64,000 nt of DNA, taken from NCBI GenBank assembly GCA_046497565.1, contig JAWOFK010000057.1, positions 2,096 to 66,095 on the forward strand, written 5' to 3'. This stretch comes from Dehalococcoidia bacterium (GTDB lineage: Bacteria; Chloroflexota; Dehalococcoidia; GIF9; AB-539-J10). Within the stretch, counting starts at the first letter, position 1. Each line of letters opens with the position of its first letter. Both the position numbers and the translations under genes were made by a program. Below, piece by piece: positions 1 through 64,000 of the stretch. The notes beneath the pieces were generated by a model, which was not told the origin of the DNA, ran no database searches, and was given only the letters and a program-made list of their open reading frames with translations.

Positions 1-2539
1 CATGGACGTCGAGGTACAAGGTGCCGGCCGCAAGCCCGGAGCTTACACCCGTGGGATTGCCAACATATTCAGCAACGGTAACCGCGGTAGTGTCGTCCCC
101 TCCGGTGACATTGGCTGACACATTGTCAGTCTGGGCAGATGCATCCTCACCATAGCCCCTGTCTGCCGTGCAGCCGGTAGGTTGGTTGGTCATTGCCGCC
201 CCAAGCCAGGGGGTGAAATCCACATTGTCGCTGACTTCGTCGCCTGTGCCATCGGGATTCGTAGCATGAGTCGGCCCACTGGCGTGGCCCCACCAGTTGT
301 GGGTGGCGTCTACTGGTTCATCACTACTGTTAACCAAGACGCCGTAGGGGTCGTTCTCAAAGATATTGTTGAAGCTGATATCAAGAGCACTGCCATAGAT
401 GTCGTTGAGGCCAATCCCGTAGCGGTTCTCGTTGATGACGTTGCCCAGGATGTTGAGGGTGCTTTCGTAAACATGTCCGACATATATACCGTCGCGATCC
501 TGGCCCTCGTGGTGAAGGTGGCCGGTGACCGTATTGTGAGTGATGGTGACGGTGCACGGAGCCAGGCTGATACTGGAGATGTGGATACCTGTGCCAAGGT
601 TATCGGTTATGGTGTTGTACTCGATGATGAGTGTGCTATCAATAACATGGCCGGCATAGATACCCGCACCGGCGTTACCGGTGATGATATTGCGTGCGAT
701 AGTGACGGTGCGCGGAGCATGGCCGATGTAGCCGATATAGATACCTGCGCCATTGTTATCCGTCATGGTGTTGTACTCGATGGTAACATCGCTGTCGCGG
801 ATCGATCCGACGTGGACACCAGTTGCGTTCGAAACACGGCAGTTACGGGAAATCGTGTTTGCCGCAGCCTCCGTATCGCCACCGATGGTGACGGTGCTGT
901 CAAGAATCTCGTCGATGTAGATTCCTGGACCTTCATTGCCCTCATCCTCCTCGTCGCCACCTATGGTGTTGCCTGCCATCTCAACGATACTACTTTGCTG
1001 GACATACTGAATGTAGATGCCTCTCTGGCCGTTGTCCTGGATACGATTGTCCTCGATGACCAGGGTGCTGGCCGAGACGGTGGTGACATGGATGCCACTG
1101 TCCGTGTTACCTGTGATGGTGTTGCCTGCGATGGTGACCGTCTTCGGGCCATCATCGATACGCCAGATGTAGATTCCATGGCCTCCATTGTCTGTGATCT
1201 GGTTGCGCTCGACGTTAACAGTGCTCTCCGAAATGTAGTGCAGATGTACGCCGTGACCGGGGTTGTTAGTGATCACGTTGTGCTCGATGGTAACCGTGCT
1301 GCCGCCCTCGATCGTCGCCGCCTCGCTGCGGATGCCGGCGTCCTCGCCGGTGATGATATTGTGGCTGACGGTCACCTCGCTTCCGTTATCGACGGACAGC
1401 AGTATGCCGGAATCAGGGATCGGGTTACCCCGATCAACCGTGAAGCCGGCGCCCTCCTCACCGCCGAAGACCACCGTCTGCCCGTCATCAAGGTCTATGG
1501 TGACCAGGCCGGTGATAGTGGTGTCATCCGCACCATCCGTGGACCGGAGGGTGAGAGACCTGGTAATGGTAACGTTCTCGGTGTATGTCCCGGCCTTGAC
1601 ATTCACGGTCCCGTCCACAGCCACGACGGTGATGCCGTGCTGGATGGTCTTAAACGGATCGTCAAAGGTCCCCGGGTTGCCGTCGTCGCCGTGGGTGTCG
1701 CAGACCCAGACTTGCGCGGGTCGCTCCCATCCCAGCCACTTCTCCCCGAGATACCATTCCATATCTACCCTTTCCTGCGTGGTAAGGGTACGGTCATAGA
1801 TGAGGATTTCGGCAATGTCGCCACCCCAATACTGTGAACGTGCTTGTGCCCCATTCATCCCACTGCCAATTATGAGGCCAGTAGCTGCAGCCATGGTACC
1901 AGTCTTTGTATCCTGCGCTACACCATCAACATAAGGTGCCGCTGTAGCGCCGTCATTCACCACAGCCAACAATCGTGCTGTGAGAACGGATTCGCCGGGA
2001 GTATTAGCGGCTATGTCACTCCATGCACTGCCATTACCGAAGAAGGTGGCGAAATCGTCGGACCTACTGCCGAAAAAGCCATGGAAATCGCTTGTCGCAC
2101 TCAACTGGATCAGTCGTGAGTGTTGATTGCTATCACCTGCACCTGCGGTATTGAGACCGACCGCAAAGATGGTCAGGGGTGTGGTATATGACCCGGAGTC
2201 CTCTACCAGATAGTCTGAACCATCAAACCTGACGACGGGCTTGCCTGCTAACGCATCCTCTACCCACTCAGGCTGATCCGCGGGTGTTCCCTGCGTGGCG
2301 TCATTGCCTTCACCCGACAGGTCGGGCCACGTGGCGACAGGATCACCGTCGCTCAACCCCGTGATAGCATCAGCGTCAAGGTGAAGGACTAGACCACTGG
2401 CAACAGGCGGCCCGTTGGCCGCAGCCACCGGTGTCCCCATCACCAGTCCCAAGCTCAGAACCAGCGCCAGGGCAACCAGGATTGCCGCGCTCCGCTCGCA
2501 ACGACGGATTGGGCTGGTATACCGTTTTGTCTTATTCAT
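1..2539 (-). CDS. secreted LamG-like / right-handed parallel beta-helix (PbH1) repeat protein; 3' end lies beyond window start
   Basis: Absent from the ORF track because it runs off the edge. The reverse complement from ATG 2539-2537 (GGAGGA at 2545-2550) reads MNKTKRYTSPIRRCERSAAILVALALVLSLGLVMGTPVAAA, a signal peptide. A LamG-type module follows, ending GGDIAEILIYDRTLTTQERVDMEWYLGEKW. Then come DPFKTIQHGI..DGTVNVKAGTYTENVTI and more than 12 repeats of ~22 aa (ITGNTDSGIHV, IQDNGQRGIYI, ITGNAGAGIYA). The frame stays open to nt 1. Confidence 0.85.
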   Translation of the reverse strand, partial: MNKTKRYTSPIRRCERSAAILVALALVLSLGLVMGTPVAAANGPPVASGLVLHLDADAITGLSDGDPVATWPDLSGEGNDATQGTPADQPEWVEDALAGKPVVRFDGSDYLVEDSGSYTTPLTIFAVGLNTAGAGDSNQHSRLIQLSATSDFHGFFGSRSDDFATFFGNGSAWSDIAANTPGESVLTARLLAVVNDGATAAPYVDGVAQDTKTGTMAAATGLIIGSGMNGAQARSQYWGGDIAEILIYDRTLTTQERVDMEWYLGEKWLGWERPAQVWVCDTHGDDGNPGTFDDPFKTIQHGITVVAVDGTVNVKAGTYTENVTITRSLTLRSTDGADDTTITGLVTIDLDDGQTVVFGGEEGAGFTVDRGNPIPDSGILLSVDNGSEVTVSHNIITGEDAGIRSEAATIEGGSTVTIEHNVITNNPGHGVHLHYISESTVNVERNQITDNGGHGIYIWRIDDGPKTVTIAGNTITGNTDSGIHVTTVSASTLVIEDNRIQDNGQRGIYIQYVQQSSIVEMAGNTIGGDEEDEGNEGPGIYIDEILDSTVTIGGDTEAAANTISRNCRVSNATGVHVGSIRDSDVTIEYNTMTDNNGAGIYIGYIGHAPRTVTIARNIITGNAGAGIYAGHVIDSTLIIEYNTITDNLGTGIHISSISLAPCTVTITHNTVTGHLHHEGQDRDGIYVGHVYESTLNILGNVINENRYGIGLNDIYGSALDISFNNIFENDPYGVLVNSSDEPVDATHNWWGHASGPTHATNPDGTGDEVSDNVDFTPWLGAAMTNQPTGCTADRGYGEDASAQTDNVSANVTGGDDTTAVTVAEYVGNPTGVSSGLAAGTLYLDVH
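2479..2505. repeat. REP-like family 1 unit (inverse orientation) inside the 5' end of the beta-helix gene
   Basis: GGATTGCCGCGCTCCGCTCGCAACGAC has the same ends (GATTGCC...CTCGCAAyGAC) as the units at 4867, 10770 and 63011. Confidence 0.7.
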
Positions 2540-2700
2540 GTTTTCCTCCTTTATTTTTCTCTTGTCAAGAGCTCAACTTAATTGTGACTCCGGCCCAAAG
2601 TCGACGGCTCCAGGCTCGAGTCATCGCAAACATCTTTGTTCAGTAAACCTTGTGTTAAGCCTGCCTCATTTCAGGCTGCCCTTCTTCATAGTTTCTCGCT

Positions 2701-2828
2701 GTCATTGCGAGCACTTGAATTACTGCATCCCCTGTCGTTGCGAGTCCCGGTTTATCGGGACGCGGCAATCTCCGGGATTCCGGAGCCTGTTCCGAGTAAA
2801 ACGAGGAACCTCAGCTCCTCGCAATGAC
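2701..2828. repeat. cluster of REP-like family 1 units
   Basis: GTCATTGCGAGC starts at 2701. A full unit GTCGTTGCGAG-TCCCGGTTTATCGGGA-CGCGGCAATCTC spans 2734-2772. The inverse half CTCGCAATGAC spans 2818-2828. Confidence 0.8.
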
Positions 2829-2935
2829 GAAAAACAATACAGCTTTTGCCCGGGCCAGGCATTGTTCTCTGCCCCTCGGCGAATTCTTGATCGACGTTCA
2901 TAACTCCCCCCGATTGCATCGGGGTGGGACCCTAA

Positions 2936-2958
2936 CCCCCTCTTACCTTAAGAGGGGG
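2936..2958. repeat. GC-rich hairpin (family 2, C-run/G-run type)
   Basis: CCCCCTCTTA-cct-TAAGAGGGGG forms a perfect 10-bp stem with a 3-nt loop. Hairpins of the same style occur at 52779-52814 and 63162-63182. Confidence 0.7.
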
Positions 2959-3105
2959 AGTTCAGGGGAACAGCAAGAATCCGCTCCGGGAATCTCACAT
3001 AGGCATTACCTCCTGTCCATTTTCAGGCTGTTTAACGCTGATTCTCAGTTCAATCTAGGGCGTTCTCCAACACTTCCACGATAATTACTCCAGCCCTTCG
3101 TATAA

Positions 3106-3114
3106 TGCTATAAT
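3106..3114 (+). promoter_or_regulatory. extended -10 element TGcTATAAT (a second TATAAT sits at 3101-3106)
   Basis: The sequence cgTATAATGCTATAATtc contains the same TGcTATAAT nonamer seen upstream of the ATPase operon and of the activase gene. No downstream target is proven. Confidence 0.3.
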
Positions 3115-3162
3115 TCATATTCGTATTTGTCAATAGGTCAGGAGTTTGCACGAATTTCGGTG

Positions 3163-3200
3163 GTCATTCCCAGTCCCGACTTGTGGGGACTGGCAATGAC
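3163..3200. repeat. REP-like family 1 variant, self-palindromic
   Basis: GTCATTCCCAGTCCCGACTTGTGGGGACTGGCAATGAC. The ends GTCATT/AATGAC are inverted. The core CCCGACTTGTGGGG resembles the core of the 63011 unit. Confidence 0.75.
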
Positions 3201-3255
3201 GTGTAGAGACGGGGGCAGTCGTTGATGGCACTTACTTTTTGGGGCCGTCTTCCTT

Positions 3256-3261
3256 TATAAT
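3256..3261 (+). promoter_or_regulatory. -10 box TATAAT 9 nt upstream of the ATG at 3271
   Basis: The sequence is ccttTATAATagtgcggagATG. A possible -35 TTACTT lies at 3232-3237 with an 18-nt spacer. This implies a very short leader or none. Confidence 0.35.
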
Positions 3262-3270
3262 AGTGCGGAG

Positions 3271-4821
3271 ATGAAATTGCTGCCCAGACTGGCTATTGTT
3301 GTGGGCCTCTGCCTTACGGCCGTGGCCCTGCCGGCTGTGCCGGTGCAGGCCGACGAAGAACCACCTCCGCCTTCTATCACCCTTGCCCCCTCCTCGGGAG
3401 TGGTCGGTACAGAGGTTACCGTCCGCGGCTATAATTTTGAGCCCGATGAGTGGGCCGACATTTACTATGCCGGGACCTGGATGACCGAAGCCCACACCAC
3501 TGGTGCAGAGACAAGTTTCACGGCGACCTTCTTCGTTCCCGAGAGCTACAGGGGAATCCATCAGGTGCTCGCTGAGGTAGGAGATGATACAGCAGACGCT
3601 TACTTCACGGTCTGGCCGGGGCTGACGGTCAGTCCCGAGGAGGGCCCCGTAGGCGGCACGGTTATCGTGACAGGCCGCGGGTTTGCCAGGGATGAAACGG
3701 GCATCGAGCTGAGGTATTACCTTAATGGCACCTATGAAGCGGTGGCCGATAATATCACGGCGGGCGCCGCAGGGGGGTGGGAGGAGAGCTTTGAGATTCC
3801 CCCTTCCACGAAAGGAAGTCATAAGATAGATGCCCGGGGCGACGATAGCAGCCTTGCCGCGGTCAGGCATACCACCTTTATGGTAACCCCGGGGATAAGA
3901 ACAGACGAATTATCGGGCAGCCCGGGAGAAAGCATAGCGATGACGGGCAGCGGATTTACCGCGAATGAGAGGAATATCAGGATACTGTTTGACGGAGAGG
4001 CGGTGGTCGAGGACATCTGGGCGGACGACAAAGGGTACTGGCAGGAACCCTTCGAGGTGCCCGAGAGGCCGGGAGGCAACTATAGCGTCACCGCCGAGGG
4101 AGACTGGACTAAAGAAGCAGACTTAGACGAGATCAGCTTCGAGCTAAGGCCCGGCATTGTGCTGTATCCCGACGAAGGGCATGTGGGCATGAACCTGACC
4201 GTTACCGGCGGCGGGTTTGCCCCCAACGAAGGTGTGGTCATCATGTACGAGGGCCATGAGGAAGCGACGGCTACGACTGATGACAAAGGCAGCTTCGAGG
4301 TAACTTTTCCTGTGCCCGAGAGCAGACATGGCAAGCGCGACGTGACGGCCGAGGATGGTCAGGCGAACGAGGCCGCCGCCGACTTCACCATGGAGTCACA
4401 CCCTCCCCCCACCCCGGAACTCATTTCCCCGCCCGACGGGGGCAGGGCGGGATTCGTGGGCAGGGTGAGGCCGAGGTTTGAGTGGTCCGAGGTGGAGGAC
4501 CCCAGCGGAGTCTACTATAATCTGCAAATAGCAACCAGTGCCAATGTCACGGACACCGGGGAATTCGTTGACCCCATAGTGACGAAGGAGGGACTGGTGG
4601 GAGCGAACTACACCCTGGAGAAACCAGTGAGCTATGGCACCTACTACTGGATGGTGCAGGCCGTGGATGGGGCGGAGAACGAGAGCGGCTGGAGCGAAGT
4701 CTATTGCTTCCAGGCCGGACTCTTGCCTCTGTGGGCATTCATTGTTATCATGGTCCTTGTAGTATCGGGCGGCGGTGGCGCCGCTTACATCCATCTGAAA
4801 AGAAAAAAATTGTATGATTGA
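3271..4821 (+). CDS. membrane-anchored cell-surface protein with four tandem Ig-like repeats
   Basis: The signal peptide is MKLLPRLAIVVGLCLTAVALPAVPVQA. Four ~90-aa repeats each carry G..V.V.G.GF..(D/N)E (GTEVTVRGYNFEPDE, GGTVIVTGRGFARDE, GESIAMTGSGFTANE, GMNLTVTGGGFAPNE). An FN3-like module follows (YYWMVQAVDGAENESGWS). The C-terminal TM segment is LLPLWAFIVIMVLVV, followed by KRKK. Confidence 0.85.
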   Translation: MKLLPRLAIVVGLCLTAVALPAVPVQADEEPPPPSITLAPSSGVVGTEVTVRGYNFEPDEWADIYYAGTWMTEAHTTGAETSFTATFFVPESYRGIHQVLAEVGDDTADAYFTVWPGLTVSPEEGPVGGTVIVTGRGFARDETGIELRYYLNGTYEAVADNITAGAAGGWEESFEIPPSTKGSHKIDARGDDSSLAAVRHTTFMVTPGIRTDELSGSPGESIAMTGSGFTANERNIRILFDGEAVVEDIWADDKGYWQEPFEVPERPGGNYSVTAEGDWTKEADLDEISFELRPGIVLYPDEGHVGMNLTVTGGGFAPNEGVVIMYEGHEEATATTDDKGSFEVTFPVPESRHGKRDVTAEDGQANEAAADFTMESHPPPTPELISPPDGGRAGFVGRVRPRFEWSEVEDPSGVYYNLQIATSANVTDTGEFVDPIVTKEGLVGANYTLEKPVSYGTYYWMVQAVDGAENESGWSEVYCFQAGLLPLWAFIVIMVLVVSGGGGAAYIHLKRKKLYD

Positions 4822-4866
4822 GGGAGGGTCATTGGCAGGAGGCGCCGGGAGACAAGCCCATTCCGC

Positions 4867-4952
4867 GAGATTGCCGCGCTCCGCATGCGCTGCGCTCGCA
4901 ATGACACACTGGTTTGTCATTGCGAGTCCCGATTCATTGACACGAATGAATC
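4867..4952. repeat. pair of REP-like family 1 units (inverse then forward)
   Basis: GAGATTGCCGCG-CTCCGCATGCGCTGCG-CTCGCAATGAC spans 4867-4905. GTCATTGCGAG-TCCC-GATTCATTgacacgAATGAATC spans 4916-4952. Confidence 0.8.
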
Positions 4953-5001
4953 CAGACTAAACGAATAAGAAGGAAACAGGGCACAAAAGAAGGAGGGAAA
5001 A

Positions 5002-6180
5002 ATGAAGCTAACAGTTATCGGGCTGGGACAATGTGGAAGCCGGATTGCCGACCATTTTGCCAGGATGAATTTCAAGGCGCGCACTCAGCGCAAGGCAACC
5101 ATAGCCCCCACGGTTATTGCCGTGAATACGGACCAGGCGGACCTGACGGGGCTGAGGTTCATCAAGGACGACTTCCAGCACCGGGTGCTCCTCGGCTTGC
5201 GCCAGACACTGGGCCACGGGGTAGGCAAGATAAATGAACTGGGGGCACAACTGGCCAAGGAGGACGGCGATAAGGTGCTGGACGCCGTGAAAGCCAGCCC
5301 GCAGTTTTACGAGACACATGCCTTTCTTGTGGTGGCTGGCGCCGCCGGCGGCACGGGCTCAGGAGCTTTGCCCATCATATGCAGGGCGATTAAGGAGCGC
5401 TACATCAGCAAGCCGGTCTACGCCCTGGCAGTCCTGCCTTTCGAGCATGAGCAGACCACGGAGTCCAGAAGCGTATTCAACACCGCTACCTGCCTGAAAT
5501 CCACCTACGATATAGTGGATGCCGTCTTTCTGGCCGATAACCAGAGGTATCTCAGAAAAGACGCCAGTCTCGTCAGCAACATAGATACAATCAACAGGAT
5601 GATCGTGGAGCCTTTCTACGACTTGATGTGCGCCGGGGAAGTAACGAAGGCCAAATATGTGGGTGCCCGGACCATAGACGCCGGGGACATAATCGCCAGC
5701 CTGGAGGGATGGACCACTATCGGCCTGGGTAGACATGAGCTTCCTTCATTCCGCTTCCCCTGGGAGATAAGGAAGAGGAGTTTCCGCGAAAAAGCGCTGG
5801 AGAGCTTCCGGGGGACACAGGCGTTAGACGCCACCATCTCCGACCTTTCCCTCACCTGTAGCCCCAAAGATGCCGGCAAAGCCATATATATCCTGTCCGG
5901 TCCGGAAAGAGAGCTGAACATGGACATGGTCAAGAGCGTTGCCGATTACGTCAAGGAGCTGGCAGCCAATGCCTTGATTCGAGGCGGCGACTTCCCCGGG
6001 GAAAAGCACTACATCGACGTTACCCTGATTCTGTCACAGTTGTCCTTTGTGCCCAGGATAAAAGACTTCTACGAGGCAGCCACGCAGTATGCTCAAGAGC
6101 ATCAGGGGCAGATAGAGGAAACCAAGAAGAGGATTGAGTCCCTGGCCGAGTTCAGCAAGGACCTGCCCACGCTGGAATGA
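5002..6180 (+). CDS. tubulin/FtsZ-superfamily GTPase, CetZ-like
   Basis: An AGGAGGG SD precedes the ATG. Motifs in order are MKLTVIGLGQCG, AVNTDQADL, GHGVG, the tubulin-type G box AGGTGSG (res 115-121, nt 5344-5364) and PVYALAVLP. No division or cell-wall genes are adjacent. Confidence 0.8.
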   Translation: MKLTVIGLGQCGSRIADHFARMNFKARTQRKATIAPTVIAVNTDQADLTGLRFIKDDFQHRVLLGLRQTLGHGVGKINELGAQLAKEDGDKVLDAVKASPQFYETHAFLVVAGAAGGTGSGALPIICRAIKERYISKPVYALAVLPFEHEQTTESRSVFNTATCLKSTYDIVDAVFLADNQRYLRKDASLVSNIDTINRMIVEPFYDLMCAGEVTKAKYVGARTIDAGDIIASLEGWTTIGLGRHELPSFRFPWEIRKRSFREKALESFRGTQALDATISDLSLTCSPKDAGKAIYILSGPERELNMDMVKSVADYVKELAANALIRGGDFPGEKHYIDVTLILSQLSFVPRIKDFYEAATQYAQEHQGQIEETKKRIESLAEFSKDLPTLE

Positions 6181-6199
6181 GACATGGAAAACCCTAAAT

Positions 6200-6252
6200 G
6201 CAAAGGTCAAAATCAAAACGACAACCCGAAACGCAGAGTTTTTGACCTTTGC
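6200..6252. terminator. long hairpin between convergent genes (candidate bidirectional terminator)
   Basis: GCAAAGGTCAAAA (6200-6212) pairs perfectly with TTTTGACCTTTGC (6240-6252), giving a 13-bp stem and 27-nt loop. T-rich sequence lies around it. Confidence 0.4.
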
Positions 6253-6310
6253 TCCGTCATTTTGCACTTCTGTTTTTGCGAGAACCAGTTTCATCCCCGC
6301 CGGGAGGGAC

Positions 6311-6736
6311 CTATTCATTGGCTACCTTTATGCCCACCCCGATCCCCAGGGGCACAGCGACCTCGGTCAACACCTTCTGGACGGCTTCCCCGAGAGACTT
6401 CTTCTGCTCTCTGGTGATTTGATATTGGGTTTTTAACAGCCGGGCTATGATATTGGCTGCCTCGAACTGCCGGTCGATTCGCTCCGGCTCCTCTCGCACC
6501 AGCTTCCTGAACTTGACTCTGAGCAGAGCGATTTCCTCATCCAGCCCCTCGACATTAGAAGCTTCCTCAAGCTCAAGTTGTTCTACTACGTCCAGAGCAC
6601 AGCTGTAAAAACCACGCCCACTATCCTTTCCTTTGCTTCTTTCTATTGCTGCCATGAGAGTTACGAGTCCTCCGACTACGCCGCGGACTCCCAATGGAGT
6701 ATGACCTATGAGGGGAAGGAGAACCGGCAGAGCCAT
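6311..6736 (-). CDS. hypothetical protein
   Basis: This is the only long ORF in the gap. It has a charged helical middle (LDEEIALLRVKFRKLVREEPERIDRQFEAANIIARLL). No family was recognised. An internal ATG at 6655 has a better SD (GGAGGA), so the start is uncertain. Confidence 0.4.
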   Translation of the reverse strand: MALPVLLPLIGHTPLGVRGVVGGLVTLMAAIERSKGKDSGRGFYSCALDVVEQLELEEASNVEGLDEEIALLRVKFRKLVREEPERIDRQFEAANIIARLLKTQYQITREQKKSLGEAVQKVLTEVAVPLGIGVGIKVANE

Positions 6737-6898
6737 CTACACACGTGGTCTTACAATACCGGGCCTGAGCCTTGAGCAAGCCATAGACGAGGACATGGGC
6801 TGCCAGGTTGTAATCCTGCCTTTGAAGAGCTACCGACAATAGTTTCACCAGCCCAATATAGCACAAGTGTTCTAGAAAAGCAAAGGGGTTTTGTCTCT

Positions 6899-7894
6899 TC
6901 AGAAGGCAACCTGGAGAAGTGATGCTATGACCCAGCCGAGAGCGCCACAGACCGGGAAGGTCAGAATCCAGGCCAGCACGATATTTCTGGTTACTCCCCA
7001 CCTTACGGCGGAAAGGCGTCTGGTGGCACCCACCCCCATTACGGCTGCCGTGGTACAATGAGTGGTGCTTACGGGAATACCCAGGCGTGAAGCTGTCTCA
7101 ATGACCATCGCCGCTGAAGCATCGGTGGCAAAACCATGGATGGGCTGCAGGGCAGTGATTCTTACCCCCACAGTCTTGATAACCCGCCAACCGCCGATAG
7201 CGGTGCCCGAGCTAATAGCCAGAGCGGATACGATTATTACCCACCAGGGAATACTTTCCCAGAGCTCCAGTCGCCCGGTATAAATCACCAGTGCCATAGT
7301 GATGACGCCGATGGGCATCTGCCCATCATTCTTGCCGTGGCTATAAGCGAGGAAGGCGGTAGTAAGCCACTGTAGACGGCTGAAGACAACCCTCATCCTG
7401 GCTGGAGCGCTGCGGCGGGATGCCCAGAGCAGGACAACCATAAGTGCAAAGCCGCCCATGAAACCCAGGGCAGGAGCGCTAACCACTGACGCCCCAATTT
7501 GTTTCAGGGCACTCCACATCACAGCATTCACACCCGCCACCACTATCCCCGCCGCTGCCAGCCCGGTGACGAAGCTATGAGTTATGCTCACGGGCAGCCC
7601 CAAACGCGTAGCTATAGTTCCCCAGATGATAACCGTGCCCAAGGCAGCAAATACTGCCAGATATGAGATTGTTTCGGGGTCCAGAATTCCCTTGCCGATT
7701 GTTCTGGCAACCTCGAGGCCAGTAGCAGCGCCTGCGAAGTTACAAAAGGCAGCCAGTATGATGGCGTTTCGAGGTGAAAGAGCCCGGGAGCCAATGGAAG
7801 CAGCGACAGCATTGGCAGCATCGTTGAAACCGTTAACCACACCAAATCCGATGGCTGCCGCAACTACCAGAACCAGCAGCGCGAGTTCAGGCAT
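6899..7894 (-). CDS. pit: inorganic phosphate transporter, PiT family
   Basis: It is polytopic with duplicated PiT signatures: NGFNDAANAVAASIGSRAL near the N-terminus and HGKNDGQ in the second half. Confidence 0.9.
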   Translation of the reverse strand: MPELALLVLVVAAAIGFGVVNGFNDAANAVAASIGSRALSPRNAIILAAFCNFAGAATGLEVARTIGKGILDPETISYLAVFAALGTVIIWGTIATRLGLPVSITHSFVTGLAAAGIVVAGVNAVMWSALKQIGASVVSAPALGFMGGFALMVVLLWASRRSAPARMRVVFSRLQWLTTAFLAYSHGKNDGQMPIGVITMALVIYTGRLELWESIPWWVIIVSALAISSGTAIGGWRVIKTVGVRITALQPIHGFATDASAAMVIETASRLGIPVSTTHCTTAAVMGVGATRRLSAVRWGVTRNIVLAWILTFPVCGALGWVIASLLQVAF

Positions 7895-8519
7895 GCTTCA
7901 ATACTATACCCTCAAGGACATTGGCGACGTCTTCGCCCCGGTCGGTGGCGCTTTCCAGGTGCTCATAGATTTCACGCCACTTGATTACCTCACAGGCATC
8001 CATGTGACAGACCTCGAACAACTCAGCCAGAGCGGCATGCAGCACGTCGTCAGCCTCGTTTTCCAGGCTGTTAATCTCCACACACTGCTTGAGGACCCAT
8101 GGAAAATGGTCACGGTGGCGCAGACGAGGCACCGCCTCGTTCAACCTGTGAGTAACCCTGGCTACGATTCGGGCTAGCTGCCGGGCCCGTTCCGTGGGCT
8201 GGATAATACGATAAAGGTGGGCTGTTCTGCCCGCAGCCTCAATGAAGTCCATTACATCATCCAGGCTATGGGCCAGGAGAGTAATATCCTCTCTGTCGAT
8301 GGGGGTAACAAAGGTGCGGTGTACCCGCTGTATTATCTCATGGGTTATGACATCGCCCTGGTGCTCAAAATCCTTGAGTTGCTTTGCTTTGGCTTCCACA
8401 TCTTCATAATTGTCAAAAAGGTCAACCAGCTTTTCTGCGGCAACCACCAGATTGCTCGTATCCTGTTCGAACAGGTCATAAAACTCCGTATCTCTGGGGG
8501 TGAAGGGAAATCTAGGCAA
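7887..8519 (-). CDS. DUF47 (PhoU-like) protein, Pit accessory
   Basis: The sequence FTPRDTEFYDLFEQ...HQGDVITHEII...TPIDREDI fits DUF47. It overlaps pit by 8 nt, the classic DUF47-PiT pairing. Confidence 0.85.
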   Translation of the reverse strand: MPRFPFTPRDTEFYDLFEQDTSNLVVAAEKLVDLFDNYEDVEAKAKQLKDFEHQGDVITHEIIQRVHRTFVTPIDREDITLLAHSLDDVMDFIEAAGRTAHLYRIIQPTERARQLARIVARVTHRLNEAVPRLRHRDHFPWVLKQCVEINSLENEADDVLHAALAELFEVCHMDACEVIKWREIYEHLESATDRGEDVANVLEGIVLKHA

Positions 8520-8665
8520 CGTGTACCTCCGTCAATAGACACTTCCCGTCCGAAGTTCTCTTCGGCTGCGCCACGTATTATAACACACCACAGGAAATCG
8601 CCACCATGCGCTGCACTCGGCAGTACCTCACTGACACATATTTTTGTCATTGCAACGTTGAACAG

Positions 8666-10054
8666 CTAACCCTTCTCTTCCTTCCACCACTTCTTCAGCC
8701 TGGCGGCAATCTCTTTTTCATAGCCCTGGTCGCCGGGGATGTAATAGCGTTTTCCCTGGAGGGAGGGCGGCAGGTTCTGTTGGCTGACGAAATGGTCGGG
8801 GTAGTCGTGGGCATATTTATAGCCCTGTCCATACCCCGTCCGACGCATGAGGTCGGTTACCGGGTTACGCAGGTGGAGCGGCACAGGCTCATTTCGGCCA
8901 CGCTGTACATCCTGTTGGACCCGGGAATACGCCCGGTACAACGAGTTGCTTTTGGGAGCAGCTGCCAGATAGACCACTGCTTGCGCTAAAGCCAGGTTCC
9001 CTTCGGGTAAGCCCACGAAATGCACTGCCTGCTGGGCGGCTACCGCTATCACCAGCGCCTGCGGGTCAGCCACGCCGACATCCTCGGAAGCAAAGCGTAC
9101 CAGGCGACGGGCAATGTAGAGAGGGTCTTCGCCGGCTTCCAGCATACGTGCCAGCCAGTACAAAGAAGCATCCGGGTCGGAGCCGCGTAACGATTTATGC
9201 AGTGCCGAAATAAGGTCATAATGCTGGTCACCACTCTTATCATAGAGTAAAGCACGATGCTGTAGCGCCTGTTCAATGGCCGACAGGTCTATCGGCCGCA
9301 AGCCCTCGCCGTCAGGCAAAGCAGCAGACGCTGCCATCTCCAGAGCGTTCAACGCCACGCGGGCATCCCCGTTAGATGCGGTGACCAGATGCCCCAGAGC
9401 CTCCTCGCTTATGCCGATCCGGAGCTTACCCAGTCCTCTTTCTCCATCCTGAATGGCCCGCTCCACGATGAGCCTGACCTCTTCATCGCTCAGCAGATTC
9501 AACCGAAAGACCCGGCAGCGGGAAAGAAGCGGAGCGATGACTTCGAAGGAGGGGTTCTCTGTAGTCGCCCCCACAAAAGTCACCGTGCCGCTTTCCACGA
9601 AAGGCAATACGGCATCCTGCTGCGCCTTATTGAAGCGGTGAATCTCATCAATGAAAAGAATGGTCCGCTGGCCTGATACTTTTAGCCTCTTTTTAGCTTC
9701 GGCAATAACATGGCGCAAATCGGCCACCCCCGCACTCACGGCGCTCAAAGGGCTGAAATGCGCTCTGGTGATGCTGGCGATAATATGAGCCAGAGTCGTC
9801 TTGCCGCTACCCGGCGGTCCCCAGAAAATCATGGAGGGCAACTGGTCCGCTTCAATACATTTGCGAAACACCCTTCCCTCGGCAACCAGATGCTCCTGTC
9901 CCACAAACTCGTCAAAGGTCTGCGGCCGCATCCGTGCCGCCAGAGGCATTCCGGGAGGCAAATCCTTTTCCGCCGGCAGTTCAAAAAGAGGCATCCTGTC
10001 CATCAATAAAGCCCTTCCAGTTTCCTTGTACGATACAGTTCCATCAGTCTCCAT
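8666..10054 (-). CDS. rarA: replication-associated recombination protein A (AAA ATPase)
   Basis: Motifs are Walker A GPPGSGKTTLAHIIA, ILFIDEIHRFNK, ATTENPSFEV and the MgsA C-terminal domain. The track start at 10078 (MQSGRSND) lies inside a REP unit, so I use the METDG start at 10054. A later start at MDRMPLFE is also possible. Confidence 0.9.
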   Translation of the reverse strand: METDGTVSYKETGRALLMDRMPLFELPAEKDLPPGMPLAARMRPQTFDEFVGQEHLVAEGRVFRKCIEADQLPSMIFWGPPGSGKTTLAHIIASITRAHFSPLSAVSAGVADLRHVIAEAKKRLKVSGQRTILFIDEIHRFNKAQQDAVLPFVESGTVTFVGATTENPSFEVIAPLLSRCRVFRLNLLSDEEVRLIVERAIQDGERGLGKLRIGISEEALGHLVTASNGDARVALNALEMAASAALPDGEGLRPIDLSAIEQALQHRALLYDKSGDQHYDLISALHKSLRGSDPDASLYWLARMLEAGEDPLYIARRLVRFASEDVGVADPQALVIAVAAQQAVHFVGLPEGNLALAQAVVYLAAAPKSNSLYRAYSRVQQDVQRGRNEPVPLHLRNPVTDLMRRTGYGQGYKYAHDYPDHFVSQQNLPPSLQGKRYYIPGDQGYEKEIAARLKKWWKEEKG

Positions 10055-10125
10055 GTCATTGCTTCGTCCCGATTGCATCGGGGCGAAGCAATCTCCCGAG
10101 GTTGCCCCGCTGCGCTCCCAATGAC
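10055..10125. repeat. REP-like family 1 pair (forward then inverse)
   Basis: GTCATTGCTTCG-TCCCGATTGCATCGGGG-CGAAGCAATCTC is followed by ...GCTGCGCTCCCAATGAC. Confidence 0.8.
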
Positions 10126-10157
10126 GGCTCGCTTTGCCAAACAGTCTCCCAATATCT

Positions 10158-10676
10158 CTACTTGAACCTTCTCACCTGAAAGCGATAGAGCTTGACCGGC
10201 TCACCAATTGATATTCCCGCCTTGAGCCGACAGATAGCAATCTGTTCCTCCACGCTATCGACCCCCTCCAAATCGGGCAACAGAAGTCCCTTTCTCAAAC
10301 CACTCTCCACGATAAGGCCATATTCCCTGTGATCAAGCTGGCCGATATCCGTGACCGGCTCGGGCTCAGTGAGGATGTCCACGCTGTACTCCAGGTCGTC
10401 AAGCTCGGACGCAGCTACCGCGGGAAAGCGGGGGTCCCTGGTAGATGAACTGATAGCGTTGGCAATGATTTCCTCAGCCACATTATCCCTGGTCGGCTCG
10501 AAGGTGCCGACGCATCCTCTCAACTCCCCATGTTTGTGAAGTGAAACGAAGACCCCCGCCCGCTCCCTCATTTCCGGAGTTAATTGCTCCGGCTCGGGAA
10601 TTTTGCCCTCTCGCACATAGCTTTCCACCGCCTCCTTTGCCAGCTCCACCACAGGATGAAGTCCCTCTTCTGCCAT
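10158..10676 (-). CDS. AMMECR1 domain protein
   Basis: It carries the AMMECR1 signature [11 protein letters not shown]. The ATG at 10676 lies 5 nt after a GGAGG SD; the track start (GTG at 10682) lies inside that SD. Confidence 0.85.
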
Positions 10677-10721
10677 AAGCACCTCCCCTAGTTGCCTGAT
10701 TTATCAGGCCCTTCGCTTGTT

Positions 10722-10808
10722 GTCATTGCCAGCACCTGAAAGGTGCGCGGCAATCTCATGCCCCTCACGAGATTGCTTCGTCCCGGTTAAATCGGGACTC
10801 GCAATGAC
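10722..10808. repeat. REP-like family 1, two units in inverted orientation (large palindrome)
   Basis: GTCATTGCCAGC-ACCTgaaAGGT-GCGCGGCAATCTC is followed by an 11-nt spacer and then GAGATTGCTTCG-TCCCGgttaaatCGGGA-CTCGCAATGAC. Confidence 0.85.
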
Positions 10809-10843
10809 AAGGTGGGCACACAATAAATTGGGCAACTGCATTT

Positions 10844-11857
10844 CTAGCCCGGTCTGAAATTGAGCCCGGCCCCGCAGAATTCACATTTAGAGCCATCCAA
10901 CCCCACCACGCGGGTATCATAGCCCGTCCTGCGAACATTCAACATGCCACAAGAATAACACACAGTGTTTTCGTAGTCGTGCCCTGGCACATTCCCCAGA
11001 TAAACGAATCTCAGCCCGGCTTCTTTCCCGATCCTGTAGGCCATCTCCAGAGTGGATACCGGAGTAGCTGATAGATGGTTGAATTCGTGCAGAGGATGAA
11101 AGCGAGTCACATGCCAGGGAGTTAGTTCACCCAGGTCACTCCGAATCCAGTTGGCAATGCCCTTAAGCTGCTCCTCGTCGTCATTCATGTCGGGGATGAT
11201 ATTGGTTACCACCTCAACATGCATATCCCATTTCTCTTTGGCCCGCCTGGCTACGTCCAGAATGCCCCGCCACTGAGCGATTTTGGCCAGCTGGCGGTAG
11301 AACCCGTCAGTGAAGCCCTTCACGTCGACCCTCCAGGCATCAAGCCAGGGCCCTATGGTATCCAGGGCCTCAGGCGTGGCATAGCCATTGGTCACATAGA
11401 CAGTGTATAGACCATTCTCCTTCGCCAGCTTTGCTGAGTCCAGGGTATATTCAAACCAAATCGTCGGTTCGTTATAGGTCCAGGCAATGCCCTGGCAATT
11501 GTTTCTCCTGGTCAGCTCTATCTCTTTTTCCGGGAGCAATTGCTGAGAGCCTGGCGGAATATCAACACAGGAGATCTCCCAGTTCTGACATCCCCTGCAA
11601 TGAAAATTACACCCCCAGGTGCCCAAAGAAAAGGCATAGGTGCCGGGGAAGAAATGGAATAGAGGTTTCTTCTCGATATGGTCGGCTGCCATTGAGGATA
11701 CCTCGGCATAATTCATGGCATACAGCGCGCCATCCCGATTGATGCGCATACGGCAGACGCCGAGCTTACCGGGATTGATAAGACACCTCCACTGGCAAAC
11801 GTGACACCTCACCATGTCACCGGGGAGTCTCTCATAGAGCAGCGCCTCCCTTTCCAT
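10844..11857 (-). CDS. AmmeMemoRadiSam system radical SAM enzyme
   Basis: It has the radical SAM cluster motif CNFHCRGCQNWEIS and an N-terminal CHVCQWRC. Length and C-terminal Cys pairs fit this family, and it is adjacent to AMMECR1. Confidence 0.85.
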   Translation of the reverse strand: MEREALLYERLPGDMVRCHVCQWRCLINPGKLGVCRMRINRDGALYAMNYAEVSSMAADHIEKKPLFHFFPGTYAFSLGTWGCNFHCRGCQNWEISCVDIPPGSQQLLPEKEIELTRRNNCQGIAWTYNEPTIWFEYTLDSAKLAKENGLYTVYVTNGYATPEALDTIGPWLDAWRVDVKGFTDGFYRQLAKIAQWRGILDVARRAKEKWDMHVEVVTNIIPDMNDDEEQLKGIANWIRSDLGELTPWHVTRFHPLHEFNHLSATPVSTLEMAYRIGKEAGLRFVYLGNVPGHDYENTVCYSCGMLNVRRTGYDTRVVGLDGSKCEFCGAGLNFRPG

Positions 11858-12003
11858 CGCTTATCATTATACCACTGCGAGCTAGCCCGACATAATCGCA
11901 GCTCCAATCATGGTATCACACGAAGTCGCACAGCTCTAATAAAACGAACATGTAGAAGGCATTTTGTATCCCGCCACCCTGGGACGGGGACTAAATCCCT
12001 GCG

Positions 12004-13593
12004 TTACGACCTGTCAATATACACGCGGCTCAGGTCGGGAATACCCAGGAGGCTGAGCTGGTAGCCTTTGACATAAGGCCTCATCAGGATATAGTTGGCG
12101 CCATGCCACAGGGGAAGACAAGGAGCGTCAGCAACTATCAATTGCTCGGCTTGCCGGTACATATCCAGGCGGACGGCGCTGTCCTGTTCTACGGCTGCCT
12201 CGTCAAGCAAAGCGTCCAGGTCGGGGTTGCTATATTCGAAGGCATTATTCTCTCTCCCGGTATAGAACAGGATATCCAGGAAGTTATGCGGGTCGGGGTA
12301 ATCGGCTATCCAGCCCAGTACAAACATCTCGTCCCTTTCTTGCTTCAGATTATAAATGAAATTCTCTGATTCCAGTTGCCTTACTGAGACCTCCACGCCG
12401 AGGTTCTGATGCCATTCCTCGATGATGGCGCCCAGATAATCGGGAATGTAGTTGCCATAGCCGGAAACAGTTATTGTGATGGGAGGCAAATTCGAGACAT
12501 CTCCGTATCTTGAAGCGGCAATGAGCTCTCTGGCCCTTTCCACATCGTAGTCCAGTCCCTCAAGAGCTTCGTTATAGCCAGGCATACCCGGAGGCAAAAT
12601 GCCCTCGGTTTCGGTTACCATGTCCCTCAATGTCAACTTAGCGATACGCTCTTGATCCACGGCATGAGAAAAGGCATAGCGAATATTTACGTCGTCGAAA
12701 GGAGGGTCAGCAGTGTTGAAGCCAATATAATAAAGACTGAGTTCAGGTGTTACGGCTAACTGGGGATAAAACGGGCTGGTCTCGTCACGCACCCAGTAAA
12801 TGTAACCCCCATAAACCGGAGCGACGTCAATGTGCCCCAGTTCATACATGGCCATAGGTGGATAGGCCAGATAGTAGACGACCTGCTCCAGTTTGGCCAC
12901 ATCGCCATAGTATGTCTCATTGCGCTCCAAGATCAGTCTTTCTCCTGATTCCCATTCCTTGAGCTTAAATGGCCCGGTGCCGTCTGGCTCACGCCACCAG
13001 TCCTTCCCGAACTCCACATTAGCTCTATCAACGACAAAGGCGGTGGGATAAGCCAGTTTGTTCAGGAAGTAGGCCCTGGGAGCATCAATGGTAACCCGAA
13101 GAGTGTAGTCGTCGATAACTTCCACGCCGGAGATTTCTCCCGTGTCTCCCGCCAGCATATCCCCGGCGCCAATGATATCGCCCAGATAGGTAGCTGCGGT
13201 ACCGGAGCCGGTGTCGGGGTGGCAGGCTCGCTCCCACGAGTATTTGAAGTCGGCAGCTTTCACTTCCCTGCCGCTATGAAATTTCACTCCCTGGCGCAGG
13301 CGGAAGGTATATGTCCTGCCATCGGGACTTCTCTCCCAGCTCTCAGCAATATCGGGCACTATCTTCAGCTCATGGTCAAGGCGGACCAGGCCAGAAAAAA
13401 TATGCACGACGTAAGTATAGGAGGAGAAGTCGGCAGCGGTGGCCGGGTCAAGCGTTATAGGGCCGCTATCCCAGAGACGGAGGACGCCTTCGCCGTCGGA
13501 AGGAAGTAGCCACGACAAACAAGCAGTTGAAGGAAAGAGCAATAAGACAGCCACAAGAAGAGCTACTGCCGCACGCCGCCAATTACTCTTCAC
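12004..13593 (-). CDS. ABC transporter substrate-binding protein, family 5 (peptide/nickel type)
   Basis: The signal peptide has a possible lipobox (LLLFPSTAC). Family-5 SBP-like sequence runs throughout (FHSGREVKAADFKYSWER, DYPDPHNFL). The GTG start overlaps the upstream stop (GTGA). No permease or ATPase genes are nearby. Confidence 0.85.
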   Translation of the reverse strand: MKSNWRRAAVALLVAVLLLFPSTACLSWLLPSDGEGVLRLWDSGPITLDPATAADFSSYTYVVHIFSGLVRLDHELKIVPDIAESWERSPDGRTYTFRLRQGVKFHSGREVKAADFKYSWERACHPDTGSGTAATYLGDIIGAGDMLAGDTGEISGVEVIDDYTLRVTIDAPRAYFLNKLAYPTAFVVDRANVEFGKDWWREPDGTGPFKLKEWESGERLILERNETYYGDVAKLEQVVYYLAYPPMAMYELGHIDVAPVYGGYIYWVRDETSPFYPQLAVTPELSLYYIGFNTADPPFDDVNIRYAFSHAVDQERIAKLTLRDMVTETEGILPPGMPGYNEALEGLDYDVERARELIAASRYGDVSNLPPITITVSGYGNYIPDYLGAIIEEWHQNLGVEVSVRQLESENFIYNLKQERDEMFVLGWIADYPDPHNFLDILFYTGRENNAFEYSNPDLDALLDEAAVEQDSAVRLDMYRQAEQLIVADAPCLPLWHGANYILMRPYVKGYQLSLLGIPDLSRVYIDRS

Positions 13594-14015
13594 TGACCAC
13601 CATCCGCAAAAAGAGACTGTAACGCGGCGAACAATTCAGAAGGCGTCGGGCAACTACGTGCCAGCTTCTCAAAAGGACATAGGTCCGTACCGTCGTAGTT
13701 AGAGATATAAGGGACCACGTTCTTACTGCTGACGGTCACCCCTTGCCCCTTCAGTATGTCAAGTGCTCCCTGGCTCGCTATGCCAGCATATACCGAGGTT
13801 ATCCGGGCATGAAGGCAAAGCATGGCTACGGCCGAGCCGACTATGCGGTCAGCCACCACAGCATTATGTAAACTATTGCCCATAGTCTGGATAGCCTGAA
13901 AGAAGGGCGCCACTCCCCGCTCTTTAGAGGTGAAGAGAACCTGTCGCCCTTTGACAATGACGAGATTCAATTTTTCTTCATCCAGAAGAGCGCGGGCCAG
14001 TTCTATATCTTCCAT
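13590..14015 (-). CDS. DUF1893 (TM1506-like) protein
   Basis: It is ~140 aa with RIVGSAVAMLCLHARITSVYAGIASQGALDILKGQGV...DLCPFEKL, as I remember DUF1893. Confidence 0.65.
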   Translation of the reverse strand: MEDIELARALLDEEKLNLVIVKGRQVLFTSKERGVAPFFQAIQTMGNSLHNAVVADRIVGSAVAMLCLHARITSVYAGIASQGALDILKGQGVTVSSKNVVPYISNYDGTDLCPFEKLARSCPTPSELFAALQSLFADGGQ

Positions 14016-14098
14016 GTTACTTCGTATAGCGTCCTAAACAATGCTCAAAGCCTGAGAAAAATCATTTTCTTCCTTTCCAGGTTTGTCATTTTGCATTT

Positions 14099-15202
14099 TT
14101 ATTTTTGCTCTTTTAGCTGGTATTCGCTGCTGCCCAGGCCAAGCTCCTGAGCAGCTCTTATTTGCACCAGGCTGTCCGTGCCGTTTATCTCGCCCAGTAT
14201 ATCAGGGGGGCTCACATGGGCAAATTTCCCTACAGGCTTGCTTTGAGCAATCAGGTCCAAAGAGGCCTTGTCAACAGCTACCACATCTCTGGAGGCGAGG
14301 ATGCCGATATCCGGAATTACCGGCAGGCCTGAGGGCGCGGCGCAATCACATAACGGAGTTACGTCCTGGACGAAATCGATGAAAGCCACTTTGGGGTGAA
14401 ATCGACTTAACACTGCGGCGGCAGCATGAGCCAGGCAAGTCTGAAACATCTCTTTGGCGCCGGGAGGTGAGGAAAATACCCCCTCCGGGCAACGTAAGTC
14501 GCAGAAGTTACAGCTCATACATTGCTCCTCGTCACGCACTATTTTCTCCTCCACCAAACATAAGGCTTTGAAGACACAAACTTCGACACACTGTCCGCAG
14601 CCCGTGCATTTGGAGATGTCGATGACAGCACGATTCACCCGGTGCTGAGCAGCCTTCGACTCCTTGGTAACGCAGCCCATGGCCACATTCTTGATAGAAC
14701 CGCCAAAGCCAGATAGGTCATGCCCCTTCACATGAGAAAGCACTATCATGGAGTCGGCACGGGAAATCTCGCCGGCTATCTTTATCTTGTCCAAGGAGCA
14801 ATCGGAAACCCGCCCCGGGATGTCCACCCACTCTCCATCATAGCCTTGCTCCCCATCGGCGATAATGACGGGCGCTCCCACCGATTCCTCGGTGTAGCCA
14901 TTGCAGGCTGCCGTAGCCAGGTATTGGCTGGCGGTGAACCTCCTTACAGGATAAAGAGTAGTGGTATCCGTGACAAACGGTCTAGCTCCAGCTTCTTTGA
15001 CCAAATCACACACCCGGCGTACTAACGAAGGTCGAAGATAGAAGCTACCGCCATATTCTCCCATGTGGACCTTCACCGCTACCGAATCACCCCCGGAGAT
15101 AACACTGGCTATTCCAGAGAAAAGGGTCCTCAACCCTCTGAGAAAAGTGCCGCTTCCACCATAGGGAAAAAAGAAAACCTCGCTTCTTTGGCTAGCCTTC
15201 AT
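14099..15202 (-). CDS. DUF362 domain Fe-S protein with inserted 2x[4Fe-4S] ferredoxin module
   Basis: Cys motifs are CTGCGQCVEVC and CMSCNFCDLRCP, within DUF362-like flanks. The ATG at 15202 lies 8 nt after an AAGGAG SD; the track GTG start lies inside that SD. Confidence 0.75.
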   Translation of the reverse strand: MKASQRSEVFFFPYGGSGTFLRGLRTLFSGIASVISGGDSVAVKVHMGEYGGSFYLRPSLVRRVCDLVKEAGARPFVTDTTTLYPVRRFTASQYLATAACNGYTEESVGAPVIIADGEQGYDGEWVDIPGRVSDCSLDKIKIAGEISRADSMIVLSHVKGHDLSGFGGSIKNVAMGCVTKESKAAQHRVNRAVIDISKCTGCGQCVEVCVFKALCLVEEKIVRDEEQCMSCNFCDLRCPEGVFSSPPGAKEMFQTCLAHAAAAVLSRFHPKVAFIDFVQDVTPLCDCAAPSGLPVIPDIGILASRDVVAVDKASLDLIAQSKPVGKFAHVSPPDILGEINGTDSLVQIRAAQELGLGSSEYQLKEQK

Positions 15203-15320
15203 GACACTCGCTCCTTTCACCTGGCTCTGCGATAGGGGGCTGCCCGATAGTATATTTCACGAATTGAGACCCGGTACAACGGATGCTCAAAGAGTGCTTG
15301 TTTGCCATTTGCCATCAGCT

Positions 15321-16010
15321 TCAGAACAGATTCCTGGCTTTCAGGCTTAAGTGACTCCTATCGCAGACGATGATATGGTCCAGGACGTCAATGCCTATAA
15401 TCTCACCAGCTTTGGCCAGCCGCTTGGTCAACTCAACATCCTCTTTGGATGGCTCCGGGTCACCCGAAGGATGATTGTGCACAAAGATTACCGAAGCGGC
15501 GGAGGAGGAAACCGCTTCCTTAAACACCTCACGGGGATGGACAATACTGGTATCCAGACTGCCCATGGAAACTGACCTGCAATTTATTAGCCTGTTTCTG
15601 GTATCCAGGCAAAGTACCAGAAAATGCTCCTTCTTCTTGCCTCTCAACTGGCTCCTCACTGCGGCAGCCACATCTTCCGGGGCCTTGAGCACCGGCTTGG
15701 GTTTCTCACCGGCATCAGCTTCCAGCCTCTTGCTCAATTCAACCGCAGCTTTAACCTGCGCTGCCTTGGCCAGCCCGATGCCAGTTATCTTGGTCAAGTC
15801 CTCTACGGAGGCATTGGCAACGCCCTTGAGATTACCGAACCGGCTCAACAGCTTCTGGCTGGTCACCATGACTGACTCACCTCTGACTCCTCGACCCAGA
15901 ATTAGGGCTAAGATCTCCTGGGCAGACAGAGCTTCGCCGCCCAGCTTCAGCAGCCTCTCCCTGGGGCGCTCGCCAAGTGGCAAATCGTGAACGGTAAAGG
16001 AGTCCTTCAT
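15321..16010 (-). CDS. radC: RadC-family JAMM protein
   Basis: It has an N-terminal HhH and the JAMM motif HNHPSGDPEPSKEDVELTKRL. Confidence 0.9.
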   Translation of the reverse strand: MKDSFTVHDLPLGERPRERLLKLGGEALSAQEILALILGRGVRGESVMVTSQKLLSRFGNLKGVANASVEDLTKITGIGLAKAAQVKAAVELSKRLEADAGEKPKPVLKAPEDVAAAVRSQLRGKKKEHFLVLCLDTRNRLINCRSVSMGSLDTSIVHPREVFKEAVSSSAASVIFVHNHPSGDPEPSKEDVELTKRLAKAGEIIGIDVLDHIIVCDRSHLSLKARNLF

Positions 16011-17371
16011 AGCCTATCTTCTTCGTTAAATTTGGGAGACGACCTTCGCCAGGAACCTTTCCTCAAAACCAGGACACCCCCCAAAGCTGCTACTACGGCT
16101 AATGCCGCTAACACGGCAGGCAGGACGGGATGAGATTCCCACGCTCCGCTCCCAATGACTGTGCCGGCTGACAGCGTCGCTCGCCAGTTGGCATCAAGCC
16201 CATCTAAATCAAAACCATAAACTTCGGTCAAGGCCTCATCATGGGTGCTACCCTGCTGGAAGAGAGTCAACAACTCCAGCATCTTGTCCTGTCCGTAATT
16301 ATCCAGGAGATATTCCACGAGGCTATAGCTCTGGGCATAGGAAAGGCGAGCTTTCTCAGTCTCGGCGGAAAATGGGCCACACAGGCTGAGTACTGAGATG
16401 AGTTCGTCTTCAAGAATAGCCCTTTCCAGGGAGGAGCGGAGAGAAGGGGTAAGCTCACCCTCGTTGTACGTAGCTAACCCTTCATCAAGCCAGGTCGGAA
16501 GCCGCCCATACGGGCCAAAAGTTGCTTGATAAACAACCAGATGCGTTAACTCATGAACCAGGGCCCGCTTGCCCCAATCAAGTCTCCCCGGTGGAATACC
16601 GATAGCGATCGTACTAAATTCAGGAAAAGCGACCCCGCCAGTCCATTCTTGAGGAAAAATCATGGCTCCCTGCAAATCGCTGGCGGACGCATAAATGTAT
16701 ATCTTGATGGGCCGTTCCGGATGAGTGCCGATTTCCTCAGTCAGCCTGGTAAGCCCGGCCTCGCAGACATCCATCAGGTCTCGTGCGAAGGAAGAACCCC
16801 CTTCGTACCAGAAAACGGTCAGCTCATCACCCTGAGAAATCTGCGACTCTGACACGAACCCACTACTGGTCAGGCTCTGCCAAACATAGCGATCATCATC
16901 AAAATGCATTGTCTCGGGATAGGTCTCCAGCCTGGTCCCTTCAGCGTCCTTAATCACCCACCAATATATGACTTCAGCACCGGTGGGCAAGCTCGCTTGT
17001 CTCATATCCCACACCCAACCGGCATCTATTCTGGTTGCCGGAGTAAAGTCAGCCCAGCCCTCACTGACAACTTCAGCGTACTTCATCTTGTCCACCTGGT
17101 AACAAAGACGGACATCAACAATATCAGCGCTGCTCTCAGCTTCAAGAGTGAACATAGCCTGGCGGGGGAAATCTATCTCTACATCGCTAGCTAGAACCGT
17201 AATACCGGCCTCGGCCTGTGTACCTGTCACCGCGAGCCGAAGCTCTGAGCCCGGCGACGTGTCCATTAATTCCCCGCCAAGCCTGTATTGCGCGAGATTA
17301 TTCGCCCCCACGGAAGCAGGGACCAGCAGCAACAGCAAAGTTACAGCGATCAACGCAAGACGTCTAATCAT
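16007..17371 (-). CDS. secreted/membrane-anchored HExxH zinc metallopeptidase (peptidase-MA-like)
   Basis: The signal peptide is MIRRLALIAVTLLLLLVPASVGA. The metal motif is HELTHLV. A C-terminal TM segment (VLPAVLAALAVVAALGGVLVL) is present. It overlaps both neighbours by 4 nt. Confidence 0.7.
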   Translation of the reverse strand: MIRRLALIAVTLLLLLVPASVGANNLAQYRLGGELMDTSPGSELRLAVTGTQAEAGITVLASDVEIDFPRQAMFTLEAESSADIVDVRLCYQVDKMKYAEVVSEGWADFTPATRIDAGWVWDMRQASLPTGAEVIYWWVIKDAEGTRLETYPETMHFDDDRYVWQSLTSSGFVSESQISQGDELTVFWYEGGSSFARDLMDVCEAGLTRLTEEIGTHPERPIKIYIYASASDLQGAMIFPQEWTGGVAFPEFSTIAIGIPPGRLDWGKRALVHELTHLVVYQATFGPYGRLPTWLDEGLATYNEGELTPSLRSSLERAILEDELISVLSLCGPFSAETEKARLSYAQSYSLVEYLLDNYGQDKMLELLTLFQQGSTHDEALTEVYGFDLDGLDANWRATLSAGTVIGSGAWESHPVLPAVLAALAVVAALGGVLVLRKGSWRRSSPKFNEEDRL

Positions 17372-18466
17372 TTGCCTACTTGGGACCGAAGATAAGCAGT
17401 GATGAATCCATCTAGTTCGCCATCCAATACGGCATCAGGATCGTGAACTTCATAATTGGTGCGCAGGTCCTTCACCATTTTATATGGATGGAGCACGTAA
17501 CTTCGGATTTGATTCCCCCAACCCGCTTCGATACGCTCGCCCTTGATCTTGGCTCTTTCTTCCTCCCTTTTCTGATGGTCGAGCTCCAGCAGACGAGAAT
17601 AAAGGATCTTCAGAGCAGCTTCCTTATTTTGATGCTGAGACCTCTGGCCCTGGCAGATAGCCACCAGTCCTGTGGGCAAGTGAGTTATCCTGACAGCACT
17701 GCTTGTCTTCTGCATATGTTGCCCGCCAGGCCCGCTGGACCGGAAAGTATCCACCTTCAGGTCTTCCGGCTCTATCTTGATATCCACTGCCTCTTCAGCC
17801 TCAGGCAGCACTTCCACCAGGACAAAGGATGTGTGGCGGGAATGGTCGGAATCAAAGGGAGAAAGCCGGACCAACCTGTGCACCCCATGTTCACCTTTGA
17901 GATAGCCATAGACATAACTGCCCTTAATCTCCACGATAGCGCTCTTGATACCGGCCTCTTCGCCAGAGGACACATCTAAGACCTCAGCCTCATAATCATG
18001 CCGCTCCGCCCACCGCAAGTACATCCGGAGCAACATGTCGGCCCAGTCCTGAGACTCTGTCCCACCAGCACCGGCATGAAGGGCAAGCATGGCATTGCGA
18101 GCATCATAGTCACCGACGAAGAGCTGTTGACTCTCCAACTGCTCGAACCGGGAACTGAGCTTCTTTAGTTCCAGTTGCAGCTCTCCCTTAAGAGAGTCAT
18201 CATCCTCTCCCATAGCCAGACCAATCATCTCCTGAAGGTCGGTGGCTTTCTTCTCCAGCCCGCGCCAGGCATTAACCAAGTCTTTCTTGACCGCAAGCTG
18301 ACGCATAATAGCCTTAGCCCTGGCCGGGTCGTCCCAGAAATCGGGTCGGGCTGACTCCAGCTCTATCCTGGCAATTTCCCTTTCCTTGCCAGCGATATCA
18401 AAGATGCACCATGATGTCTGAGATTCGACGAAGCAGGGCTTCTAGCTCTTCTTTCTCTTCTTCCAT
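17368..18466 (-). CDS. prfB: peptide chain release factor 2, requires programmed +1 frameshift
   Basis: Frame 0 from ATG 18466 reads MEEEKEELEALLRRISDIMVHL and then TGA. Skipping one base continues DIAGKEREIARIELESARPDFWDDPARAKAIM, which joins the 312-aa ORF. That ORF carries SPF-region sequence and SGPGGQHMQKTSSAVRITHLPTG. Confidence 0.95.
18398..18403 (-). promoter_or_regulatory. RF2 +1 recoding site CTT TGA (followed by T)
   Basis: The forward strand reads TCAAAG at 18398-18403, which is CTTTGA on the coding strand. The frames on either side are both RF2-like. Confidence 0.9.
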
Positions 18467-18536
18467 TCTCGCTCCCTGTATTCAGTTAATATGGTCAGCC
18501 ACATAAATCCCGATGTGATTCTGCCTGTCGCTATAA

Positions 18537-19235
18537 TCAAACGACCTGCGCCGATAGTCCAGGCTCAAAAACCAGTCTGCCCGCGGCAGCGAGGTGAGCC
18601 AGGCGGGTAGGCTCAGGAAGCCTGTAACCACGACAGCATTTCATTACCCATTCCAAAGCCGATGCCAGGTCAATTCTATGCCCCACCGAAACGTATATCG
18701 GCCTTACTCCAGACTTGGTCCTTAACGCTGCGCCAACAAGCTCTCCATTATGAAGTAGTTCAGCATGGGAGCCAGAGTCTTCTCCCACAGGCTGATGCCG
18801 GCCACAAAGAATGGATTTGGCACAGCCTACAGTGGGTACATCGAGAAAAAGCCCCAAATGCGTGGCCAGCCCCAACCTCCTGGGATGGGCAATCCCCTGA
18901 CCATCAACCAGAATGAGGTCGGGAGCGCTGCCCAGTTTTTCACACGCAGCCAGGATCAAGGGACTTTCCCGAAAGGACAATAAGCCGGGAATATAGGGAA
19001 ATGCAATCTTATCTTCAGCTACACTAACTTCGACTACGCTAAGGTCGGGATAACGGAGAACTACCACTGCGCCTCGAGCTACCCCCTGAGCATCAGCAGA
19101 AGATATGTCAACACCGCCAACAAGACGTGGGTTAGTGAGTTTGTTTTCGGTTACCACTTTTCTTGCCAGGCTCAACTGCATTGCTCTGGCTCGAGCCGGG
19201 CTCAACTCCCAGTCATGCAGTGTGTGCACTTTCAT
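18537..19235 (-). CDS. nfi: endonuclease V
   Basis: Motifs include VGGVDIS, FPYIPGLLSFRE and ILVDGQGIAHPRRLGLA. I prefer the ATG at 19235 (MKVHTLHDWEL), which has TATAAT (complement of 19243-19248) 7 nt upstream. Confidence 0.85.
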   Translation of the reverse strand: MKVHTLHDWELSPARARAMQLSLARKVVTENKLTNPRLVGGVDISSADAQGVARGAVVVLRYPDLSVVEVSVAEDKIAFPYIPGLLSFRESPLILAACEKLGSAPDLILVDGQGIAHPRRLGLATHLGLFLDVPTVGCAKSILCGRHQPVGEDSGSHAELLHNGELVGAALRTKSGVRPIYVSVGHRIDLASALEWVMKCCRGYRLPEPTRLAHLAAAGRLVFEPGLSAQVV

Positions 19236-19324
19236 AGCTTGAATTATAAAGCATTTCGCTTTCATAACAAACTTCGCTGCCGCTGATGTATGGCAGAGTG
19301 TTAAACCTTACCAAAATCGCTATA

Positions 19325-19353
19325 TTGTCAAAAAAAAACTACTTTGCTATAAT
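19325..19353 (+). promoter_or_regulatory. sigma-70-type promoter of the ATPase operon
   Basis: TTGTCA (19325-19330), a 17-nt spacer, then TGcTATAAT with the -10 at 19348-19353. It lies 98 nt upstream of the first ATG. Confidence 0.55.
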
Positions 19354-19450
19354 TGTGACTTGCTGAAATGTTTGTCTTGTCGGTTGCAGAAACAGCTTAT
19401 TCGCAAACGTTGCCCAGCAGCAGTCCAGAGAACTATCGAGACGAATTATT

Positions 19451-19762
19451 ATGCCGGAAGAAATCACCAGTAGCGTAGAAGCCATCGAAGTCGAAGCCCA
19501 CAAGATACTAGAAGAGGCGAGGGCCAGAGCCAACCAAATTCTCGTCGAAGCCAGGGAAGAAGCTAACAAGATACTATCGTCTGAGTTGCCGATGGACGAG
19601 GCAAAAGCTTTCTCTGACAAGTTTGTAAGCAGCGCTAAAGCGGAAGCGGAGAAAAAAATCGAGGATTCTGAGAAGAAAGCCGCCGAGATCAGGGCCACCG
19701 CTGATGACAAAGTAAAGGAAATTACCAAGCTCGTCGTGAATATTGTCACGGGCAGAAGTTAA
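19451..19762 (+). CDS. atpH: A/V-type ATPase small coiled-coil stalk subunit (H/G-like)
   Basis: It is 103 aa, Ala/Glu/Lys-rich and helical (EAHKILEEARARANQILVEAREEANKIL), and is the first gene of the operon. Confidence 0.7.
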   Translation: MPEEITSSVEAIEVEAHKILEEARARANQILVEAREEANKILSSELPMDEAKAFSDKFVSSAKAEAEKKIEDSEKKAAEIRATADDKVKEITKLVVNIVTGRS

Positions 19763-19763
19763 C

Positions 19764-21749
19764 ATGCCACCTCTAATCGTCAATACAGCTGACCCTATGG
19801 CCAAAGTCAGGGTCGTGACGACCAAGGATTACTCCACCAAGACCACCAAGACTCTCCATACCGCCGGTGTTCTTCACGTCGAGGAAAGCGAAGAGCTGAA
19901 GCCGGTAGATAAAGAGGCACTTGAAAGGGAAAGAAGAGCAATCGGCGAATTATTGACGGGCATTAACGACGTATTAGCTTACATACCAAAAGGAGAAAGA
20001 GTATCGCTGACAGAAGATGTGAAGGTTATATATACCAGGCCTTTTGACGAAGTCGACAGCGAAGTAAGGTCACTATGCACCAAGCTCAGCAACATGCATC
20101 AAAGCGCCACCAAACTCGACGAGGATGTTAAGGCGCTGACAGAACTGGCCAGGTATCTGGGCTCCCTTGAGCAACAGGCTGACATCAGGTTGGGAGACCT
20201 GAATTTTTCAGGAAGTTATCTTTTTTCCCAAGTCTTTGTGTTTCCCAACGACGTATTTGAAACTTCGTATTCTAAACTCAGAGACTACATACTCGACGAC
20301 GTTTCAGCCACAGTAGAAAACGAGACTGTCTTGTATGCCATTGCCAAAATAGAAGGCCGGGAAACTATAGAGTCCATAGTCAAGGATGCCGGAGGCAAGG
20401 TTTTACCGATACCAGAGGAGAATTTGACCCTGAGGGAATTTCTCGAAGTAGCCGACAGTAGAATTCACAATCTTGAACAGGAGTTGACGAAGCTTCAAGC
20501 CGACATTGAAAGTAAGACCAGAGAGAACCTAGAGAAGCTGGTCCTTTTCCGCGAGGCGTTATCAGCAGAAGCGGAAAGATTAGCAGTCTTAGCTAAAGCC
20601 TCGGAGGCAGAATACGTCACTCTGATCGAGGGGTGGATTCCCGAGAACAATGTCGAAGCTACAATTTCTGAACTCAAGGAGAACATAGGCTACGTGTTTA
20701 TTGACACGAGGAAGCCGGAGCAAGCGGAGGAGCCACCCACCAAAATGAAGAACCCGGCCGCTCTTAAGCCGTTCGAAGTCATTGTGAACCTGTTTGCTAC
20801 GCCAAAGTATAAGGAATGGGACCCCACTCCGATAATAGCGTACTCCTTCGCCCTTTTTTTTGGCCTCATGCTGGGCGACGTAGTGTACGCTGCCCTCCTC
20901 ATGCTATTTGCATACCGCGGACTGCGAATTCTCGTCGACGACCCTGAATCCGAAGGGTTTAAGCTATTTCAAAGGATAATCTACATTAGCGGTGGAGTCG
21001 CCCTGGTCATTGGTATGCTTACCGGAAGCTATTTGGGCAACTTCTACGAGTTCTTCGGAATCGAGAGTTTAGCACTTGCCCAGGCAATTCAAGCAGTTCT
21101 TGCAGACCCCGTGTCGTTCATAGGCATCTCATTATTAATAGGCCTGGTTCACGTGAACACAGCCCATGTGCTCGCACTTATTAGAGGAATAAAGGAGAGG
21201 CAGAAAGCGGTAGTGCCCAACAAAGCCGGTCTATTCATACTTCAGTTCGGTGCCATACCCTTGATTCTGGATATCATACTGGGCATACGTATCCCGGTGT
21301 TAGCTGAACAAACCACCCTGCTAGTTGCCGCGATTATCCTGGGCTTAGTATTAATTGTCGTCTCATCCCTGCTGGAGAAGGGTCCTTTCCTGGGCGGAAT
21401 TTTCTGGCTATTTGACCTGACCGGGATACTGGGCGACGTTATGTCATATGCCAGGCTGGCCGGTGTGGGGCTGGCCACGTATTACCTGGCATACTGCTTT
21501 AACCTCATGGCAGTGTTATTACGCGACATGATGCCGGTCGGAATAGTCCAGGCTATCGTTGGCACATTGATATTCATATTAGTTCTGCTTGTCGGACACC
21601 TGCTTAATCTGGCGCTCAGCGGCATAACGTGTTTCGTCCACTCCCTGAGACTATGCTTTGTGGAGTTCATGTTCAAGTTCTATGACGGAGGCGGCAAGGC
21701 ATACAGCCCGTTTCGGTTGAAACCTCGTCCTGTATCTGTCAAAGTATGA
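19764..21749 (+). CDS. atpI: A/V-type ATPase subunit I (membrane a-subunit)
   Basis: A ~330-aa soluble N-terminal domain is followed by a polytopic C-terminal half with SYARLAGVGLA (the essential Arg region). The start is ambiguous: 19743 in the track, 19764 immediately after the upstream stop, or 19797 (MAKVRVV). Confidence 0.9.
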   Translation: MPPLIVNTADPMAKVRVVTTKDYSTKTTKTLHTAGVLHVEESEELKPVDKEALERERRAIGELLTGINDVLAYIPKGERVSLTEDVKVIYTRPFDEVDSEVRSLCTKLSNMHQSATKLDEDVKALTELARYLGSLEQQADIRLGDLNFSGSYLFSQVFVFPNDVFETSYSKLRDYILDDVSATVENETVLYAIAKIEGRETIESIVKDAGGKVLPIPEENLTLREFLEVADSRIHNLEQELTKLQADIESKTRENLEKLVLFREALSAEAERLAVLAKASEAEYVTLIEGWIPENNVEATISELKENIGYVFIDTRKPEQAEEPPTKMKNPAALKPFEVIVNLFATPKYKEWDPTPIIAYSFALFFGLMLGDVVYAALLMLFAYRGLRILVDDPESEGFKLFQRIIYISGGVALVIGMLTGSYLGNFYEFFGIESLALAQAIQAVLADPVSFIGISLLIGLVHVNTAHVLALIRGIKERQKAVVPNKAGLFILQFGAIPLILDIILGIRIPVLAEQTTLLVAAIILGLVLIVVSSLLEKGPFLGGIFWLFDLTGILGDVMSYARLAGVGLATYYLAYCFNLMAVLLRDMMPVGIVQAIVGTLIFILVLLVGHLLNLALSGITCFVHSLRLCFVEFMFKFYDGGGKAYSPFRLKPRPVSVKV

Positions 21750-21786
21750 ACGCAGTTAAAGAATACTTAAGTAACGGAGGTGTAAG

Positions 21787-22266
21787 ATGCTAATCAGCCC
21801 CGAATCCCTGGCAATCCTGGGAGGTGCCATAGCCCTGGCTGGCGGACTGGCCGGCTCAGCCATGGGCATCGGTACCGCCGGCTCCGCCGGGGCAGCTACG
21901 CTGTCTGAGGAACCGGGACAACTCAGAAATGTGATTCTCCTCGCGTCACTGCCAATGACGCAGACCTTCTATGGTCTCATAACGCTGATACTTATTTTGA
22001 CAACGGTACGTGGGAACCTCGCTGAGGTGGCCAACGGCACCGGCATGGGTTTCGCAGTACTGGGCATCGGTATTATAGTCGCCCTGGCTGAATGGGTTTC
22101 AGCAGCTTACCAGGGCGCGGTGTGCGCTTCCGGTATCTCGCTCTTGCCCAAGACAAAGGGGAGGATACTGACTAACTCCATGATGCTGGCCGTGTTTGTC
22201 GAGCTAATAGGTGTGCTGGGACTGGTGTTTGCCATAATGGCACTGGCTATGTTGGGGCTTTTCTAA
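21787..22266 (+). CDS. atpK: A/V-type ATPase proteolipid subunit K (double hairpin, 4 TM)
   Basis: It is 159 aa, Gly/Ala-rich with 4 TM segments. Carboxylate E139 sits in FVELIG. Confidence 0.9.
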   Translation: MLISPESLAILGGAIALAGGLAGSAMGIGTAGSAGAATLSEEPGQLRNVILLASLPMTQTFYGLITLILILTTVRGNLAEVANGTGMGFAVLGIGIIVALAEWVSAAYQGAVCASGISLLPKTKGRILTNSMMLAVFVELIGVLGLVFAIMALAMLGLF

Positions 22267-22279
22267 AGGATTGATAAGA

Positions 22280-22861
22280 ATGGAAAAAATAAGTGAAGCC
22301 GTTGTCGGCAAAGTGAAGCAGGACGCCCAGAACATAGTAACACAGGCTGAGGAGAAAGCACAGGAAGAGATAGATAAGGCCAAAAAACAGCGAGAGGCGA
22401 GGTTCGAGGAAGAGAAGAGCAGAATGCTGGGAGAGGCAGAGGCGGAGGCGGCCAGAATCCTGGCTCAGGCTTCTATAAAAGCGCGGCAGCAGCTATCGAG
22501 CGCGAAAGCTGACACAATTTCCAAGATGATTGACGGGGCACAGCAGGAATTGTCCCAAATCTCAAGCGACGAAAGTCATTTGCTGAACTTGATTAAAGAA
22601 GCTATGGAAGGCCTGGGTGTGGATAAAGGCAGAATTTACGTTGCTCCCAAAGATGTGAGCACCGCAAAAAAACTCCTTGAAGCGGACAAGAATTTATCCG
22701 GCAAGATAGTGGATATCAGGGAAACCGATTGCCTGGGAGGCGTCATAGCTGAGGATATTGAAGGAAAGCTTAGAATAGACAACACCTACGAAACCAGACT
22801 CGAGATGCTGTTGCCGAAGTTGTTGCCCGAGATAAACAGGAAGCTGTTCGAAGCTCCATAA
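22280..22861 (+). CDS. atpE: A/V-type ATPase subunit E
   Basis: It has a long N-terminal helix (KVKQDAQNIVTQAEEKAQEEIDKAKKQ) and a globular C-terminus. The ATG at 22280 lies 9 nt after AAAGGA; the track start at 22271 is TTG. Confidence 0.85.
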   Translation: MEKISEAVVGKVKQDAQNIVTQAEEKAQEEIDKAKKQREARFEEEKSRMLGEAEAEAARILAQASIKARQQLSSAKADTISKMIDGAQQELSQISSDESHLLNLIKEAMEGLGVDKGRIYVAPKDVSTAKKLLEADKNLSGKIVDIRETDCLGGVIAEDIEGKLRIDNTYETRLEMLLPKLLPEINRKLFEAP

Positions 22862-22870
22862 AGGAACATC

Positions 22871-23905
22871 GTGCTTACTCCAAAATACGCGTTCATATCT
22901 GCTTGTCTGAAAGGCGAGGAACCTAAGACTGTCACCTCCGAACACATAGACAGAATGGCGACAGCGTCTAACATACAGGATGCCCTGGTGGTCATTAGAG
23001 AGACCGGTATAGGTAGCTATCTGGAAGAATTGCCGGTCAGGAGTTTTGATTATCTCGATGAATGCCTGTGGGGTTATCTGGCGCAGCGCATCAAATACGT
23101 AGAATCATTTAAATTCCTGCCCGGAGATGTACTGAAGGTATCCAGAGCATACGTGGTAAAGTATGACGTCTCAAATATCAAAGCTGCCCTGCAAGGCATC
23201 TCGGGTGACAAGAAAGCCCCTATGATACCGGTCGGGGTTATCCACAATCATGGATTGCTGGATGAACTGTTCAACGCCGAGACTGTTGATGACATCATCG
23301 CGCTACTCATCAGGTGCAAACTGGCGGATTATGTGCCTGCCCTGGAACAGTACAAGACAGATAAAGGCACAAAGTCGAAGCTCCTTGTTGAGGCCAGGTT
23401 AGACGCTGAGTACTATAAGGAAATGCTAAACATGGCCAGAAGGATAAAAGACGGCTATGTACTTGCCAAAGCCTTCGGCTTAGTGATAGATCTCACAAAC
23501 CTGCAAATTGCCTCAAGGGCTATCATCGAAGGTGCAGGACTCGATGCTGCCGAATGCACTATTGCCGGGGGATACAGGATTCCGGACAAAGCTATAAGAG
23601 AATTACTACCGCTCAAATTAGCCGACTTGCCCACCAGGCTGGATATCGCCCAATATCAGGATATAGCAAATGAAGTATCTGCCAGCTTCGAGAAGACAAA
23701 GAACATCACGGCTGTAGAAGAGATTATCGATAAGCACAAGTTCAGGATGCTCCAGGACATGTTGTCACCGAGGGTGCTATCCCCTCTGGTTATGGCCTGG
23801 TATCTAATCCTCAAGGAGGTTGAAGTACGGAACTTGAGACTGGTCCTGAAAGCAATAGTCGATGGTGTTCCCGTTCAGGAAATAAAGAATAATCTGGTGC
23901 TGTAA
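22871..23905 (+). CDS. atpC: A/V-type ATPase subunit C (d-like)
   Basis: It is 344 aa and helical, at the expected operon position, with a GTG start after AAAGGA. Confidence 0.8.
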   Translation: MLTPKYAFISACLKGEEPKTVTSEHIDRMATASNIQDALVVIRETGIGSYLEELPVRSFDYLDECLWGYLAQRIKYVESFKFLPGDVLKVSRAYVVKYDVSNIKAALQGISGDKKAPMIPVGVIHNHGLLDELFNAETVDDIIALLIRCKLADYVPALEQYKTDKGTKSKLLVEARLDAEYYKEMLNMARRIKDGYVLAKAFGLVIDLTNLQIASRAIIEGAGLDAAECTIAGGYRIPDKAIRELLPLKLADLPTRLDIAQYQDIANEVSASFEKTKNITAVEEIIDKHKFRMLQDMLSPRVLSPLVMAWYLILKEVEVRNLRLVLKAIVDGVPVQEIKNNLVL

Positions 23906-23906
23906 C

Positions 23907-24260
23907 ATGATGCCTATTAGAAACCTGGATATAGCTGTCATAGGAGACGAAGAACTGGTCAATGGACTGAGATTGGCCGGTATCAGCAATTATTACATGA
24001 TAAAGGACGATCACGATGTCCGTGAAAATGTAAGGAAAGCCGTAACGGAGTTGCTGGCCGAGCCTGATGTCGGTATAGTGATAATGCTGGAGGACTACGC
24101 ACAATATGTCGAAGACGTAGTGGCCCAGGTTAGAAAAGGGAGAAGAATGACTCCCGTAATCATCGAGGTCCCATCGAAGTTTGGCACCAAGCACCCTGAC
24201 GTCAGGGAATATTACAGGGCACTTATCAGAGAATCTATCGGGTTTGAAGTTGAAATCTGA
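23907..24260 (+). CDS. atpF: A/V-type ATPase subunit F
   Basis: It is 117 aa with IAVIGDEELVNGLRLAGI, typical of subunit F. Confidence 0.85.
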   Translation: MMPIRNLDIAVIGDEELVNGLRLAGISNYYMIKDDHDVRENVRKAVTELLAEPDVGIVIMLEDYAQYVEDVVAQVRKGRRMTPVIIEVPSKFGTKHPDVREYYRALIRESIGFEVEI

Positions 24261-24289
24261 AATCATAGCAACAGCAGGAGGTTGAAGAT

Positions 24290-26041
24290 ATGGGCAAAAT
24301 ATGGAGAGTTTCGGGTCCTCTAGTTATAGCCGATGACATGAAGGGTTCCCAGGTCTATGAAGTTGTTGAGATAGGTGAAGAGGGGCTCGTCGGGGAGATA
24401 GTAGGACTGGAAGGGGATAGGGCGATAATTCAAGCACACGAGGATACTTTGGGGTTGAAAACTGGTGAGGTTGTAATAGGGACGGGGAGGATCCTGAGCG
24501 TGGAGCTGGGCCCTGGACTCGTGGGTTCTATCTACGACGGGTTGCAGAAATCCTTGCTTACCCTGGGTGAGAATACCGGCCCGTTCATAAAACGGGGTGT
24601 CAAAGCCTCAGCACTTCCCCGGGACAAGAAATGGCAGTTCACGCCCACAGTCAAGGCGGGGGATGCCGTCAGCCAGGGAGATATAATAGGCACAGTTCCC
24701 GAGACCCACCTGATAGAACACAGGATAATGGTGCCGGCAGGCATCACGGGTACAATAAAGGACATACGCAAAGGAGAATACACCGTTGAAGAGCCTGTAG
24801 CCCGGGTGGAACATGGTGGGGAAGTAAAAGAAATTACGATGATGCAGCAGTGGCCTGTAAGAAAGCCCAGACCCTACAGGCAGAGGTTCGACCCTTCGGG
24901 CTTGCTCACTACCGGCATGCGGATTTTGGATTACATGTTCCCCCTGGCTCTTGGTGGCAAAGCTTCGATACCAGGAGGCTTTGGTACCGGAAAAACCGTC
25001 GCCTTGCAACAGCTGGCCAGATGGGCCCAGACGCATCTGAACATCTACGTCGGCTGTGGCGAAAGGGGTAACGAGATGGCCGACGTGCTTTCTAGCTTCA
25101 GAGAACTCAAGGACCCCAACACAGGAAGGTTATTACAGGAGAAAGAGATCTTTCTGGCTAACACCTCCAACATGCCTGTTGTGGCCAGGGAAGCAAGTAT
25201 TTTCGTCGGCATTACTATGGCCGAGTACTTCCGGGACATGGGCTACGACATTCTGCTGGTTGCTGATTCAACCTCGAGATGGGCTGAAGCCATGAGGGAA
25301 ATGAGCGGAAGACTTGAGGAAATGCCCGGCGAGGAAGGTTTCCCTTCATATATGGGGTCCCGGCTTTCCTCTTTTTACGAAAGGGCAGGGATGGTTCAAT
25401 GCGTGGGCAATCCCGAAAGACAGGGATCAGTAACGGTAGCCGGTGCCGTGAGCCCCCCCGGAGCCGATTTCAGCGAACCGGTCACCCAGAACACACTCAG
25501 AATAATAGATGCCCTGTACGCGTTGGAGGTTTCGCTGGCCAACAAGAGACATTTCCCGGCCATAAGCTGGCTCGCCAGCTACAGCCTTTATGTAGACGCA
25601 GTTAAAGACTGGTGGAATGAGCATGACCCGGGCTGGGAGAATACCAGAGCCAGCGCCCTGAGAGTATTGCAACAGGAGGCTGAACTGGAAGAAATTGTGA
25701 GGCTGGTAGGCCCCGAATCTTTGCCCGAAGGAGACAAATTATTGCTGCTTATCGCCAGGATGATACGCGAGGACTTTCTCCAGCAAAGCGCCTATCATGA
25801 AGTTGACACCTACTGTATGCCGGCAAAAGCCGGCCTCATGCTCAAAACCATAATGAAGTTCTACGAACTGGCCCAGGAGATGCTGAATTCCGGTTCAGGT
25901 ATTGAGAGCATCCGCTCATCGCCCATGGTCTACAGAATATCAAGGATGAAGGATATACCCAACGAGGACTCTGAACAGAGAGTCAAGGAATTGTGGTCGG
26001 AGATGGAACAAAGCCTGGTAACTGGCAAACGGGTTCCCTGA
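24290..26041 (+). CDS. atpA: A/V-type ATPase catalytic subunit A
   Basis: The P-loop is GGFGTGKTV. Other motifs are GERGNEM and DSTSRWAEA. At 583 aa there is no intein. Confidence 0.95.
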
Positions 26042-26057
26042 GAAAAGGAGGCCTCTT

Positions 26058-27455
26058 ATGGATTTTTTACCACTTTACGTTAAAGAAGGAAGAGCAATTA
26101 GTAGTGCTAAGGGAGCTTTGCTCGTAGCTGAGAGCATTCCCGGCATAAAATTCAATGAGATAGTTGATGTTCACCTTGGGAATGGTGAAGTTAAAAGTGG
26201 TCAGGCAATAGACATCAGTGAGAAGGCAACTATAGTCCAGGTATTTGGCGGGGTCAGCGAAGTGGACCTCGTCGGCAGCAAGATAAGATGTAAAGGCGAG
26301 ACTTTAAAGCTGCCGGTATCTATTGACATTCTGGGCAGAATCTTCAATGGTATGGGAGAACCCATAGACGGAGGCCCGCGCATAATCCCCGAAGATTACC
26401 TGGATATTAACGGTGAACCAATAAACCCCGCCACCCGCCAGCCCCCAGCCGAGTTTATTGAAACTGGAATCTCGGCGATAGATGGCCTGAACGCATTAGT
26501 TAGAGGACAGAAATTGCCCATATTTAGCGGTTCGGGCCTACCGCACAACCGGATTGTAGCTCAAATACTGAGGCAAGCAACCGTAAAGGGCAAGGAGGAA
26601 AGGTTCGCTCTGGTATTTGCCGCTCTTGGCATCAGTTACGATGATGCCTCGTATTTCATGAGGGATCTAGAGAGGACAGGCGCACTGGAGAGAACTGTGG
26701 CCTTCATCAATACCGCGTCCGACCCCGTTATCGAGCGGATATCGACACCGAGGTTGGCTTTAACCGCAGCCGACTATCTGGCATGGAAACATAATATGCA
26801 TGTGCTGGTCATACTTACCGACATGACCAATTATTGCGAATCTCTCCGCGAACTTTCTTCTATGCGTGAAGAGATACCCTCCAGAAGGGGATATCCCGGG
26901 TATATGTACACCGACCTTGCCACGATGTATGAGAGAGCAGGCAGGATTTCCGGAAGAGAAGGCTCGGTAACTATAATGCCCATTCTGACCATGCCTGACG
27001 ACGACATAACGCATCCCATACCCGACCTTACCGGCTACATAACTGAGGGACAGATTGTTCTGTCACGAAATCTGGAAAGAAAAGGGGTATACCCACCAAT
27101 AGATGTGTTCTTATCCCTTTCGCGAATGATGAAAGAGGGAATTGGGCCTGATAAGACCCGAGAGGACCATAACAACGTCTTCATGCAGTCCTATGCTGCC
27201 TATGCTGAAGGATGTTATCTCAGGGAGATATCCACCATCATAGGTGCTGAGGCGTTGGGTGAAAGGGACAAGATATATTTGACCAGCGCAGACGAGTTCG
27301 AGAGGAAATTCATATCTCAAGGGGAGTGGGAGAAGAGGATGGTAGAGGATACCCTGGATATAGCCTGGGGGCTGTTTTCAGCACTGCCTGAAGAAGACTT
27401 GAAACTAATTAAAGAGGAGTTCATCAAGAAGTACCTTCCCCGGTACCGGAAGTAA
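26058..27455 (+). CDS. atpB: A/V-type ATPase subunit B
   Basis: The sequence SGSGLPHN replaces a P-loop. Other motifs are [12 protein letters not shown] and [11 protein letters not shown]. Confidence 0.95.
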
Positions 27456-27472
27456 AATCAAGTAGAGAAGCA

Positions 27473-28102
27473 ATGCCGGATATAATCAAAGTTAGACCTA
27501 CCAAAATTGAGCTGGTTAAACTAAAACGCAGGCTTTACCTGGCCCAGAGAGTCCAAAAGATATTGAAGGACAGGCTTTCCATATTAACCATGGAGTTCTT
27601 GCAGACGGCCAGAGAGACAGTGGAGGCCAAGAGAATACTTCTTGACGAATTAACTAAGCTTTATAAGGCGTTATCAATCGCCGCCGGGTATCACGGGTAC
27701 ATAGCCCTGGAAAAGGAGCTGATAGCCTCTGAGTCTGATTTGCAGGTCACCGCTGGCTCGAGAAACATCGCAGGTGTGCGAATTCCGTCTTTCGAGCTCA
27801 TGAGCAACGAGAAGTCACTGAGAGACTATAATCTGGTTGATACTTCCTCGTGGTTGGACCGTGCAGCGCAACTATCTGAAGAATGTCTTAAACCTATTGT
27901 GGAATTAGCTGAGCTTCAGAGGAGTTTTGAATTACTGGCAATGGAAATAAATAGGACAAAAAGGATAACTAATGCTTTAGAATATATAGTAATCCCGGGC
28001 TTACAGGTGACCATCAATTATCTAAATATGAAGTTTGAGGAACGGGATAGGGAAGAGAAAGCGCGGCTGAAACGTGTAAAGGTGCTGGTCGGTCGAGGAT
28101 AG
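27473..28102 (+). CDS. atpD: A/V-type ATPase subunit D
   Basis: The N-terminus reads VRPTKIELVKLKRRL, followed by long coiled-coil helices. It is 209 aa. Confidence 0.9.
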   Translation: MPDIIKVRPTKIELVKLKRRLYLAQRVQKILKDRLSILTMEFLQTARETVEAKRILLDELTKLYKALSIAAGYHGYIALEKELIASESDLQVTAGSRNIAGVRIPSFELMSNEKSLRDYNLVDTSSWLDRAAQLSEECLKPIVELAELQRSFELLAMEINRTKRITNALEYIVIPGLQVTINYLNMKFEERDREEKARLKRVKVLVGRG

Positions 28103-28106
28103 ACAA

Positions 28107-28577
28107 ATGCACAGGCCACTACAAGATGAAGCCACGATGCAATCGGGGCAATCTCCCTATGAAAAAATACTTCAGCAATGCTTGAGGGGCGAGTTCAGGC
28201 TGGTGAACGCCGGGCTGCCACGAAGCCCAAAACGACTATCGAATTTGCTAAACGAGAGCTATCCTCATGTGGTATGCAACGATGGCAGCACCCACTTCTT
28301 CAAGAAAAGTGAGCTTGAGTATCTGGCGGGCATGATAGATGCCGCTGAGCAAGAAGCACTTGCATTGCCCATGCTTATAGAACTGGGGGCCAATGAAGCC
28401 GAGGCGGCCATAATATGCCAGGGAAAGCTGGAAGAGAAAGTCATATCAAAAGCGCTTGATATGCCGGTAACCTGCGAACAAAGGAGGATCAGAATATACA
28501 GACCACAACTAGCCCTGCTGAGAAGTAAGTTCAAAACAACAACTGTTTATGTATTCTCTGCCAGAATTGTTGCCTGA
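28107..28577 (+). CDS. UPF0216/DUF61-like protein (archaeal-type family)
   Basis: The ATG at 28107 lies 4 nt after the atpD stop, with a GAGGA SD 7 nt upstream. The pattern LP..PKRLSNLL....P.V...DGSTHFFKKSELEYLA......E...L.LP.LIE........A.I..GK.E.KVISK.L......IYRP.L..LR....TTT.Y.F matches my memory of Pyrococcus-type UPF0216 proteins. Confidence 0.6.
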   Translation: MHRPLQDEATMQSGQSPYEKILQQCLRGEFRLVNAGLPRSPKRLSNLLNESYPHVVCNDGSTHFFKKSELEYLAGMIDAAEQEALALPMLIELGANEAEAAIICQGKLEEKVISKALDMPVTCEQRRIRIYRPQLALLRSKFKTTTVYVFSARIVA

Positions 28578-28612
28578 GATGTCTGCCCACAATATAATTT
28601 ACGGAAAGGCCA

Positions 28613-28641
28613 TTGACAAAGATCCGCACTTAAGAGATAAT
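28613..28641 (+). promoter_or_regulatory. sigma-70-type promoter directly abutting rpsP
   Basis: TTGACA (28613-28618), a 17-nt spacer, then GATAAT (28636-28641). The ATG at 28653 is only 11 nt downstream and there is no SD. Confidence 0.55.
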
Positions 28642-28652
28642 CACTTTATCAA

Positions 28653-28922
28653 ATGGTAAAAATTAGATTACGCCGTATGGGAAGGAGAAACAGGCCATTC
28701 TACCGAGTGGTAGTGGCCGATAGTCGTTCTCCCCGAGATGGTCGGTTCATTGAGATTATCGGGCATTACAATCCTTTGACCGAACCCTCGACCGTCGACA
28801 TCAATGAAGAGAAAGCTTTGAAGTGGCTCAGGTGTGGGGCCCAGCCCACGGATACAGTACGCAGCTTACTTAACAAACTGGGCATCATGGACAAGGTTAA
28901 GCTGGCCTCAGGCCAAAACTAA
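28653..28922 (+). CDS. rpsP: 30S ribosomal protein S16
   Basis: The N-terminus [41 protein letters not shown] is S16-like. Confidence 0.97.
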
Positions 28923-28940
28923 TCGTCAAGGAGGCACAAA

Positions 28941-29168
28941 ATGAAAGACCTGGTGGAATACATCATCAAATCCATAGTGACGGAACCGGACCAGGTGAAG
29001 ATTACCGAGGAGAATAGTGACGACGGCTTGTTAATTAAATTAGAGGTTGCTCCCGATGACAAGGGCAGGGTTATCGGCAGACAGGGTCGCGTAGCTCAAG
29101 CACTACGAACGCTACTTCGCGTGAAAGCGGCTAAAGAGGAGACCAGGGTTAGACTGGAAATAGTGTAA
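28941..29168 (+). CDS. KH-domain RNA-binding protein (YlqC/UPF0109)
   Basis: It is 75 aa with DDKGRVIGRQGRVAQALRTLL (a GxxG KH loop). The position after rpsP is conserved. Confidence 0.9.
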   Translation: MKDLVEYIIKSIVTEPDQVKITEENSDDGLLIKLEVAPDDKGRVIGRQGRVAQALRTLLRVKAAKEETRVRLEIV

Positions 29169-29377
29169 TCGGGATTCACAGCAACCAGTATCCACGGTTT
29201 CTCACGAAATACCCATGAAGCCATGGACACGTTTCCCCCGCATCACAATCTTTGAGTCACACCACGGTTGTGGTACCATTCTCCTGGTTAAACGCCAGAT
29301 TTGCAGGGCTTCAAGGCCGTTGTTTTCCTACTTCAAGGTCAGATATGTGGATCCGTTCGTGATTCAGCGTCTAGAGT

Positions 29378-30208
29378 TTGAGATTTAAGGTGGGTACCCC
29401 CCGTAGCTATCAAACACAAGGCATCGTCTTAGAACAGACTAAGCTCGGCGAATTCGATAAGATTGTCACTATTTATACTCCCGAATTCGGCAAGTTAAGG
29501 GCGGTGGCCAAGGGAGCTTGTCGTGCCAAGAGCAAACTGGGTGGCAATGTGGAACCATTGACGCACAGCTTGATGTTCCTGGCTAAAGGGCGTAACCTCG
29601 ATATTGTCACCCAAGGTCAAACGATAAACGGTTTCCTGCCTCTGAAGAATGATTTATGGCGCATGGCTTGCGGTCTTTACATCCTGGAGCTAGTTGATGC
29701 CTTTACTGTTGAGGGCGGCGAGAATCGTCCTCTGTTTGATTTATTGCTTGAAATCCTGGACCAGTTGAGCCAACCCGAGAGCAACGAGATTCCTTTACGC
29801 TATTTTGAGCTGCACCTTCTTCACTATCTTGGTTACCGCCCCCAGTTGCACCGATGTATGAACTGTGATTCGGCCCTCAAGCCGACGGTCAATTATTTCA
29901 GCCTAAGCAAAGGTGGCATCTTGTGTCCTCATTGTAGTTCCCGGGAAAGTCACCATTATGGGCAGGCCGAAACAACCTTATTAAGACCTTCGTTTCCCAT
30001 TTCGGTCGCAGCGTTGAAGGTGCTTCGTTTATGGCAAAGCTGTGACTATGCTACTGCCAGGCGGGTCAGGGTCAAACCGGAATTATCCCGGGAGCTAGAG
30101 CGTGTGTTGCACGAGTACATAAGATATATTTTACAGCGGGAGCTTAAGTCGTTGACCTGGTTACAAGAACTGAGAGAAGAAATCGACGCACACAAAATCA
30201 GCACTTGA
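29378..30208 (+). CDS. recO: DNA repair protein RecO
   Basis: It has an OB-fold N-terminus (QGIVLEQTKLGEFDKIVTIYTPEFGKLRAVAKGA) and the Zn motif CMNC...CPHC. The start is uncertain (TTG at 29378 or GTG at 29390). Confidence 0.85.
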   Translation: MRFKVGTPRSYQTQGIVLEQTKLGEFDKIVTIYTPEFGKLRAVAKGACRAKSKLGGNVEPLTHSLMFLAKGRNLDIVTQGQTINGFLPLKNDLWRMACGLYILELVDAFTVEGGENRPLFDLLLEILDQLSQPESNEIPLRYFELHLLHYLGYRPQLHRCMNCDSALKPTVNYFSLSKGGILCPHCSSRESHHYGQAETTLLRPSFPISVAALKVLRLWQSCDYATARRVRVKPELSRELERVLHEYIRYILQRELKSLTWLQELREEIDAHKIST

Positions 30209-30406
30209 CAAGCATTTCGGGGGGGGTTAAAATCGCTCGACGCTCAAAAAGCGGCGGTATAACGAAGTAACATGAATGGAGGGTGCCTGGTATCCTGAGT
30301 CAACTTTGAAGTCTATTTGCTCTCCTGAGCTGCAACTCCCTTTCCAGCACCAGTTCACAGTCTCATCGAAAGTATAGCAAATCCAACTCACAACTGAAGA
30401 AAAGCA

Positions 30407-31063
30407 ATGTATGTCGTAATAGCAGGCTTGAGTGATATAGGGAAGAACCTGGCGGAGCTCCTTATTAAAGAAGGGAATGAAGTGACGGTTATAGACCGGG
30501 ACACTGCGAGGTGCAATGAAATGGCCAATGGTTCTGACGTGATGGTGATGATAGGAGATGCCAGCCAGAAATCCGTCCTCGAAGAGGCCAGAGTCAGGAC
30601 TGCCGGTGCCTTTGTGGCCGCAGCTGGCGATGACTCGGAGAATTTGATGCTTTGCATGATAGCCAAAGAAATCGGGGCAAAAACCGTAATTTCGCTTGTA
30701 GATGAGCAAGAGCATGAGGAGGCCTTCAGGCAGGCTGGGGTTACTTTCCAGGTTAACCCGGACATGGTAGCAGCCAAGCATATTTCCCGCATGATTGCAC
30801 AGCCTTATGTGAAGGACTTCCTCTCCTTCGAACGGGCAGACATATTCGAAATAGAGGTTGAGAGGAGCATGAAGTGTGTCGGACGGAAGGTTTCCGAGAT
30901 AACAACCCCGAACGGGATAAAGGTCCTGGTGGTGCAAAGAGGGGGAAAATATCTGAGTGAGGATGGTGAGATACAGCCTGGAGACTGGCTGACTCTCATC
31001 GTGAATCGGGAGTCTACCAAGAAAGGGACCGAGTTCATGAACAGATGGTTCGCCAAAGGGTAG
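30407..31063 (+). CDS. trkA: Trk K+ uptake NAD-binding subunit
   Basis: It has a Rossmann/RCK_N domain (MYVVIAGLSDIGKNLAELLIKEGNEVTVIDRD) followed by RCK_C. Confidence 0.9.
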   Translation: MYVVIAGLSDIGKNLAELLIKEGNEVTVIDRDTARCNEMANGSDVMVMIGDASQKSVLEEARVRTAGAFVAAAGDDSENLMLCMIAKEIGAKTVISLVDEQEHEEAFRQAGVTFQVNPDMVAAKHISRMIAQPYVKDFLSFERADIFEIEVERSMKCVGRKVSEITTPNGIKVLVVQRGGKYLSEDGEIQPGDWLTLIVNRESTKKGTEFMNRWFAKG

Positions 31064-32487
31064 AGTTAGCCCTTCATATCCTGGGAACATTCCTGAAATT
31101 CTTCGCCTTAGCCTATGTCATCCCTTTGGCGACCGCTCTTTACTATGGCGAGGACTGGCGGGTCTTCTTATATTCACTATTACTCACTCTGGCTATCGGG
31201 CTGGTTCTCGAATTCAGCTTCAGGACCACCAGGGTGATAGAGCGTGCCGATGGTTTTACCATAGTAGCTTTCACCTGGCTCCTCATCCCTCTCTTCGGCA
31301 CACTCCCTTACATGTTCCCCCCTGTGGGGTTGGGTTTTCTCGATGCCTTCTTTGAGGCCATGTCCGGTTTCACCACCACCGGGGCTACCATCCTGGAGGC
31401 CATAGAAACAGAAGTGCTGTTCCCATTGCCGCGAAGCCTGCTCTTGTGGCGTAGCCTGACCCAGTGGCTGGGTGGTATGGGGGTAATAGCCCTCTTCATT
31501 GCCGTCTTACCCAGACTGGAGGTAGGAGGCTCTCAGCTTTTTGACCGTGAGTTTCCCGGTCCCTTGCCTGAAAAGCTGCGTCCCAGGTTCAGAACGACGG
31601 CCAGAATTCTATGGCTGATCTATATCGCTTTTACTGCTGCCCAGATAGCGCTCCTCTACTTCCTGGCCCGGCTTCCCTTCTTCGACTCCATTTGCATCTC
31701 CTTCTCCACCATGCCCACCGGCGGATTCACCCCCACCGTGGCAAGTATCGGCGCCTACGGTAATCCCCTGGCAGAATACATAATCATGGTCTTCATGTTC
31801 CTGGCCGGCACCAGCTTCATAATCCATTATCGTGTCTTGCAGAGAAACTTCAAGGCAATTAAAGGCGAGGAATTCAGGCTCTACCTGATTATTCTGGCAG
31901 CCGCCATCGCTCTACTAATACTTGCGCAGGGAGCCAGTGCATACAGAGAGGGGATCTTTCAGGCAATCTCCATCATGACCACCACGGGCTTTGTCACCTG
32001 CGATTTTGACTTGTGGAACCCGGGAGCCAGAATGGTGCTTCTGGCGTTGATGTTCATCGGAGCCTGCGGTGGCTCCACCGGCGGGGGAATAAAGGTGATG
32101 CGGACTCTAACCCTGGCCAAATATACCGGGGGGATGATGAGGAAGGCTATTTCCCCCAAAGCTGTAGTTCCGCTGAAACTCAACCAAAAACCTATCTCAG
32201 AGGAGCTAATCCGGGATATAATCTCTTTCCTTTCTCTCTATATTCTTGTTGCTGTTCTGGCTTCGATAGCGCTTAGCTTTTTAGGACTCGATGTGGAGAC
32301 CGCCATTTCGGCAGTAGCGGCCAATTTGGGGAACGTGGGACCCGGCCTGGGTGGGGTGGGTCCAACTCTGAATTATGCCTGGCTCCCTGGCGCAGCCAAG
32401 GTCATCCTGATTATCTGTATGTGGTTGGGGAGATTGGAATTGTTCGCAGTTCTCATGATATTTTCTCCTCGCTTCTGGAAAGCCTAA
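31045..32487 (+). CDS. trkH: Trk/Ktr K+ transporter membrane subunit
   Basis: It is polytopic with repeated pore-loop-like motifs (TTTGAT, MPTGGF, TTTGFV, GGSTGGGIK). It overlaps trkA by 19 nt. Confidence 0.9.
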   Translation: MVRQRVELALHILGTFLKFFALAYVIPLATALYYGEDWRVFLYSLLLTLAIGLVLEFSFRTTRVIERADGFTIVAFTWLLIPLFGTLPYMFPPVGLGFLDAFFEAMSGFTTTGATILEAIETEVLFPLPRSLLLWRSLTQWLGGMGVIALFIAVLPRLEVGGSQLFDREFPGPLPEKLRPRFRTTARILWLIYIAFTAAQIALLYFLARLPFFDSICISFSTMPTGGFTPTVASIGAYGNPLAEYIIMVFMFLAGTSFIIHYRVLQRNFKAIKGEEFRLYLIILAAAIALLILAQGASAYREGIFQAISIMTTTGFVTCDFDLWNPGARMVLLALMFIGACGGSTGGGIKVMRTLTLAKYTGGMMRKAISPKAVVPLKLNQKPISEELIRDIISFLSLYILVAVLASIALSFLGLDVETAISAVAANLGNVGPGLGGVGPTLNYAWLPGAAKVILIICMWLGRLELFAVLMIFSPRFWKA

Positions 32488-32498
32488 ACGAGTCTATA

Positions 32499-32972
32499 CT
32501 ACAACTTCGCCCTCAGCTTTCGGTATGTGGCACTCAGTGCTTCCGATACCACTTTGGTATCAGATAACACCGGCATGAAGTTAGTGTCGCCTCCCCATCT
32601 GGGCACTACATGCGTATGCAGGTGCTCTGCTATCCCCGCTCCGGCAACTCTACCCAGGTTTAAGCCAATGTTGAAGCCAGCTGGCTCCATCACTTCTCTG
32701 AGAAGCTCCAGCCCTCTCTTGATAATGTCGAAGTGTTCCTTTGCTTCTTCATCTCGTAAATCCTGCAAATCTGCCGTATGACGATAGGGGGCGACCATCA
32801 AATGCCCCGGATTATAGGGAAAGGCGTTCAGGATTATGAAATTGTGCAGACCACGATAAAGGATAAGGTTTACCTCGTCCTTATCTTCCGCGGGTTTCTG
32901 GCATAAGATGCAGCCGCTTCCTGTGGCTTTTTGCACGTATTCCATCCGCCAGGGTGCCCAGAGGTATTCCAT
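32499..32972 (-). CDS. HIT family hydrolase/phosphorylase
   Basis: It carries the histidine triad HLHTHVVPRW and NPGHLMVAP. Confidence 0.85.
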   Translation of the reverse strand: MEYLWAPWRMEYVQKATGSGCILCQKPAEDKDEVNLILYRGLHNFIILNAFPYNPGHLMVAPYRHTADLQDLRDEEAKEHFDIIKRGLELLREVMEPAGFNIGLNLGRVAGAGIAEHLHTHVVPRWGGDTNFMPVLSDTKVVSEALSATYRKLRAKL

Positions 32973-33101
32973 TAAACCTATATCATATGCTGATTCTCAG
33001 TTAAGTGCAACGGCCTGTTTCGATTAATGTCAAGAAACTCGGGCACGACAACCTGGGTTGACTATTGGATTTGGCTAAGAATAAAATACCCGGGGGCTAA
33101 C

Positions 33102-34442
33102 ATGCTGGAAGTTCTAACCCAAAAGTTGACCAGTGTATTTGATAAGCTTGGCAGAAAGGGCAAGCTGAGCGAGGGAGATATCGACGATGCCCTGCGCCAG
33201 GTACGGATGGCACTTCTGGAAGCAGATGCAAATTTCAAGGTGGTCAAGGAATTCCTGCCCCGGGTACGGGAGCGCGCCCTCGGCTCTGAAGTATTGCGCA
33301 GCCTGACACCAGCCCAGCAGATTATCAAGATCGTCAATGAAGAGTTGATTGCCATCCTGGGCGGAGAGCCAGGACGTTTGGCTTCGGTTACTGAGTTGCC
33401 AGCGGTCGCCTTGCTGGTGGGACTCCAGGGTTCCGGTAAGACCACTACGGCGGTGAAGCTGGCTGTTCAGCTTAAACAGGCGGGGCAGCGTCCGTTATTA
33501 GTAGCTGCTGATACCCGCCGACCTGCTGCCATCGAACAACTCAAATTGCTCGGTGCACAAAACGACATCCCCGTACACAGTGAGGATGCTAGCGTAGCAC
33601 CGCCGACGATTTGCCAGCATGCATTCAAGCAAGCCAGGGAAAGGGGCCTGACCTGGGTGATAGTAGATACTCAGGGACGCCTGCATATTGACGAAGCCTT
33701 GATGAAGGAATTGGCTGACGTCAAGTCTGTGCTGAAGCCGGCAGAGGTATTGCTCACGGTAGATGCCATGATCGGGCAGGATGCAGTAAGGGTGGCTCAA
33801 GAATTCCACAGCCAAATCGGGCTCACGGGGCTCATCCTGACCAAGATGGACGGTGATGCCCGAGGAGGAGCTGCTCTTTCCATTAGATTCGTCACCGGAG
33901 TGCCCATAAAGTATCTGGGCACGGGTGAGAAGATAGATGCTCTGGAAGTCTTCCATCCCGACCGTTTAGCGTCTCGCATTTTAGGTATGGGAGATATGCT
34001 CACTTTCATCGAGCGAGCTGAGACGACCTTCGACCAGCAACAGGTCAAGAACCTGGAAGAGAAGATGCGCGCCGGACATTTTGACCTTGAGGACCTACTC
34101 AGTCAAATGCGTCAAATTCACAAAATGGGGTCCCTGGGGCGACTGGTTGAAATGATACCGGGCTTCTCCAAATTCGCTCCTCATTTGCCGGATGCCGAAG
34201 GGGAGAAACAGCTGGACAAGATAGAAGCCATCATCCTGTCTATGACTTATGAGGAAAGGCGTAATCCAGCCATTATTGACGGCAAACGGCGCAGTCGTAT
34301 TGCGCGAGGAAGCGGCACCACACCCAGAGACGTCAATCAACTTCTGAACCAGTTTCGTGAGATACAGAAGCTGACTAAGTCAGTAAGAGGTGGCAGGTTG
34401 CCCAAAGACCTGGGTGGGATGCTTGACCTGCCCTCAAGGTGA
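33102..34442 (+). CDS. ffh: signal recognition particle protein
   Basis: The ATG at 33102 follows GGGGG and reads MLEVLTQKLTSVFDKL. The G domain has GLQGSGKTTT, DTQGR and TKMDGDARGG. A Met-rich M domain follows. Confidence 0.95.
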   Translation: MLEVLTQKLTSVFDKLGRKGKLSEGDIDDALRQVRMALLEADANFKVVKEFLPRVRERALGSEVLRSLTPAQQIIKIVNEELIAILGGEPGRLASVTELPAVALLVGLQGSGKTTTAVKLAVQLKQAGQRPLLVAADTRRPAAIEQLKLLGAQNDIPVHSEDASVAPPTICQHAFKQARERGLTWVIVDTQGRLHIDEALMKELADVKSVLKPAEVLLTVDAMIGQDAVRVAQEFHSQIGLTGLILTKMDGDARGGAALSIRFVTGVPIKYLGTGEKIDALEVFHPDRLASRILGMGDMLTFIERAETTFDQQQVKNLEEKMRAGHFDLEDLLSQMRQIHKMGSLGRLVEMIPGFSKFAPHLPDAEGEKQLDKIEAIILSMTYEERRNPAIIDGKRRSRIARGSGTTPRDVNQLLNQFREIQKLTKSVRGGRLPKDLGGMLDLPSR

Positions 34443-34492
34443 AACCTGCCTGCGCTAAGGTCCCCGCCTGCCATAGCTGTGCGGCGGGCAGG

Positions 34493-35965
34493 TCAGTCCA
34501 GATAGCCTTTGAGCTTTCGACTGCGGGTGGGATGACGTAACTTACGTAGAGCCTTGCCTTCAATCTGTCGTATTCTTTCCCGAGTTACATTGAATTCTTT
34601 GCCCACCTCTTCCAATGTTCGAGTGTGCCCGTCTTTGAGCCCGAATCTGAGCTGCAGCACCTTTTTTTCGCGCTCGGTAAGTTCATCGAGCACTTTGTCT
34701 ATTTGTTCTTTCAGTAGCTGCCGCGAAGTGGCTTCGGTGGGCGCCAAACTGGCGTGATCTTCAACAAAGTCGCCTAACCGGCTATCAGCATCTTCGCCAA
34801 TAGGCGTGTCTAGCGATATTGGCTCGCGGAAAAACAAAGCCATGACCCCTTCTACCTTTTCCGGTGACATATTCAGGCGGTTGCCAATTTCTTCGTAAGT
34901 TGGCTCGCGTCCCAGTTCTTGGATTAACTGTCGCGTTGCCCGCAATAGCTTGTTAATTGTCTCCACCATATGTACCGGAATACGTATAGTGCGCGACTGG
35001 TCAGCTATAGAGCGGCTGATACCCTGCCTGATCCACCACGTGGCATAGGTACTAAACTTGTAGCCCTTTCTATACTGAAACTTGTCTACAGCGCGGATAA
35101 GGCCAATATTCCCTTCCTGGATAAGCTCAAGAAGGGACATGCCATGACCGATGTACTTCTTAGCTATGCTCACCACCAGACGCAGGTTTGCCTCGGTGAG
35201 ATGCCTTTCCGACGCCCTTGCTTCGGCCTTCATGTGTTCAAAGTAAGCTCTGAACTCACTGCTATAAGAACTTACTTGAGACAAAAAATCATTACTGGTC
35301 GGGAGAGTCCTTAGTTTCTGCCATGAAGTGTTCTCTCTGGCCAGGAGCTCTAGCAATTGCGGGGGCAGAAGTTGACTGTATATAGAAACATTCATTACAG
35401 CTTCTTCGGCCGCAGTGGTTCCTTTGTCTATCCCTCTGGCAACTGCGGCTATTAGCGAAGTATCTATAACGTCGTCGATGGCGGAGCGAAATTTGGGATC
35501 CTTGATCGTCTCCACCACGTTACTAGAGGTATCAATGCCAATATGCTCCTGGATAATATGAATAACAGGCTGTGCCCTGGATATTTGAAAAAGTACCTGA
35601 ACAACTATGTCAACGGGTGCAGGCGATTTCTTATGTTTCCTGAAATGGTTGTCTTCGATTCCTTCCAGGCATCTGCCCAGCTCTATCCTCCGGCACAGTA
35701 ACTTCTCTTCATGGATATTGAGAAGCGGCACCCTGCCGATTTCCTGAAGATACATGCGAGCTGAGTCATCAGTTACCTCAAATTCCCCCAGCGGCGTAGC
35801 AGGCTTGACCTCTTCAGCTTCCTCGGGGAGGAGCTCTTCGATTCCTTCCTTGTCTTCAACTTCCTCGGTCAAGCCAGCGGCATCCTCAACTTCATCGCCG
35901 AGTGAGTTCTCGCCCAGCACCTCCTCGCTGTCTAGGTTGATGTTTTCTCTTTCAATTGAATCCAC
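34493..35965 (-). CDS. rpoD: RNA polymerase sigma factor RpoD
   Basis: It has an acidic N-terminus, region 2 ([34 protein letters not shown]) and region 4 ([30 protein letters not shown]). Confidence 0.95.
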
Positions 35966-37749
35966 TGCTTTTTCCCCTTTTTGGCAAAGACCTCCTGAAG
36001 TTGCTGCCCGGAGTTGATTCCTTGCTCTTCTAGTTTGGACAACTCTGAGCTTACGCCGCCCTTTTCCCTCTCAAGCTCAAGCACAGCCTCCTTTTCAGTT
36101 TCTAGTTTCCGGGACAATTTCTCCTGTAGGCGGAGAATACAAACATCCAGGTCAGAGCGTCGTGTTTGTTCGCTTTCCCGTATGGCGGGCGGGAAATTCC
36201 TGTTTGCGTCAACTAAGTAGTATAAATGTTCTAATAGACTGGTGTCAAGTTTCCTCTCAAGGTCGGAGATACCAGAGGCTTGTTGCCATCTGACAAACAC
36301 CTCCCGATTCTCCGTGCACTCGAAGTGTTCTGGAGATAGCCCTTCAGCTGAAGAGCGAAGCTCCGGATACTGCAAGAGAAGCGCCAGGCAGCGCTCCTCA
36401 ACAGGGTTGGATACAAGCTGGCGGGCAAGGTGAGATTGTTCCGTTGGCCTGCCACGTTCTGGACTTTTGCGAACTGCCTTCGATCCCCGCAAAGCGGCTT
36501 TTATGGCGGACTCTTCGATCTTCAATTCACGCGCCAGCTTTTTCAGGTAGTGTGACTGCTGTACAGGGTCTTTTATATCAAGAATTGAGGGCAGGAGTTT
36601 TTGCACGGCCAGGGATTTGTCCCTGGCTTTGTTGATATCGACCTTGCTTACTACAGATTTGAAGGCGAAGTCCAGAATAGGCATAGCTTGTTCTACCAGT
36701 TCCTGCCAGCGAGCAGGATCCTCCCGTATTACCTCGTCCGGGTCTTTGCCTGATGGTAACAGGATGACTTCTGCTGCGGCATTGGAGTAAGCCAATATGG
36801 CTTTGCCCCGCAAGGTAGCTTCTTCTCCGGCAAGATCAGCGTCGAGTGCCAGGGTTATGTTGTTGGTTAATCTCTTCATAGCTCCCACTTGTTTCTCGGT
36901 TAAGGACGTGCCCATTGAGCCCACTACATTTTGCCAGCCGTGTTGGTGAGCAGTGAGAACATCCGTGTAGCCTTCTACGATTATTACCAGGTTCTTCTTT
37001 CTAATGGCAGACTTTGCCCTATCAATGCCATATAAGCTACTACTCTTATCGAAAATCGAGGTTTGGGGTGAGTTGATATACTTGGGCAAGGAGTCATCCA
37101 GGGCTCTAGCACCGAAACCGGTGACGCGACCCTGCATATCACATATGGGAAACATCAGCCGGTTGCGAAACCGATCGTAACTGCCTCCTTCCTCTTTGCC
37201 AATTGTCAGCCCCGCTTCTACCAGCTCCTCTTCTTTGTAACCTTTGTTCAGAAGGTAATTCTTAATAGTTTCCCAGGTATGAGGACTGAAACCGAGCCGG
37301 AATTCTTTAATGGCCTCGGGCGAAACCTTTCTGCCTGCCAGATAGCTTCTAGCAGCTGCGCCCGCCTCAGCACTCAGAAGCAGGTGATGATAGTATTCAG
37401 CAGCTGCCTCGTTAAGCTGAAATAATCTCTCTTTTTCCTCGTCCGCGGCCTTATCCGACGCCTCAAGGGGGCCCAAAGTTATGCCTCCCCTTTGAGCTAG
37501 AAGGCGAAGGGCCTGGCCGAATTCAATGCCCTCCTTTTTCATGACAAAAGAGAAGATATCGCCGCCAGTCCCACAGGCACCAAAGCAGCGCCAGGTTTGT
37601 TGCTCGGGAAAGACGAAAAAAGAAGCGTGTTTCTCACTGTGGAAGGGACATAAGCCTTTGAAGTTGCGCCCTGTTTTTTGCAGGGTGACATACTCGGAGA
37701 CGATCTCCATTATGTCTAATCGCTGCTTTACTTCCCTGATTACGCTCAT
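35932..37749 (-). CDS. dnaG: DNA primase
   Basis: The Zn finger is [35 protein letters not shown]. The Toprim domain has [10 protein letters not shown] and [11 protein letters not shown]. Its 3' end overlaps rpoD by 34 nt. Confidence 0.95.
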
Positions 37750-37754
37750 TTGGT

Positions 37755-37888
37755 CTAAATTCCAAATCCTAACATCTAAACCCTAAGCAAATTCAATTTT
37801 CTAAATTCAAAACCCTCTCACATTCTGGTATTTGGGATTTTTGGGTTTTGCTATTGTTTAGCATTTCGTATTTAGTGCTTAGAATTTT
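37755..37888. repeat. AT-rich intergenic repeat (family 3)
   Basis: The sequence is CTAAATTCCAAATCCTAACATCTAAACCCTAAG...TTGGGATTT...TTTAGCATTT..ATTTAGTGCTTAGAATTT. It shares TTGGGATTT and the 11-mer ATTTAGTGCTT with 57781-57906. Confidence 0.7.
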
Positions 37889-37918
37889 CTCTTATTGTAT
37901 TCCACCTTCTTGTATTAG

Positions 37919-39031
37919 TCATCGGGATATTTCTTCAGCTATTCTTAGCGCGTAGTGATCGGTCATCCCCGCAATGTAATCGACAACCTTCCGCTCCCTG
38001 TTATCCGACGAACAGACAAATTCTAGCGGCAATCCATTCTGATGCTCCAGAAAATGAGAATACAACAGACGTAACACCCTTTCCGCCTTTACCGCCTCAT
38101 CTCCTCCCAAGCTGGGATTATATACCTTGTCAAATAGAAACTGGCGGAGCATGTTGGTTGCTTTGAGAACTTCCGGGCTCATGCCTATAGTGGGCCTGGT
38201 CAAATCGCTGTTTCCACCAACGGGCAACGAGTAGTTTATGACGTCACAAACCAGGGTATTGATTCGCTCTGAATGCGTATGTCCCAGAATTGTGGTCACT
38301 GGCGCAGGCAAATCATTCTGGGAGATAATATCGGCTCTTACGGCATCCTCGATATCGTGGTTAACGTAGGCCACAATATCGGCTATCTTGCATATTTGGC
38401 CTTCCCAAGTATTGGCGTCTCCCCATCCTTCTCCCAGGATCTCAACTTGCCCTTTGGAGTGATTGAGGATGCCATCTCGCACCTCCCAGGTAAGATTCAG
38501 CCCCTGTCCCTCTCTCTCCAGCAAATCGACTACTCGTAAGCTTTGTTCGTTATGCCTGAAGCCAGCGTGATACAATTGATTCAGGACCTCCTCGCCGATA
38601 TGACCAAAAGGCGTGTGCCCCAAATCGTGTCCAAGGGCAATAGCCTCAGCAAGGTCTTCGTTGAGATTCAGGGCTCGAGCTATAGTCCTGGCTATCTGGG
38701 ACACCTCCAGGGTATGTGTCAGCCTGGTGACATAATGGTCACCCAAGGGAGCGATGAAAACCTGTGTCTTGTGCTTCAGCCGGCGGAAGGCCTTACAATG
38801 AATGATGCGGTCACGGTCACGTTGAAAACTGGTTCTTATCGGGCATGGCTCTTCCTGCTTCAGTCGACCACGGCTGAACCTGCTCTTGGCGGCATAAGGA
38901 GAAAGGGCCTCTTCCTTCTCTTCTGTCTGTTCACGTATGTTGGTTCTGTCGACCATGGAAGCTCTGTAATCATGGCAACTCGAAGGAGAGTCCTTACTTT
39001 GCTCCAGCATCATCCTCATGTCCTCACGCAC
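37919..39031 (-). CDS. dgt: dGTPase-like HD-domain triphosphohydrolase
   Basis: The HD motif is RLTHTLEVSQIARTIAR...GHDLGHTPFGH. The GTG start at 39031 lies ~10 nt after AAGGAGGA and overlaps the ppsA stop by 8 nt. Confidence 0.85.
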   Translation of the reverse strand: MREDMRMMLEQSKDSPSSCHDYRASMVDRTNIREQTEEKEEALSPYAAKSRFSRGRLKQEEPCPIRTSFQRDRDRIIHCKAFRRLKHKTQVFIAPLGDHYVTRLTHTLEVSQIARTIARALNLNEDLAEAIALGHDLGHTPFGHIGEEVLNQLYHAGFRHNEQSLRVVDLLEREGQGLNLTWEVRDGILNHSKGQVEILGEGWGDANTWEGQICKIADIVAYVNHDIEDAVRADIISQNDLPAPVTTILGHTHSERINTLVCDVINYSLPVGGNSDLTRPTIGMSPEVLKATNMLRQFLFDKVYNPSLGGDEAVKAERVLRLLYSHFLEHQNGLPLEFVCSSDNRERKVVDYIAGMTDHYALRIAEEISR

Positions 39032-41447
39032 GTTTTCTCTTCCTCCTTGCCTTTATCCTGCTTTCCACCTCTGCAACCTGTAACCTGGTTGACAATACCA
39101 CGTCCGGGTTCAAAGACATTGAATCTATGCCGCATTCAACTAAATAGTCGGCGAATTCTGGAAAATCACTCGGGGCCTGACCGCATATCCCCACCTTCCG
39201 CCGTGGTTTATGGCGATGTGCTGCCTCTATAACTTGCTTTATCAGCCTCTTGACTGCTTCATCTCTTTCGTCAAATATATGGGCCACAAGCTCTGAATCT
39301 CTGTCTAAGCCCAGAGTCAACTGCGTTAAGTCATTCGACCCTATGCTAAATCCGTCAAAGACATCGGCGAATCCGTCCGCCAGGATTACATTTGATGGTA
39401 TTTCGCACATTACATACACTTCCAGCCCATTTTCGCCTTGCTTCAAGCCAAACTCCTCCATGACTTTTATCACCTTCCTCCCCTCTTCCGGCGTCCGGCA
39501 AAACGGAACCATCACCTTGACGTTGGTCAACCCCATCTCGTCTCTTACTTGCTTTATCGCCTTACATTCTAGACCAAAGGCAGGCTTGAAGTTCCTATCA
39601 TAATAACGAGCCGCTCCTCTCCAACCAATCATCGGGTTACTCTCGTGCGGCTCATAAAGATAGCCCCCGATTAGATTGGCGTACTCATTTGTCTTGAAGT
39701 CAGAAAAACGGACAATGACGTCGTTGGGATAAAACCCTGCTGCTATTTTCGCTACCCCTCTTGCTAGGCAGTGGATGAAAAACTCCGTCTTATCCTGATG
39801 CGGCACGCTCCTTTTGTCTATCTCTCTGATCACATCCGCCAACTTCTTGTCGTTCCGCGCTTCTTCCTTCAACTTATCATATTCTATGAGGGCCATGGGA
39901 TGTACGCCGATGTAAGAATTGATGATGAACTCTTCCCGGGCTAAACCAACACCATCGTTGGGAATTCGACTTTGAATGAATGCACCATCGGGAATGCCGA
40001 AGTTCATCATTATTCTAGTGTGCGGTCTGGGAATCTTACCCACTTCTACTTCATTGATTCTGTATTTCAGATTCCCTTCATAGATTCTTCCCTCGCCCTG
40101 CGAACAATCTACCGTGACCTCTTTTACCTGCTTCAAGACCTCTGTCCCGTTGCCAGTGCTAATTACACAGGGTACCCCGAGCTCCCGACTAACGATGGCT
40201 GCATGGCAGGTCCTACCCCCTTTGTTTGTAATTATGGCTCCAGCAATCTTCATTATCGGCTCCCAGTCGGGGTCCGTCATATCAGTGACCAATACCTGCC
40301 CCTTCTTAAACTGGTGGATTTCAATACTGTTTTGTATTACGTTCACCTCGCCTTGTCCTATGCTTGTACCGACCGCTTCCCCTGTCAACAGCAATTTCCC
40401 CTCTTCTTCAAGCACATAAGTCCTGAGCAAAGCTAAATCTTGCTGGGCATGCACTGTCTCCGGCCTGGCCTGGACTATGAAAAGTTCCCCGGTTATACCA
40501 TCCTTTGCCCATTCAATATCCATAGGCAGGCCATAATGCTCTTCTATGACGCAAGCCCACCTGGCGAGAGCCAAAACCTCATCGTCACTCAAAGCGAACT
40601 TCCTTTGCTCCTCAACCTCGACTTCTTCTTGCTCCGTTCCCGTACCATTCCCCTTGTAGACCAGTTTCTTTTCCTTCGTCCCCAGCTTCTTTTCCACAAT
40701 GGGCCTGAACCCCTCCTTCAAGGTCGGCTTAAAAACATAGACCTGGTCGGGATTCACGATCCCCTGCACCACATTTTCTCCCAGACCATAGGCAGCAGTT
40801 ATGTAGACCACATCAGTAAAGCCCGATTCTGTATCTATGGAGAATATGACGCCTGAGCAGGCTAAATCAGAGCGAACCATCTTCTGCACCCCCACCGAGA
40901 GATAAACGCCGAGATGGTCAAACCCCTTGTCCACACGGTAGGAGATTGCCCGGTTTGTGAACAAAGATGCAAAGCATTCCATGACCTTTCCTACAAGCTC
41001 TTCTTCCCCTCGTACGTTTAGATAGGTCTCCTGTTGCCCGGCAAACGATGCTGTAGGCAAGTCTTCGGCCGTGGCACTGCTTCTTACAGCAACATCAACC
41101 TTCGCCCCGTATTTGCTTTCCATTTCCCGGTAGGCAACTTTTATTTCCTCCTCCAATTCCACAGGACAGGCGGCAGTTCTTATCAGGTTCCTTATCTCTT
41201 CGCCCCTCTTCGACAAATCCTTCATCTCATGTGTATCCAGGCCCGCCAAAGTGTCTTTGATTTTTTGGCCTATTCCTGCTTTCTCCACCATATACTGGTA
41301 TGCTTCAGCAGTAATGGCAAATCCAAGAGGGACATTTACCCCTTTTCTGCCCAGATTTCGCACCATCTCACCAAGAGATGCATTTTTGCCACCGACTGAA
41401 GCTACGTCCGCTGCGCCAATCTCTTCAAACCACTTCACAAATTTCAT
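39024..41447 (-). CDS. ppsA: phosphoenolpyruvate synthase (pyruvate, water dikinase)
   Basis: Motifs are GGKNASLGEM, the phosphohistidine loop GGRTCHAAIVSRELGVPCV and a C-terminal PEP-utilising TIM domain. The ATG at 41447 follows GGGAGGG. Confidence 0.93.
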   Translation of the reverse strand: MKFVKWFEEIGAADVASVGGKNASLGEMVRNLGRKGVNVPLGFAITAEAYQYMVEKAGIGQKIKDTLAGLDTHEMKDLSKRGEEIRNLIRTAACPVELEEEIKVAYREMESKYGAKVDVAVRSSATAEDLPTASFAGQQETYLNVRGEEELVGKVMECFASLFTNRAISYRVDKGFDHLGVYLSVGVQKMVRSDLACSGVIFSIDTESGFTDVVYITAAYGLGENVVQGIVNPDQVYVFKPTLKEGFRPIVEKKLGTKEKKLVYKGNGTGTEQEEVEVEEQRKFALSDDEVLALARWACVIEEHYGLPMDIEWAKDGITGELFIVQARPETVHAQQDLALLRTYVLEEEGKLLLTGEAVGTSIGQGEVNVIQNSIEIHQFKKGQVLVTDMTDPDWEPIMKIAGAIITNKGGRTCHAAIVSRELGVPCVISTGNGTEVLKQVKEVTVDCSQGEGRIYEGNLKYRINEVEVGKIPRPHTRIMMNFGIPDGAFIQSRIPNDGVGLAREEFIINSYIGVHPMALIEYDKLKEEARNDKKLADVIREIDKRSVPHQDKTEFFIHCLARGVAKIAAGFYPNDVIVRFSDFKTNEYANLIGGYLYEPHESNPMIGWRGAARYYDRNFKPAFGLECKAIKQVRDEMGLTNVKVMVPFCRTPEEGRKVIKVMEEFGLKQGENGLEVYVMCEIPSNVILADGFADVFDGFSIGSNDLTQLTLGLDRDSELVAHIFDERDEAVKRLIKQVIEAAHRHKPRRKVGICGQAPSDFPEFADYLVECGIDSMSLNPDVVLSTRLQVAEVESRIKARRKRKRA

Positions 41448-41553
41448 GATTTTCCCTCCCATTTGTATTGAAAAGCATGGTCATGCTCGGATGCCCATTT
41501 CCTCCAGACCTGTCTCCTTGCCGACAGGCCGCCAAACCAAGAAAGCTAACTGC

Positions 41554-41562
41554 ATTATATCA
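41554..41562 (-). promoter_or_regulatory. extended -10 TGaTATAAT upstream of ppsA
   Basis: The minus strand reads aaaaaTGATATAATgcag, ~105 nt upstream of the ppsA ATG. Confidence 0.35.
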
Positions 41563-41627
41563 TTTTTCACTGAGGCCAAAGGGAGAGGCGTCTTTCACCT
41601 TTCCCGCTTGGTTATACTATGGCCAGC

Positions 41628-42209
41628 TTATCCTCCTACCATTTGCTGTAGTGCCATTCTGATCTTCTCTTCCAGGCTTAGCTCCTCAGGATCCGGGAGT
41701 TTGGACACGGCTCTGGTGGCTTCGGCCAAAGAGTAGCCCAGGGTAGTCAAAGCAGCTATGACATCGGCACTCTCTGGAGCTAGAGGCAACGCTACCTCTT
41801 TCCACTCCTTTTCCAGCCTACCCCTCAGTTCAATGACAATGCGGCTGGCTATTTTCTTACCAATACCAGGCGCTTGACCGATGAGGTCGGTATTACCGCT
41901 GGTTATGGCCATGACCAGTTGTTCGGGACTCAAGGCAGAGAGCAACCCTAAAGCCGCCTTTGGGCCGATTCCCGAGACAGAAATTAGGTTTTTGAACAGG
42001 GCTAGTTCTTCCCCGGAGGCAAAGCCATAAAGAGAAGCGTTATCCTCCCTCAAGTGGAGATGGGTAGAGAGGGAGACCTTGCCTTGCACAGGCCCCAACT
42101 GGCCTAAAGTGGAGCCGGACACATATACCTGAAAACCTATGCCGCCGACATTAACGATAATGGAATCGTTACCACGATACTCCAGTGTCCCTTCTAATGT
42201 GGCTATCAT
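41628..42209 (-). CDS. ruvA: Holliday junction branch migration protein RuvA
   Basis: The N-terminus is MIATLEGTLEY. HhH motifs are present (ISVSGIGPKAALGLL, APGIGKKIASRIV). Confidence 0.93.
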   Translation of the reverse strand: MIATLEGTLEYRGNDSIIVNVGGIGFQVYVSGSTLGQLGPVQGKVSLSTHLHLREDNASLYGFASGEELALFKNLISVSGIGPKAALGLLSALSPEQLVMAITSGNTDLIGQAPGIGKKIASRIVIELRGRLEKEWKEVALPLAPESADVIAALTTLGYSLAEATRAVSKLPDPEELSLEEKIRMALQQMVGG

Positions 42210-42706
42210 TTTGATACGTGTTCAGTCAGCCATCGATTCAGGCGACTTTGTTGAATGTGGCAAATTGCCACAGCCAGGGCATCAGCAGCATCGCTGGGCT
42301 GAGGCAATTCAGAGAGCCCGAGCTGGATTTTCACCATTTCTTGAATCTGTTGCTTGTCACTTTGTCCGTAGCCGGTTATTTGCTGCTTTATCGTGGCTGG
42401 TGAGTAATAGTAAATGTGCAATCCCTGATTGGCAGCTGCCAGGATAGCTATAGCTTGTGCTCTGCCCACAGCGAATGCCGACCTTATGTTGTGGCCGACA
42501 AATGGGTCCTCGATAGCCACTTCCCCTGGTTTATGCTCGGCAATAATTTTGCTTAATTCATCGTATAAAGAGCGCAGTCTTTCTTCCATGGGAACTCGAG
42601 ATGAGAAACTAACCACTCCGCAATCCACCATATGCATTTCCCCTTCCACATCTACTACACTGTAGCCCAGACTAATGGTACCGGGGTCAACGCCAAGAAT
42701 ACGCAT
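42206..42706 (-). CDS. ruvC: crossover junction endodeoxyribonuclease RuvC
   Basis: MRILGVDPGT... reads from the ATG at 42706, 1 nt after the yebC stop (42708-42710). The track N-terminal extension overlaps yebC. Confidence 0.9.
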   Translation of the reverse strand: MRILGVDPGTISLGYSVVDVEGEMHMVDCGVVSFSSRVPMEERLRSLYDELSKIIAEHKPGEVAIEDPFVGHNIRSAFAVGRAQAIAILAAANQGLHIYYYSPATIKQQITGYGQSDKQQIQEMVKIQLGLSELPQPSDAADALAVAICHIQQSRLNRWLTEHVSK

Positions 42707-42707
42707 G

Positions 42708-43460
42708 TCAAGTCCGCAGGCGCAGCTTTTCCGAAGTAGCATCGGAGAAGTCAACGTTGGAGGAAACACGCTGCACATCTTCTAATTCTTCCAACTGGTC
42801 AAGAAAATTCAAGGCTTGAACTGCTTTGTCTTCGTCCAGCAACACTGTAGTCTTGGGCGCCAAGGAGAGCTCTGCCGAGATCACGTTTTCTTTCTCCTCA
42901 ATGACCTTTCTTACTTCTTCCAAGTCCTGTGGTTGCGTGTAAATCTCCACATAGTCCTTTTCGGTCTTGACGTCTTCAGCCCCGGCGTCAATAGCCCGCA
43001 GTGCTATTGCTTCAGGATCCCGGTCATCGCTTGCCACAGTGATGACGCCTCTATTCTCAAAGAGCCAGGAGACACAACCACTCTCGCCAAGATTACCGCC
43101 GTGCCGGGTGAAGACCCGCCGCACCTCCTGGATGGTGCGATTACGGTTATCGGTCAAGGCTTCTACCAGAATTGCTATGCCGCCCGGCCCATAGCCTTCC
43201 AGTTTCACCTCAGTCAAGGCAGACGCCTCAGATTCACCGCTGCCCCGCTTTATGGCTCTCTCGATATTGTCCGAGGGCATATTATTATCACGGGCCTTCT
43301 GTACCGCTAAACGTAACTGGAAATTGCTTTCTGGATTAGACCCACCTTGCCGCACCGCAACTATGATTTCCCGAGCAAGCTTGGTAAAAAGCTGCCCGCG
43401 CCTGGCATCAGCTACCCCCTTCTGACGCTTAATCTGTGCCCACTTAGAGTGTCCTGACAT
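42708..43460 (-). CDS. yebC: YebC/PmpR family transcriptional regulator
   Basis: The sequence [15 protein letters not shown]...RAIKRG is typical of the family. Confidence 0.93.
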
Positions 43461-43604
43461 TGCTGCTCTTCACATCAATTCTAGCACCGCAACTCCCAAA
43501 AGGTAAAGCAGATTCTGCCCCGTGATTCTGTCTTTGCTGCGGACAATGTTGTAGAATCATAGGAGTAAATAGACAGGGAAAATCAAGACCGAAGTGACAA
43601 TCCC

Positions 43605-44624
43605 ATGCAGGCTGAGTTGATATACAATCCTTCCGGTGGACAGATGGTCGTCAGGCACGAACTTGAAAATGCGGTTGCTTTTCTAGACCGCTGCGGCTGG
43701 TCGGTCACCTTACGGGAAACCAGCAAGCCGCTGGAGGCGACCGAACTGGCCCGCCAGGCTGTCAATAGAGGCGCCGGGGTAGTGATTGCCGCCGGTGGCG
43801 ACGGCACTGTCAACGAGGTGGCAAATGGACTGGTCAACACCGACGCGGCGCTGGGCGTGCTTCCAGTGGGAACGACCAACTCATGGGCGCTACAGATGGG
43901 CATTCCGGCCTTGAATCCAATACTTCCAGGCACACAAGCGGCTAAGCTGTTGGCTGGTCTGGAGGAACGACTTGCGCACCCGTTACCTGCCAACTTCTAC
44001 CGCAAGGTGCTGCTGGACGCTGTTCGAGTGCTGGTGGAGGGACAGACCGTTGCCATCGATGTGGGCGAGCTATCCGGCCGCTACTTTCTGATATCCGCAG
44101 GCATCGGACTGGAAGCGGCGATCGTGGAAAGCCTATCGCTGAGAGAAAAAAGGGCGTTAGGTTCCTGGGCGTATGTGTTCACTGCAATCGGGTCTGCTTA
44201 TCGATATGCTGGCACCGAAGTTCGGCTCGAGCTGGACGGAAAAGTGATCAATGTCAGTACACCGTTGATTGTCGTTAGCAATATTCAACTCTATGGGGGC
44301 ATGGTGGCGATTGGGCCTAAGGCCTGCGTCAACGATGCCAGGTTAGATGTGTGCATTCTCAAGGGAGAGGGTTTTTTCACCTTTGTGCAGCATGCCATGA
44401 AGGTGCTCTCGCACCGACATCTCCGGGACCCGAAGGTAGAATACTACCAATGTCGTGAAGTATTCGTCGAGTCGGTGCGCTCGCTGCCAGTTCACGTGGA
44501 CGGCGAGCCTTTTACCAGGACCCCGGTCGCTATCCGTGCCGTGCCCTCATCGCTGAAGGTCATCATACCGGAAATCGTGCCGGGCGGCCTGTTCGGCCCG
44601 CCAACCTGCTCTTCAGGTCGCTGA
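43605..44624 (+). CDS. diacylglycerol/lipid kinase family protein (YegS/BmrU-like)
   Basis: It carries the AAGGDGTVNEVANGL signature. Confidence 0.85.
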   Translation: MQAELIYNPSGGQMVVRHELENAVAFLDRCGWSVTLRETSKPLEATELARQAVNRGAGVVIAAGGDGTVNEVANGLVNTDAALGVLPVGTTNSWALQMGIPALNPILPGTQAAKLLAGLEERLAHPLPANFYRKVLLDAVRVLVEGQTVAIDVGELSGRYFLISAGIGLEAAIVESLSLREKRALGSWAYVFTAIGSAYRYAGTEVRLELDGKVINVSTPLIVVSNIQLYGGMVAIGPKACVNDARLDVCILKGEGFFTFVQHAMKVLSHRHLRDPKVEYYQCREVFVESVRSLPVHVDGEPFTRTPVAIRAVPSSLKVIIPEIVPGGLFGPPTCSSGR

Positions 44625-44655
44625 CAGCTCCACAGCAGAGAGGGTCAGAGAGTAA

Positions 44656-44985
44656 CTATGCACACCGTTCGTCACACCGATGGACCACGCCTGCTATTTG
44701 CTCTATGGGGAACACGAGAGCTATCCCTGTTCCCGGCTTGTCCAGTTCAGCAGCCTGGACAATCGCTTCCAGGATAGCCTCTTTGCTGTCCTGATAGGTT
44801 ACCGACAGGACAATCTCTTTCCCTGGCTCGATGGGAATGCCCAGCATTTTCTGCTTCTCATGGATCCCCACTCCACGGCCCAGCATGATGGTACCCCCTT
44901 CTGCCCCGGCCTTGCAGGAGGCATCAAGAACTCTGTCGCCCCATCCATGTCGGACAATGCTCATAATGAGAAATATCTCTGTCAT
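44656..44985 (-). CDS. P-II-like signalling protein
   Basis: It is 109 aa with a beta-alpha-beta pattern (IMSIVRHGWGDRVLDASCKAGAEGGTI...GIALVFPIEQ). It lies 2 nt downstream of the DUF1538 pair. Confidence 0.7.
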   Translation of the reverse strand: MTEIFLIMSIVRHGWGDRVLDASCKAGAEGGTIMLGRGVGIHEKQKMLGIPIEPGKEIVLSVTYQDSKEAILEAIVQAAELDKPGTGIALVFPIEQIAGVVHRCDERCA

Positions 44986-44987
44986 GT

Positions 44988-45722
44988 CTACTCCTCCTTT
45001 CTGCGTAGTTTAATACGAAGTATCAGTCCGAAGACCATGATAGTCAAGATAGGTGCCAGGGCTACCAAAGCTATCAGTCCAAAACCATCCACAATCGGGT
45101 CGCGGCCCTCAATGGTGGAGGCAATGCCTACAGCTATGGCCAGAACGAAGGTTACCACCATCGGCCCGGTAGCCACGCCACCGGCATCAAAGGCGATGGC
45201 GACGACACTTTTTTCGCTGAACCAGAGCATGCCTATAGCCAGCAGGTAACCGGGTATAATAATCCAGAGCAGCGGAATGCCGTATACAATTCTTGCCATT
45301 CCCAGGGCAACAAACAAGGCCACGCTGGTGGATATCCCGTAGAGAACAAGACTCTTGCGTATAGAGCCACCTGAAGCCTCTTCAATCTGGCTGCCGAGTA
45401 TGCGTACCGCAGGCTCGCCCCAGGTGGCCAGGAAACCCATCATCAAGCCGAACGGTATTAAGAGCCATTGTGCCCTGATAGCGCCCAGAATCTCACCCAT
45501 GGACTGGCCAGCCGGGAAAAAGCCGGTGCTCACACCCTGCAGGAACAGGGCCAGCCCTACCGAGGCCAGTAGGGCGCCCTTAAGGAGATTAAATACGTAG
45601 CTCCTTGGCAGCTTCAATACCGCAAACTGAAATATGATGAACAGTCCCAGCAGCGGCAGCAAGGCCTTTATCACGCCCAGAAAGGTATGCCCGATTCCAT
45701 GCCAGACCATTATCTCATTCAA
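44988..45722 (-). CDS. DUF1538 family membrane protein
   Basis: It is polytopic with LFLQGVSTGFFPAGQSMGEILG and FDAGGVATGPMVVTF, as in DUF1538. Confidence 0.75.
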   Translation of the reverse strand: MNEIMVWHGIGHTFLGVIKALLPLLGLFIIFQFAVLKLPRSYVFNLLKGALLASVGLALFLQGVSTGFFPAGQSMGEILGAIRAQWLLIPFGLMMGFLATWGEPAVRILGSQIEEASGGSIRKSLVLYGISTSVALFVALGMARIVYGIPLLWIIIPGYLLAIGMLWFSEKSVVAIAFDAGGVATGPMVVTFVLAIAVGIASTIEGRDPIVDGFGLIALVALAPILTIMVFGLILRIKLRRKEE

Positions 45723-46414
45723 TGCAGCACCATCCCCATGACCATCACCCCGATTACCGGACCGATTGAGGCCAGCCCGATCAGGCCGAAGCCGTCTGAT
45801 AGCGCAGACCTTTCCGCCAGGACCGAGCTGAATCCCAGTCCCAGCGACAAGATTATTGGCACCGCCATAGGCCCGGTGGTAACACCGCCTGAGTCAAAGG
45901 CCACCGGGACGAATTCAGGCGGTGCGAAGAAAGAAAGGACAATGATGACTACGTAGCCGGCTGTCAGCAGATACGCGATGGGAAAATTGAGCAAAATACG
46001 GAGCATGGCCATGGCAACAAAGAAACCGACACCGATAGCGATGGCGTAAACCAGGACATTCTCGGCAATAGCCCCCCCGGAGACCTCATCAACCTGCCTG
46101 GTCAGAACGATGACATCGGGCTCGGCGACTGTGGCGGCAAAGCCGATGAGAAAAGCAATACCTATAACCAGGAACGCCGACTTGAGTCTGGGGAGTTCGC
46201 CACCGAGAGCTTTGCCCATGGGCAAAATTCCGATTTCGACGCCGAGCAGGAAAAGAATCATACCGGCCATGACCATTGCCGCCCCTATCATAAACTGGAG
46301 AAAAATGTGGGTGGGCATCCGGATCACCGCAAACTGGAGAATTACTACTGCCACAACCAGCGGCAGAATCGCCGTGATGACTTCCAGTACCTTGGCTTTG
46401 ATATGGTTTTGCAC
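45719..46414 (-). CDS. DUF1538 family membrane protein (paralogue)
   Basis: It is polytopic with LFLLGVEIGILPMGKALGGEL and FDSGGVTTGPMAVPI. It overlaps the downstream paralogue by 4 nt. Confidence 0.75.
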   Translation of the reverse strand: MQNHIKAKVLEVITAILPLVVAVVILQFAVIRMPTHIFLQFMIGAAMVMAGMILFLLGVEIGILPMGKALGGELPRLKSAFLVIGIAFLIGFAATVAEPDVIVLTRQVDEVSGGAIAENVLVYAIAIGVGFFVAMAMLRILLNFPIAYLLTAGYVVIIVLSFFAPPEFVPVAFDSGGVTTGPMAVPIILSLGLGFSSVLAERSALSDGFGLIGLASIGPVIGVMVMGMVLH

Positions 46415-46502
46415 AGCTAATTATACCAAGGTCGTCCGCAACGTCGAAAGAAGTCAACCCGTTCAGTACCTTGGTGACAGGCCATTTTACGTCATTGTTG
46501 AT

Positions 46503-46531
46503 TTGCCGTAAATAACATAATCACCTATAAT
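46503..46531 (+). promoter_or_regulatory. candidate promoter of marR copy 1
   Basis: TTGCCG (46503-46508), a 17-nt spacer, then TATAAT (46526-46531). Confidence 0.4.
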
Positions 46532-46583
46532 AGAGATAGCCCAAGTAGCGAAGTCTCAACGGTATAGTAAGGAGAAGACCAAT

Positions 46584-47036
46584 ATGCCAAAACAGTTCGA
46601 TGGGGAAAGCCCGAGTTTGAAAGCGTGGTTGTTGCTGCACCGGACCCGCGACGTCTTTTTCAGATGCGAGGACCGAATAGCTGCTGAATTCGGTCTCACT
46701 CAGGAGCAATATTCAGTGCTCCTGGCCATGAAATGCCTCGATGAGCCCGTCAGGCCAACCGACGTCGGTCGCTGGGTGGGACATAAGGTGAACACAGTAA
46801 GCATGATAGTCGACCGTATGTTCGAAGCTGGTCTGCTCAGAAGGGAACGAGACCTGCCTGACCGCAGGTCAGTGCGCCTGGTCATCACCGACAAGGGGGA
46901 GAAGGCTTTTGAAGCGGCAACTCCAGAAGTCTCGCGGCTTATCGAGGAAATCATGTCGCAACTGTCATATGAAGACTCACTTACCCTGGTCAGGCTGCTC
47001 GAGACGCTAAAAGAGAAGGCGCTTAACTGTCTTAAT
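46584..47036 (+). repeat. direct repeat copy 1 (~450 nt; partner at 50298..50750)
   Basis: My manual alignment to 50298 onward gives 8 mismatches in the first 237 nt. Divergence increases toward the 3' end. Similarity starts exactly at the ATG. Confidence 0.85.
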
Positions 47037-47126
47037 CCAAGCGGTGATGTTCAAAAGACAAAGAGCTACGAGAGCCAGGACATGGCCCGTTTCGTAGAAC
47101 GGATGGCCAGGTACTTTTCTCAGTAG
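46584..47126 (+). CDS. MarR family transcriptional regulator (copy 1)
   Basis: An AAGGAG SD is present. The wHTH region reads LTQEQYSVLLAMKCLDEPVRPTDVGRWVGHKVNTVSMIVDRMFEAGLLRRERDLPDRRSVRLVITDKG. Confidence 0.9.
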   Translation: MPKQFDGESPSLKAWLLLHRTRDVFFRCEDRIAAEFGLTQEQYSVLLAMKCLDEPVRPTDVGRWVGHKVNTVSMIVDRMFEAGLLRRERDLPDRRSVRLVITDKGEKAFEAATPEVSRLIEEIMSQLSYEDSLTLVRLLETLKEKALNCLNPSGDVQKTKSYESQDMARFVERMARYFSQ

Positions 47127-47452
47127 AAAAGCGTGAGCGCTACTGTTTCTCTAATCCCCTCGCCTCAGCCATCTCCCGCTTTTCCCAATTACGAATGCTT
47201 TTCGCTTGAATTCCATTGAGCACAGTTTGTTCGCACTCCGAATCAATTCAACCGGGTTGATAGGTCAACAGGGTACGGAACGAGGACGGGCATTAGCAGA
47301 AATAATCAGGTAAGTGCTATCATTTCCAGTGACACGGTACGGGGAATGATGAGGTTATCATAATACTTGTGAGCCCTAACGCTTTGCATCGCAGTTTCAG
47401 AGCAGGAAAAGATGTTATCGGCTAAAGAACCAGCAGCCAGGGAGATACGATA

Positions 47453-49324
47453 ATGAAAGCGAAGTATAAGTCACCACTTCAATCCACAGATTCCCCGCCG
47501 GATGCGTGGCGCAGGCAGGCTGAGGAGAAACACAAGGCAATTTTGGAAATGGCCATCGACGGCTTCTGGGTCGCCGATTCGAACGGTAGACTGCTAGAAG
47601 TCAATGATTCATACTGTGAGATGATAGGTTACACTCGTGAGGAACTGCTGACAATGTCTATACCCGATATTGAAGCAGCAGAAACGCCCGAACAGACAAC
47701 TCAGCACATGAAAGAGCTCATGGAGCAAGGTCACGACCATTTTCAGACTCGGCATAAACGCAAGGACGGCAAGATAATCGACGTTGAGGTCAGCGCAAAT
47801 TACATCGATGTGGAAGGTGGGCAACTGTTTGTATTTGTACGGGATGTTACCAAGCGCAAGCGGGCGGAGCAGGCACTGAGAGAAAGCGAAAGTAAATACA
47901 GGACGCTGGTGGAAAGTATCCCGCAAAGGATATTTCTTAAGGATAAGAATTCGGTTTACCTTTCCTGCAATAGGAATTACGCTGAAGACCTGGGCATAGA
48001 GCCGCAAGAGATCGCGGGGCGCACAGATTACGACTTCTATCCCGGGGACCTGGCTGAAAAATATAGAGCAGACGACCAGAGAATTATTGAGTCCGGGAAC
48101 ACACAAGGCATTGAAGAGAGGTACGTCCACCACGGACAAGAAAGAATCGTGGAGACATTTAAAACACCGGTCAGAGATGAAAACGGCCAGCTGGTCGGTA
48201 TACTGGGCATTTTCCATGACATCACCGAGCGCAAGCATACTAGGGACAGGCTGCTGGAGTACAAGACGGCCGTAGATCAGTCCGCTGACGGCATCGCTCT
48301 CGCCAACCTGGACGGCCACATTCGCTTCGTAAATGAAGCCTGGGCTGGAATGCATGGCCTGTCGGTCCAAGAAAGCACAGGCCAGCATTTGAGCATCTTC
48401 CACACCCAGGAACAGATGGAATCGGATGTCATCCCCTTCAACCGGCGCCTCTTGCAGACCAATTCCAACGCCGGCGAAGTCTGGCACGTGACCAAGAACG
48501 GGCAACCATTTCTGGCCTGGATGACCACCACGGTGTTGAAGCGAGCAGACCAGAGGCCATTTGGGTTGCTCGCAATCATGCGCGACATCACCGAGCAAAA
48601 AGAAATGGAGAGACAGCGGCGCGACCACGAAATAGCCGAGGCACGGGCAGAAGAACTCGCCAAATCACGCGGCCGGCTTCTCAGTGCTCAGGAGTCCCTG
48701 CACAAAGAGATTGCCAGCCAGCTTCACGGGACAGTGCAAAGCCGTCTCATATTACTGGGGCAGAAGCTGGCGGAGCTTGAGGCCCGGCCTGCGTCAGAGC
48801 GGACGACCGAGGAGCTGGCTGACATCCGTCAGAAACTCGAAGAACTGCAAAATGACCATATACGACCCATCAGCCACCGCCTCTTTCCTTCCATTTTGCG
48901 CATGGGACTGGCTGCCGGCCTGGAATCTCTGGTGGACGAGTACGGCACCAGGCTACATATCGATTTGCAGGTGAGTAAACAACTCAGAGATAAAGAACAA
49001 GTCAATAGAAGGCTTATCCCGGATAATGTGAAGCTGTCGCTGTATCGCATTGCCGAGGAAGCCCTGGCCAATATCGTCAAACACACGCCTCCGGCGGAAA
49101 ATGTAGTGGTGAAGTTGTCGCCTTCCGATAGTCGCGCATTACGCCTGGCGGTGAGTGACGATGGCGCTGGCTTTGATGAGGCGAGCCCCTCAACCGGCAT
49201 TGGTCTGGCAATTATGTCGGACTACGCGGCGGCGGCGGGAGGCAGTTGTGCCATCAAGAGCGTTCCCGGCAAGGGCACACGAGTTACGGCAGAGGTGCCT
49301 CTTACAGCGCTTCAAGCGCAGTAA
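47453..49324 (+). CDS. multi-PAS sensor histidine kinase (HisKA_3 type)
   Basis: It has three PAS-like modules, each ending in a D(I/V)T(E/K)RK linker. The H box is EIASQLHGTVQSRL and the HATPase_c domain has EEALANIVKH, DDGAGF and GIGLAIM. No TM segment is seen. Confidence 0.9.
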   Translation: MKAKYKSPLQSTDSPPDAWRRQAEEKHKAILEMAIDGFWVADSNGRLLEVNDSYCEMIGYTREELLTMSIPDIEAAETPEQTTQHMKELMEQGHDHFQTRHKRKDGKIIDVEVSANYIDVEGGQLFVFVRDVTKRKRAEQALRESESKYRTLVESIPQRIFLKDKNSVYLSCNRNYAEDLGIEPQEIAGRTDYDFYPGDLAEKYRADDQRIIESGNTQGIEERYVHHGQERIVETFKTPVRDENGQLVGILGIFHDITERKHTRDRLLEYKTAVDQSADGIALANLDGHIRFVNEAWAGMHGLSVQESTGQHLSIFHTQEQMESDVIPFNRRLLQTNSNAGEVWHVTKNGQPFLAWMTTTVLKRADQRPFGLLAIMRDITEQKEMERQRRDHEIAEARAEELAKSRGRLLSAQESLHKEIASQLHGTVQSRLILLGQKLAELEARPASERTTEELADIRQKLEELQNDHIRPISHRLFPSILRMGLAAGLESLVDEYGTRLHIDLQVSKQLRDKEQVNRRLIPDNVKLSLYRIAEEALANIVKHTPPAENVVVKLSPSDSRALRLAVSDDGAGFDEASPSTGIGLAIMSDYAAAAGGSCAIKSVPGKGTRVTAEVPLTALQAQ

Positions 49325-49335
49325 TCGGCTGAGGG

Positions 49336-50034
49336 TTACGCAACGGGTGCTCCGTGCTTACCCCCCTGCGAGGATTTCAGGAACGCCAGTGCAGCTTTGA
49401 CACGCATGTTGATTTCCGGCTCCTCGGAGAGCCCCAGGCGCTGATAGATGACGTTGATGTAGCTTTCAACGGACCTCTCCTCAAGTACCAACCGCCTGGC
49501 GATAGCGGCGTTGTTAAACCCCGCCGCAAGCAGCCGGAGCACCTCCTGTTGCCTTTGTGTGAGCCTGCCAACTTCAGAACCTTCTCGCAGGTGCAGCCTG
49601 GCCATCACCACCGGATCCAGGACTACCATACCCCGCGCACATCCCTCAATAGCCTGGATGACCGTGGATACGTCCCGAACCGTTCGCTTTAACAGGTACG
49701 CCCACCCCATGCTCTCTCCCAGCGGCAGGCTGGTCACGTAGCGGGGATCGTCATGTGAGGAGAGAATAACTATACCAATCTCAGGGCTCTCTCTTTTGAT
49801 TACCAGGGCCGCATCAATGCCGTCCATTTCCCCGGCAAGTTCAATGTCCATCACAATCACGTCGGGTTTGGACTTGCGGGCCAGTGCAATCGCCTTCTCA
49901 GCATCATCCGCCATATCCACTACCTCCAGACTTCCCTGCCGGGATAGAGCGCCGACCAGCATTTCTCGAAACAGCTGTTCGTCCTCTATTACCGCTACCC
50001 TTATCTTATCCACAGACATTCTGCCTGATTTCAC
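49336..50034 (-). CDS. LuxR/NarL-family response regulator
   Basis: The REC domain has VAVIEDE and DVIVMDIELAGEMDG. The LuxR HTH reads LTQRQQEVLRLLAAGFNNAAIARRL..SVESYINVIYQRLG. An alternative start lies at 50019. Confidence 0.9.
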   Translation of the reverse strand: MKSGRMSVDKIRVAVIEDEQLFREMLVGALSRQGSLEVVDMADDAEKAIALARKSKPDVIVMDIELAGEMDGIDAALVIKRESPEIGIVILSSHDDPRYVTSLPLGESMGWAYLLKRTVRDVSTVIQAIEGCARGMVVLDPVVMARLHLREGSEVGRLTQRQQEVLRLLAAGFNNAAIARRLVLEERSVESYINVIYQRLGLSEEPEINMRVKAALAFLKSSQGGKHGAPVA

Positions 50035-50103
50035 TTTGCAGACTTGGTTCCAGAAGAACCAGCGCCTCTCTGCTCAATCCCATGCCACTTGATATTCTAT
50101 ACC

Positions 50104-50208
50104 ATGCTAGCACAGCAAGTAAATAAGAGGTTAACACAATACCCAGCGTGTTCTCCACATGCTAGCATTGAGGCCTGTATGTATACCATGCGAATATTGC
50201 CGCATGGT
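50104..50208. promoter_or_regulatory. palindromic candidate operator sites between the response regulator and marR copy 2
   Basis: ATGCTAGCAC lies at 50104-50113. The perfect 10-bp palindrome ATGCTAGCAT lies at 50159-50168. The inverted repeat ACCATGCG-n8-CGCATGGT lies at 50185-50208. Confidence 0.35.
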
Positions 50209-50297
50209 GCGAAGGTGACCTCATGAAAACAAAGTTGCAGGAGACATCGCCAGAGGCGGGCAGGCTAGCCCGTGGAAATAGTCAGGAGGAGAGCGAT

Positions 50298-50750
50298 ATG
50301 CCAGAACAGTTCGATGGGGAAAGCCCGAGTTTGAAAGCGTGGTTGTTGCTGCACCGGACCCGCGACGTCTTTTTCAGATGCGAGGACCGAATAGCTGCTG
50401 AGTTCGGTCTCACTCAGGAGCAATATTCAGTGCTCCTGGCCATGAAATGTCTCGACGAGCCCGTAAGGCCAACCGACGTCGGTCGCTGGATAGGGCATAA
50501 GGTGAACACAGTAAGCATGATAGTCGACCGTATGGTCAAGGCCGGTCTGGTGACAAGGGAAAGAGACCTGCCTGACCGCAGGTCGGTACGCCTGTCCATG
50601 ACCGACAAGGGGGAGAAGGCTTATGAAGCGGCAACTCCACAGGTCTGGAGGCTGATCGAGGCAATCATGTCGCAACTATCACATAAAGACTCACTTACCC
50701 TGATCAGGTTGCTCGAGACGCTAAGAAACAGGGCGCTTGAGCATCTCAAT
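50298..50750 (+). repeat. direct repeat copy 2 (partner at 46584..47036)
   Basis: See copy 1. The two copies flank the 3.2-kb kinase/regulator cassette. Confidence 0.85.
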
Positions 50751-50756
50751 CTATGA
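50298..50756 (+). CDS. MarR family transcriptional regulator (copy 2)
   Basis: The ATG at 50298 follows AGGAGG. The protein MPEQFDGESPSLKAWLLLHRTRDVFFRCEDRIAAEFGLTQEQYSVLLAMKCLDEPVRPTDVGRW is nearly identical to copy 1. The track start at 50223 adds 25 unsupported residues. Confidence 0.9.
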   Translation: MPEQFDGESPSLKAWLLLHRTRDVFFRCEDRIAAEFGLTQEQYSVLLAMKCLDEPVRPTDVGRWIGHKVNTVSMIVDRMVKAGLVTRERDLPDRRSVRLSMTDKGEKAYEAATPQVWRLIEAIMSQLSHKDSLTLIRLLETLRNRALEHLNL

Positions 50757-50888
50757 ACGGATACTCGGGAAACAGTGAGTTATGAGACCGACGAGGCGTC
50801 CCGCCTTCTGAAACAGATGGCCAGCCACACCGCTCACCACAAAGAGGGGCAAGTCTATCTTCTTGACAATCTGTGTGGCGCCGTGTCG

Positions 50889-51467
50889 TCAACCTGACGT
50901 TGCAAAGTGGGCTCTGGACCCACCCGTCGCTTCTTGCAGTGCCCAACGGTAGCTCTCGTAAGTTCTGGCATCGAACAGGACGAACACCACTTCTTCAAGG
51001 GAGGTGGCCTGCTGTTTAAGAAATGAGACCACGGTACCGGCTGCTATCCTTGCCGCTTCATCTAAGGGGTATCCGTAGGCACCGGTACTTACGGACGGAA
51101 AAGAGATGCTGGTCAATTTGCTCTCAGTGGCTAATTGCAGGCACTCATAATAGGCGCTTTTCAGAAGCTCAGATTCGTTTCTGCTGCCGCCGTGCCATAC
51201 CGGGCCAACGGTATGTATCACATACCGTGCTTTGAGGTTTCCTCCGCCGGTGATTACCGCTTTGCCCGTGGGCAATCTCCCTTGCCGGGCAACGATTTTC
51301 TTACATTCTTCCAAGATTGCCGGCCCCCCGGCCCTGTGTATTGCCCCATCTACCCCTCCGCCTCCCATTAAACCGGGGTTGGCAGCGTTAACAATGGCCT
51401 CGGTAGCCTGTTTGGTGATATCCCCCTGCACAATAGACACCTTCGTTTTGTTGATCGTTACCTCCAT
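50889..51467 (-). CDS. macro domain protein (O-acetyl-ADP-ribose deacetylase-like)
   Basis: The signature is VNAANPGLMGGGGVDGAIHRAGG. The ATG at 51467 (MEVTINK) follows AGGAGGG. Confidence 0.9.
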   Translation of the reverse strand: MEVTINKTKVSIVQGDITKQATEAIVNAANPGLMGGGGVDGAIHRAGGPAILEECKKIVARQGRLPTGKAVITGGGNLKARYVIHTVGPVWHGGSRNESELLKSAYYECLQLATESKLTSISFPSVSTGAYGYPLDEAARIAAGTVVSFLKQQATSLEEVVFVLFDARTYESYRWALQEATGGSRAHFATSG

Positions 51468-51631
51468 GTTCCCTCCTTGCCCTGATAACCAGAAGGTAAC
51501 ACAGCAATAAAGCAAAGGCAAACCCCGCTTCATCGACAGGAAATCCCGGTAGCCTATCGAATCCCGGGATGCAACACCAGCTGAGCAGGAAGTTTGACGC
51601 AGTTGCTCGGTGTAGGGTAAATTTACCCGGG

Positions 51632-52720
51632 ATGAAGGCTGTTATTCTGGCCGGTGGAGAAGCGACCAGGCTGCGTCCCCTTACCTGCAACACCCCCAAG
51701 ATAATGGTTCCCGTCTTGAATCGCCCCTTCCTTGAACGTCTCGTCTGCTATCTAAAGACGCACGATATTGTCGACATAATCCTGGCGGTGGGCAAGTCAC
51801 CCGGGCAGGTCAAGGACTATTTCGGCGACGGCAGCAAGTTGGGCGTCAGGCTCGCCTACTCAATAGAGGATTTTCCCCTGGGGACCGCGGGCGCGGTGAA
51901 AAATGCGGAAAAACTTCTTGACGACTCCTTTATCGTCTTCAACGGGGATATTTTCACCGATATCGATTTGAGCGCGATGGCGCGACTGCACCGCAAGAAC
52001 AAAGCTATAGCCAGCCTGGCTTTGACGCCTGTGGGCGACCCTACCATGTACGGAGTGGTGGAAACGGATAACCAGGGCAGAGTCAAACGTTTTACGGAGA
52101 AGCCGAGCCGGGACAGGATAACCACCAACATGATTAATGCCGGGATTTACATCTTGGAGCCCGATATTTTCAACCATATCCCTCCCAACACATTCTCCAT
52201 GTTCGAGCGTGATGTTTTCCCCCCGCTTCTGGACAGCGGGCAGACCATATATAGCTATCCTTCCCGGGACTACTGGATTGATATAGGCACTCCGGACAAG
52301 TATTTGGGATTACAGCACGATTTGCTCTACCGCTATCAAGGCAATGAAGGCACCGAGTCTGAAGGCGACAGCGTCATTCACTCTTCAGCTCAAATCGAGG
52401 GGCCGGTCATAATCGGCGAAGCCTGCTTTATCGACAGGAATTCCACGATAAGGGGGCCGGCTGTCGTGGGGGCGCGCTGTCGTGTGGAAGAAGACGCCGT
52501 CCTGGAAGGGGCGATACTGTGGCCGGATTGCACCATTGGCAGGGGAGCCAGGCTGAGAAACTGCCTGGTCGCCTCCCGTTGTCGTATCGGGGAGGAAAGC
52601 GAAGTCCTGGATGGCTGCATTCTAGGAGATGATGTGCTGATCGGGACAGGAAATAAGCTATCTAACGGAATCAAGGTCTGGCCGGGTAAATCTATCGAGC
52701 CCGGCACGATTTCGTTCTGA
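51632..52720 (+). CDS. NDP-sugar pyrophosphorylase (mannose-1-phosphate guanylyltransferase-like) with C-terminal LbH domain
   Basis: The N-terminus reads MKAVILAGGEATRLRPLTCNTPKIMVP. The C-terminus has hexapeptide repeats. The specific sugar is not determinable by eye. Confidence 0.8.
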   Translation: MKAVILAGGEATRLRPLTCNTPKIMVPVLNRPFLERLVCYLKTHDIVDIILAVGKSPGQVKDYFGDGSKLGVRLAYSIEDFPLGTAGAVKNAEKLLDDSFIVFNGDIFTDIDLSAMARLHRKNKAIASLALTPVGDPTMYGVVETDNQGRVKRFTEKPSRDRITTNMINAGIYILEPDIFNHIPPNTFSMFERDVFPPLLDSGQTIYSYPSRDYWIDIGTPDKYLGLQHDLLYRYQGNEGTESEGDSVIHSSAQIEGPVIIGEACFIDRNSTIRGPAVVGARCRVEEDAVLEGAILWPDCTIGRGARLRNCLVASRCRIGEESEVLDGCILGDDVLIGTGNKLSNGIKVWPGKSIEPGTISF

Positions 52721-52778
52721 ACAAATAAGGTCAAGCCTGTTCTCTGCCCACCGCTTCCTCGCCTGAATGCCCTTTCTT

Positions 52779-52814
52779 AACCCCCCTCAAGATAAGGGGA
52801 ATAGAAGGGGGTTA
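52779..52814. repeat. GC-rich hairpin (family 2 style)
   Basis: TAACCCCC (52779-52786) pairs with GGGGGTTA (52807-52814). Confidence 0.5.
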
Positions 52815-52965
52815 TGAAGCCCTCTTGACCGCCGCTCTGATGCTTTGTCTTACCGGCTGTTGCGTTTTCGGCGAAGAATCCCGGCCGCGCTCAACACAAG
52901 CTCCGCCTGCCGATACTGGAGCCTGGCACTATATTCCAGGAGAGCCGACCTGGCGAATCAATCCT

Positions 52966-55509
52966 CTAGAGCTTGAGTTTCAGGGTTACTATTTCGAAAG
53001 GTTCGACCTCCATTTTCAGCATGTTGCCATCTGTTTTCAATTCGTATTCCTCTCGTTCCAGTAAATCGGCAATTGTTGCCTTTTTGATCTCACGGAATAG
53101 CCTGACTTCAGCCGCAGTCTTCTCTCCCTTAGTCTCAAAGAACCTCAATATCACCTCATCGCTGTCCTCAGCTTTCTTGAGAGCTGATAGTATTAGGTTA
53201 TCCGGTCTCAGTTCCAGGAAGGAAAACTCCCGGGGCAGAGCACTGGGGGCTGCGCCCCCGGGCCCCGGGGTGCTTTGAACTGCCAGCGGTAAGTGCTGGT
53301 ACTCCTGGCCATGCTTGTAGGCTTCGGATTCCTTCCAGTCGCCGTCGTGAGGCTTCAAGGCGTATTCAAAGGTATAATCTTTGTTGAGCTCCAGGGCATC
53401 CGGAGTGGGGATGAGGGCTCCGGCTTCAGCATCGGCGGAAAGGATGCCCACACTCCGCAGCAGCGTCAGGTAAACCCTGCTTTCCCTTATCTCAGTCGCC
53501 GGGATGCCCCGGTTCATAAAGGTTATTCCTCTTGTTGCGTCGCCGTAGCAGAACCAGGACAGGAAATTGGGAATGCCGGCCGGCGTTCCCGTCCTCTCCA
53601 GAGAGGCAAAAAGCTCTGTGGGCTCCGGGACGACGCCGAACTGGGTCTCACGAAAATACACCATCCGTCCTTTGAAGGTATCAAACTTGACCCTCAGTCT
53701 TATATTCGGATACCGGCTCTTAACCCTGGTTATGAACTCGATCCTGGGAAGGTCTCGATAAATGATGACTTCTTTTGTGAAATCCATGACTTTGTGTCTA
53801 TAAAGCTTGGTTTCAAACTTCTCAAACAAGCGGTAAGGCCACCTGAAGCAGTAATAGCCCGCGCTGAAGATTATCCTCGACTTCAGGGGGCCATTTTCTA
53901 TCTTGAATCTCTGGGGCCTGAAGGCGCCGTAGTAGACCCCTTTCCCGCTTTCATTCTTTATTAATTCAAAGAACATGTGTTGATGATGGTACAGGTCACC
54001 AATCTCGTTCTCTATGTGCAGTTCATTCCCTTGCAACAGAAGTCTCCCCGTCTTGTCGAAAACCTCAATGATGCCGGTTCCGGGGTCAACCCGTAATCTG
54101 AAAAAGGAGTTTTCTACTTCATTTTCCCTGGCTTCAATGGCCCTTTCCCGTTCCTTATCCGGGCCAGGTCGGGACTCGATAACCCGGTAAACCTTATAGC
54201 CCAGGGGAGAAAGATCGGCACGAAATCCAAGCTTTGCCCGCCTGATTTTTCCTTCCTCGTCCCTTTCCAGTTCCAAAACCTGGCTTTCTATCTCCTCCTC
54301 GCCATGTCTGAGTCCGGGCTCTTCATCCCAGCCGGCAAGCTCCAAATCGACTTCACACCAGTTACTCATACCCCGGGAGAGTGGATTGAAGACTATCACC
54401 GCCTCTCCTTGCGTATCGACTTTGGATGCGATGAATTTCAGGTCGTCATACACAATCCTGCCCAGGTGCTCTTCCAGGAAGGAAAATGTTTCTCTAACCT
54501 CATCGTAAATCTCATCTACCCCGCAGCCTGCGATGATATCGTGGAAGGCGATGAAGAGCATCTTTTCCCAGCATTCGTTCAACGCGGCGGCCGGGTATTC
54601 CTTCCCCAATAGCCAGGCCAGGGTGGAAAACCATTCAGCGTTGATGAGTAATCCTTCGCATTTCCTTGCCCCCAGTACCACCCAGGCCCGGGACGAACAT
54701 ACCTGAGGGAAAACATCGACTAAGTCGTCGTCGTACAATTCTCCTTCACGGATTTTGAATTTTCCCACCTCACCTTCCAAAGCTCGGAAGAACTCAGAGG
54801 GGGTAGCGATCTTCATCCGGGACTCGCCTCTATGGTCTTCGTTCCATTTTCTGACCACGTCCACAGTTTCCTTTTGCGGAGGTGTTGAGCCGCTCCCCGA
54901 AGGCATGAGGATGTGGGAAGTAGTGACGTATTTGTTGAGCTCTCTATAGCTTTCCTCCAATTTATCGAGATAGAACCCGGCCCGGTAGCCCAGGGGCATC
55001 CAATGGGCAAGGATGGTGGTCCCGTCAAGCGCTCTCCAGAGAAACTCGCTCTGTATTTCCTTCGCCCCTCGTCGAAAGGCGACCCATTTGTATCCCGACT
55101 TCTTATAAATCTGGGGGACCTGCGCATTCATTCCAAAACTATCCGCACACCAGCCCACGGAGACATCCACGCCAAATTTTTCCCGACAGTACTTCTTGCC
55201 AAAGAATATCTCCCTTATTAGCACCTCGCCGGCGGGAAGCATGGTATCGGCCATCAAATACTGACCATCGATTATCTCCATTTTCCCCTTCTGTATCATC
55301 TCCTTTATTTCCCGCCAGAGCTCGGGGTTCCGTTCTTCCAGCACTTTCAAAGGAAAAATCTGCTCCCAGCAGAACTTGTATTCTTCATGCCTCTTCATTA
55401 ATTCAACAGCCTGTCGCAAAACATCCTCATTTACATTGAGATACTCTTCCTTGGTCAGCGCCCAGGCCACATCGTAATGAGAGTGTGGCACAAGATATAT
55501 TGTCTGCAT
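52966..55509 (-). CDS. glycoside hydrolase family 38 (alpha-mannosidase-like)
   Basis: The ATG at 55509 follows GGAGG. The N-terminal YLVPHSHYDVAWA is the GH38 metal-site motif. The protein is ~850 aa. Confidence 0.8.
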   Translation of the reverse strand: MQTIYLVPHSHYDVAWALTKEEYLNVNEDVLRQAVELMKRHEEYKFCWEQIFPLKVLEERNPELWREIKEMIQKGKMEIIDGQYLMADTMLPAGEVLIREIFFGKKYCREKFGVDVSVGWCADSFGMNAQVPQIYKKSGYKWVAFRRGAKEIQSEFLWRALDGTTILAHWMPLGYRAGFYLDKLEESYRELNKYVTTSHILMPSGSGSTPPQKETVDVVRKWNEDHRGESRMKIATPSEFFRALEGEVGKFKIREGELYDDDLVDVFPQVCSSRAWVVLGARKCEGLLINAEWFSTLAWLLGKEYPAAALNECWEKMLFIAFHDIIAGCGVDEIYDEVRETFSFLEEHLGRIVYDDLKFIASKVDTQGEAVIVFNPLSRGMSNWCEVDLELAGWDEEPGLRHGEEEIESQVLELERDEEGKIRRAKLGFRADLSPLGYKVYRVIESRPGPDKERERAIEARENEVENSFFRLRVDPGTGIIEVFDKTGRLLLQGNELHIENEIGDLYHHQHMFFELIKNESGKGVYYGAFRPQRFKIENGPLKSRIIFSAGYYCFRWPYRLFEKFETKLYRHKVMDFTKEVIIYRDLPRIEFITRVKSRYPNIRLRVKFDTFKGRMVYFRETQFGVVPEPTELFASLERTGTPAGIPNFLSWFCYGDATRGITFMNRGIPATEIRESRVYLTLLRSVGILSADAEAGALIPTPDALELNKDYTFEYALKPHDGDWKESEAYKHGQEYQHLPLAVQSTPGPGGAAPSALPREFSFLELRPDNLILSALKKAEDSDEVILRFFETKGEKTAAEVRLFREIKKATIADLLEREEYELKTDGNMLKMEVEPFEIVTLKLKL

Positions 55510-55597
55510 CTCAACCTCCAAGTCCCGACAAAATCGGGGCAACTGCTCCCTTCCGTACGAAGCCCGATTTCGGGAGCCTGCCAGGGCCGGAACGTTC

Positions 55598-56686
55598 CTA
55601 GACATTGAATAAAAAGGTAACTACGTCGCCGTCCTGGATGATGTAGTTCTTGCCTTCTGTTCTGAGCAGGCCTCTTTTTCGCGCTTCAGCCAGAGTGCCG
55701 CAGCTTTCCAAATCAGTATAGCTGACAACCTCAGCTCGGATAAACCCCCTTTCCATATCGGTGTGGACCTTTCCCGCCGCTTTCGGTGCGGGAGTGCCAC
55801 CGGGGACGGTCCAGGCCTTGAGCTCAGCCGAAGCCGTGGTAAAGAAAGAAACCAGCCCCAGGAGATCGTAGGAAAGGCCGATAACCCGGTCAAGCGCCGG
55901 TGTGCTCAGCCCCATGGCTTCACGGAATTCCCGGGCCTCGGCATCACTGAGCTGAGCCAGCTCTGCCTCCAGTTTGCCGCAAAGAGCTACTATGGCAAAC
56001 TGCGGATAAAGGGAACTTATCTCACCCTCCCATTGTGAGGCCTCTGATATTTGCGCCTCTCCCATATTAAGGACTACCAGCATGGGTTTGGCGGTAAGGA
56101 ATTGATAATTGGACAGCATTTTGAGTTCTTCTGCGGTCAGGCCCTGCCGTCTTATCGGTATATCCTGCTCCAGCCCCGCCGTAACCTTTTGCAGCAACAG
56201 TTGCTCCCTCAGATATGATTCCCGCTCTGTCGCCCTGGCTCCTTTCAAGCTGGTCTCCAATTTGTCGAGCCTTCTCTCGATAATAGCCAGATCGGAAACG
56301 GCGAGCTCCAGATCCAGGGAAGCTATATCTCGCGCAGGGTCCACGCTTCCTTCAGGATGGGGAACCTGTTCATCTTCAAAAAGCCGGACTACCTGGAGCA
56401 AGGCATCGGCAGTGGTCAGGTAGCTCAGGAATTCTCCCCCCATTCCTTCCCGGCCAAAGCCCTTAATTGAGCCGGCAATATCCGTGTAGCTCACTTCTGC
56501 GGGAACGGTCTTCTTGGGCTGGAATATGCCTTCCAGCACGGTTAGTCGGGCATCGGGCACTTTGGCCACGCCGGTATTGGGAGCCAGGGTAGTGGAATAA
56601 GAGGCGACTTCAGCCCGGCCCCTGGTCAGGGCATTAAAGACGGTCGTCTTGCCGCTCTTGGGCATTCCGATAATGGCAACCTTCAT
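55598..56686 (-). CDS. ychF: redox-regulated ATPase YchF
   Basis: The G1 motif is IIGMPKSGKTTVFNALT. The C-terminus has GFIRAEVVSY and KNYIIQDGDVVTFLFNV. Confidence 0.9.
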   Translation of the reverse strand: MKVAIIGMPKSGKTTVFNALTRGRAEVASYSTTLAPNTGVAKVPDARLTVLEGIFQPKKTVPAEVSYTDIAGSIKGFGREGMGGEFLSYLTTADALLQVVRLFEDEQVPHPEGSVDPARDIASLDLELAVSDLAIIERRLDKLETSLKGARATERESYLREQLLLQKVTAGLEQDIPIRRQGLTAEELKMLSNYQFLTAKPMLVVLNMGEAQISEASQWEGEISSLYPQFAIVALCGKLEAELAQLSDAEAREFREAMGLSTPALDRVIGLSYDLLGLVSFFTTASAELKAWTVPGGTPAPKAAGKVHTDMERGFIRAEVVSYTDLESCGTLAEARKRGLLRTEGKNYIIQDGDVVTFLFNV

Positions 56687-56741
56687 GATTATATCCTACC
56701 ATATTTCGCTTTACAGTCCCTGCCAGGAAAGGGCGGTGCTG

Positions 56742-56750
56742 TGATAGAAT
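56742..56750 (+). promoter_or_regulatory. extended -10 TGaTAGAAT 9 nt upstream of the holA ATG
   Basis: The sequence is gcTGTGATAGAATacgaggcaaATG. The spacer contains GAGG, so either an SD-led or a leaderless start is possible. Confidence 0.35.
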
Positions 56751-56759
56751 ACGAGGCAA

Positions 56760-57758
56760 ATGCTCTACATTCTCTACGGGCGGGACGGTTTCTCACTCAA
56801 TCAAGCGTTGGACAGAATCAAGGCCGGCCTGGGCGAGCGGGAAATGGTAGCGACCAGCACCACCAGCCTGGAGGGTCGAAACCTGACCTTCAATGAACTC
56901 AGAAACAACTGCGATGCCGGTCCCTTTTTGTCCCCACATCGCCTGGTTATAGTCGACGGCTTGTTGGGACGCTTCGAGCCAAAACAAAGCAGACCGCGGT
57001 CGGGCAAAAGAGCCGCCAGGTCCGGCGGAGGGCTGGGCGAATGGCAAGGCCTGGCTTCTTACGTCGAGCGAATGCCGGAAACTACTGTGCTGGTGCTGGT
57101 TGATGGAGAGGTAAAGGGTCATAACCCCCTCTTAAAGCAGCTTTCGCCATCGGCCGAAGTAAGAACTTTCCCCTTGCTGCGAGGCCAGGACTTACGGGCC
57201 TGGATACAGCAACGGGTCAGGGAAGACGGCGGCGATATCACCCCCCCGGCTGTGAATTTGCTCGCCCAACTCATAGGCGGAGACTTATGGGCGATGGATA
57301 GTGAAATCCAGAAACTGCTTCTTTACTGTCAGAAGCGAGCTATCGGCGAGGATGATGTCAGAAAACTGACAAGCTATGTCCAGGAAGCTAACATCTTCGC
57401 CCTGGTGGACGCAGTGGCCGAAGGGCGGACCGAGGCGGCCCAGCGCATACTTCACCGGCTGTATAATGAAGGGATGGCGCCAACACATATCCTGGTCATG
57501 ATTACCAGGCAATTCCGCTTGATTGCCCAGGCCAGAGATCTCGAACCGGGCTTATCCCGCCCGCAGATTCAGGACAGGTTGGGACTGAAATCAAGCTATC
57601 CCCTGGACAAGACGCTCAGCCAGGCCAGACTTTATGATTTTGAAGGTGTGAAACGCGCTTACGATAAGCTTCTGGAAACGGACTCAGCCATCAAGACCGG
57701 CAAATACAGCGACAAGTTAGCTCTGGAGCTTCTGGTAACCGAACTTGCCTGCCCGTAG
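56760..57758 (+). CDS. holA: DNA polymerase III delta subunit
   Basis: It is 332 aa with an N-terminal LYILYGRDGFSL and the delta C-terminal helical domain (AYDKLLETDSAIKTG). Confidence 0.75.
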   Translation: MLYILYGRDGFSLNQALDRIKAGLGEREMVATSTTSLEGRNLTFNELRNNCDAGPFLSPHRLVIVDGLLGRFEPKQSRPRSGKRAARSGGGLGEWQGLASYVERMPETTVLVLVDGEVKGHNPLLKQLSPSAEVRTFPLLRGQDLRAWIQQRVREDGGDITPPAVNLLAQLIGGDLWAMDSEIQKLLLYCQKRAIGEDDVRKLTSYVQEANIFALVDAVAEGRTEAAQRILHRLYNEGMAPTHILVMITRQFRLIAQARDLEPGLSRPQIQDRLGLKSSYPLDKTLSQARLYDFEGVKRAYDKLLETDSAIKTGKYSDKLALELLVTELACP

Positions 57759-57780
57759 TTGACTGCATAAATTGGAGAAT

Positions 57781-57906
57781 AAAATCCTAAATTCTAAATA
57801 CTGGACAATATCAAATGACCAGAAGCCCAATGCCCAAAAAGGTTTTGAACTTTGAATTAAGATATTGGGATTTGTTTAGGATTTAGTGCTTGGAGTTTAG
57901 AATTTA
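57781..57906. repeat. AT-rich intergenic repeat (family 3)
   Basis: The sequence is AAAATCCTAAATTCTAAATA...TTGGGATTTGTTTAGGATTTAGTGCTTGGAGTTTAGAATTTA. It is related to 37755-37888. Confidence 0.7.
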
Positions 57907-57933
57907 ACTTGGAGTCGCGAAGGGGGGTTCAGA

Positions 57934-58383
57934 ATGAAAGCATGCGAAGGACGAATTGGCCGGGTGTTCGTGATACGGCTGGAGGATGGCGATGTTGTGC
58001 CCCGATGTATCGAGCGTTTTGCCGAAGAGAAGGGAGTCTCTGTGGGACATGCTATCCTGGTGGGTGGCATTGGGGGTGGCGACGTCGTTGTCGGGCCGCG
58101 GCGTTCGGAAGAAAGGCCGCCGGAGCCCGTGCTCCTGCCCATTGAAGGGGCCCACGAGGTGGTGGGGGTAGGCGTGCTCGCCCCTGATGAACATGGCAAA
58201 CCGGTCTTGCACATACATGCAGCCCTGGGCCGGGCGGGGCGGACCATGACCGGCTGCCTGCGGCAGGGCGTGACCACCTGGCTTGTCGGAGAAGTTATCC
58301 TCTACGAAATCCTCGGTGCAGACGTCGCGCGTATCCAGGACAAGCAGAGCGGCTTCGCGCTCCTGGAGCCTGGGGTACGATAA
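57934..58383 (+). CDS. PPC (DUF296) domain protein
   Basis: The pattern GRVFVIRLEDGDVVPRCIERFAEEKGV...AHEVVGVGVL...GKPVLHIHAALG fits the PPC domain. Confidence 0.7.
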   Translation: MKACEGRIGRVFVIRLEDGDVVPRCIERFAEEKGVSVGHAILVGGIGGGDVVVGPRRSEERPPEPVLLPIEGAHEVVGVGVLAPDEHGKPVLHIHAALGRAGRTMTGCLRQGVTTWLVGEVILYEILGADVARIQDKQSGFALLEPGVR

Positions 58384-58388
58384 CAGAT

Positions 58389-58426
58389 GTCATTGCGAGC
58401 GCCACCTTGTCGGGGCGTGGCAATCC
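58389..58426. repeat. REP-like family 1 unit (forward); left boundary of the accessory island
   Basis: GTCATTGCGAGCGCCACCTTGTCGGGGCGTGGCAATCC. The reverse complement of 63011-63049 is GTCGTTGCGAGTCCCGACTTGTCGGGGCGTGGCAATCTC, the same subtype in inverted orientation. Confidence 0.8.
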
Positions 58427-58529
58427 CGGTGGGGGTATGTGGGGCTATCCTGGAGACACAGCACCTCGTTTATGCTACGCTCAGTTAGTATTGCGTCCCT
58501 GTAATTTGTGGAATTCACAGCGATTTTCG

Positions 58530-58558
58530 TTCAAAAACAATGCCTTTTGAGCTAAAAT
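58530..58558 (+). promoter_or_regulatory. candidate promoter of island module 1
   Basis: TTCAAA (58530-58535), a 17-nt spacer, then TAAAAT (58553-58558). Confidence 0.25.
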
Positions 58559-58714
58559 GAAGACAAAGGAAATTGACGCAGCACGGTCATATAGCAGCTA
58601 ACTGAAGCGGTGGACTCAACGAAAGGCGACTACGATGTCTAACCAGAAAGTAAGCTCAAGAACTGAAAAGGAGCTCCAGGAAGCAATCTTGCGATAAGTG
58701 GTACGGCAATCAGA

Positions 58715-59485
58715 ATGGACAAGGAAAGGTTAACGTGGAAAGCTGTTGTCAGGGAAGCCCTATTGGAGTTAGGTGGACAGGGTCATTTATCGGAGATTAA
58801 CAAAATCGTGGAAGGTCATCCCAAAACCAAGACCAATCCAACTTGGCGGGATACTATTAGGCGAGTTGTAAGGCAATATAAGATTTTTCAACCAGTGCCA
58901 CCTGAGAGGAGTGGTGTTTACAAGGTTGTGGAAGAGGTCTCCGTAAGACCTGAGGCCCAAGTTTTTACTGAAGAACCAGAAATTGATCACGGAATCGCTC
59001 AAGCAATGCTGGCCACGCTGGGTAAAATTTACGGATATGAGACTTATGTGCCTCCGCATGACCAAACTATCAGAGAATTTCAAGGCAAATCCCTGGGAGA
59101 TTTTGTGACTGTATCCGACTGTACCGATATTTTCAGAGGCCCTAACTTGGCAAAAATCCGGGAAATAGACACTCTATGGTTTGATGAAGATGATTATGGA
59201 TTGTTTCCAGTCTACGCTTTCGAGGTGGAGGAGACAACAAGGGTAAAATCTGGATTGGACAGACTGCTGAAAATACCAAGTAGATTCCCTACTCGGTTTT
59301 TCATAATTGGACCAACCGTAAAGGAAAAGATTTTATTCGACCAATTCATCACTCAGACGCCCTTTCGAACATTTAGAAGTAGATTTCTATTTAGACTCTA
59401 CGAAGAGCTAGAAGCATTATATAACTCTGCTTTGGTTCACAATGACAGGCGGGAACAATTTGGAATCCTGGAAAGAGGAGGATGA
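58715..59485 (+). CDS. winged-helix + restriction-endonuclease-like (PD-(D/E)xK-fold) protein
   Basis: The N-terminal Mrr_N-like wHTH reads HLSEINKIVEGH...WRDTIRRVVRQY...GVYKVVE. The C-terminal core is HGIAQAMLATLGKIYGYETYVP...IDTLWFDEDD..PVYAFEVEETTRVKSGLDRLL (D152, E170-x-E172). There is no obvious SD. Confidence 0.6.
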   Translation: MDKERLTWKAVVREALLELGGQGHLSEINKIVEGHPKTKTNPTWRDTIRRVVRQYKIFQPVPPERSGVYKVVEEVSVRPEAQVFTEEPEIDHGIAQAMLATLGKIYGYETYVPPHDQTIREFQGKSLGDFVTVSDCTDIFRGPNLAKIREIDTLWFDEDDYGLFPVYAFEVEETTRVKSGLDRLLKIPSRFPTRFFIIGPTVKEKILFDQFITQTPFRTFRSRFLFRLYEELEALYNSALVHNDRREQFGILERGG

Positions 59486-59487
59486 AC

Positions 59488-59826
59488 ATGGACACCACAA
59501 AAAGACATTTTATACAGAGAGCAAATGAACTAGGAGTCTTGCTTGTTAGGGAAAGAAACTCCAAAGAAGATCTCTCTGGTTGGGGAGCGCTCGAATTTAT
59601 TCTGAGCAATGGAGAGATTTTTGTGGTATCTGCTCAACAGTTCGGGCAAGGAAATCACGAGGATGGATTATGGGTAGATATGAACAAACTCAATGCCGTT
59701 ACACTTAGCAGGATCAAGCAGAAAGCGTCAAGGCCCAGGAGAAAACAAAAGGAAGATACTATATCGGCTTGGCTGAAGCACCAAGCAGTGTCAGACCCAG
59801 AGGATATTCTGGGGCATACTACCTGA
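59488..59826 (+). CDS. hypothetical small protein with basic C-terminal tail, coupled to the upstream nuclease-like gene
   Basis: The track ATG at 59482 overlaps the upstream stop (ATGA). GAGGAGG at 59475-59481 is better spaced (6 nt) for the ATG at 59488. The tail reads KQKASRPRRKQKED. No family was recognised. Confidence 0.5.
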   Translation: MDTTKRHFIQRANELGVLLVRERNSKEDLSGWGALEFILSNGEIFVVSAQQFGQGNHEDGLWVDMNKLNAVTLSRIKQKASRPRRKQKEDTISAWLKHQAVSDPEDILGHTT

Positions 59827-59888
59827 TTTGTGATAGGCTTGATTATTATTGTGCCTCTGGAATTCATTTAATCTATTTGCGCATATAT

Positions 59889-59932
59889 GCATTGCGAGTA
59901 AGAAATAAGTCATTGCATTAGGGACATTGCTG
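59889..59932. repeat. degenerate REP-like family 1 remnants between the two island modules
   Basis: GCATTGCGAG lies at 59889-59898, GTCATTGCATT at 59909-59919 and GACATTGCTG at 59923-59932. Confidence 0.4.
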
Positions 59933-59941
59933 TAAAGAAAC

Positions 59942-60463
59942 TTATTTACGTTCGTTCCGTCTCTGTTCCAAGACTTGTCTTAGGTATTCCTCGCCTCTTG
60001 CGAGTGTACCGCTGAAATGTTGACTCACCACCACTTCGAATGCTGGGCAGACAGAGGTCTCAATATCCTTGATGCGGTATGCGCGCAATCGGCTAAGTGG
60101 AAGAGAGCCTGGTCTGAGATTACCCAGCGGTATATTGGCAAATACCCAATCTTCAAACATCTGTATCCGAACTGCAGCTATCACAGGCAGATAGCCATCC
60201 TTGGTGCGATCTTTTAGGGCCTCTATATTCTCTCTAGATATAGGAATGCTCTCACCATCCGTTGTCTTGACTTCCAAGGCATACTTCTTCCCCATCATAT
60301 TTGCAGCGTCGATGTCAGCGCCTTGCACTTCACGTTCAACTATGTCAAAGAAACCAGCTTCATAGAGGGCAAGAGCCAGTAGCTTCTGTGCAATCTTGCC
60401 GAAGATCCCTGGGCCGAATTTGGCACGAATCTGTTTTAGACGTTGGTATGTGTCCACCTTCAT
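59942..60463 (-). CDS. small PD-(D/E)xK nuclease-like protein, Hjc-resolvase-like core
   Basis: The ATG lies 3 nt after the upstream stop. Candidate catalytic residues are E35...GAD50ID52...YALE64VK66TT. The following ISRENIEAL...GYLPVIAAVRI parallels archaeal Hjc as I remember it. Confidence 0.6.
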   Translation of the reverse strand: MKVDTYQRLKQIRAKFGPGIFGKIAQKLLALALYEAGFFDIVEREVQGADIDAANMMGKKYALEVKTTDGESIPISRENIEALKDRTKDGYLPVIAAVRIQMFEDWVFANIPLGNLRPGSLPLSRLRAYRIKDIETSVCPAFEVVVSQHFSGTLARGEEYLRQVLEQRRNERK

Positions 60464-60466
60464 GGG

Positions 60467-62638
60467 CTACGCATTCCTAGTAATCTGTGGTCCGTTCTTT
60501 TCCGTCCAGTCAAGAAAATCATACACACCTTTGTTTTTGGTAATGTTAGTCATCAGGAGGTTTTTGAATCCTACGTATGGTGTGGAAATGATGAGTTGCC
60601 TCCGCTCAGCTATGTCCTCAAGCACAGTTACGAACTGTTGCTCCATTTCGGGTCCAAGACTCTGGGAGGGATCATCCAGCATCAGAAATGCGAAGGGCTG
60701 TGTCTCCTCTGCTGCCTCTGCTAAGCCAAAAAAGAGGGAAAGAGCTAGGCAATTAAGGTCTCCCTGGCTTAGAATAGGTGTTGGATCCAATCCATCCTTG
60801 CTCTTTATGTCATAGAAATTGAGTCCAGTTCGAGAATCCTCGGTTACTTCCATAACAAGCCCCCTTATAGTTGGATGGTTTGCTATGCGGCAGAAATATT
60901 TATCTAGGCTCGTTCCAGCAGCACCTATCTTAGCTTCAGCTTCCTCTCTTGAAGCAGTAGCTAAGGCACCTTTGATGGCCTGCACATCCTCCATAAACTG
61001 AGATGCTTTGTCTATCAACTTATCCAATTCTTTGTATTCCTTTGTGCTCCATATGCGCTCAACAATTTCTCTCTTCCGTTCCAGACTCAGGATCTCGTCT
61101 ATTGTTCTCAATTTCGCCAATTGGTCAAAGATGGCAATTCTCTTTTCACCCTGCTTTTCTATGGCCTTTTGTTGCGACTCTAACTCTGAAGCTATGTCCT
61201 GAAGCTGTTTGTTTAGAAGGGCGAGGGGGTCCTCATGCTTACCAATTTCACGTTGCAAAGCAACAGTGACTTGAGTTCTACATTCCTCTAAGCTAGAGCG
61301 AGCCACCGCCAACGCCTTTTCTAGTTGCTCAAGCTGGTCCTTAAAAGACTTAAGTTGCTTGAGTTCAACTTGCCGTTCCTTCCTCTCGGCCTCTAGGGCT
61401 CTTACCTCTACCTCTATCTTGTCTTCCCATTCACTCTCTAGTTGATTTAGCAACTGTGGTGCCTTGGCGCCACATAACGGACAGTATTTTTTTTCGGTAT
61501 CTGAGACCACTTCTCTAAAATATTGTACGGCCTCTCTGACCAGACTTGCCCTTGCATCTGATTTGTGTATGTCTTCCTCGACCCTTGTAATCTCTTCTTG
61601 TTGTGCCTCAAGAGCTTTAACTAGAGCAGTCTCGTCACCGTGCTGTTGAACGAATTTATCCCTTTCTGTTTGGGCTTCAGCCTCAGCTTTTTTGACATCT
61701 TCATATCTTCCTACAAGAGTGGCTAGTCCTCGTTGTTTTCTCTCTAGGGTTGTCTGCTTAACCATGTCTGGCGAGTGGAGCCAGACGGCGTCAATCTTGT
61801 CTTTTACGTCGTCTCGAAACTGCGCAACCTCCCCAAAACTCTGGGGCATGGTTATTGGCAGATCGCTTATCCCTAACTCCTGGGCAAGAGATATAACTGC
61901 CTCGCCAATGCCCTTTGCACGATGTAAAGCTTCCTTCTCGGTTATGTATTCTTCTCCCATACCCTCTACAATAGCCTTTTCCTTCTTCTCCCGTGCTTCT
62001 TTGTCGTATATGCGGATACTTTGCTCTGCACGTTGTCTGAAACTATCGAACTCATTCTTCATAGTCTTGTATAGATTCCCAATCTTTGCGTCGGTCATTC
62101 CTCGTACAAGTTCTCTATATTCAGAGAGGCCCAGAAGCCTATCAATGGCATCATTTCGATCTCGCGGCTCTTGTGTCAAGATAGCCCGAATAGCCTCTTG
62201 ATGCTGGTAGACTGTAGTCATGAAGTTTTGAAATGATGAATGGAATAAAGTGTAAATTTGGCGCTCTGCGTCATCACCGTGTAGCTCAACCCCGTCTGGC
62301 AACTCGACCATTATTCTCTCTGAAGCGCGTCTGCCAGTCCCGCTTAGCTCACGTGTCACAACATAATTACCCTCCGGGCCCTTGAATTCGACTTCAACGA
62401 GTACGCCTTCTCCTGATACATAACGATTGGAGATTTCCCACCCGATACGCTCACGGATGCCTGTCTTTTTGCCAACACAGTTCTCTCCAAAGAGGCACCA
62501 TTCTACAGCATTGAGGGTGCTACTTTTACCGCGGTGATTCTCACCGCAGAGGAGCACGACAGGCCGGTCAAAATTCAACTCCTGTGCATCAGCGAATCCT
62601 CGGAAATCGCGAATCTTAAGTCTCATAAGATGAAGCAT
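60467..62638 (-). CDS. SMC/Rad50/SbcC-like ABC ATPase with central CxxC zinc hook (mini-Rad50)
   Basis: Walker A is CGENHRGKSS (nt 62522-62545). A Q-loop-like YQHQ is present. Long heptad-rich arms flank CPLCG (res 386-390, nt 61472-61483). The signature-like motif is LSQGD (623-627) and Walker B is FLMLDDP (651-657). A GGGGGG SD precedes the ATG at 62638. Confidence 0.8.
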   Translation of the reverse strand: MLHLMRLKIRDFRGFADAQELNFDRPVVLLCGENHRGKSSTLNAVEWCLFGENCVGKKTGIRERIGWEISNRYVSGEGVLVEVEFKGPEGNYVVTRELSGTGRRASERIMVELPDGVELHGDDAERQIYTLFHSSFQNFMTTVYQHQEAIRAILTQEPRDRNDAIDRLLGLSEYRELVRGMTDAKIGNLYKTMKNEFDSFRQRAEQSIRIYDKEAREKKEKAIVEGMGEEYITEKEALHRAKGIGEAVISLAQELGISDLPITMPQSFGEVAQFRDDVKDKIDAVWLHSPDMVKQTTLERKQRGLATLVGRYEDVKKAEAEAQTERDKFVQQHGDETALVKALEAQQEEITRVEEDIHKSDARASLVREAVQYFREVVSDTEKKYCPLCGAKAPQLLNQLESEWEDKIEVEVRALEAERKERQVELKQLKSFKDQLEQLEKALAVARSSLEECRTQVTVALQREIGKHEDPLALLNKQLQDIASELESQQKAIEKQGEKRIAIFDQLAKLRTIDEILSLERKREIVERIWSTKEYKELDKLIDKASQFMEDVQAIKGALATASREEAEAKIGAAGTSLDKYFCRIANHPTIRGLVMEVTEDSRTGLNFYDIKSKDGLDPTPILSQGDLNCLALSLFFGLAEAAEETQPFAFLMLDDPSQSLGPEMEQQFVTVLEDIAERRQLIISTPYVGFKNLLMTNITKNKGVYDFLDWTEKNGPQITRNA

Positions 62639-62652
62639 ATTCTCTACCCCCC

Positions 62653-62853
62653 CTACAGCATGTCATTGAGTTTGGCAAGCAAGACATCAAAAGTCTCTCG
62701 AAATTCATCCATTTCAACTGCCAATTCATTTGCGACACCTTCTGCTCCTTCCTTTTCGAAAGAATCCGAAATAGTGTGCCACAAAGCCTTTCTTTCGTCT
62801 GCTCGCTGTTCCATCATAGCAATTTTGTCTAGTACCTTTTCATTGTGACCCAT
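62653..62853 (-). CDS. 66-aa acidic helical protein, first gene of the island operon
   Basis: A strong GAGGAGG SD lies 5 nt upstream. It sits 14 nt before the ATPase gene. The sequence is Glu/Asp/Ala/Leu-rich and no family was recognised. Confidence 0.55.
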   Translation of the reverse strand: MGHNEKVLDKIAMMEQRADERKALWHTISDSFEKEGAEGVANELAVEMDEFRETFDVLLAKLNDML

Positions 62854-62886
62854 GCTGACCTCCTCGTATCTCCTGAGTTAAGAGTA

Positions 62887-62915
62887 ACATTACTACTTAG
62901 GTAAGAAAAATTCAA
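62887..62915 (-). promoter_or_regulatory. candidate promoter of the island operon
   Basis: The minus strand reads TTGAAT (complement of 62910-62915), a 17-nt spacer, then TAATGT (complement of 62887-62892). Confidence 0.3.
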
Positions 62916-63010
62916 GGAATAACAGCGTTATGGGGCGTATTATCTTCAGCGGGGACATAATGCCTGACTTATAGTAGGCCTGATTAGTATGGTGTTCCTG
63001 GATTCCCGCT

Positions 63011-63049
63011 GAGATTGCCACGCCCCGACAAGTCGGGACTCGCAACGAC
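63011..63049. repeat. REP-like family 1 unit (inverse); right boundary of the accessory island
   Basis: GAGATTGCCACGCCCCGACAAGTCGGGACTCGCAACGAC is the inverted partner of 58389-58426. Confidence 0.8.
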
Positions 63050-63161
63050 AACAACGGGGAAATCGTGATGACGAATGGACGTTTGGGGGAGGGGGAATTG
63101 CGCTTGCGATGACGAGGGGAAGACAATGCAGTTGTCAGGCTTTCTTCACCCTCACCTTAAT

Positions 63162-63182
63162 CCTCTCCCGTCAAGGGAGAGG
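63162..63182. repeat. GC-rich hairpin (family 2 style)
   Basis: CCTCTCCC-gtcaa-GGGAGAGG forms an 8-bp stem. Confidence 0.6.
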
Positions 63183-63211
63183 GAATGCCACTTTTAGGAA
63201 AGTTTGTTTCT

Positions 63212-63220
63212 TGCTATAAT
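63212..63220 (+). promoter_or_regulatory. extended -10 TGcTATAAT 13 nt upstream of the activase ATG
   Basis: The sequence is ttcTTGCTATAATtgctgaccgcgcaATG. There is no SD in the spacer. Confidence 0.4.
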
Positions 63221-63233
63221 TGCTGACCGCGCA

Positions 63234-64000
63234 ATGGGTTACTATCTGGGCGTAGATATCGGCTCTGTCAATGCCAAGCTGGCACTCATAGAGGAGAATG
63301 GCAGGGTCGTTCAATTTGATACCGAGAAGGCCAGCTCCGGCCCCAGGGCCGCAGTCAGTTCCCTCATCGCCAGGCTGGGCGAGAGATTCAATCTCAAGGA
63401 TATTTTGGCTGCCGGTGTATCCGGTTCCGGCAGGGCCTTCATCCCGCAAGAGATGGGCTGGACGCAATACAGCAGCTCGCTGTCCATTATCTCCGGGCTG
63501 CTCCACCACCATCCCGACGTTAAAACCGTTATACAAATCGGCGGCCAGAGCACCCTGGTGATAGAGCTGGAAGACGGCTTGAAGAAGCCGTGGAAGGTGG
63601 AATCCAATCCCCTTTGCGCCGCGGGTACAGGAAGGTTCCTGGAGCAGCAGGCCTACAGGCTCGGCATCAGCATGGAGGACTTCGCCAGCCTGGCGCTGCA
63701 ATGCCAGGGCACTCCACCCAGGATAGCCGCCCGCTGTAGCGTATTTGCCAAGACCGACCTCATCCACCTCCAGCAGAAGGGGGTCCAGCTGGACGCCATG
63801 CTTTATGCACTGTGCGAAAGCGTGGCCCGTATGGTGGCGGCCCTGAAGAAAGGGCCCTTCCAGGAGCCGGTCTATTTTGTGGGCGGCGTTGCCGCCAACC
63901 CCGCCGTGGCCAAGTCCCTGAACGACATGATTTCCGACAGGAATGGTCATCCCGTTGAAGTAATCATCCCCGAGCACTACCTGCACATGGAATCCCTGGG
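63234..64000 (+). CDS. BcrAD/BadFG-family ATPase (2-hydroxyacyl-CoA dehydratase activase-like); 3' end beyond window
   Basis: Absent from the track because it is edge-truncated. It reads MGYYLGVDIGSVNAKLALIEENG (ASKHA phosphate-1), then IQIGGQS, CAAGTGRFLEQQA and VYFVGGVAANPAV. The frame is open to nt 64000. Confidence 0.8.
   Translation, partial: MGYYLGVDIGSVNAKLALIEENGRVVQFDTEKASSGPRAAVSSLIARLGERFNLKDILAAGVSGSGRAFIPQEMGWTQYSSSLSIISGLLHHHPDVKTVIQIGGQSTLVIELEDGLKKPWKVESNPLCAAGTGRFLEQQAYRLGISMEDFASLALQCQGTPPRIAARCSVFAKTDLIHLQQKGVQLDAMLYALCESVARMVAALKKGPFQEPVYFVGGVAANPAVAKSLNDMISDRNGHPVEVIIPEHYLHMESL

Follow-up and report, generated by a model that had tools for sequence, protein, structure and literature searches.

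The gene at positions 5002 to 6180 of the window, i.e., the whole 64,000-nucleotide stretch of Dehalococcoidia DNA that was analysed, encodes a bacterial protein of the tubulin/FtsZ superfamily that belongs to its CetZ branch. This cetZ-like gene is found class-wide, is vertically inherited, and is under strong purifying selection. The best explanation of its role, to which a probability of about 60% is assigned, is that this CetZ-branch protein forms dynamic filaments beneath the membrane, docked through its C-terminal tail and linked to a membrane partner, which organise cell shape and the envelope.

Assignment to the CetZ branch

The gene, its ribosome-binding site, and the parts of its product that bear on the assignment are as follows.

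5002..6180, + strand: cetZ-like gene (Dehalococcoidia clade of CetZ; tubulin-superfamily GTPase), a 392-aa open reading frame with an ATG start
4990-4996, + strand: Shine-Dalgarno sequence AAGGAGG of the cetZ-like gene
5020..5037, + strand: T1 loop GLGQCG, aa 7-12, with G7, G9, Q10, C11 and G12 invariant in 77 orthologues
5344..5364, + strand: T4 signature (G box) AGGTGSG, aa 115-121, with G116 to G121 invariant in 77 orthologues
5677..5688, + strand: T7 loop DAGD, aa 226-229, with D226, G228 and D229 invariant in orthologues
6052..6156, + strand: long C-terminal helix after CetZ_C, aa 351-385, from the secondary structure of the AlphaFold2 model

The 392-aa protein matches the Pfam Tubulin domain PF00091 (E = 4.1e-29, 102.7 bits) and, over aa 189-361, the CetZ_C domain PF21011 (profile positions 3-179 of 180), with 70.5 bits against a gathering cut-off of 21.6. 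In a phmmer search of the PDB, the full-length alignment to CetZ1 (4b46) has an E value of 2.3e-49, followed by CetZ2 at 5.9e-29 and the Methanosaeta CetZ at 8.4e-19, while the best FtsZ structure reaches 4e-9, and BtubB and the tubulins give partial N-domain matches only (E from about 5e-5 to 3e-4). The AlphaFold2 model (pLDDT 89.8) has CetZ1 as its top Foldseek match (E = 6.9e-33, TM-score 0.92, rmsd 2.2 Å); CetZ structures occupy ranks 1-4, and all FtsZ structures rank lower, with E values of about 1e-21. The protein is thus assigned to the CetZ branch because the domain pair, the sequence, and the fold all favour CetZ. With the FtsZ equivalog TIGR00065, the N-domain alone is covered and the score of 60.2 bits stays far below the cut-off of 295.2, showing that the protein is not a canonical FtsZ, and the Pfam search found no FtsZ_C domain above threshold. 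The same search gave no match to Tubulin_C, which speaks against BtubA/B and the eukaryote-type tubulins.

A plasmid or phage segregation tubulin of the TubZ/PhuZ kind, or a member of the membrane-remodelling FtsZl-1/FtsZl-2 (Tubulin_2) family, is highly improbable. The features that point in this direction are a Tubulin_2 (PF13809) match of 19.5 bits (E = 6e-4), which falls short of the gathering cut-off (27) and has no stretch that passes alone, and one weak PHROG match (E = 3e-4), the sole match found, to a PHROG of unknown function. Against them, neither TubZ nor PhuZ appears among the best 60 PDB matches, the plasmid matches are haloarchaeal megaplasmid CetZs only, and the gene lies in a housekeeping region of the chromosome, where the annotated ORFs of the window include neither TubR-like nor mobile-element genes. 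The sub-threshold Tubulin_2 score also disposes of the FtsZl-1/2 families that the original prediction had offered as an alternative.

The four motifs on which the original prediction was built are indeed present in order, with VNTD (aa 41-44) and GHGVG (aa 71-75) lying between the T1 loop and the G box, and the latter is of the GTGSG type of tubulin and CetZ, not that of FtsZ, as had been claimed. The parallel with CetZ1 drawn in the original prediction is essentially right, the alignment reading MKLAMIGFGQAGGK..AVNS..GHGVG..NELGAE..GGGTGSG..PVYGLGILP, and the similarity lies well above chance level. The T1, T3, T4, T6, and T7 loops are invariant across the 77 orthologues. D229 aligns with the catalytic E218 of CetZ1, and the T7 acid column holds D or E in 23/23 diverse relatives. 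The T7-loop acid corresponds to E218 in CetZ1 and E212 in CetZ2, and mutation of E218 freezes the filaments (PMC13556191). As read from the alignments, the GTP-binding and T7 catalytic apparatus of the cetZ-like protein is complete and invariant, and its activity is predicted.

Distribution, inheritance, and genome context

The host is a Dehalococcoidales bacterium, and the window carries the genes for RF2, RpoD, DnaG, RuvABC, RecO, and Ffh, in agreement with the bacterial context and the lack of fts or mur neighbours noted in the original prediction: none of the annotated window ORFs is an fts or mur gene. Neither ftsA nor ftsZ was found in the window or in any related locus examined, and a search by G-box pattern through the window and the 80 related loci gave no canonical FtsZ. 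The ancestor shared by Dehalococcoidales and SAR202 lost the dcw and peptidoglycan genes, and these lineages have kept mraZ-mraW-ftsA-ftsZ and possess an S-layer-like wall (PMC10608941).

Relatives are found in at least 549 GTDB species genomes, of which the best 80 are Dehalococcoidia, and SAR202/Chloroflexota sequences form a deep sister lineage. In a neighbour-joining (NJ) tree with FtsZ as the outgroup, the Dehalococcoidia sequences (Dehalococcoidales and SAR202) fall into one clade with 86% bootstrap, apart from the sampled archaeal CetZs. The Methanosaeta and Thermococcus CetZs are basal and Haloferax CetZ1/2 are placed in the sister group, in a group order that is weakly supported (archaeal monophyly 4.5%, Group B alone 15.5%).

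Two observations would fit an assembly chimera, or a recent archaeal acquisition that is possibly decaying and plays no established part in the host: the family is otherwise archaeal, and the GC3 is above that of the neighbouring genes (of the 15 genes checked, the cetZ-like gene and the gene upstream of it rank highest in GC3). This explanation is refuted by conservation and synteny, and it retains a negligible probability. The identical protein is present on a 77-kb NCBI MAG contig, the relatives keep the synteny of the locus and share its bacterial neighbours on contigs up to 1.39 Mb, and the tetranucleotide profile of positions 3001-6300 is typical (r = 0.759 vs. a mean of 0.769), so that the compositional break at 3-6.3 kb envisaged in the original prediction is absent. 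In addition, dN/dS is 0.05-0.12, and the bacterial sequences, besides forming their own clade in so many species, are 30-34% identical to the archaeal ones. The core of the original prediction, a tubulin homologue of the CetZ and not the FtsZ type in a bacterial chromosome beside a surface protein, is borne out by profile, sequence, and fold. The gene is, however, no isolated or recent transfer but class-wide, vertically inherited, and under purifying selection.

The gene is also less novel than the original prediction held. The names "tubulin-like protein CetZ" and "tubulin/FtsZ family protein" are already in use in JGI and NCBI, and Santana-Molina et al. 2023 mentioned CetZ-like proteins of Chloroflexota-Dehalococcoidia (PMC9871819), the CetZ C-terminal HMM matching Chloroflexota sequences at about 1e-10 in that study (PMC9871819). 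In reviews of the prokaryotic cytoskeleton, CetZ is presented as restricted to archaea (euryarchaeal hosts) (PMC9856176). The bacterial host of the window gene departs from this, which concerns where the family was known to occur and not the protein itself.

The C-terminal peptide and the neighbouring membrane protein

The features at the end of the cetZ-like gene and upstream of it are as follows.

6160..6177, + strand: disordered peptide DLPTLE, aa 387-392, a putative docking motif similar to the FtsZ C-terminal peptide
3271..4821, + strand: partner gene for a 516-aa type-I membrane surface protein with Ig/TIG repeats, from Pfam, NCBIfam and hydropathy
4714..4818, + strand: TM anchor (nt 4714-4791) and cytoplasmic tail (nt 4792-4818) of the partner, from translation and hydropathy
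4822..5001, + strand: intergenic spacer of 180 nt between the partner gene and the cetZ-like gene
4895-4926: palindromic REP-like repeat pair in the spacer

The AlphaFold2 model gives the DLPTLE peptide a pLDDT of about 56. The pattern [DEGQ][LI]PxL is present in 77/78 orthologues, and neither P389 nor L391 varies across 77 orthologues. Across the wider family, the D/E-L/I-P-x-L motif, with variants such as DLPTL, DIPSL, and DIPLL, occurs in 30/40 sequences of the bacterial clade vs. 2/56 archaeal-type sequences. The C-terminal peptide of FtsZ binds FtsA, ZipA, and SepF, and its tail peptide is DIPAFL (C-terminus …DYLDIPAFLRKQAD, confirmed on 9isk_A). The resemblance between the two tails is that of a short motif and could be convergent or coincidental. 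No earlier description of an FtsZ-like C-terminal peptide in the bacterial CetZ clade was found in the literature.

This resemblance raises the question of whether the cetZ-like protein is instead an additional division protein, i.e., a second FtsZ-like component of the septal ring that assembles with or aids canonical FtsZ and is recruited by FtsA through the C-terminal peptide, rather than a shape determinant. Such a role would agree with the retention of FtsA in these lineages (PMC10608941) and with observations on D. mccartyi, in which the tubulin-like protein was co-regulated with FtsZ, both being discussed as division proteins (PMC8163811). One paralogue lineage of the cetZ-like gene also adjoins ftsH. 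However, profile, sequence, and fold place the protein in CetZ and not in FtsZ, archaeal CetZs govern shape and motility and not division (PMC9856176, PMC13556191), and the gene conserved alongside codes for a surface protein, with no division gene in the annotated context of the window or of the L072-type copies. A division role is thus considered unlikely. The L072-type copies have an "AAA+" gene downstream, which was entertained as a possible partner but proved to be dnaX and was rejected.

The conserved neighbour is the gene that the original prediction had described as a membrane-anchored surface repeat protein upstream on the same strand, a description that agrees with the domain matches (Pfam TIG, Ig_Rha78A_N and Big_6; NCBIfam GxPGS Ig-like). 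Its product consists of a signal peptide (aa 1-27), four IPT/TIG-like repeats with cores at aa 46, 128, 219, and 306, an Ig/FN3-like domain (aa 398-485), a TM helix (aa 482-507), and a basic cytoplasmic tail of 9 aa, HLKRKKLYD. An Ig/TIG gene lies directly upstream on the same strand in 65/80 related loci, down to about 57% CetZ identity, so the neighbourhood is conserved as the original prediction had asked. The intergenic gap varies from 11 to 616 nt among these loci, the TM helix with a short basic tail is kept in 59/75 upstream ORFs, and the tail motifs differ by clade (…RRRIYYY, RDRVGLYD, or RIRAISKKGGWSS). Several Group A lineages have no Ig/TIG neighbour, and the SAR202 cetZ-like genes adjoin an unrelated type-II bitopic membrane protein in two different contexts. 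From gene order, the Ig/TIG type-I membrane protein is proposed as a conserved candidate partner of the cetZ-like protein; no earlier description of it as a conserved CetZ partner was found in the literature.

The tail of the partner was considered as the receptor of the LPxL peptide. As the primary model this was rejected on the ground that the peptide is retained in the partner-less L072-type and P0128-type paralogues; its persistence in paralogues that have no membrane-protein neighbour points to a universal receptor.

The pairing of the two genes also bears on a narrower function, in which the cetZ-like protein is a scaffold dedicated to positioning or assembling the Ig/TIG surface protein, for example by clustering an adhesin or S-layer-associated protein, and has no general role in shape. 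In favour of such a scaffold are the tight and long-lived two-gene linkage, the conserved cytoplasmic tail of the partner, the analogous pairing in SAR202, the top GC3 that both genes share, and a precedent in archaea, where cetZ genes also adjoin envelope and surface genes, those of CetZ2 and of the Thermococcales CetZs lying beside pilus and surface-protein genes (PMC9856176). On the other side, the paralogues and one whole subclade without the neighbour keep all catalytic residues and the tail, and a partner tail of 6-17 aa offers a very small interaction surface. Taken together, a dedicated scaffold seems quite unlikely.

The hairpins in the spacer were considered as a specific regulator and rejected. 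They are regarded as a dispersed REP-like palindrome because the repeat GTCATTGCGAG occurs in 14 copies in the window vs. 1.1 expected, the fold z-score is weak (−2.0), and Rfam gave no match.

Proposed role and comparison with known systems

In the preferred explanation, that of dynamic sub-membrane filaments of a CetZ-branch protein, the protein would polymerise head-to-tail with GTP like archaeal CetZ1/2, and each active site would be completed by D229 from the preceding subunit. The resulting filaments would be dynamic, lie beneath the cytoplasmic membrane, and organise the shape and envelope of peptidoglycan-free bacteria with an S-layer-like wall, and division itself would stay with canonical FtsZ and FtsA. 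The protein itself lacks a membrane-binding segment, and the disordered D/E-L/I-P-x-L peptide would dock on an adaptor, for which FtsA, which is kept beside ftsZ in these lineages and binds a similar FtsZ tail, would be the prime candidate. The Ig/TIG type-I membrane protein may be a lineage-specific link from the filament to the cell surface, or its cargo, and the unrelated type-II bitopic protein would fill the same position in SAR202. In D. mccartyi, the level of an "FtsZ/Tubulin GTPase" distinct from FtsZ fell when the cells went from discs to barrels (PMC8163811), an indirect pointer to a role in shape. Polymerisation, localisation, and the role in shape are extrapolated here from Haloferax.

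A broader reading, offered tentatively as possible but doubtful, is that an envelope toolkit of archaeal style was taken up or kept by the Dehalococcoidales/SAR202 ancestor when it lost its wall. A CetZ, recruited to the membrane by the FtsZ-like peptide and tied to the S-layer by bitopic surface proteins with short tails, would then have taken over shape. If true, bacteria would here have their first CetZ system, and cell architecture would have converged across the two domains.

The class to which the SAR202 ocean lineage and the relatives of the bioremediation genus Dehalococcoides belong, large and of ecological importance among bacteria, thus carries its own conserved CetZ clade. The distribution of this clade matches the lineages reported as peptidoglycan-less, making it a candidate for setting shape in wall-less S-layer bacteria, and the clade is relevant to how the tubulin superfamily evolved, in particular to the direction and age of CetZ transfer between domains. 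The CetZ papers covered here describe an envelope-associated localisation, and no mechanism by which the filaments attach was found in them; the C-terminal peptide and the bitopic partner genes provide two specific handles on the attachment of CetZ filaments to the membrane.

Compared with CetZ1 (4b46) and CetZ2 (4b45) of Haloferax volcanii, the window protein has in common the Tubulin + CetZ_C architecture, the fold, and the GGTGSG sequence, is likewise cytoplasmic with no TM segment, and also ends in a C-terminal tail with a short hydrophobic peptide. In both groups, some lineages have several paralogues per genome. The T7 acid is E218/E212 in Haloferax CetZ1/CetZ2 and D229 in the window protein. 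Unlike the Haloferax proteins, it belongs to a bacterial host, shares about 32-34% identity with them, and falls in a separate clade. Its T1 loop reads GQCG, like that of tubulin and the Methanosaeta CetZ, whereas Haloferax CetZ1/2 have GQAGG. The tail motif is LPxL in the window protein vs. …(D/E)(S/P)L(F/L) in the Haloferax proteins, and the conserved neighbour is the Ig/TIG type-I membrane protein in the former and purine/F420 or pilus genes in the latter.

Bacterial FtsZ resembles the window protein in the superfamily fold and in the plan of a flexible tail with an acidic-aliphatic-Pro-x-hydrophobic peptide, but its G box is GGGTGTG rather than GGTGSG, and the window gene has no ftsA or dcw neighbours. 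A separate canonical FtsZ is kept by the Dehalococcoidales/SAR202 lineages according to the literature (PMC10608941). Within the same class as the window host, D. mccartyi possesses btf_0551, a tubulin-family protein additional to FtsZ that was found in the proteome and whose abundance correlated with the disc-to-barrel change, and DET0589 and DET0636, which are annotated as FtsZ. The nearby co-regulated gene reported for btf_0551 encodes a hypothetical protein three genes away. With a Dehalococcoidaceae-like orthologue as the query, DET0589, DET0636, and btf_0551 were absent from the top 120 matches, which were environmental sequences only, with at least 79% identity.

The CetZ-like proteins of Santana-Molina et al. 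2023 (PMC9871819) are almost certainly the same proteins as the window family. They were described there as sparse and paraphyletic, with no further analysis, in contrast to the monophyletic family in at least 549 species genomes found here, and the conserved partner gene and the tail motif extend beyond that account.

Identity and constraint of the CetZ-like protein

The CetZ-like protein of this window combines a CetZ fold and CetZ domains with intact, invariant GTPase and T7 machinery; it is under purifying selection and distributed class-wide, and its partner gene and tail peptide are conserved.

5002–6180, plus strand: cetZ-like gene, ATG start, 392 aa, with a strong Shine–Dalgarno sequence (AAGGAGG, 4990–4996) immediately 5′
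3271–4821, plus strand: partner gene, 516 aa, directly 5′ of the cetZ-like gene

The original prediction had read a tubulin-like GTPase from a series of motifs, all of which are present in the order given (GLGQCG, residues 7–12; VNTD, 41–44; GHGVG, 71–75; AGGTGSG, 115–121). In Pfam, the protein matches Tubulin (E = 4e-29) and CetZ_C, the C-terminal domain specific to CetZ (70.5 bits vs. a cut-off of 21.6). Membership of the FtsZ-like families was rejected, their domain Tubulin_2 scoring under the Pfam cut-off, as was canonical FtsZ, whose NCBIfam equivalog model reaches 60 bits vs. a cut-off of 295 and covers the N-domain only. Among all PDB sequences, the solved CetZ proteins take the first three places, with full-length alignments (Haloferax CetZ1, 2.3e-49; CetZ2, 5.9e-29; Methanosaeta CetZ, 8.4e-19), followed by weaker matches to FtsZs (from 4e-9) and tubulin/BtubB (~5e-5). 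An AlphaFold2 model built from 23 relatives is confident (pLDDT 89.8, pTM 0.88), and its best structural match in Foldseek is CetZ1 (E = 6.9e-33, rmsd 2.2 Å, a TM-score on the target of 0.92); CetZ2 and Methanosaeta CetZ follow, ahead of FtsZs. The window protein belongs to a family already known and labelled in databases: the identical protein in NCBI, encoded on a Dehalococcoidia MAG contig of 77 kb, is named “tubulin/FtsZ family protein”, and close relatives in JGI are named “tubulin-like protein CetZ”.

Among 77 orthologues (55–94% identity), 85 positions are invariant, including all residues of the T1 (GxGQCG), T3 (GHGVG), T4 (GGTGSG), T6 (DNQR) and T7 (DxGD) loops, and the dN/dS of the window gene, measured pairwise against eight orthologues, is 0.05–0.12. 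Because of this loop invariance and low dN/dS, the protein is, judged by its sequence, a functional, constrained GTPase and no decaying import. D229 in its T7 loop (DAGD, 226–229) aligns pairwise with CetZ1 E218, and this column is D or E in 23 of 23 diverse relatives; the CetZ1 E218A and CetZ2 E212A substitutions gave hyperstable filaments (PMC13556191).

Host, distribution and phylogeny

The bacterial context noted earlier holds, with RF2, σ70 RpoD and DnaG confirmed in the window together with RuvA/RuvC, YebC, RecO and Ffh. A chimeric contig with a composition break around 3–6.3 kb had also been considered; no break was seen, the tetranucleotide profile of 3001–6300 being typical of the window (r 0.759 vs. 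a mean of 0.769) and the GC unremarkable. With one genome scanned per GTDB species, at least 549 genomes held a relative. The best 80 of these relatives (55–94% identity, contigs up to 1.39 Mb) belong to Dehalococcoidia, Dehalococcoidales or Chloroflexota MAGs, save a few records labelled WS1, Deltaproteobacteria, unclassified “bacterium” or Chloroflexia; synteny with the partner is also found in two otherwise-labelled loci, L024 and L038. An assembly chimera or recent transfer is rejected on the evidence of the at least 549 genomes, synteny, long contigs, bacterial neighbours and normal composition. As to a tubulin of mobile elements, a search of phage protein families gave no match to phage tubulins, and the plasmid-borne relatives are solely CetZ paralogues of haloarchaeal megaplasmids, at 30–34% identity. 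Chimera, recent horizontal transfer and a mobile-element tubulin are each, taken separately, very improbable. Many haloarchaeal CetZ paralogues lie on non-mobilizable megaplasmids (plasmid matches H1–H15), e.g., Haloferax volcanii pHV4 (NC_013966.1, 31939–33084), and such megaplasmids are possible vehicles for the spread of the family.

The GC3 of the cetZ-like gene and partner (3271–6180), 0.72 and 0.69, is the highest among 15 genes checked (others 0.47–0.64); these values may reflect codon optimisation for high expression, and a foreign origin of the pair is unlikely because of its conservation and synteny. Several further features of the window were recorded.

19743–28577: complete A/V-type (archaeal-type) ATPase operon (subunits I, c, E, C, A, B, D) with a DUF61 gene
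28107–28577: the DUF61 gene, after the operon
2495–2828, 4895–4926, 10722–10808, 58389, 63039 and others: copies of a palindromic REP-like repeat, many in gaps between long ORFs

DUF61 is a mostly archaeal family; with the operon and this gene, the bacterial window holds another “archaeal-style” system besides the CetZ-like protein. The dispersed repeat (core GTCATTGCGAG) has 14 copies vs. 1.1 by chance, one inverted pair (4895–4926) lying between the partner and the cetZ-like gene. Two tiles, 1–3300 and 59401–62700, are atypical in tetranucleotides (r 0.41 and 0.48 vs. a window mean of 0.77) and may be variable or inserted regions; a 551-aa ORF in the first (182–1837) has no Pfam match and no homologue in the 80 related loci. 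The RF2 ORF (17368–18306, minus strand) starts at position 32 of the PCRF profile, which fits the programmed +1 frameshift of the original prediction as a candidate.

In a representative library at 50% identity, the window type forms one cluster, followed by graded relatives at 30–45% identity. The phylogenetic placement proposed earlier as a check was made with a neighbour-joining tree (101 sequences, 364 columns, validated FtsZ outgroup, 200 bootstraps), in which the order of the bacterial sequences relative to the archaeal groups is poorly supported (archaeal monophyly, 4.5%). Every sequence tied to Dehalococcoidia falls in one clade, Group A (40 sequences, 86% bootstrap), within which a deep subclade (99.5%) is SAR202, Chloroflexi or Dehalococcoidia by profile search, on contigs of up to 4.4 Mb. 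Haloferax CetZ1/2 fall outside Group A among the archaeal groups, and the named members of the non-A groups are archaeal (Thermococcus, Thermococci, a euryarchaeon).

Two representatives, P0121 (499 aa) and P0126 (480 aa), carry a conserved C-terminal extension of ~100 aa (…YEKA·E·QPSLSFEG…; columns ~500–600 of the alignment of 23 diverse relatives) in place of the LPxL tail. Some Dehalococcoidaceae-like genomes hold two or three paralogues close together, recalling the multiple CetZ paralogues of haloarchaea.

L079, 8731–9936 and 9998–11173: divergent “type 2” copy (P0132-like, C-terminus DELPTLD) in tandem with the main type
L076, 2120–3295 and 6328–7509: cetZ-like pair
L078, 1322–2497 and 5579–6784: cetZ-like pair

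The partner gene and the C-terminal peptide

The same-strand upstream gene, earlier described as encoding a membrane-anchored surface repeat protein, proved to be one: its product has a signal peptide, four IPT/TIG-like repeats (period ~87 aa), an Ig/FN3-like domain, one C-terminal TM helix and a nine-residue basic cytoplasmic tail (HLKRKKLYD). By tblastn, 65 of 80 loci have the partner as their next upstream gene in the same orientation, to ~57% CetZ identity, and five of the 15 negative loci are cut short in that region. Its identity (31–63%) falls off more steeply than CetZ-like identity does, as expected of a surface protein. Of 75 upstream ORFs, 59 keep a TM anchor followed by a basic/aromatic tail of 6–17 residues, and the tail motifs differ by clade (…RRRIYYY, RDRVGLYD, RIRAISKKGGWSS). 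Synteny of the 3′ genes (PHO4, PhoU-like, MgsA, AMMECR1, radical SAM) is limited to closer relatives. At a varying distance 3′ of the cetZ-like gene, 35 of 80 loci have a small convergent gene (in the window 6311–6736, minus strand, 141 aa) with no significant Pfam match.

SAR202 has an analogous neighbour: a same-strand gene for a bitopic protein lies directly 3′ of the cetZ-like gene in two lineages with otherwise unrelated contexts.

L081–L086, genes ~8322–9272: SAR202 type-II bitopic neighbour, conserved and unannotated

This protein is distinct from the Ig/TIG partner and matched no Pfam family; its short basic N-tail (MR·SRAPE·RG) is followed by a TM helix, a linker rich in Pro and Ala, and a ~180-aa ectodomain, and its two versions are 36% identical. 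Other Group A lineages have no neighbour of this kind, their cetZ-like genes sitting between gap and dnaX (L072 type) or between nuo and rlmN (P0128), or being followed by two consecutive same-strand ftsH genes (AAA + Peptidase_M41; P0136, L089/L090, 6409–10312), and the P0273 locus has no bitopic neighbour. That the CetZ-like protein serves solely to scaffold the surface protein, as the frequent pairing could suggest, is unlikely alongside these partner-less loci.

In the AlphaFold2 model, a long terminal helix (351–385) leads into a low-confidence tail. The window tail, DLPTLE, matches [DEGQ]-[LI]-P-x-L, a motif shared by 77 of 78 orthologues; P389 and L391 never vary, and the residues ahead of them do. 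The same motif ends 30 of 40 Group A sequences vs. 2 of 56 archaeal-type ones, and the C-terminus of many archaeal CetZs is a related acidic-hydrophobic peptide (…IDSLL, …EPLF, …QPLF). The Group A tail is similar in form to the FtsZ C-terminal peptide, …DYLDIPAFLRKQAD (full-length chain 9isk_A), on which FtsA, ZipA and SepF dock. Paralogues lacking a membrane-protein neighbour keep their LPxL peptide too, and therefore a universal factor is a likelier receptor than the tail of the partner, with FtsA the obvious candidate in these genomes.

Proposed role and relation to known systems

We propose that the CetZ-like protein would polymerise head-to-tail, driven by GTP, into dynamic sub-membrane filaments, which the tail peptide may bring to the membrane and the bitopic partner may couple to the envelope, thereby organising the shape or envelope of wall-less, S-layer-bearing cells. 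According to PMC10608941, an ancestor shared by Dehalococcoidales and the SAR202 cluster lost the dcw/peptidoglycan genes, which basal orders retain; mraZ-mraW-ftsA-ftsZ are still adjacent after the loss, and the wall of D. mccartyi is of an archaeal-like S-layer type. The two lineages composing Group A are exactly those with reported peptidoglycan gene loss.

Division would remain with FtsZ and FtsA. In D. mccartyi 195, FtsZ (DET0343) lies beside FtsA (DET0342), and two further genes, DET0589 and DET0636, are annotated “FtsZ” (PMC5102406). Proteomics of strain BTF08 detected btf_0551, a “FtsZ/Tubulin GTPase” other than FtsZ, at a lower level in co-cultures with a disc-to-barrel change of the cells (PMC8163811). 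DET0589, DET0636 and btf_0551 are candidate members of Group A. An accessory division function, with which the FtsZ-like tail is compatible, is doubtful; a role in shape and envelope organisation is preferred.

A 2023 review termed the CetZ family archaea-specific (PMC9856176). CetZ-like sequences in Dehalococcoidia were mentioned in one 2023 phylogenomic paper (PMC9871819), beyond which literature searches for tubulin homologues of Dehalococcoidia gave nothing; the “sparse paraphyletic groups” of that paper differ from the single Group A clade of the present neighbour-joining tree. As far as the literature searched shows, the wide extent of the bacterial CetZ clade and its apparent monophyly, its match to wall-less lineages, the conserved Ig/TIG partner with its SAR202 analogue, and the FtsZ-like terminal peptide on a bacterial CetZ are new.

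Follow-up and report, generated by a model that had tools for sequence, protein, structure and literature searches.

F-type atp operons encode AtpI (UncI), a non-stoichiometric assembly helper that is patchily distributed, dispensable in some organisms and absent from the purified enzyme. For A-type ATP synthases, we know of no assembly or regulatory factor that has been established. In Methanosarcina mazei, the A1AO operon contains an extra tenth gene, ahaG, right after ahaD; it occurs patchily, and both its role and its membership of the enzyme are unsettled (PMC4350412, PMC3750248). It has also been reported that some Dehalococcoidia possess a V/A-type ATPase only, with no F-type enzyme (bioRxiv 10.1101/2021.08.23.457424). 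The family treated here, DUF61 (UPF0216), is an old one and is assigned no function in its Pfam and NCBIfam entries, though the structure of one member has been solved. A literature search of limited scope retrieved no functional paper on DUF61, UPF0216, PF01886 or SSO0941, and the same search retrieved no description of a linkage between atpD and DUF61, of their co-transfer into bacteria or of any functional implication. What is already known is that such a protein is an ordinary DUF member, as NCBI labels its relatives 'DUF61 family protein', and that V-type-only Dehalococcoidia have been published. Here, gene order across phyla and domains, co-phylogeny and what amounts to a natural transfer experiment are brought together into a concrete hypothesis, in which DUF61 would be an auxiliary factor for A-type ATP synthases.

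The window that we analysed is a stretch of 64,000 nucleotides from a Dehalococcoidia bacterium (contig JAWOFK010000057.1, positions 2,096 to 66,095). It carries an A-type ATPase operon with the gene order H-I-K-E-C-F-A-B-D-DUF61, all on the forward strand. Ahead of the operon is a promoter-like site, TTGTCA-17-TATAAT with a TG (19325-19353), which agrees with the consensus at 11 of 12 positions and is a consensus match only. The first ORF, of 103 aa (19451-19762), has no Pfam match of its own; we assign it as atpH, encoding the peripheral-stalk subunit H/G, because of its 51% identity (E 1e-35) with a 106-aa H-like ORF in the related operon of metagenomic contig L021, which itself weakly matches A-ATP_synth_H_N. 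It is followed by atpI, for the membrane subunit a/I (21749 being the last position of a gene that starts at 19743; PF01496, E 7e-30), atpK, for a c/K proteolipid of 159 aa with two ATP-synt_C stretches (21787-22266; PF00137, E 3.6e-18), atpE (22271-22861; PF01991, E 5.5e-26), atpC, for the d/AC39 subunit (22871-23905; PF01992, E 1.4e-44), and atpF (23907-24260; PF01990, E 1.1e-19). The remaining subunit genes are atpA, for the catalytic subunit (24290-26041; PF00006, PF16886, PF22919 and PF02874), atpB (26058-27455; PF00006 and PF22919) and atpD, for the central-stalk subunit D (27473-28102; PF01813, E 4.2e-49). The DUF61/UPF0216 gene (28107-28577, 156 aa) is the tenth and last. The genes flanking the operon are bacterial (prfB, nfi, rpsP, khpA, recO, and trkAH), and named homologues carry Dehalococcoidia or Chloroflexota labels.

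The junction between the ninth and tenth genes is tight. Between the atpD stop codon (TAG, 28100-28102) and the ATG of DUF61 at 28107 there are only the 4 nt ACAA, and a GAGGA Shine-Dalgarno sequence is located within the 3' end of atpD (28095-28099), 7 nt ahead of this ATG. The 4-nt junction is maintained in most loci of the genus. When the DUF61 start was taken as the candidate closest to the atpD stop, 47 of 54 adjacent pairs had an overlap or a distance of at most 10 nt between the stop of one gene and the start of the other, examples being GTGA or ATGA overlaps, TAATG, and the 4-nt gap. DUF61 is predicted to be translationally coupled to atpD.

A scan of the window sequence revealed no terminator-like sites after atpD or after DUF61. 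The downstream edge of the unit is marked by the promoter predicted for rpsP, TTGACA-17-GATAAT (28613-28641; 11 of 12 positions in the scan), which lies 11 nt before the rpsP ATG and is kept in 14 loci of the genus, the rest of the DUF61-rpsP spacer varying from ~75 to >250 nt. From the lack of a terminator after atpD and the conserved promoter directly before rpsP, we infer that DUF61 closes the atp unit and is not part of the rpsP unit; it would therefore belong to the atp transcription unit. The preliminary description of this DNA had placed the ORF 4 nt after the atpD stop with a GAGGA of its own and had counted it as the tenth gene of the ATPase operon. Spacing and GAGGA are read directly from the sequence, and nine subunit genes do precede DUF61, which comes next after atpD.

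Assignment of the 156-aa product to its family is straightforward. It matches PF01886 (DUF61) with an E-value of 4.2e-30 and 104.9 bits (cut-off 27), residues 25-150 aligning with positions 3-127 of the 127 in the profile, and it scores above the cut-off of the NCBIfam equivalog PRK04115 (116.8 bits and 114, respectively). Even at E-values up to 10, no ATPase family was matched by the ORF in Pfam or NCBIfam. The motifs that characterize the family are LN.HLP, DG..H.F...EL..LA, L.LPI.IE and a C-terminal TTTQY.F, and the ORF has them; those on which the preliminary description had relied in proposing a UPF0216/DUF61 identity are all present, as NDGSTHFFKKSELEYLAG, LPMLIE, GKLEEKVISK and TTTVYVF. 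As judged from these matches, ORF 28107-28577 is a genuine full-length member of DUF61/UPF0216, and the earlier identification stands on the Pfam and PRK04115 scores together with the fold described below. Two alignments, one with 71 members and one with 19, show conservation at N34, P38, P53, D59-G60, E69-L70, L87-P88, R139, T144-T146, Y148, and F150. These residues are mainly structural (P, G, L), and a catalytic or binding signature was not found in either alignment. The family is small: among 1.8 billion representatives, it makes up 131 clusters when grouped at 50% identity. A search of the 71 members at E up to 1 found no further Pfam family that recurs, and the longer DUF61 proteins (P0122, P0128, P0174, P0153, and P0201) contain no informative fusions.

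An AlphaFold2 (AF2) model of the protein, for which 71 diverse family members were supplied as input, was confident throughout (pLDDT 90.9, pTM 0.81). When it was compared with the PDB using Foldseek, the sole significant match was 5VFK, the NMR structure of SSO0941 (E 7e-8, TM 0.65-0.69 over 124 columns); the runner-up had an E-value of 0.29, and rotary-ATPase chains were absent from the PDB matches. The model has the fold of the DUF61 family as represented by 5VFK. A search of PDB sequences with the single 156-aa protein returned no match, and the profile built from the 71-member alignment returned 5VFK (E 4e-6). The product is a soluble 17-kDa alpha/beta protein.

Within the genus, DUF61 evolves under purifying selection, with a dN/dS of ~0.12 (0.10 for atpD and 0.04 for atpB), and an intact frame is found in 28 genus genomes and in 7 other Dehalococcoidia. 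That it might be a decaying or spurious frame, functionless here, is scarcely credible: nothing beyond the unassigned function of DUF61 speaks for this, and it is contradicted by the full-length profile match, the dN/dS value of 0.12, the confident fold and these intact frames.

The model also bears on the idea that DUF61 is a nucleic-acid-binding autoregulator that controls the atp operon at the level of transcription or translation. Such a role would suit a small, mildly to strongly basic protein encoded in the operon itself, and there is one sub-threshold NCBIfam match to a GntR-type regulator (E 0.059). However, the confident model has neither a helix-turn-helix (HTH) nor a winged-helix fold, the Foldseek matches do not include regulators, and no HTH family recurs in the 71 members. 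A site at the 3' end of an operon, coupled to subunit D, would also be unusual for a regulator, and we regard this explanation as very improbable.

The association of DUF61 with atpD is consistent across the bacteria in which it occurs. All 19 genus loci that were fetched have the order atpB-atpD-DUF61, followed by rpsP-khpA where the contig reaches that far. In a sample of 401 Chloroflexota genomes, DUF61 was found in 8, representing 6 genera and 4 families, all within the class Dehalococcoidia; atpB-atpD-DUF61 is again present in each of the 7 loci other than our own (5 other genera), and the genes downstream mostly differ. A more distant relative, P0129 (46% identical), is encoded on metagenomic contigs L021-23, whose flanking genes (PfkB, DUF4416, TPR, and T2SSE) are quite unlike those of the window. 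Here the order is I-K-E-C-F-A-B-D-DUF61-orf147-H, so that DUF61 lies inside the operon. The ORF between DUF61 and H on L021, orf147, has no Pfam match; it was considered as a possible DUF61 paralogue and ruled out (hhalign probability 0.4).

To survey archaea, we used a motif-seeded scan with one genome per species, which returned 80 DUF61 loci; these are a biased sample because the seed alignment selects members with R[RKS]xLPTTTQY. Seven of the 80 were uninformative. Among the other 73, atpD lies upstream on the same strand in 53, being directly adjacent in 32, 0.46-2.2 kb away in 20 and 5.1 kb away in one, and in 20 loci at least 3 kb upstream are free of atpD. Adjacent pairs occur in Hydrothermarchaeota, Hadarchaeota, Methanocellales, and MAGs labelled Desulfurococcales or Thermoprotei. 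In Hadarchaeota, E-C-F-D-DUF61 have stayed together despite the location of atpA and atpB on the opposite strand. The phylum of the Methanobacteriaceae genome G458 (locus L060) was sampled with 141 genomes: 70 have DUF61, and in 67 of these 70 the gene follows atpD on the same strand at a distance of 0.57-5.1 kb, with a DUF22 gene between the two in the Methanobacteriaceae loci examined. In a Thermoproteota sample of 201 genomes, DUF61 is present in 84 and AtpD in 165, and the two genes are adjacent in only ~6. Methanothrix, Methanoperedens, Alkanophaga and Methanoliparia have unlinked DUF61 genes with varied neighbours (ribosomal P1, FtsJ, ArsR/MarR, and HD), and SSO0941, going by its locus numbering, presumably lies outside the Sulfolobus atp cluster.

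The linkage of atpD and DUF61 is therefore recurrent across phyla and in two domains, yet it is not universal. The preliminary description had pointed to a conserved linkage as a first functional hint, for instance towards an assembly or regulatory factor, with the contrary possibility that homologues are never adjacent to ATPase genes in other genomes. Adjacency is in fact seen in both bacteria and archaea, and the neighbourhood survey bears out a conserved linkage with the ATPase in bacteria and several archaeal phyla, most Thermoproteota being unlinked.

The exceptions would fit a different explanation, in which DUF61 has a housekeeping role apart from the ATPase, for example in translation or RNA metabolism, and is a passenger maintained through inherited gene order. 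Most Thermoproteota copies are distant from atpD, and where the gene is unlinked, ribosomal protein P1 and an FtsJ rRNA methyltransferase are among its neighbours. A Pelota/aRF1-like gene follows DUF61 in the sister archaeal clade (see below), and rpsP and khpA follow it here. Archaeal DUF61 members are basic, with pI values up to 9.7, and Foldseek indicated a weak and non-significant likeness to aIF1/SUI1 and RRF (probability at most 0.38). These translation-related neighbours vary by lineage, however, and rpsP has its own conserved promoter, whereas adjacency to atpD survives three operon architectures. Further evidence against a passenger comes from the history of the operon in bacteria.

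The AtpB protein of the window is 59-74% identical to archaeal AtpB, and its identity with the V-type proteins from other Chloroflexota is only 49-54%. In a tree built from the C-terminal half of AtpB together with AtpD, the Dehalococcoidia and L021 form one clade (support 100), whose sister group consists of two Desulfurococcales-labelled MAGs, L053 and L064 (support 100); both groups belong to the archaeal part of the tree, where DUF61 is linked, and are separated from the clade of other Chloroflexota with a support of 100. The DUF61 tree recovers the same two nodes, uniting the Dehalococcoidia with L021 (support 99) and these with the archaeal MAGs (support 97). We consider L064 to be truly archaeal because a Pelota/aRF1-type gene comes after its DUF61. 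At the operon no break is seen in base composition, and the transfer is therefore old. Acquisition of the operon and DUF61 en bloc from an archaeal donor, which had been raised in the preliminary description, is well supported by these phylogenies: the AtpB+AtpD and DUF61 trees are congruent, and DUF61 is found in none of the 23 sampled genomes of other Chloroflexota classes that have a V-type ATPase.

Presence and absence follow the same pattern. Among 37 genomes of the genus, AtpD and DUF61 are present in the same 28, and none of these 28 has the F-type gamma subunit, which occurs in 5 genus genomes that have no A-type operon and, in the other families of the order, in all 24 genomes. The A1AO ATP synthase is the sole rotary ATPase of the Dehalococcoidia bacterium studied here. 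Genomes of the genus without the A-type operon have no DUF61 anywhere, with the exception of a stub in G024. This genome has the F-type enzyme and no A-type operon, and at its syntenic site prfB and nfi are followed by a 769-aa H+-PPase, a DUF61 remnant, rpsP and khpA. The remnant comprises 46 aa of the C-terminus and is 74% identical. In G024 the operon was deleted and DUF61 was not retained. Across the 401 Chloroflexota genomes, AtpD is present in 31; DUF61 accompanies it in all 8 AtpD-positive Dehalococcoidia and in 0 of the 23 AtpD-positive genomes of other classes. In Thermoproteota, where physical linkage is rare, DUF61 is found in 81 of 165 AtpD-positive genomes as opposed to 3 of 36 AtpD-negative ones (p 3e-6). 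Co-inheritance and co-loss, the behaviour expected of an accessory factor, are both observed, in the congruent trees, the 28 of 28 genomes and the G024 remnant.

These observations argue against a passenger. One that needs archaeal machinery should decay after transfer, and yet DUF61 is kept in every bacterial A-type operon that we have seen, with a dN/dS of 0.12; moreover, every genome of the genus that is without the operon is also without DUF61, the G024 stub aside. We therefore consider it unlikely that DUF61 is a housekeeping gene merely carried along with the operon.

The same tight association could instead suggest that DUF61 is a true extra stoichiometric subunit of the A1AO enzyme in those lineages where it occurs, such as a cap or an element of the stator. 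Its co-occurrence with the operon is perfect in Dehalococcoidia, and it is coupled to atpD and internal to the L021 operon. On the other hand, DUF61 is missing from 84 of 165 AtpD-positive Thermoproteota and from 71 of the 141 genomes in the sample of the G458 phylum, and no rotary-ATPase chain in the PDB is similar. Canonical A1AO/V-type subunits belong to nine families (A, B, C, D, E, F, H, I, and K), to none of which DUF61 is homologous, and a canonical subunit would be expected in every genome that has the enzyme; DUF61 does not show this, as seen from its occurrence in 81/165 Thermoproteota, 70/141 genomes of the G458 phylum and 0/23 Chloroflexota outside the Dehalococcoidia. We take the nine subunits of the M. 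jannaschii enzyme to be the canonical ones; if so, DUF61, which is encoded in the M. jannaschii genome, would be no stoichiometric subunit there. Nine is the number that Lingl et al. 2003 report in their title for the complete enzyme (cited in PMC4985227). Altogether, an additional stoichiometric subunit seems to us quite improbable.

We favour the interpretation that DUF61 is a non-core accessory factor, a chaperone or a regulator, for the A-type ATP synthase, encoded by the coupled last gene of its operon, and on the genomic evidence we judge this to be reasonably probable. Neither its sequence nor its fold hints at an activity. The 4-nt gap, the Shine-Dalgarno sequence, the lack of a terminator, the location of the next promoter past DUF61 and the internal position in L021 are what an operon-encoded accessory factor would present at the sequence level. 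The protein would serve the A-type ATPase, as opposed to any archaea-specific machinery: the ATPase is indicated as its partner because only the operon and DUF61 moved into bacteria, where they stayed coupled under purifying selection while several families diverged, and were lost together. Since roughly half of the sampled archaea with the ATPase do without it, it would be auxiliary and not part of the core.

A narrower version of this proposal concerns the partner within the enzyme. DUF61 always comes after atpD, it remains next to D where A and B, or H, have been relocated, and it is coupled to D. This suggests that the two are produced together and that DUF61 perhaps acts on the central stalk. 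It would then most probably be made 1:1 with subunit D and act on the D/F stalk, either as a dedicated chaperone that assists the assembly or stability of D/F or as a regulator that curbs wasteful hydrolysis of ATP. That DUF61 is a dedicated partner of subunit D, a chaperone or hydrolysis brake co-translated with it 1:1 and the first auxiliary factor for a prokaryotic A1AO enzyme, is a tentative suggestion that we hold with some doubt. A natural in-frame read-through, AtpD-TAG-DUF61 (locus L038), was modelled in an exploratory way with AF2 using a D+DUF61 block alignment built with four natural in-frame read-through fusions. Both domains were confident, with a pTM of 0.53 and a pLDDT of <50 at the junction, and a rigid AtpD-DUF61 complex was not predicted by this crude single-chain model, which is from a non-multimer method and has no PAE. 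Because it is without PAE and not from a multimer method, the fusion model does not refute a contact between D and DUF61.

Should DUF61 indeed serve the A-type ATP synthase, it would be a new component for a textbook machine, and it would account for the recurring tenth gene in the operons of uncultured Dehalococcoidia that rely on the A-type enzyme alone. If the more specific reading as a partner of subunit D were also true, DUF61 would be important enough to travel from archaea to bacteria and to stay while the F-type enzyme was discarded.

How does this locus compare with the systems introduced above? The 28 genus genomes that have AtpD and are without the F-type gamma subunit represent the same phenomenon as the published V/A-only Dehalococcoidia; that work (bioRxiv 10.1101/2021.08.23.457424) mentions neither the DUF61 gene nor the archaeal sister group nor the co-transfer. 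The protein shares its Pfam family and fold with SSO0941 of Saccharolobus solfataricus (PDB 5VFK), although the two are only ~15% identical and SSO0941 lies on a distant branch. For the window protein Pfam gives only DUF61, and it has no homology to the known accessory factors AtpI and AhaG. Like ahaG, DUF61 is an extra gene in tenth place directly after the gene for subunit D, but AhaG is a hydrophobic peptide of 6.3 kDa, whereas DUF61 is soluble, 17 kDa and alpha/beta; on grounds of this size and hydrophobicity, the possibility that ahaG is the same gene as DUF61 was rejected. AtpI is a membrane protein that is encoded at the 5' end of its operon and acts on the c-ring, in contrast to DUF61, which is soluble, encoded at the 3' end and coupled to subunit D, and there is no similarity between them in sequence or fold. 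The role we propose for DUF61 in A-type operons would nevertheless be analogous in its logic, without homology, to that of AtpI/UncI in the operons of the F-type enzyme.

The c/K subunit of the window's A-type ATPase operon (positions 21787-22266, + strand) is 159 aa long and contains two ATP-synt_C stretches by Pfam, an arrangement that identifies it as a duplicated (four-helix) proteolipid. Downstream of the DUF61 gene that follows atpD, the spacer ahead of rpsP carries the promoter sequence TTGACA-17-GATAAT, which is kept in 14 loci of the genus while the remaining spacer is variable. Since the ATG of rpsP lies only 11 nt past the end of this promoter and there is no SD between the two (promoter and start region, 28613-28655), the rpsP mRNA is probably near-leaderless.

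Gene order differs in the related operon of the metagenomic contig L021, in which the gene for subunit H comes after DUF61 rather than ahead of atpI, and a 147-aa ORF, P0285, separates DUF61 from H (L021, 10496-11276). A Pfam search of P0285 gave no match, and we rejected the ORF as a DUF61 paralogue.

Further small DUF genes recur beside the archaeal atpD-DUF61 pair. A DUF22 (PF01629) gene is located between atpD and DUF61 in Methanobacteriaceae loci (L046, L054, L060, L065 and others) and in a few from outside that family, in loci L024, L027 and L028 the gene after DUF61 codes for a DUF749 (PF05370) protein, and in Hadarchaeota DUF61 is followed by a small membrane ORF. In two archaeal MAGs, the tblastn matches to the catalytic subunits are split by insertions of ~1.5 kb, AtpA in both L040 and L050 and AtpB in L040 (L040, 786-4031 and 4061-7042; L050, 3605-6895); these insertions are probably inteins.

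The A-type operon (19451-28102) is the sole rotary ATPase in the genome of the window. The F-type gamma subunit (PF00231) was detected in none of the 28 AtpD-bearing genomes of the genus, in five AtpD-less ones, and in all 24 genomes from the order's other families. At the syntenic site of G024, an F-type member of the genus, the atp operon is replaced in the nfi-rpsP interval by a 769-aa H+-pyrophosphatase and a DUF61 remnant comprising 46 aa of the C-terminal part (G024:C33:66000-74000, positions 3910-6461 of this locus). Additional H+-pyrophosphatase matches are present in the F-type members G003, G024, G032 and G036, and most other genomes have one. Dehalococcoidia with a V-type ATPase alone have been reported previously (bioRxiv 10.1101/2021.08.23.457424).

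Follow-up and report, generated by a model that had tools for sequence, protein, structure and literature searches.

Foreign two-part anti-phage islet in an uncultured Dehalococcoidia genome, jointed by direct 64-bp elements and flanked by a probably incidental pair of inverted repeats

The best-conserved feature of integron attC sites is the AAC/GTT triplets, and Chloroflexi do contain integrons (PMC4889954). For short hairpin repeats around genes a framework was published recently: in Neisseria the layout NTS-gene-NTS lowers transformation, and cleavage of NTS by Ssn is strand-specific (Chenal et al. 2025, Nat Commun, PMC11893778). Other points of reference are REP/BIME sequences with RAYT, the Lamassu defence system (LmuA/LmuB/LmuC), and the minimal mobile elements of Neisseria and defence-island hotspots. 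Here a stretch of 4.6 kb is compared with these systems. It lies in a piece of DNA of 64,000 nucleotides, in the following called the window, from the genome of an uncultured member of the Dehalococcoidia (G000), and it is a foreign two-part anti-phage islet. As such, a defence islet at a hotspot with small flanking repeats is ordinary. The original prediction had considered inverted copies of a REP subtype as the ends of this island. At its joints, the island has a 64-bp element in three direct copies, all in one orientation, with one copy after each unit. We favour the reading of a two-cassette defence islet jointed by these elements, with the REP pair separate and incidental, and hold it with rather more confidence than doubt.

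The island is situated between a gene with a PCC domain, which has orthologues with 86–90% identity in 8 congeners, and a gene for a BcrAD/BadFG-type activase (Table 1). The drop in composition which had been noted inside the island is real; sliding GC values were 0.41–0.49 inside and 0.53–0.63 outside. The GC content of the whole island is 0.451, compared to 0.539 and 0.574 in the flanks, and the GC3 values of its five genes are 0.40–0.47, compared to 0.61–0.67 for the genes of GH38, ychF, holA and PCC. Three spot counts of G+C (27, 23, 41) from the original prediction were reproduced exactly. Integrases and transposases had been stated to be absent from the island, and no such domain was found in any of its ORFs. 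The island contains neither a mobility gene of its own nor tRNA-derived att direct repeats, which characterize integrase-bearing genomic islands. A scan against Rfam at a loose threshold (positions 57500–64000) produced chance-level matches only. The comparison of synteny which had been suggested as a check showed that the PCC and activase genes are separated by only 60–170 bp in G001, G024 and G010, which belong to the same genus; in G004, G007, G008 and G017 alternative cargo is present downstream of PCC. The proposal of an accessory, horizontally acquired island is thus supported by empty sites, other cargo and the rarity of the SMC gene (see below), and the site is a genuine insertion hotspot.

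Table 1. Features of the island and its borders, with positions in the window.
Feature	Positions	Strand	Remarks
PCC-domain gene	57934..58383	+	PF03479 1.2e-18; conserved left flank of hotspot
Left "REP" unit, SRM/NTS-like hairpin	58388..58433	+	GTCATTGCGAG, hairpin, GGCAATC
64-bp element e1	58444..58507	+	nhmmer E 0.19; diverged, chimeric copy
N4/N6 DNA methyltransferase remnant	58636..58698	+	first 20 codons, then stop
NmeDI-type type II restriction endonuclease homologue, 256 aa	58715..59485	+	intact, without methylase
114-aa ORF	59482..59826	+	overlaps stop of restriction gene; no family match
64-bp element e2	59802..59865	+	nhmmer E 5e-9; joint between cassettes
3' untranslated tail of 173-aa gene	59889..59932	-	conserved
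173-aa protein	59942..60463	-	Hjc NF040854 6.7e-4, below cut-off; D..D..EVK motif
SMC/Rad50-like ATPase, 723 aa, LmuB-like	60467..62638	-	CPLC zinc-hook motif
66-aa helical protein	62653..62853	-	first gene of three-gene module
64-bp element e3	62943..63005	+	nhmmer E 3.5e-17; right joint of island
Right "REP" unit, SRM/NTS-like	63005..63050	-	between e3 and activase promoter
Degenerate short REP unit (putative, read in the sequence)	63093..63116	-	GTCATCGCAAGCGCAATTCC on minus strand
Repeat of third family	63146..63186	-	hairpin CCTCTCCC-GTCAA-GGGAGAGG, arm CACCCTCACCTTAAT
BcrAD/BadFG-type activase gene	63234..64000	+	PF01869 1.4e-30; conserved right flank, continues past window end

The left part of the island, cassette A, represents a restriction-modification unit of the NmeDI type in decay, of which the restriction gene and the 114-aa ORF are intact. 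Homologues of the endonuclease showed identities of 74–92%, and all of them matched PF27126 (family NmeDI_C); the PADLOC model REase_II was matched with 1.5e-4, and a PDB sequence search with the 256-aa protein gave nothing usable. In other contigs the restriction gene begins within the gene of a 299-aa N6_N4 methylase. The remnant in the window is homologous to the start of intact methylases of 517 aa (G004) and 299 aa (L062), and a cognate methylase was not found elsewhere in the assembly. The NmeDI-like pair is incomplete, with the endonuclease intact and the methylase cut to 20 codons.

Cassette B is a conserved three-gene module for a 66-aa protein, an LmuB-like SMC/Rad50 ATPase and a predicted Hjc-like nuclease of 173 aa. 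The SMC protein matched the PADLOC model for LmuB (PDLC03859) with 2.9e-52, residues 3–711 being aligned to positions 4–608 of the 611 in the model; domains AAA_23, SMC_N and AAA_15 were detected, and Rad50 heads in the PDB were matched with 3e-7. A full-length homologue was present in just one of 150 other genomes of the order (G085, 29% identity), and a search for related loci in genome contigs with the SMC protein revealed no relatives. Seven contigs (L055–L061), with five distinct contexts, have the 66-aa gene conserved upstream of the SMC gene, and the 173-aa gene was always located directly after the SMC gene in the contigs compared. Judging from its motif and its weak Hjc match, the 173-aa protein probably belongs to the small nucleases of the PD-(D/E)xK (Hjc-like) type, and it is presumed to be the effector of the module; a PDB sequence search gave nothing usable for this protein. 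As in Lamassu, a full-length LmuB-model ATPase is accompanied by a nuclease and by a third, small protein, in defence islands. In contrast to Lamassu, the partners match neither LmuA nor LmuC, according to PADLOC searches with the 173-aa and the 66-aa proteins, the candidate effector is the 173-aa Hjc-like nuclease, and the order in the module is small protein, SMC, nuclease. The combination of 66-aa protein, SMC ATPase and nuclease is a candidate defence system.

The 64-bp element (GGTATTCTGGGGACATAATACCTGATTTGTAGYAGGCCTRATTGGTATGGTGTCCCTGGAATTC) is an imperfect palindrome with sharp boundaries. Among 50 ungapped copies the information content rises at the left edge from 0 to above 0.6 bit and falls at the right edge, past GGAATTC, from 1.67 to 0.1 bit; most positions have 1.5–2 bits across species. 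All 31 sampled genomes of the genus contain the element, and its exact 24-mer was found almost exclusively in records of Dehalococcoidia or Chloroflexota MAGs. Arrays of 5–9 co-oriented elements are present in G001, G010, G023, G024, G046 and G049, and the orientation was uniform in each array on 8 of 8 multi-copy contigs of G000. In alignments, the left two thirds of e1 match the element which precedes PCC in G001 and G007, and its right edge plus flank match the restriction-modification cassette of G004; e1 is a chimera of two different elements, with the switch at the right edge.

Some other identities were considered for the element and rejected. It is not a DDE-type MITE, since no target-site duplications were detected in 50 copies; matching 3- to 4-mers were not overrepresented at the edges, whichever offset was taken. 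A structured RNA was discarded as well, since RNAalifold gave no consensus structure and a hand-drawn stem of 19 pairs, 76% of them paired, was equalled by shuffles. The role of a promoter or terminator was dismissed following a consensus scan, which flagged none of the three island elements, and an orientation linked to replication was dismissed because agreement with the sign of the local GC skew was found in just 7 of 14 contigs. A "long form" on contig C44 turned out to be an ordinary element whose loop contains a further small repeat. At one locus (L096) two inverted half-elements were observed around a Y1_Tnp match; this was not reproduced elsewhere and the idea was dropped.

Comparisons with related genomes showed how the elements are distributed with respect to the cargo. 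The empty sites of G001 and G010 contain a single copy, orthologous to e3. G007, with the order PCC, element, radSAM, and G004, with the order PCC, element, restriction-modification unit, element, radSAM, differ by one cassette and one element. Downstream of argG, a single 366-aa cassette together with one element makes up the exact difference between the genomes G049 and G010, the break lying directly after GGAATTC, and at a second position of the argG locus a cassette has been swapped between elements. In contig L055 the SMC module is present between two elements, with the same relative orientation as in the window and 89% nucleotide identity; the homology spans positions 59803–63002 and stops at the outer edge of e3. 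The module is likewise located between two elements in L058 and L059, each time in a different context, and both L055 and L058 have a counterpart of e2, placed as in the window with respect to the 173-aa gene. The cargo between elements in G000 consists mostly of defence or toxin-antitoxin genes, including type I restriction-modification, Fic, AbiEi, a PLD-SNF2 helicase and three MNT-type nucleotidyltransferase genes, one of them with a weak HEPN neighbour.

We infer from these comparisons that cassettes could be gained, lost and swapped through recombination between 64-bp elements, and that the GGAATTC edge, or a position adjacent to it, would be the place of exchange. The logic of an integron array might be executed by a trans-acting enzyme, or the copies, being highly conserved, might undergo homologous recombination with one another. 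A more far-reaching proposal, which we regard as possible but doubtful, is that the element is the recombination site of a previously undescribed cassette-array system confined to one family of Dehalococcoidia, which would follow the logic of integrons, with arrays attached to the 3' ends of core genes, would use a non-IntI enzyme acting in trans and would assemble and shuffle defence, toxin-antitoxin and accessory genes.

The element could also be a mere REP- or MITE-like intergenic repeat, a terminator or an insulator, which would build up in dispensable regions and be found at cassette borders since these are the only non-coding places there; the island would then have arrived otherwise, for example by transformation with flank homology. 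Housekeeping-like genes (MutS2, VLRF1, GlcD/F) are present in some arrays, and thus the element may be a repeat found generally between genes in variable regions, in which case any gain or loss at the level of genes would look element-bounded. About 40% of the elements converge with the gene next to them, and a fixed link of the element to transcription is thus lacking. That an enzyme and covariation in the element were not found, and that other small repeats nest in the loop, would fit this explanation as well. It is nevertheless an improbable one, considering that at two independent loci the difference consisted of one cassette and one element and the breaks were at the element edge, that the chimera e1 shows an exchange at an element, and that the orientation within arrays is strictly uniform, irrespective of the direction of the genes. 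The missing target-site duplications speak against it too, as do the three copies within the 4.6 kb of the island versus none in the remaining 59 kb of the window. Some observations count against our own reading of the elements as joints. Between contigs, the elements which flank the SMC module look clearly less alike (about 65–76%, as estimated by eye) than the cargo with its 83–89% identity; therefore the elements are not clearly travelling with the SMC cargo. In G008, cargo is present after PCC without a left-hand element. Y1 transposase genes have another repeat at their flanks, and the GC content of element-bounded segments is, overall, only mildly low (0.493 versus 0.518).

As for the inverted repeats, the pair exists as described, with arms of 46 nt which are 83% complementary. 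The 20-mer CTTGTCGGGGCGTGGCAATC is contained exactly in both units and nowhere else in the window, where 0.04 occurrences were expected. The pair is probably a bystander, which neither delimits nor moves the island; the two units seem to have landed independently in the spacers just beyond the array. The left unit has been inserted after the stop codon of PCC, in front of e1; it is missing at the corresponding spot in G004, G007 and G010, and present in G021. The empty site of G001 holds a REP remnant, and from this remnant and the left unit in G021 it follows that REP units are gained and lost at this locus independently of the cargo. The repeat of the third family (Table 1) is inverted relative to G001 and G024. 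"Degenerate CATTGCGAG-type remnants" had been reported to separate the two modules at 59889–59932; this sequence is not REP, but the 3' UTR of the 173-aa gene, and it is kept with this gene in the unrelated contigs L055 and L056, both of which are without any REP-family unit.

The original prediction went further and took the inverted copies as terminal repeats of a non-autonomous, mobilisable cassette, which could be moved, for example, by a RAYT/TnpA(REP) protein in trans. A real pair, which faces inward around foreign DNA, is consistent with this idea, and so is G004, which has the same junction of element and REP(-) on the right, despite a different downstream gene. However, both units lie outside the true 64-bp joints; the left unit is absent in G004, whose island has both ends in common; and elsewhere the SMC module sits between 64-bp elements without REP units. 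The genome contains 87 full units of the family. Those of the island are 86% alike, and as partners they rank only 6th and 16th of 86, so that both have closer relatives elsewhere. Facing +/- pairs were found 25 times, five of them 2–10 kb apart; abundance and spacing do not make the pair of the island special. The four remaining pairs at kb scale, which were candidates for additional cargo between inverted copies, enclose DNA of ordinary GC content. A RAYT/TnpA(REP) partner, which had been suggested as well, does not accompany the family, since matches to Y1_Tnp in G000 were only fragments or contained stops and there is no intact Y1/RAYT gene; the hairpins on both sides of Y1_Tnp genes in G001, G024 and G049 belong to another family, which has a GTAG head. 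Taken together, a role as terminal repeats is very unlikely. Similarities to REP/BIME with RAYT are that the repeats are short extragenic palindromes, which are clustered and often form inverted pairs. Unlike those, the island units start with GTCRTTGCGAG and lack GTAG at the 5' end, and they do not flank any RAYT gene; Y1/RAYT-like genes in this genus go with a third family, which is GTAG-headed.

A framework for the REP units is the published Ssn/NTS system, which the present genome would extend to Dehalococcoidia with a variant motif. Going by analogy, the family behaves like the NTS/SRM hairpins of Ssn GIY-YIG nucleases for single-stranded DNA, and cleavage is predicted. Compared with NTS CGTCATTCCCGCGMAVGCGGGAATCYRG, the units have the same oriented layout, in which a GTCATT head is followed by a short hairpin and by an AATC tail; they also occur in tens to hundreds of intergenic copies and frequently as facing pairs around genes. 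The motif GTCRTTGC-N6-45-GSAATC was found 70 times in the genome versus 1–7 times in surrogates. Differences are the stem, which is ATTGCGAG...GCAAT in the REP units versus ATTCCC...GGGAAT in NTS, and a frequent extra inner hairpin. A gene for a single-domain GIY-YIG protein of 95 aa (G000:C81:9700–9984; PF01541, 59 bits) is flanked on both sides by REP units, at 9639(+) and 10024(-). Genomes with the GIY-YIG gene had a median of 61 REP units versus 8 in those without it (151 genomes; Mann-Whitney p 9e-11, uncorrected for phylogeny), and the gene was present in 32 of 47 repeat-rich versus 4 of 50 repeat-poor genomes, likewise not corrected for phylogeny.

The pair might then be functional as an NTS-genes-NTS target of an Ssn-type nuclease of this genome. 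Either strand taken up in transformation would carry one cleavable unit between the island and a homology arm, which could lower replacement or loss of the island through recombination with island-free DNA. The presence of ComEC, the common layout and the flanked GIY-YIG gene agree with such a function, for which lowered transformation and strand-specific cleavage in Neisseria provide a precedent. Neither unit of the island matches the published degenerate SRM string, which is not enriched in the genome (10 matches versus 10–16 in surrogates), and the inner hairpin of the left unit is degenerate. Membership in cd10448, cleavage of single-stranded DNA and natural competence are all putative, and a facing pair at such spacing is unremarkable among 87 clustering units. 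This function would be compatible with an islet jointed by 64-bp elements; we rate it as unlikely.

The 64-bp element illustrates the turnover of accessory genes in the small, reduced genomes of Dehalococcoidia (1–2.5 Mb, few obvious mobile elements). Relatives differ by whole units of cassette plus site, each of them closed by an oriented, sharply bounded site, and the element could serve as a practical landmark for variable cargo and candidate defence systems in uncultured lineages. Provided that a dedicated enzyme exists, the principle of the integron would have been invented independently a second time, and a new tool for site-specific recombination might result. If there is none, it would be a clear natural case of short conserved repeats as joints for homologous recombination in modular defence islands.

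The closest comparison is with integrons and their cassette arrays (CALINs). Common features are a single, imperfectly palindromic site of about 60 bp after each cassette, co-oriented within the array; empty and occupied sites which differ by a cassette and one site; an exchange point at the 3' edge of the site; and cargo rich in defence and toxin-antitoxin genes. Taken with the known presence of integrons in Chloroflexi, the size and form of the element, its one copy per cassette and the type of cargo could suggest that the arrays are canonical CALINs and the element an attC site. This can hardly be the case, since the 64-bp system has no integron integrase, attI or AAC/GTT core. The best match to TIGR02249 reached 92.5 bits versus a cut-off of 265, in a genome which is 92% complete; apart from one case in G049, the arrays of six genomes had no tyrosine recombinase next to them; and AAC/GTT triplets are absent from both strands of the consensus of 50 copies. 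The element is conserved in sequence, beyond structure, across species and genera, which is the opposite of attC, and covariation is lacking. Its cassettes, of up to 9 kb, can be multigenic and run in either direction, and the arrays begin right at the stop codons of core genes (PCC, argG), without attI or intI. With the minimal mobile elements of Neisseria and the hotspots of defence islands, the locus shares alternative cassettes between two conserved genes, small repeats at the borders and the absence of an internal mobility gene; it differs from these by a dedicated, oriented 64-bp element for each border and by the stacking of several cassettes.

The segment of about 4.6 kb between the PCC-domain gene (57934..58383) and the BcrAD/BadFG-type activase gene (63234..64000) is an accessory island, located in a hotspot. 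The drop in composition which had been claimed for it is real: sliding GC was 0.41-0.49 inside and 0.53-0.63 outside, and the three spot GC counts of the original prediction were exact on recount. GC3 was 0.40-0.47 in the five island genes, compared with 0.61-0.67 in GH38, ychF, holA and PCC. The source assembly (G000) has 1.87 Mb in 102 contigs and is 92% complete; the window is its contig C46. Named homologues, and records that contain its repeats, point to an uncultured member of Dehalococcoidia (phylum Chloroflexota). The synteny check which had been suggested showed the PCC-domain and activase genes adjacent, 60-170 bp apart, in three genomes of the same genus (G001, G024 and G010). Elsewhere the PCC gene is followed by other cargo: in G004 by a methylase-led R-M unit (L014:5335-7974; a 517-aa methylase and two small ORFs, of which one shows weak similarity to NucS), in G008 by a 587-aa AIPR/MzaE-like gene (L027:3256-5019), in G007 directly by a radical-SAM gene, and in G017 by unrelated DNA. 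On the other side of PCC, the window, G010 and G004 have in common an AT-rich element of ~130 nt between holA and PCC (57781-57906), whose place in G001 and G007 is taken by a cluster made up of REP units, third-family hairpins and a 64-bp element.

Since the three copies (e1, e2 and e3) of a 64-bp element lie on the plus strand at the mapped positions, the layout of the island is PCC, REP(+), e1, cassette A, e2, cassette B, e3, REP(-), activase.

Features of the island (window positions) and Y1_Tnp fragments of the same genome (contig:position)
Feature	Position	Strand	Content or basis
e1	about 58444-58507	plus	64-bp element, profile search
Cassette A	58636-59826	plus	NmeDI-type restriction unit
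e2	59802-59865	plus	64-bp element, profile search
Cassette B	59942-62853	minus	three genes: 66-aa, 723-aa SMC, 173-aa
e3	62943-63005	plus	64-bp element, profile search
G000 Y1_Tnp fragments	C18:19618, C28:6260, C76:22094, C90:23254, C101:4694		

The 256-aa protein of cassette A has homologues with 74-92% identity in several phyla (precomputed family PF27126, NmeDI_C). On other contigs a 299-aa N4/N6 methylase gene directly precedes the homologue and its end overlaps the start of the latter. Of the island methylase the first 20 codons are left (58636-58698), which are homologous to the start of the intact gene of G004, and a search for a cognate methylase elsewhere in the assembly found none. 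An intact NmeDI-type restriction gene without methylase is thus present (58636-59485); the endonuclease may be inactive, or it may be tolerated, or the assembly may merge strains.

The 723-aa protein of cassette B matched the PADLOC LmuB model over its full length (2.9e-52), also AAA_23, SMC_N and AAA_15 and, weakly, Rad50 heads in the PDB; a CPLC hook motif is present. A full-length homologue was found in one of 150 other genomes of the order (G085, 29% identity). The 173-aa protein contains a D..D..EVK motif and gave a weak Hjc signal. Since neither it nor the 66-aa protein matched an LmuA or LmuC model, the module is named LmuB-like and not Lamassu. The three genes are kept together in seven contigs (L055-L061) representing five distinct contexts, with R-M, TIR, KAP NTPase, SIR2 or HerA-type genes as the usual neighbours; the set stands out as a conserved candidate defence module.

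The original prediction was mostly right in what it had observed, including the existence of the island, but not in taking the inverted 'REP' pair as its joints. Both units were found: the plus strand has GTCATTGCGAGCGCCACCTTGTCGGGGCGTGGCAATC at 58389, and the minus strand has GTCGTTGCGAGTCCCGACTTGTCGGGGCGTGGCAATC, which ends at 63049; a repeat search yielded arms of 46 nt (58388-58433 and 63005-63050, 83% complementary), and a 20-mer common to both occurs at just these two places in the window. The genome contains 87 full units of the type GTCATTGCGAG...GCAATC. The island copies are 86% alike, each has closer relatives elsewhere, and as partners they rank 6th and 16th of 86. Among 25 facing +/- pairs, 15 are < 200 bp apart and five are 2-10 kb apart; between the members of the other four kilobase-scale pairs the GC content is 0.535-0.582, which is ordinary or high.

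When the window is compared with G007, G010 and G004, the left unit is seen to be an insertion that separates the PCC stop codon from a different repeat; the island of G004 has both ends in common with that of the window, but the left unit is absent. The left unit is present in G021, where the contig (L004/L028, G021:C233) ends inside the unit after PCC. On the right side, the interval from the 64-bp element to the conserved activase promoter (TTTTAGGAAA...TTGCTAYAAT) is occupied by a REP unit, a second, degenerate one and a third-family hairpin. A REP remnant is retained in the empty site of G001. The stretch 59889-59932, which had been regarded as a degenerate REP, instead accompanies the 173-aa gene as conserved sequence in L055 and L056, where not a single REP head was found. 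The best reading of the pair is that two members of an Ssn-type hairpin family are present as bystanders.

Two further observations concern this region. Besides the contig of G021, that of G017 (G017:C47; L002/L017) also breaks off shortly after PCC, ~370 bp beyond the gene and in non-repeat sequence. Small repeats of these kinds are a probable cause of fragmented assemblies, and of hidden variable regions, in the genus. A fourth small repeat, CCTCTCCCTTGAYGGGAGAGG with a ATTAAGGTGAGGGTG arm, is located at 63146-63186, and its type recurs, in orientation opposite to the window, in the same intergenic region of G001 (L013:4410-4450) and G024 (L015:4250-4290).

A conserved sequence upstream of the activase gene in the empty sites of G001 and G010 recurs in the window. 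A profile search of the 64 kb found three 64-bp elements, all in the island and all on the plus strand, and none elsewhere. The consensus, GGTATTCTGGGGACATAATACCTGATTTGTAGTAGGCCTAATTGGTATGGTGTCCCTGGAATTC, was built from 50 ungapped copies of eleven genomes. It is sharply bounded: ahead of the first G the information is 0, positions inside have 0.6-2.0 bits, and past the GGAATTC of the right edge the value drops from 1.67 to 0.1 bit. The element is an imperfect palindrome, in which 76% of cells pair, compared with 30-50% when partners are slid; covariation did not exceed that of shuffles, and no RNAalifold structure, no Rfam match and no target-site duplication at its copies were found. Each of the 31 genomes sampled from the genus contains it, as do six further genera of the family and a single genome beyond the family. 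Among the roughly 150 genomes of the order, 38 have the element and 113 lack it; copy numbers in this survey are lower bounds. An exact 24-mer of it is nearly confined to MAG records of Dehalococcoidia or Chloroflexota. Orientation is uniform in every multi-copy contig of G000 (chance ~1e-4 if random), and likewise in arrays of 5-9 copies in six other genomes, irrespective of gene direction; it does not track GC skew. On contig C44 of G000, two elements (27874-28106 and 29032-29267) contain the same insertion of ~175 bp in each loop; the insertion consists of another dispersed small repeat, of the CCCCTCTTAAGATAAGAGGGG type, and thus repeats are nested inside repeats. The whole block of element plus insertion is duplicated there, 1.16 kb apart.

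Cassettes are probably gained, lost and exchanged at these elements. Empty sites contain one element; in the window, two cassettes come with two additional copies, and a single cassette with a single copy distinguishes G004 from G007. A second, independent locus is the element array downstream of argG. There the order in G010 is argG stop, element, AGTAAGCGACAG..., and in G049 argG stop, element, a 366-aa cassette, element, (CTCCTC)AGTAAGCGACAG...; the two therefore differ by exactly one cassette and one element, with the break directly after GGAATTC. Further along the array, [214 aa] in G049 takes the place, between elements, of [268+795 aa] in G010, and in G046, of another genus, nine co-oriented elements with unrelated cargo follow argG. 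In three settings, namely the window, L055 and L058/L059, the SMC module is bracketed by two elements with unchanged relative orientation, and the neighbouring genes differ from one setting to the next; homology between L055 and the window (89% identity) spans 59803-63002. The left two thirds of e1 and the preceding spacer match a copy upstream of PCC in G001 and G007; from its right edge through the following 30 nt, e1 agrees instead with the R-M cassette of G004. It is a chimera, with the switch at the right edge of the element. The stretches compared were 58420-58530 of the window, L013:3835-3975 and L014:5125-5260. Since the e1 block is upstream of PCC in G001 and G007 but downstream in the window, PCC itself may act as an element-bounded cassette. 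In G000, DNA between elements includes a type I R-M operon, three MNT-type nucleotidyltransferase genes (one with a weak HEPN neighbour), Fic/DOC, AbiEi, a PLD-SNF2 helicase and DUF3800.

These comparisons show the 64-bp elements to be the joints of cassettes. Points against are that some arrays hold housekeeping-like genes, that the cargo after PCC in G008 is without a left-hand element, and that the elements around the SMC module look, by eye, roughly 65-76% alike between contexts, clearly less than the cargo with its 83-89% identity. Joining could be carried out by a dedicated site-specific enzyme or by plain homologous recombination between near-identical 64-mers. Neither an integron integrase nor a RAYT linked to the element was found, and in the six genomes covered tyrosine recombinases beside element arrays were absent except for one case in G049. 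Candidates for such an enzyme would include a conserved, adjacent pair of tyrosine recombinases (e.g., G004:C3:103847-105902) and any HUH or serine recombinase. In G000, the sole recombinase next to an element is a 525-aa large serine recombinase (C3:3369-5094), whose gene ends ~100 bp from a partial copy; beside it are an AbiEi gene and, next to that, an unannotated 281-aa gene, which together are likely to form a toxin-antitoxin pair.

An intact RAYT was not found in G000. The genome has five C-terminal fragments of Y1_Tnp of identical score and extent (51-aa frames, 32.9 bits each), and at least three of these (C18, C28 and C76) are no more than ~100 bp from the end of their contig; a multi-copy element of IS200/IS605 type that breaks the assembly is suggested by this. 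In congeners, Y1_Tnp genes are flanked by a further repeat family, with GTAG heads; such hairpins, e.g., TGTAGTGCGACCCTTCAGGGTCGTGC, flank RAYT-like genes in L091, L092 and L094 (G001:C113, G024:C26, G049:C3). Such an arrangement resembles a classical REP/RAYT system and is distinct from the island repeats.

The 'REP' units themselves share with the Neisseria NTS, the hairpin repeats of the GIY-YIG ssDNA nuclease Ssn, a layout of GTCATT head, hairpin and AATC tail. Since the degenerate SRM string of Chenal et al., taken literally, was neither matched by the units nor enriched, they are a variant motif. A 95-aa single-domain GIY-YIG gene of G000 (C81:9700-9984) has one unit immediately upstream (9639, plus) and a second (10024, minus) overlapping its stop codon. 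Among 151 genomes of the order, the median number of units was 61 with this gene and 8 without it (Mann-Whitney p 9e-11, not corrected for phylogeny). In Neisseria, the arrangement NTS-gene-NTS modulates transformation-driven replacement (Chenal et al., PMC11893778). ComEC is encoded in the genome, and by analogy we infer that the island pair could at most act as 'fences' of this kind. It is the 64-bp element by which this island, like many others in the genus, is organised. This element lacks AAC/GTT triplets and fails every defining molecular feature of the integron attC site, which is nevertheless the known site closest to it in logic.
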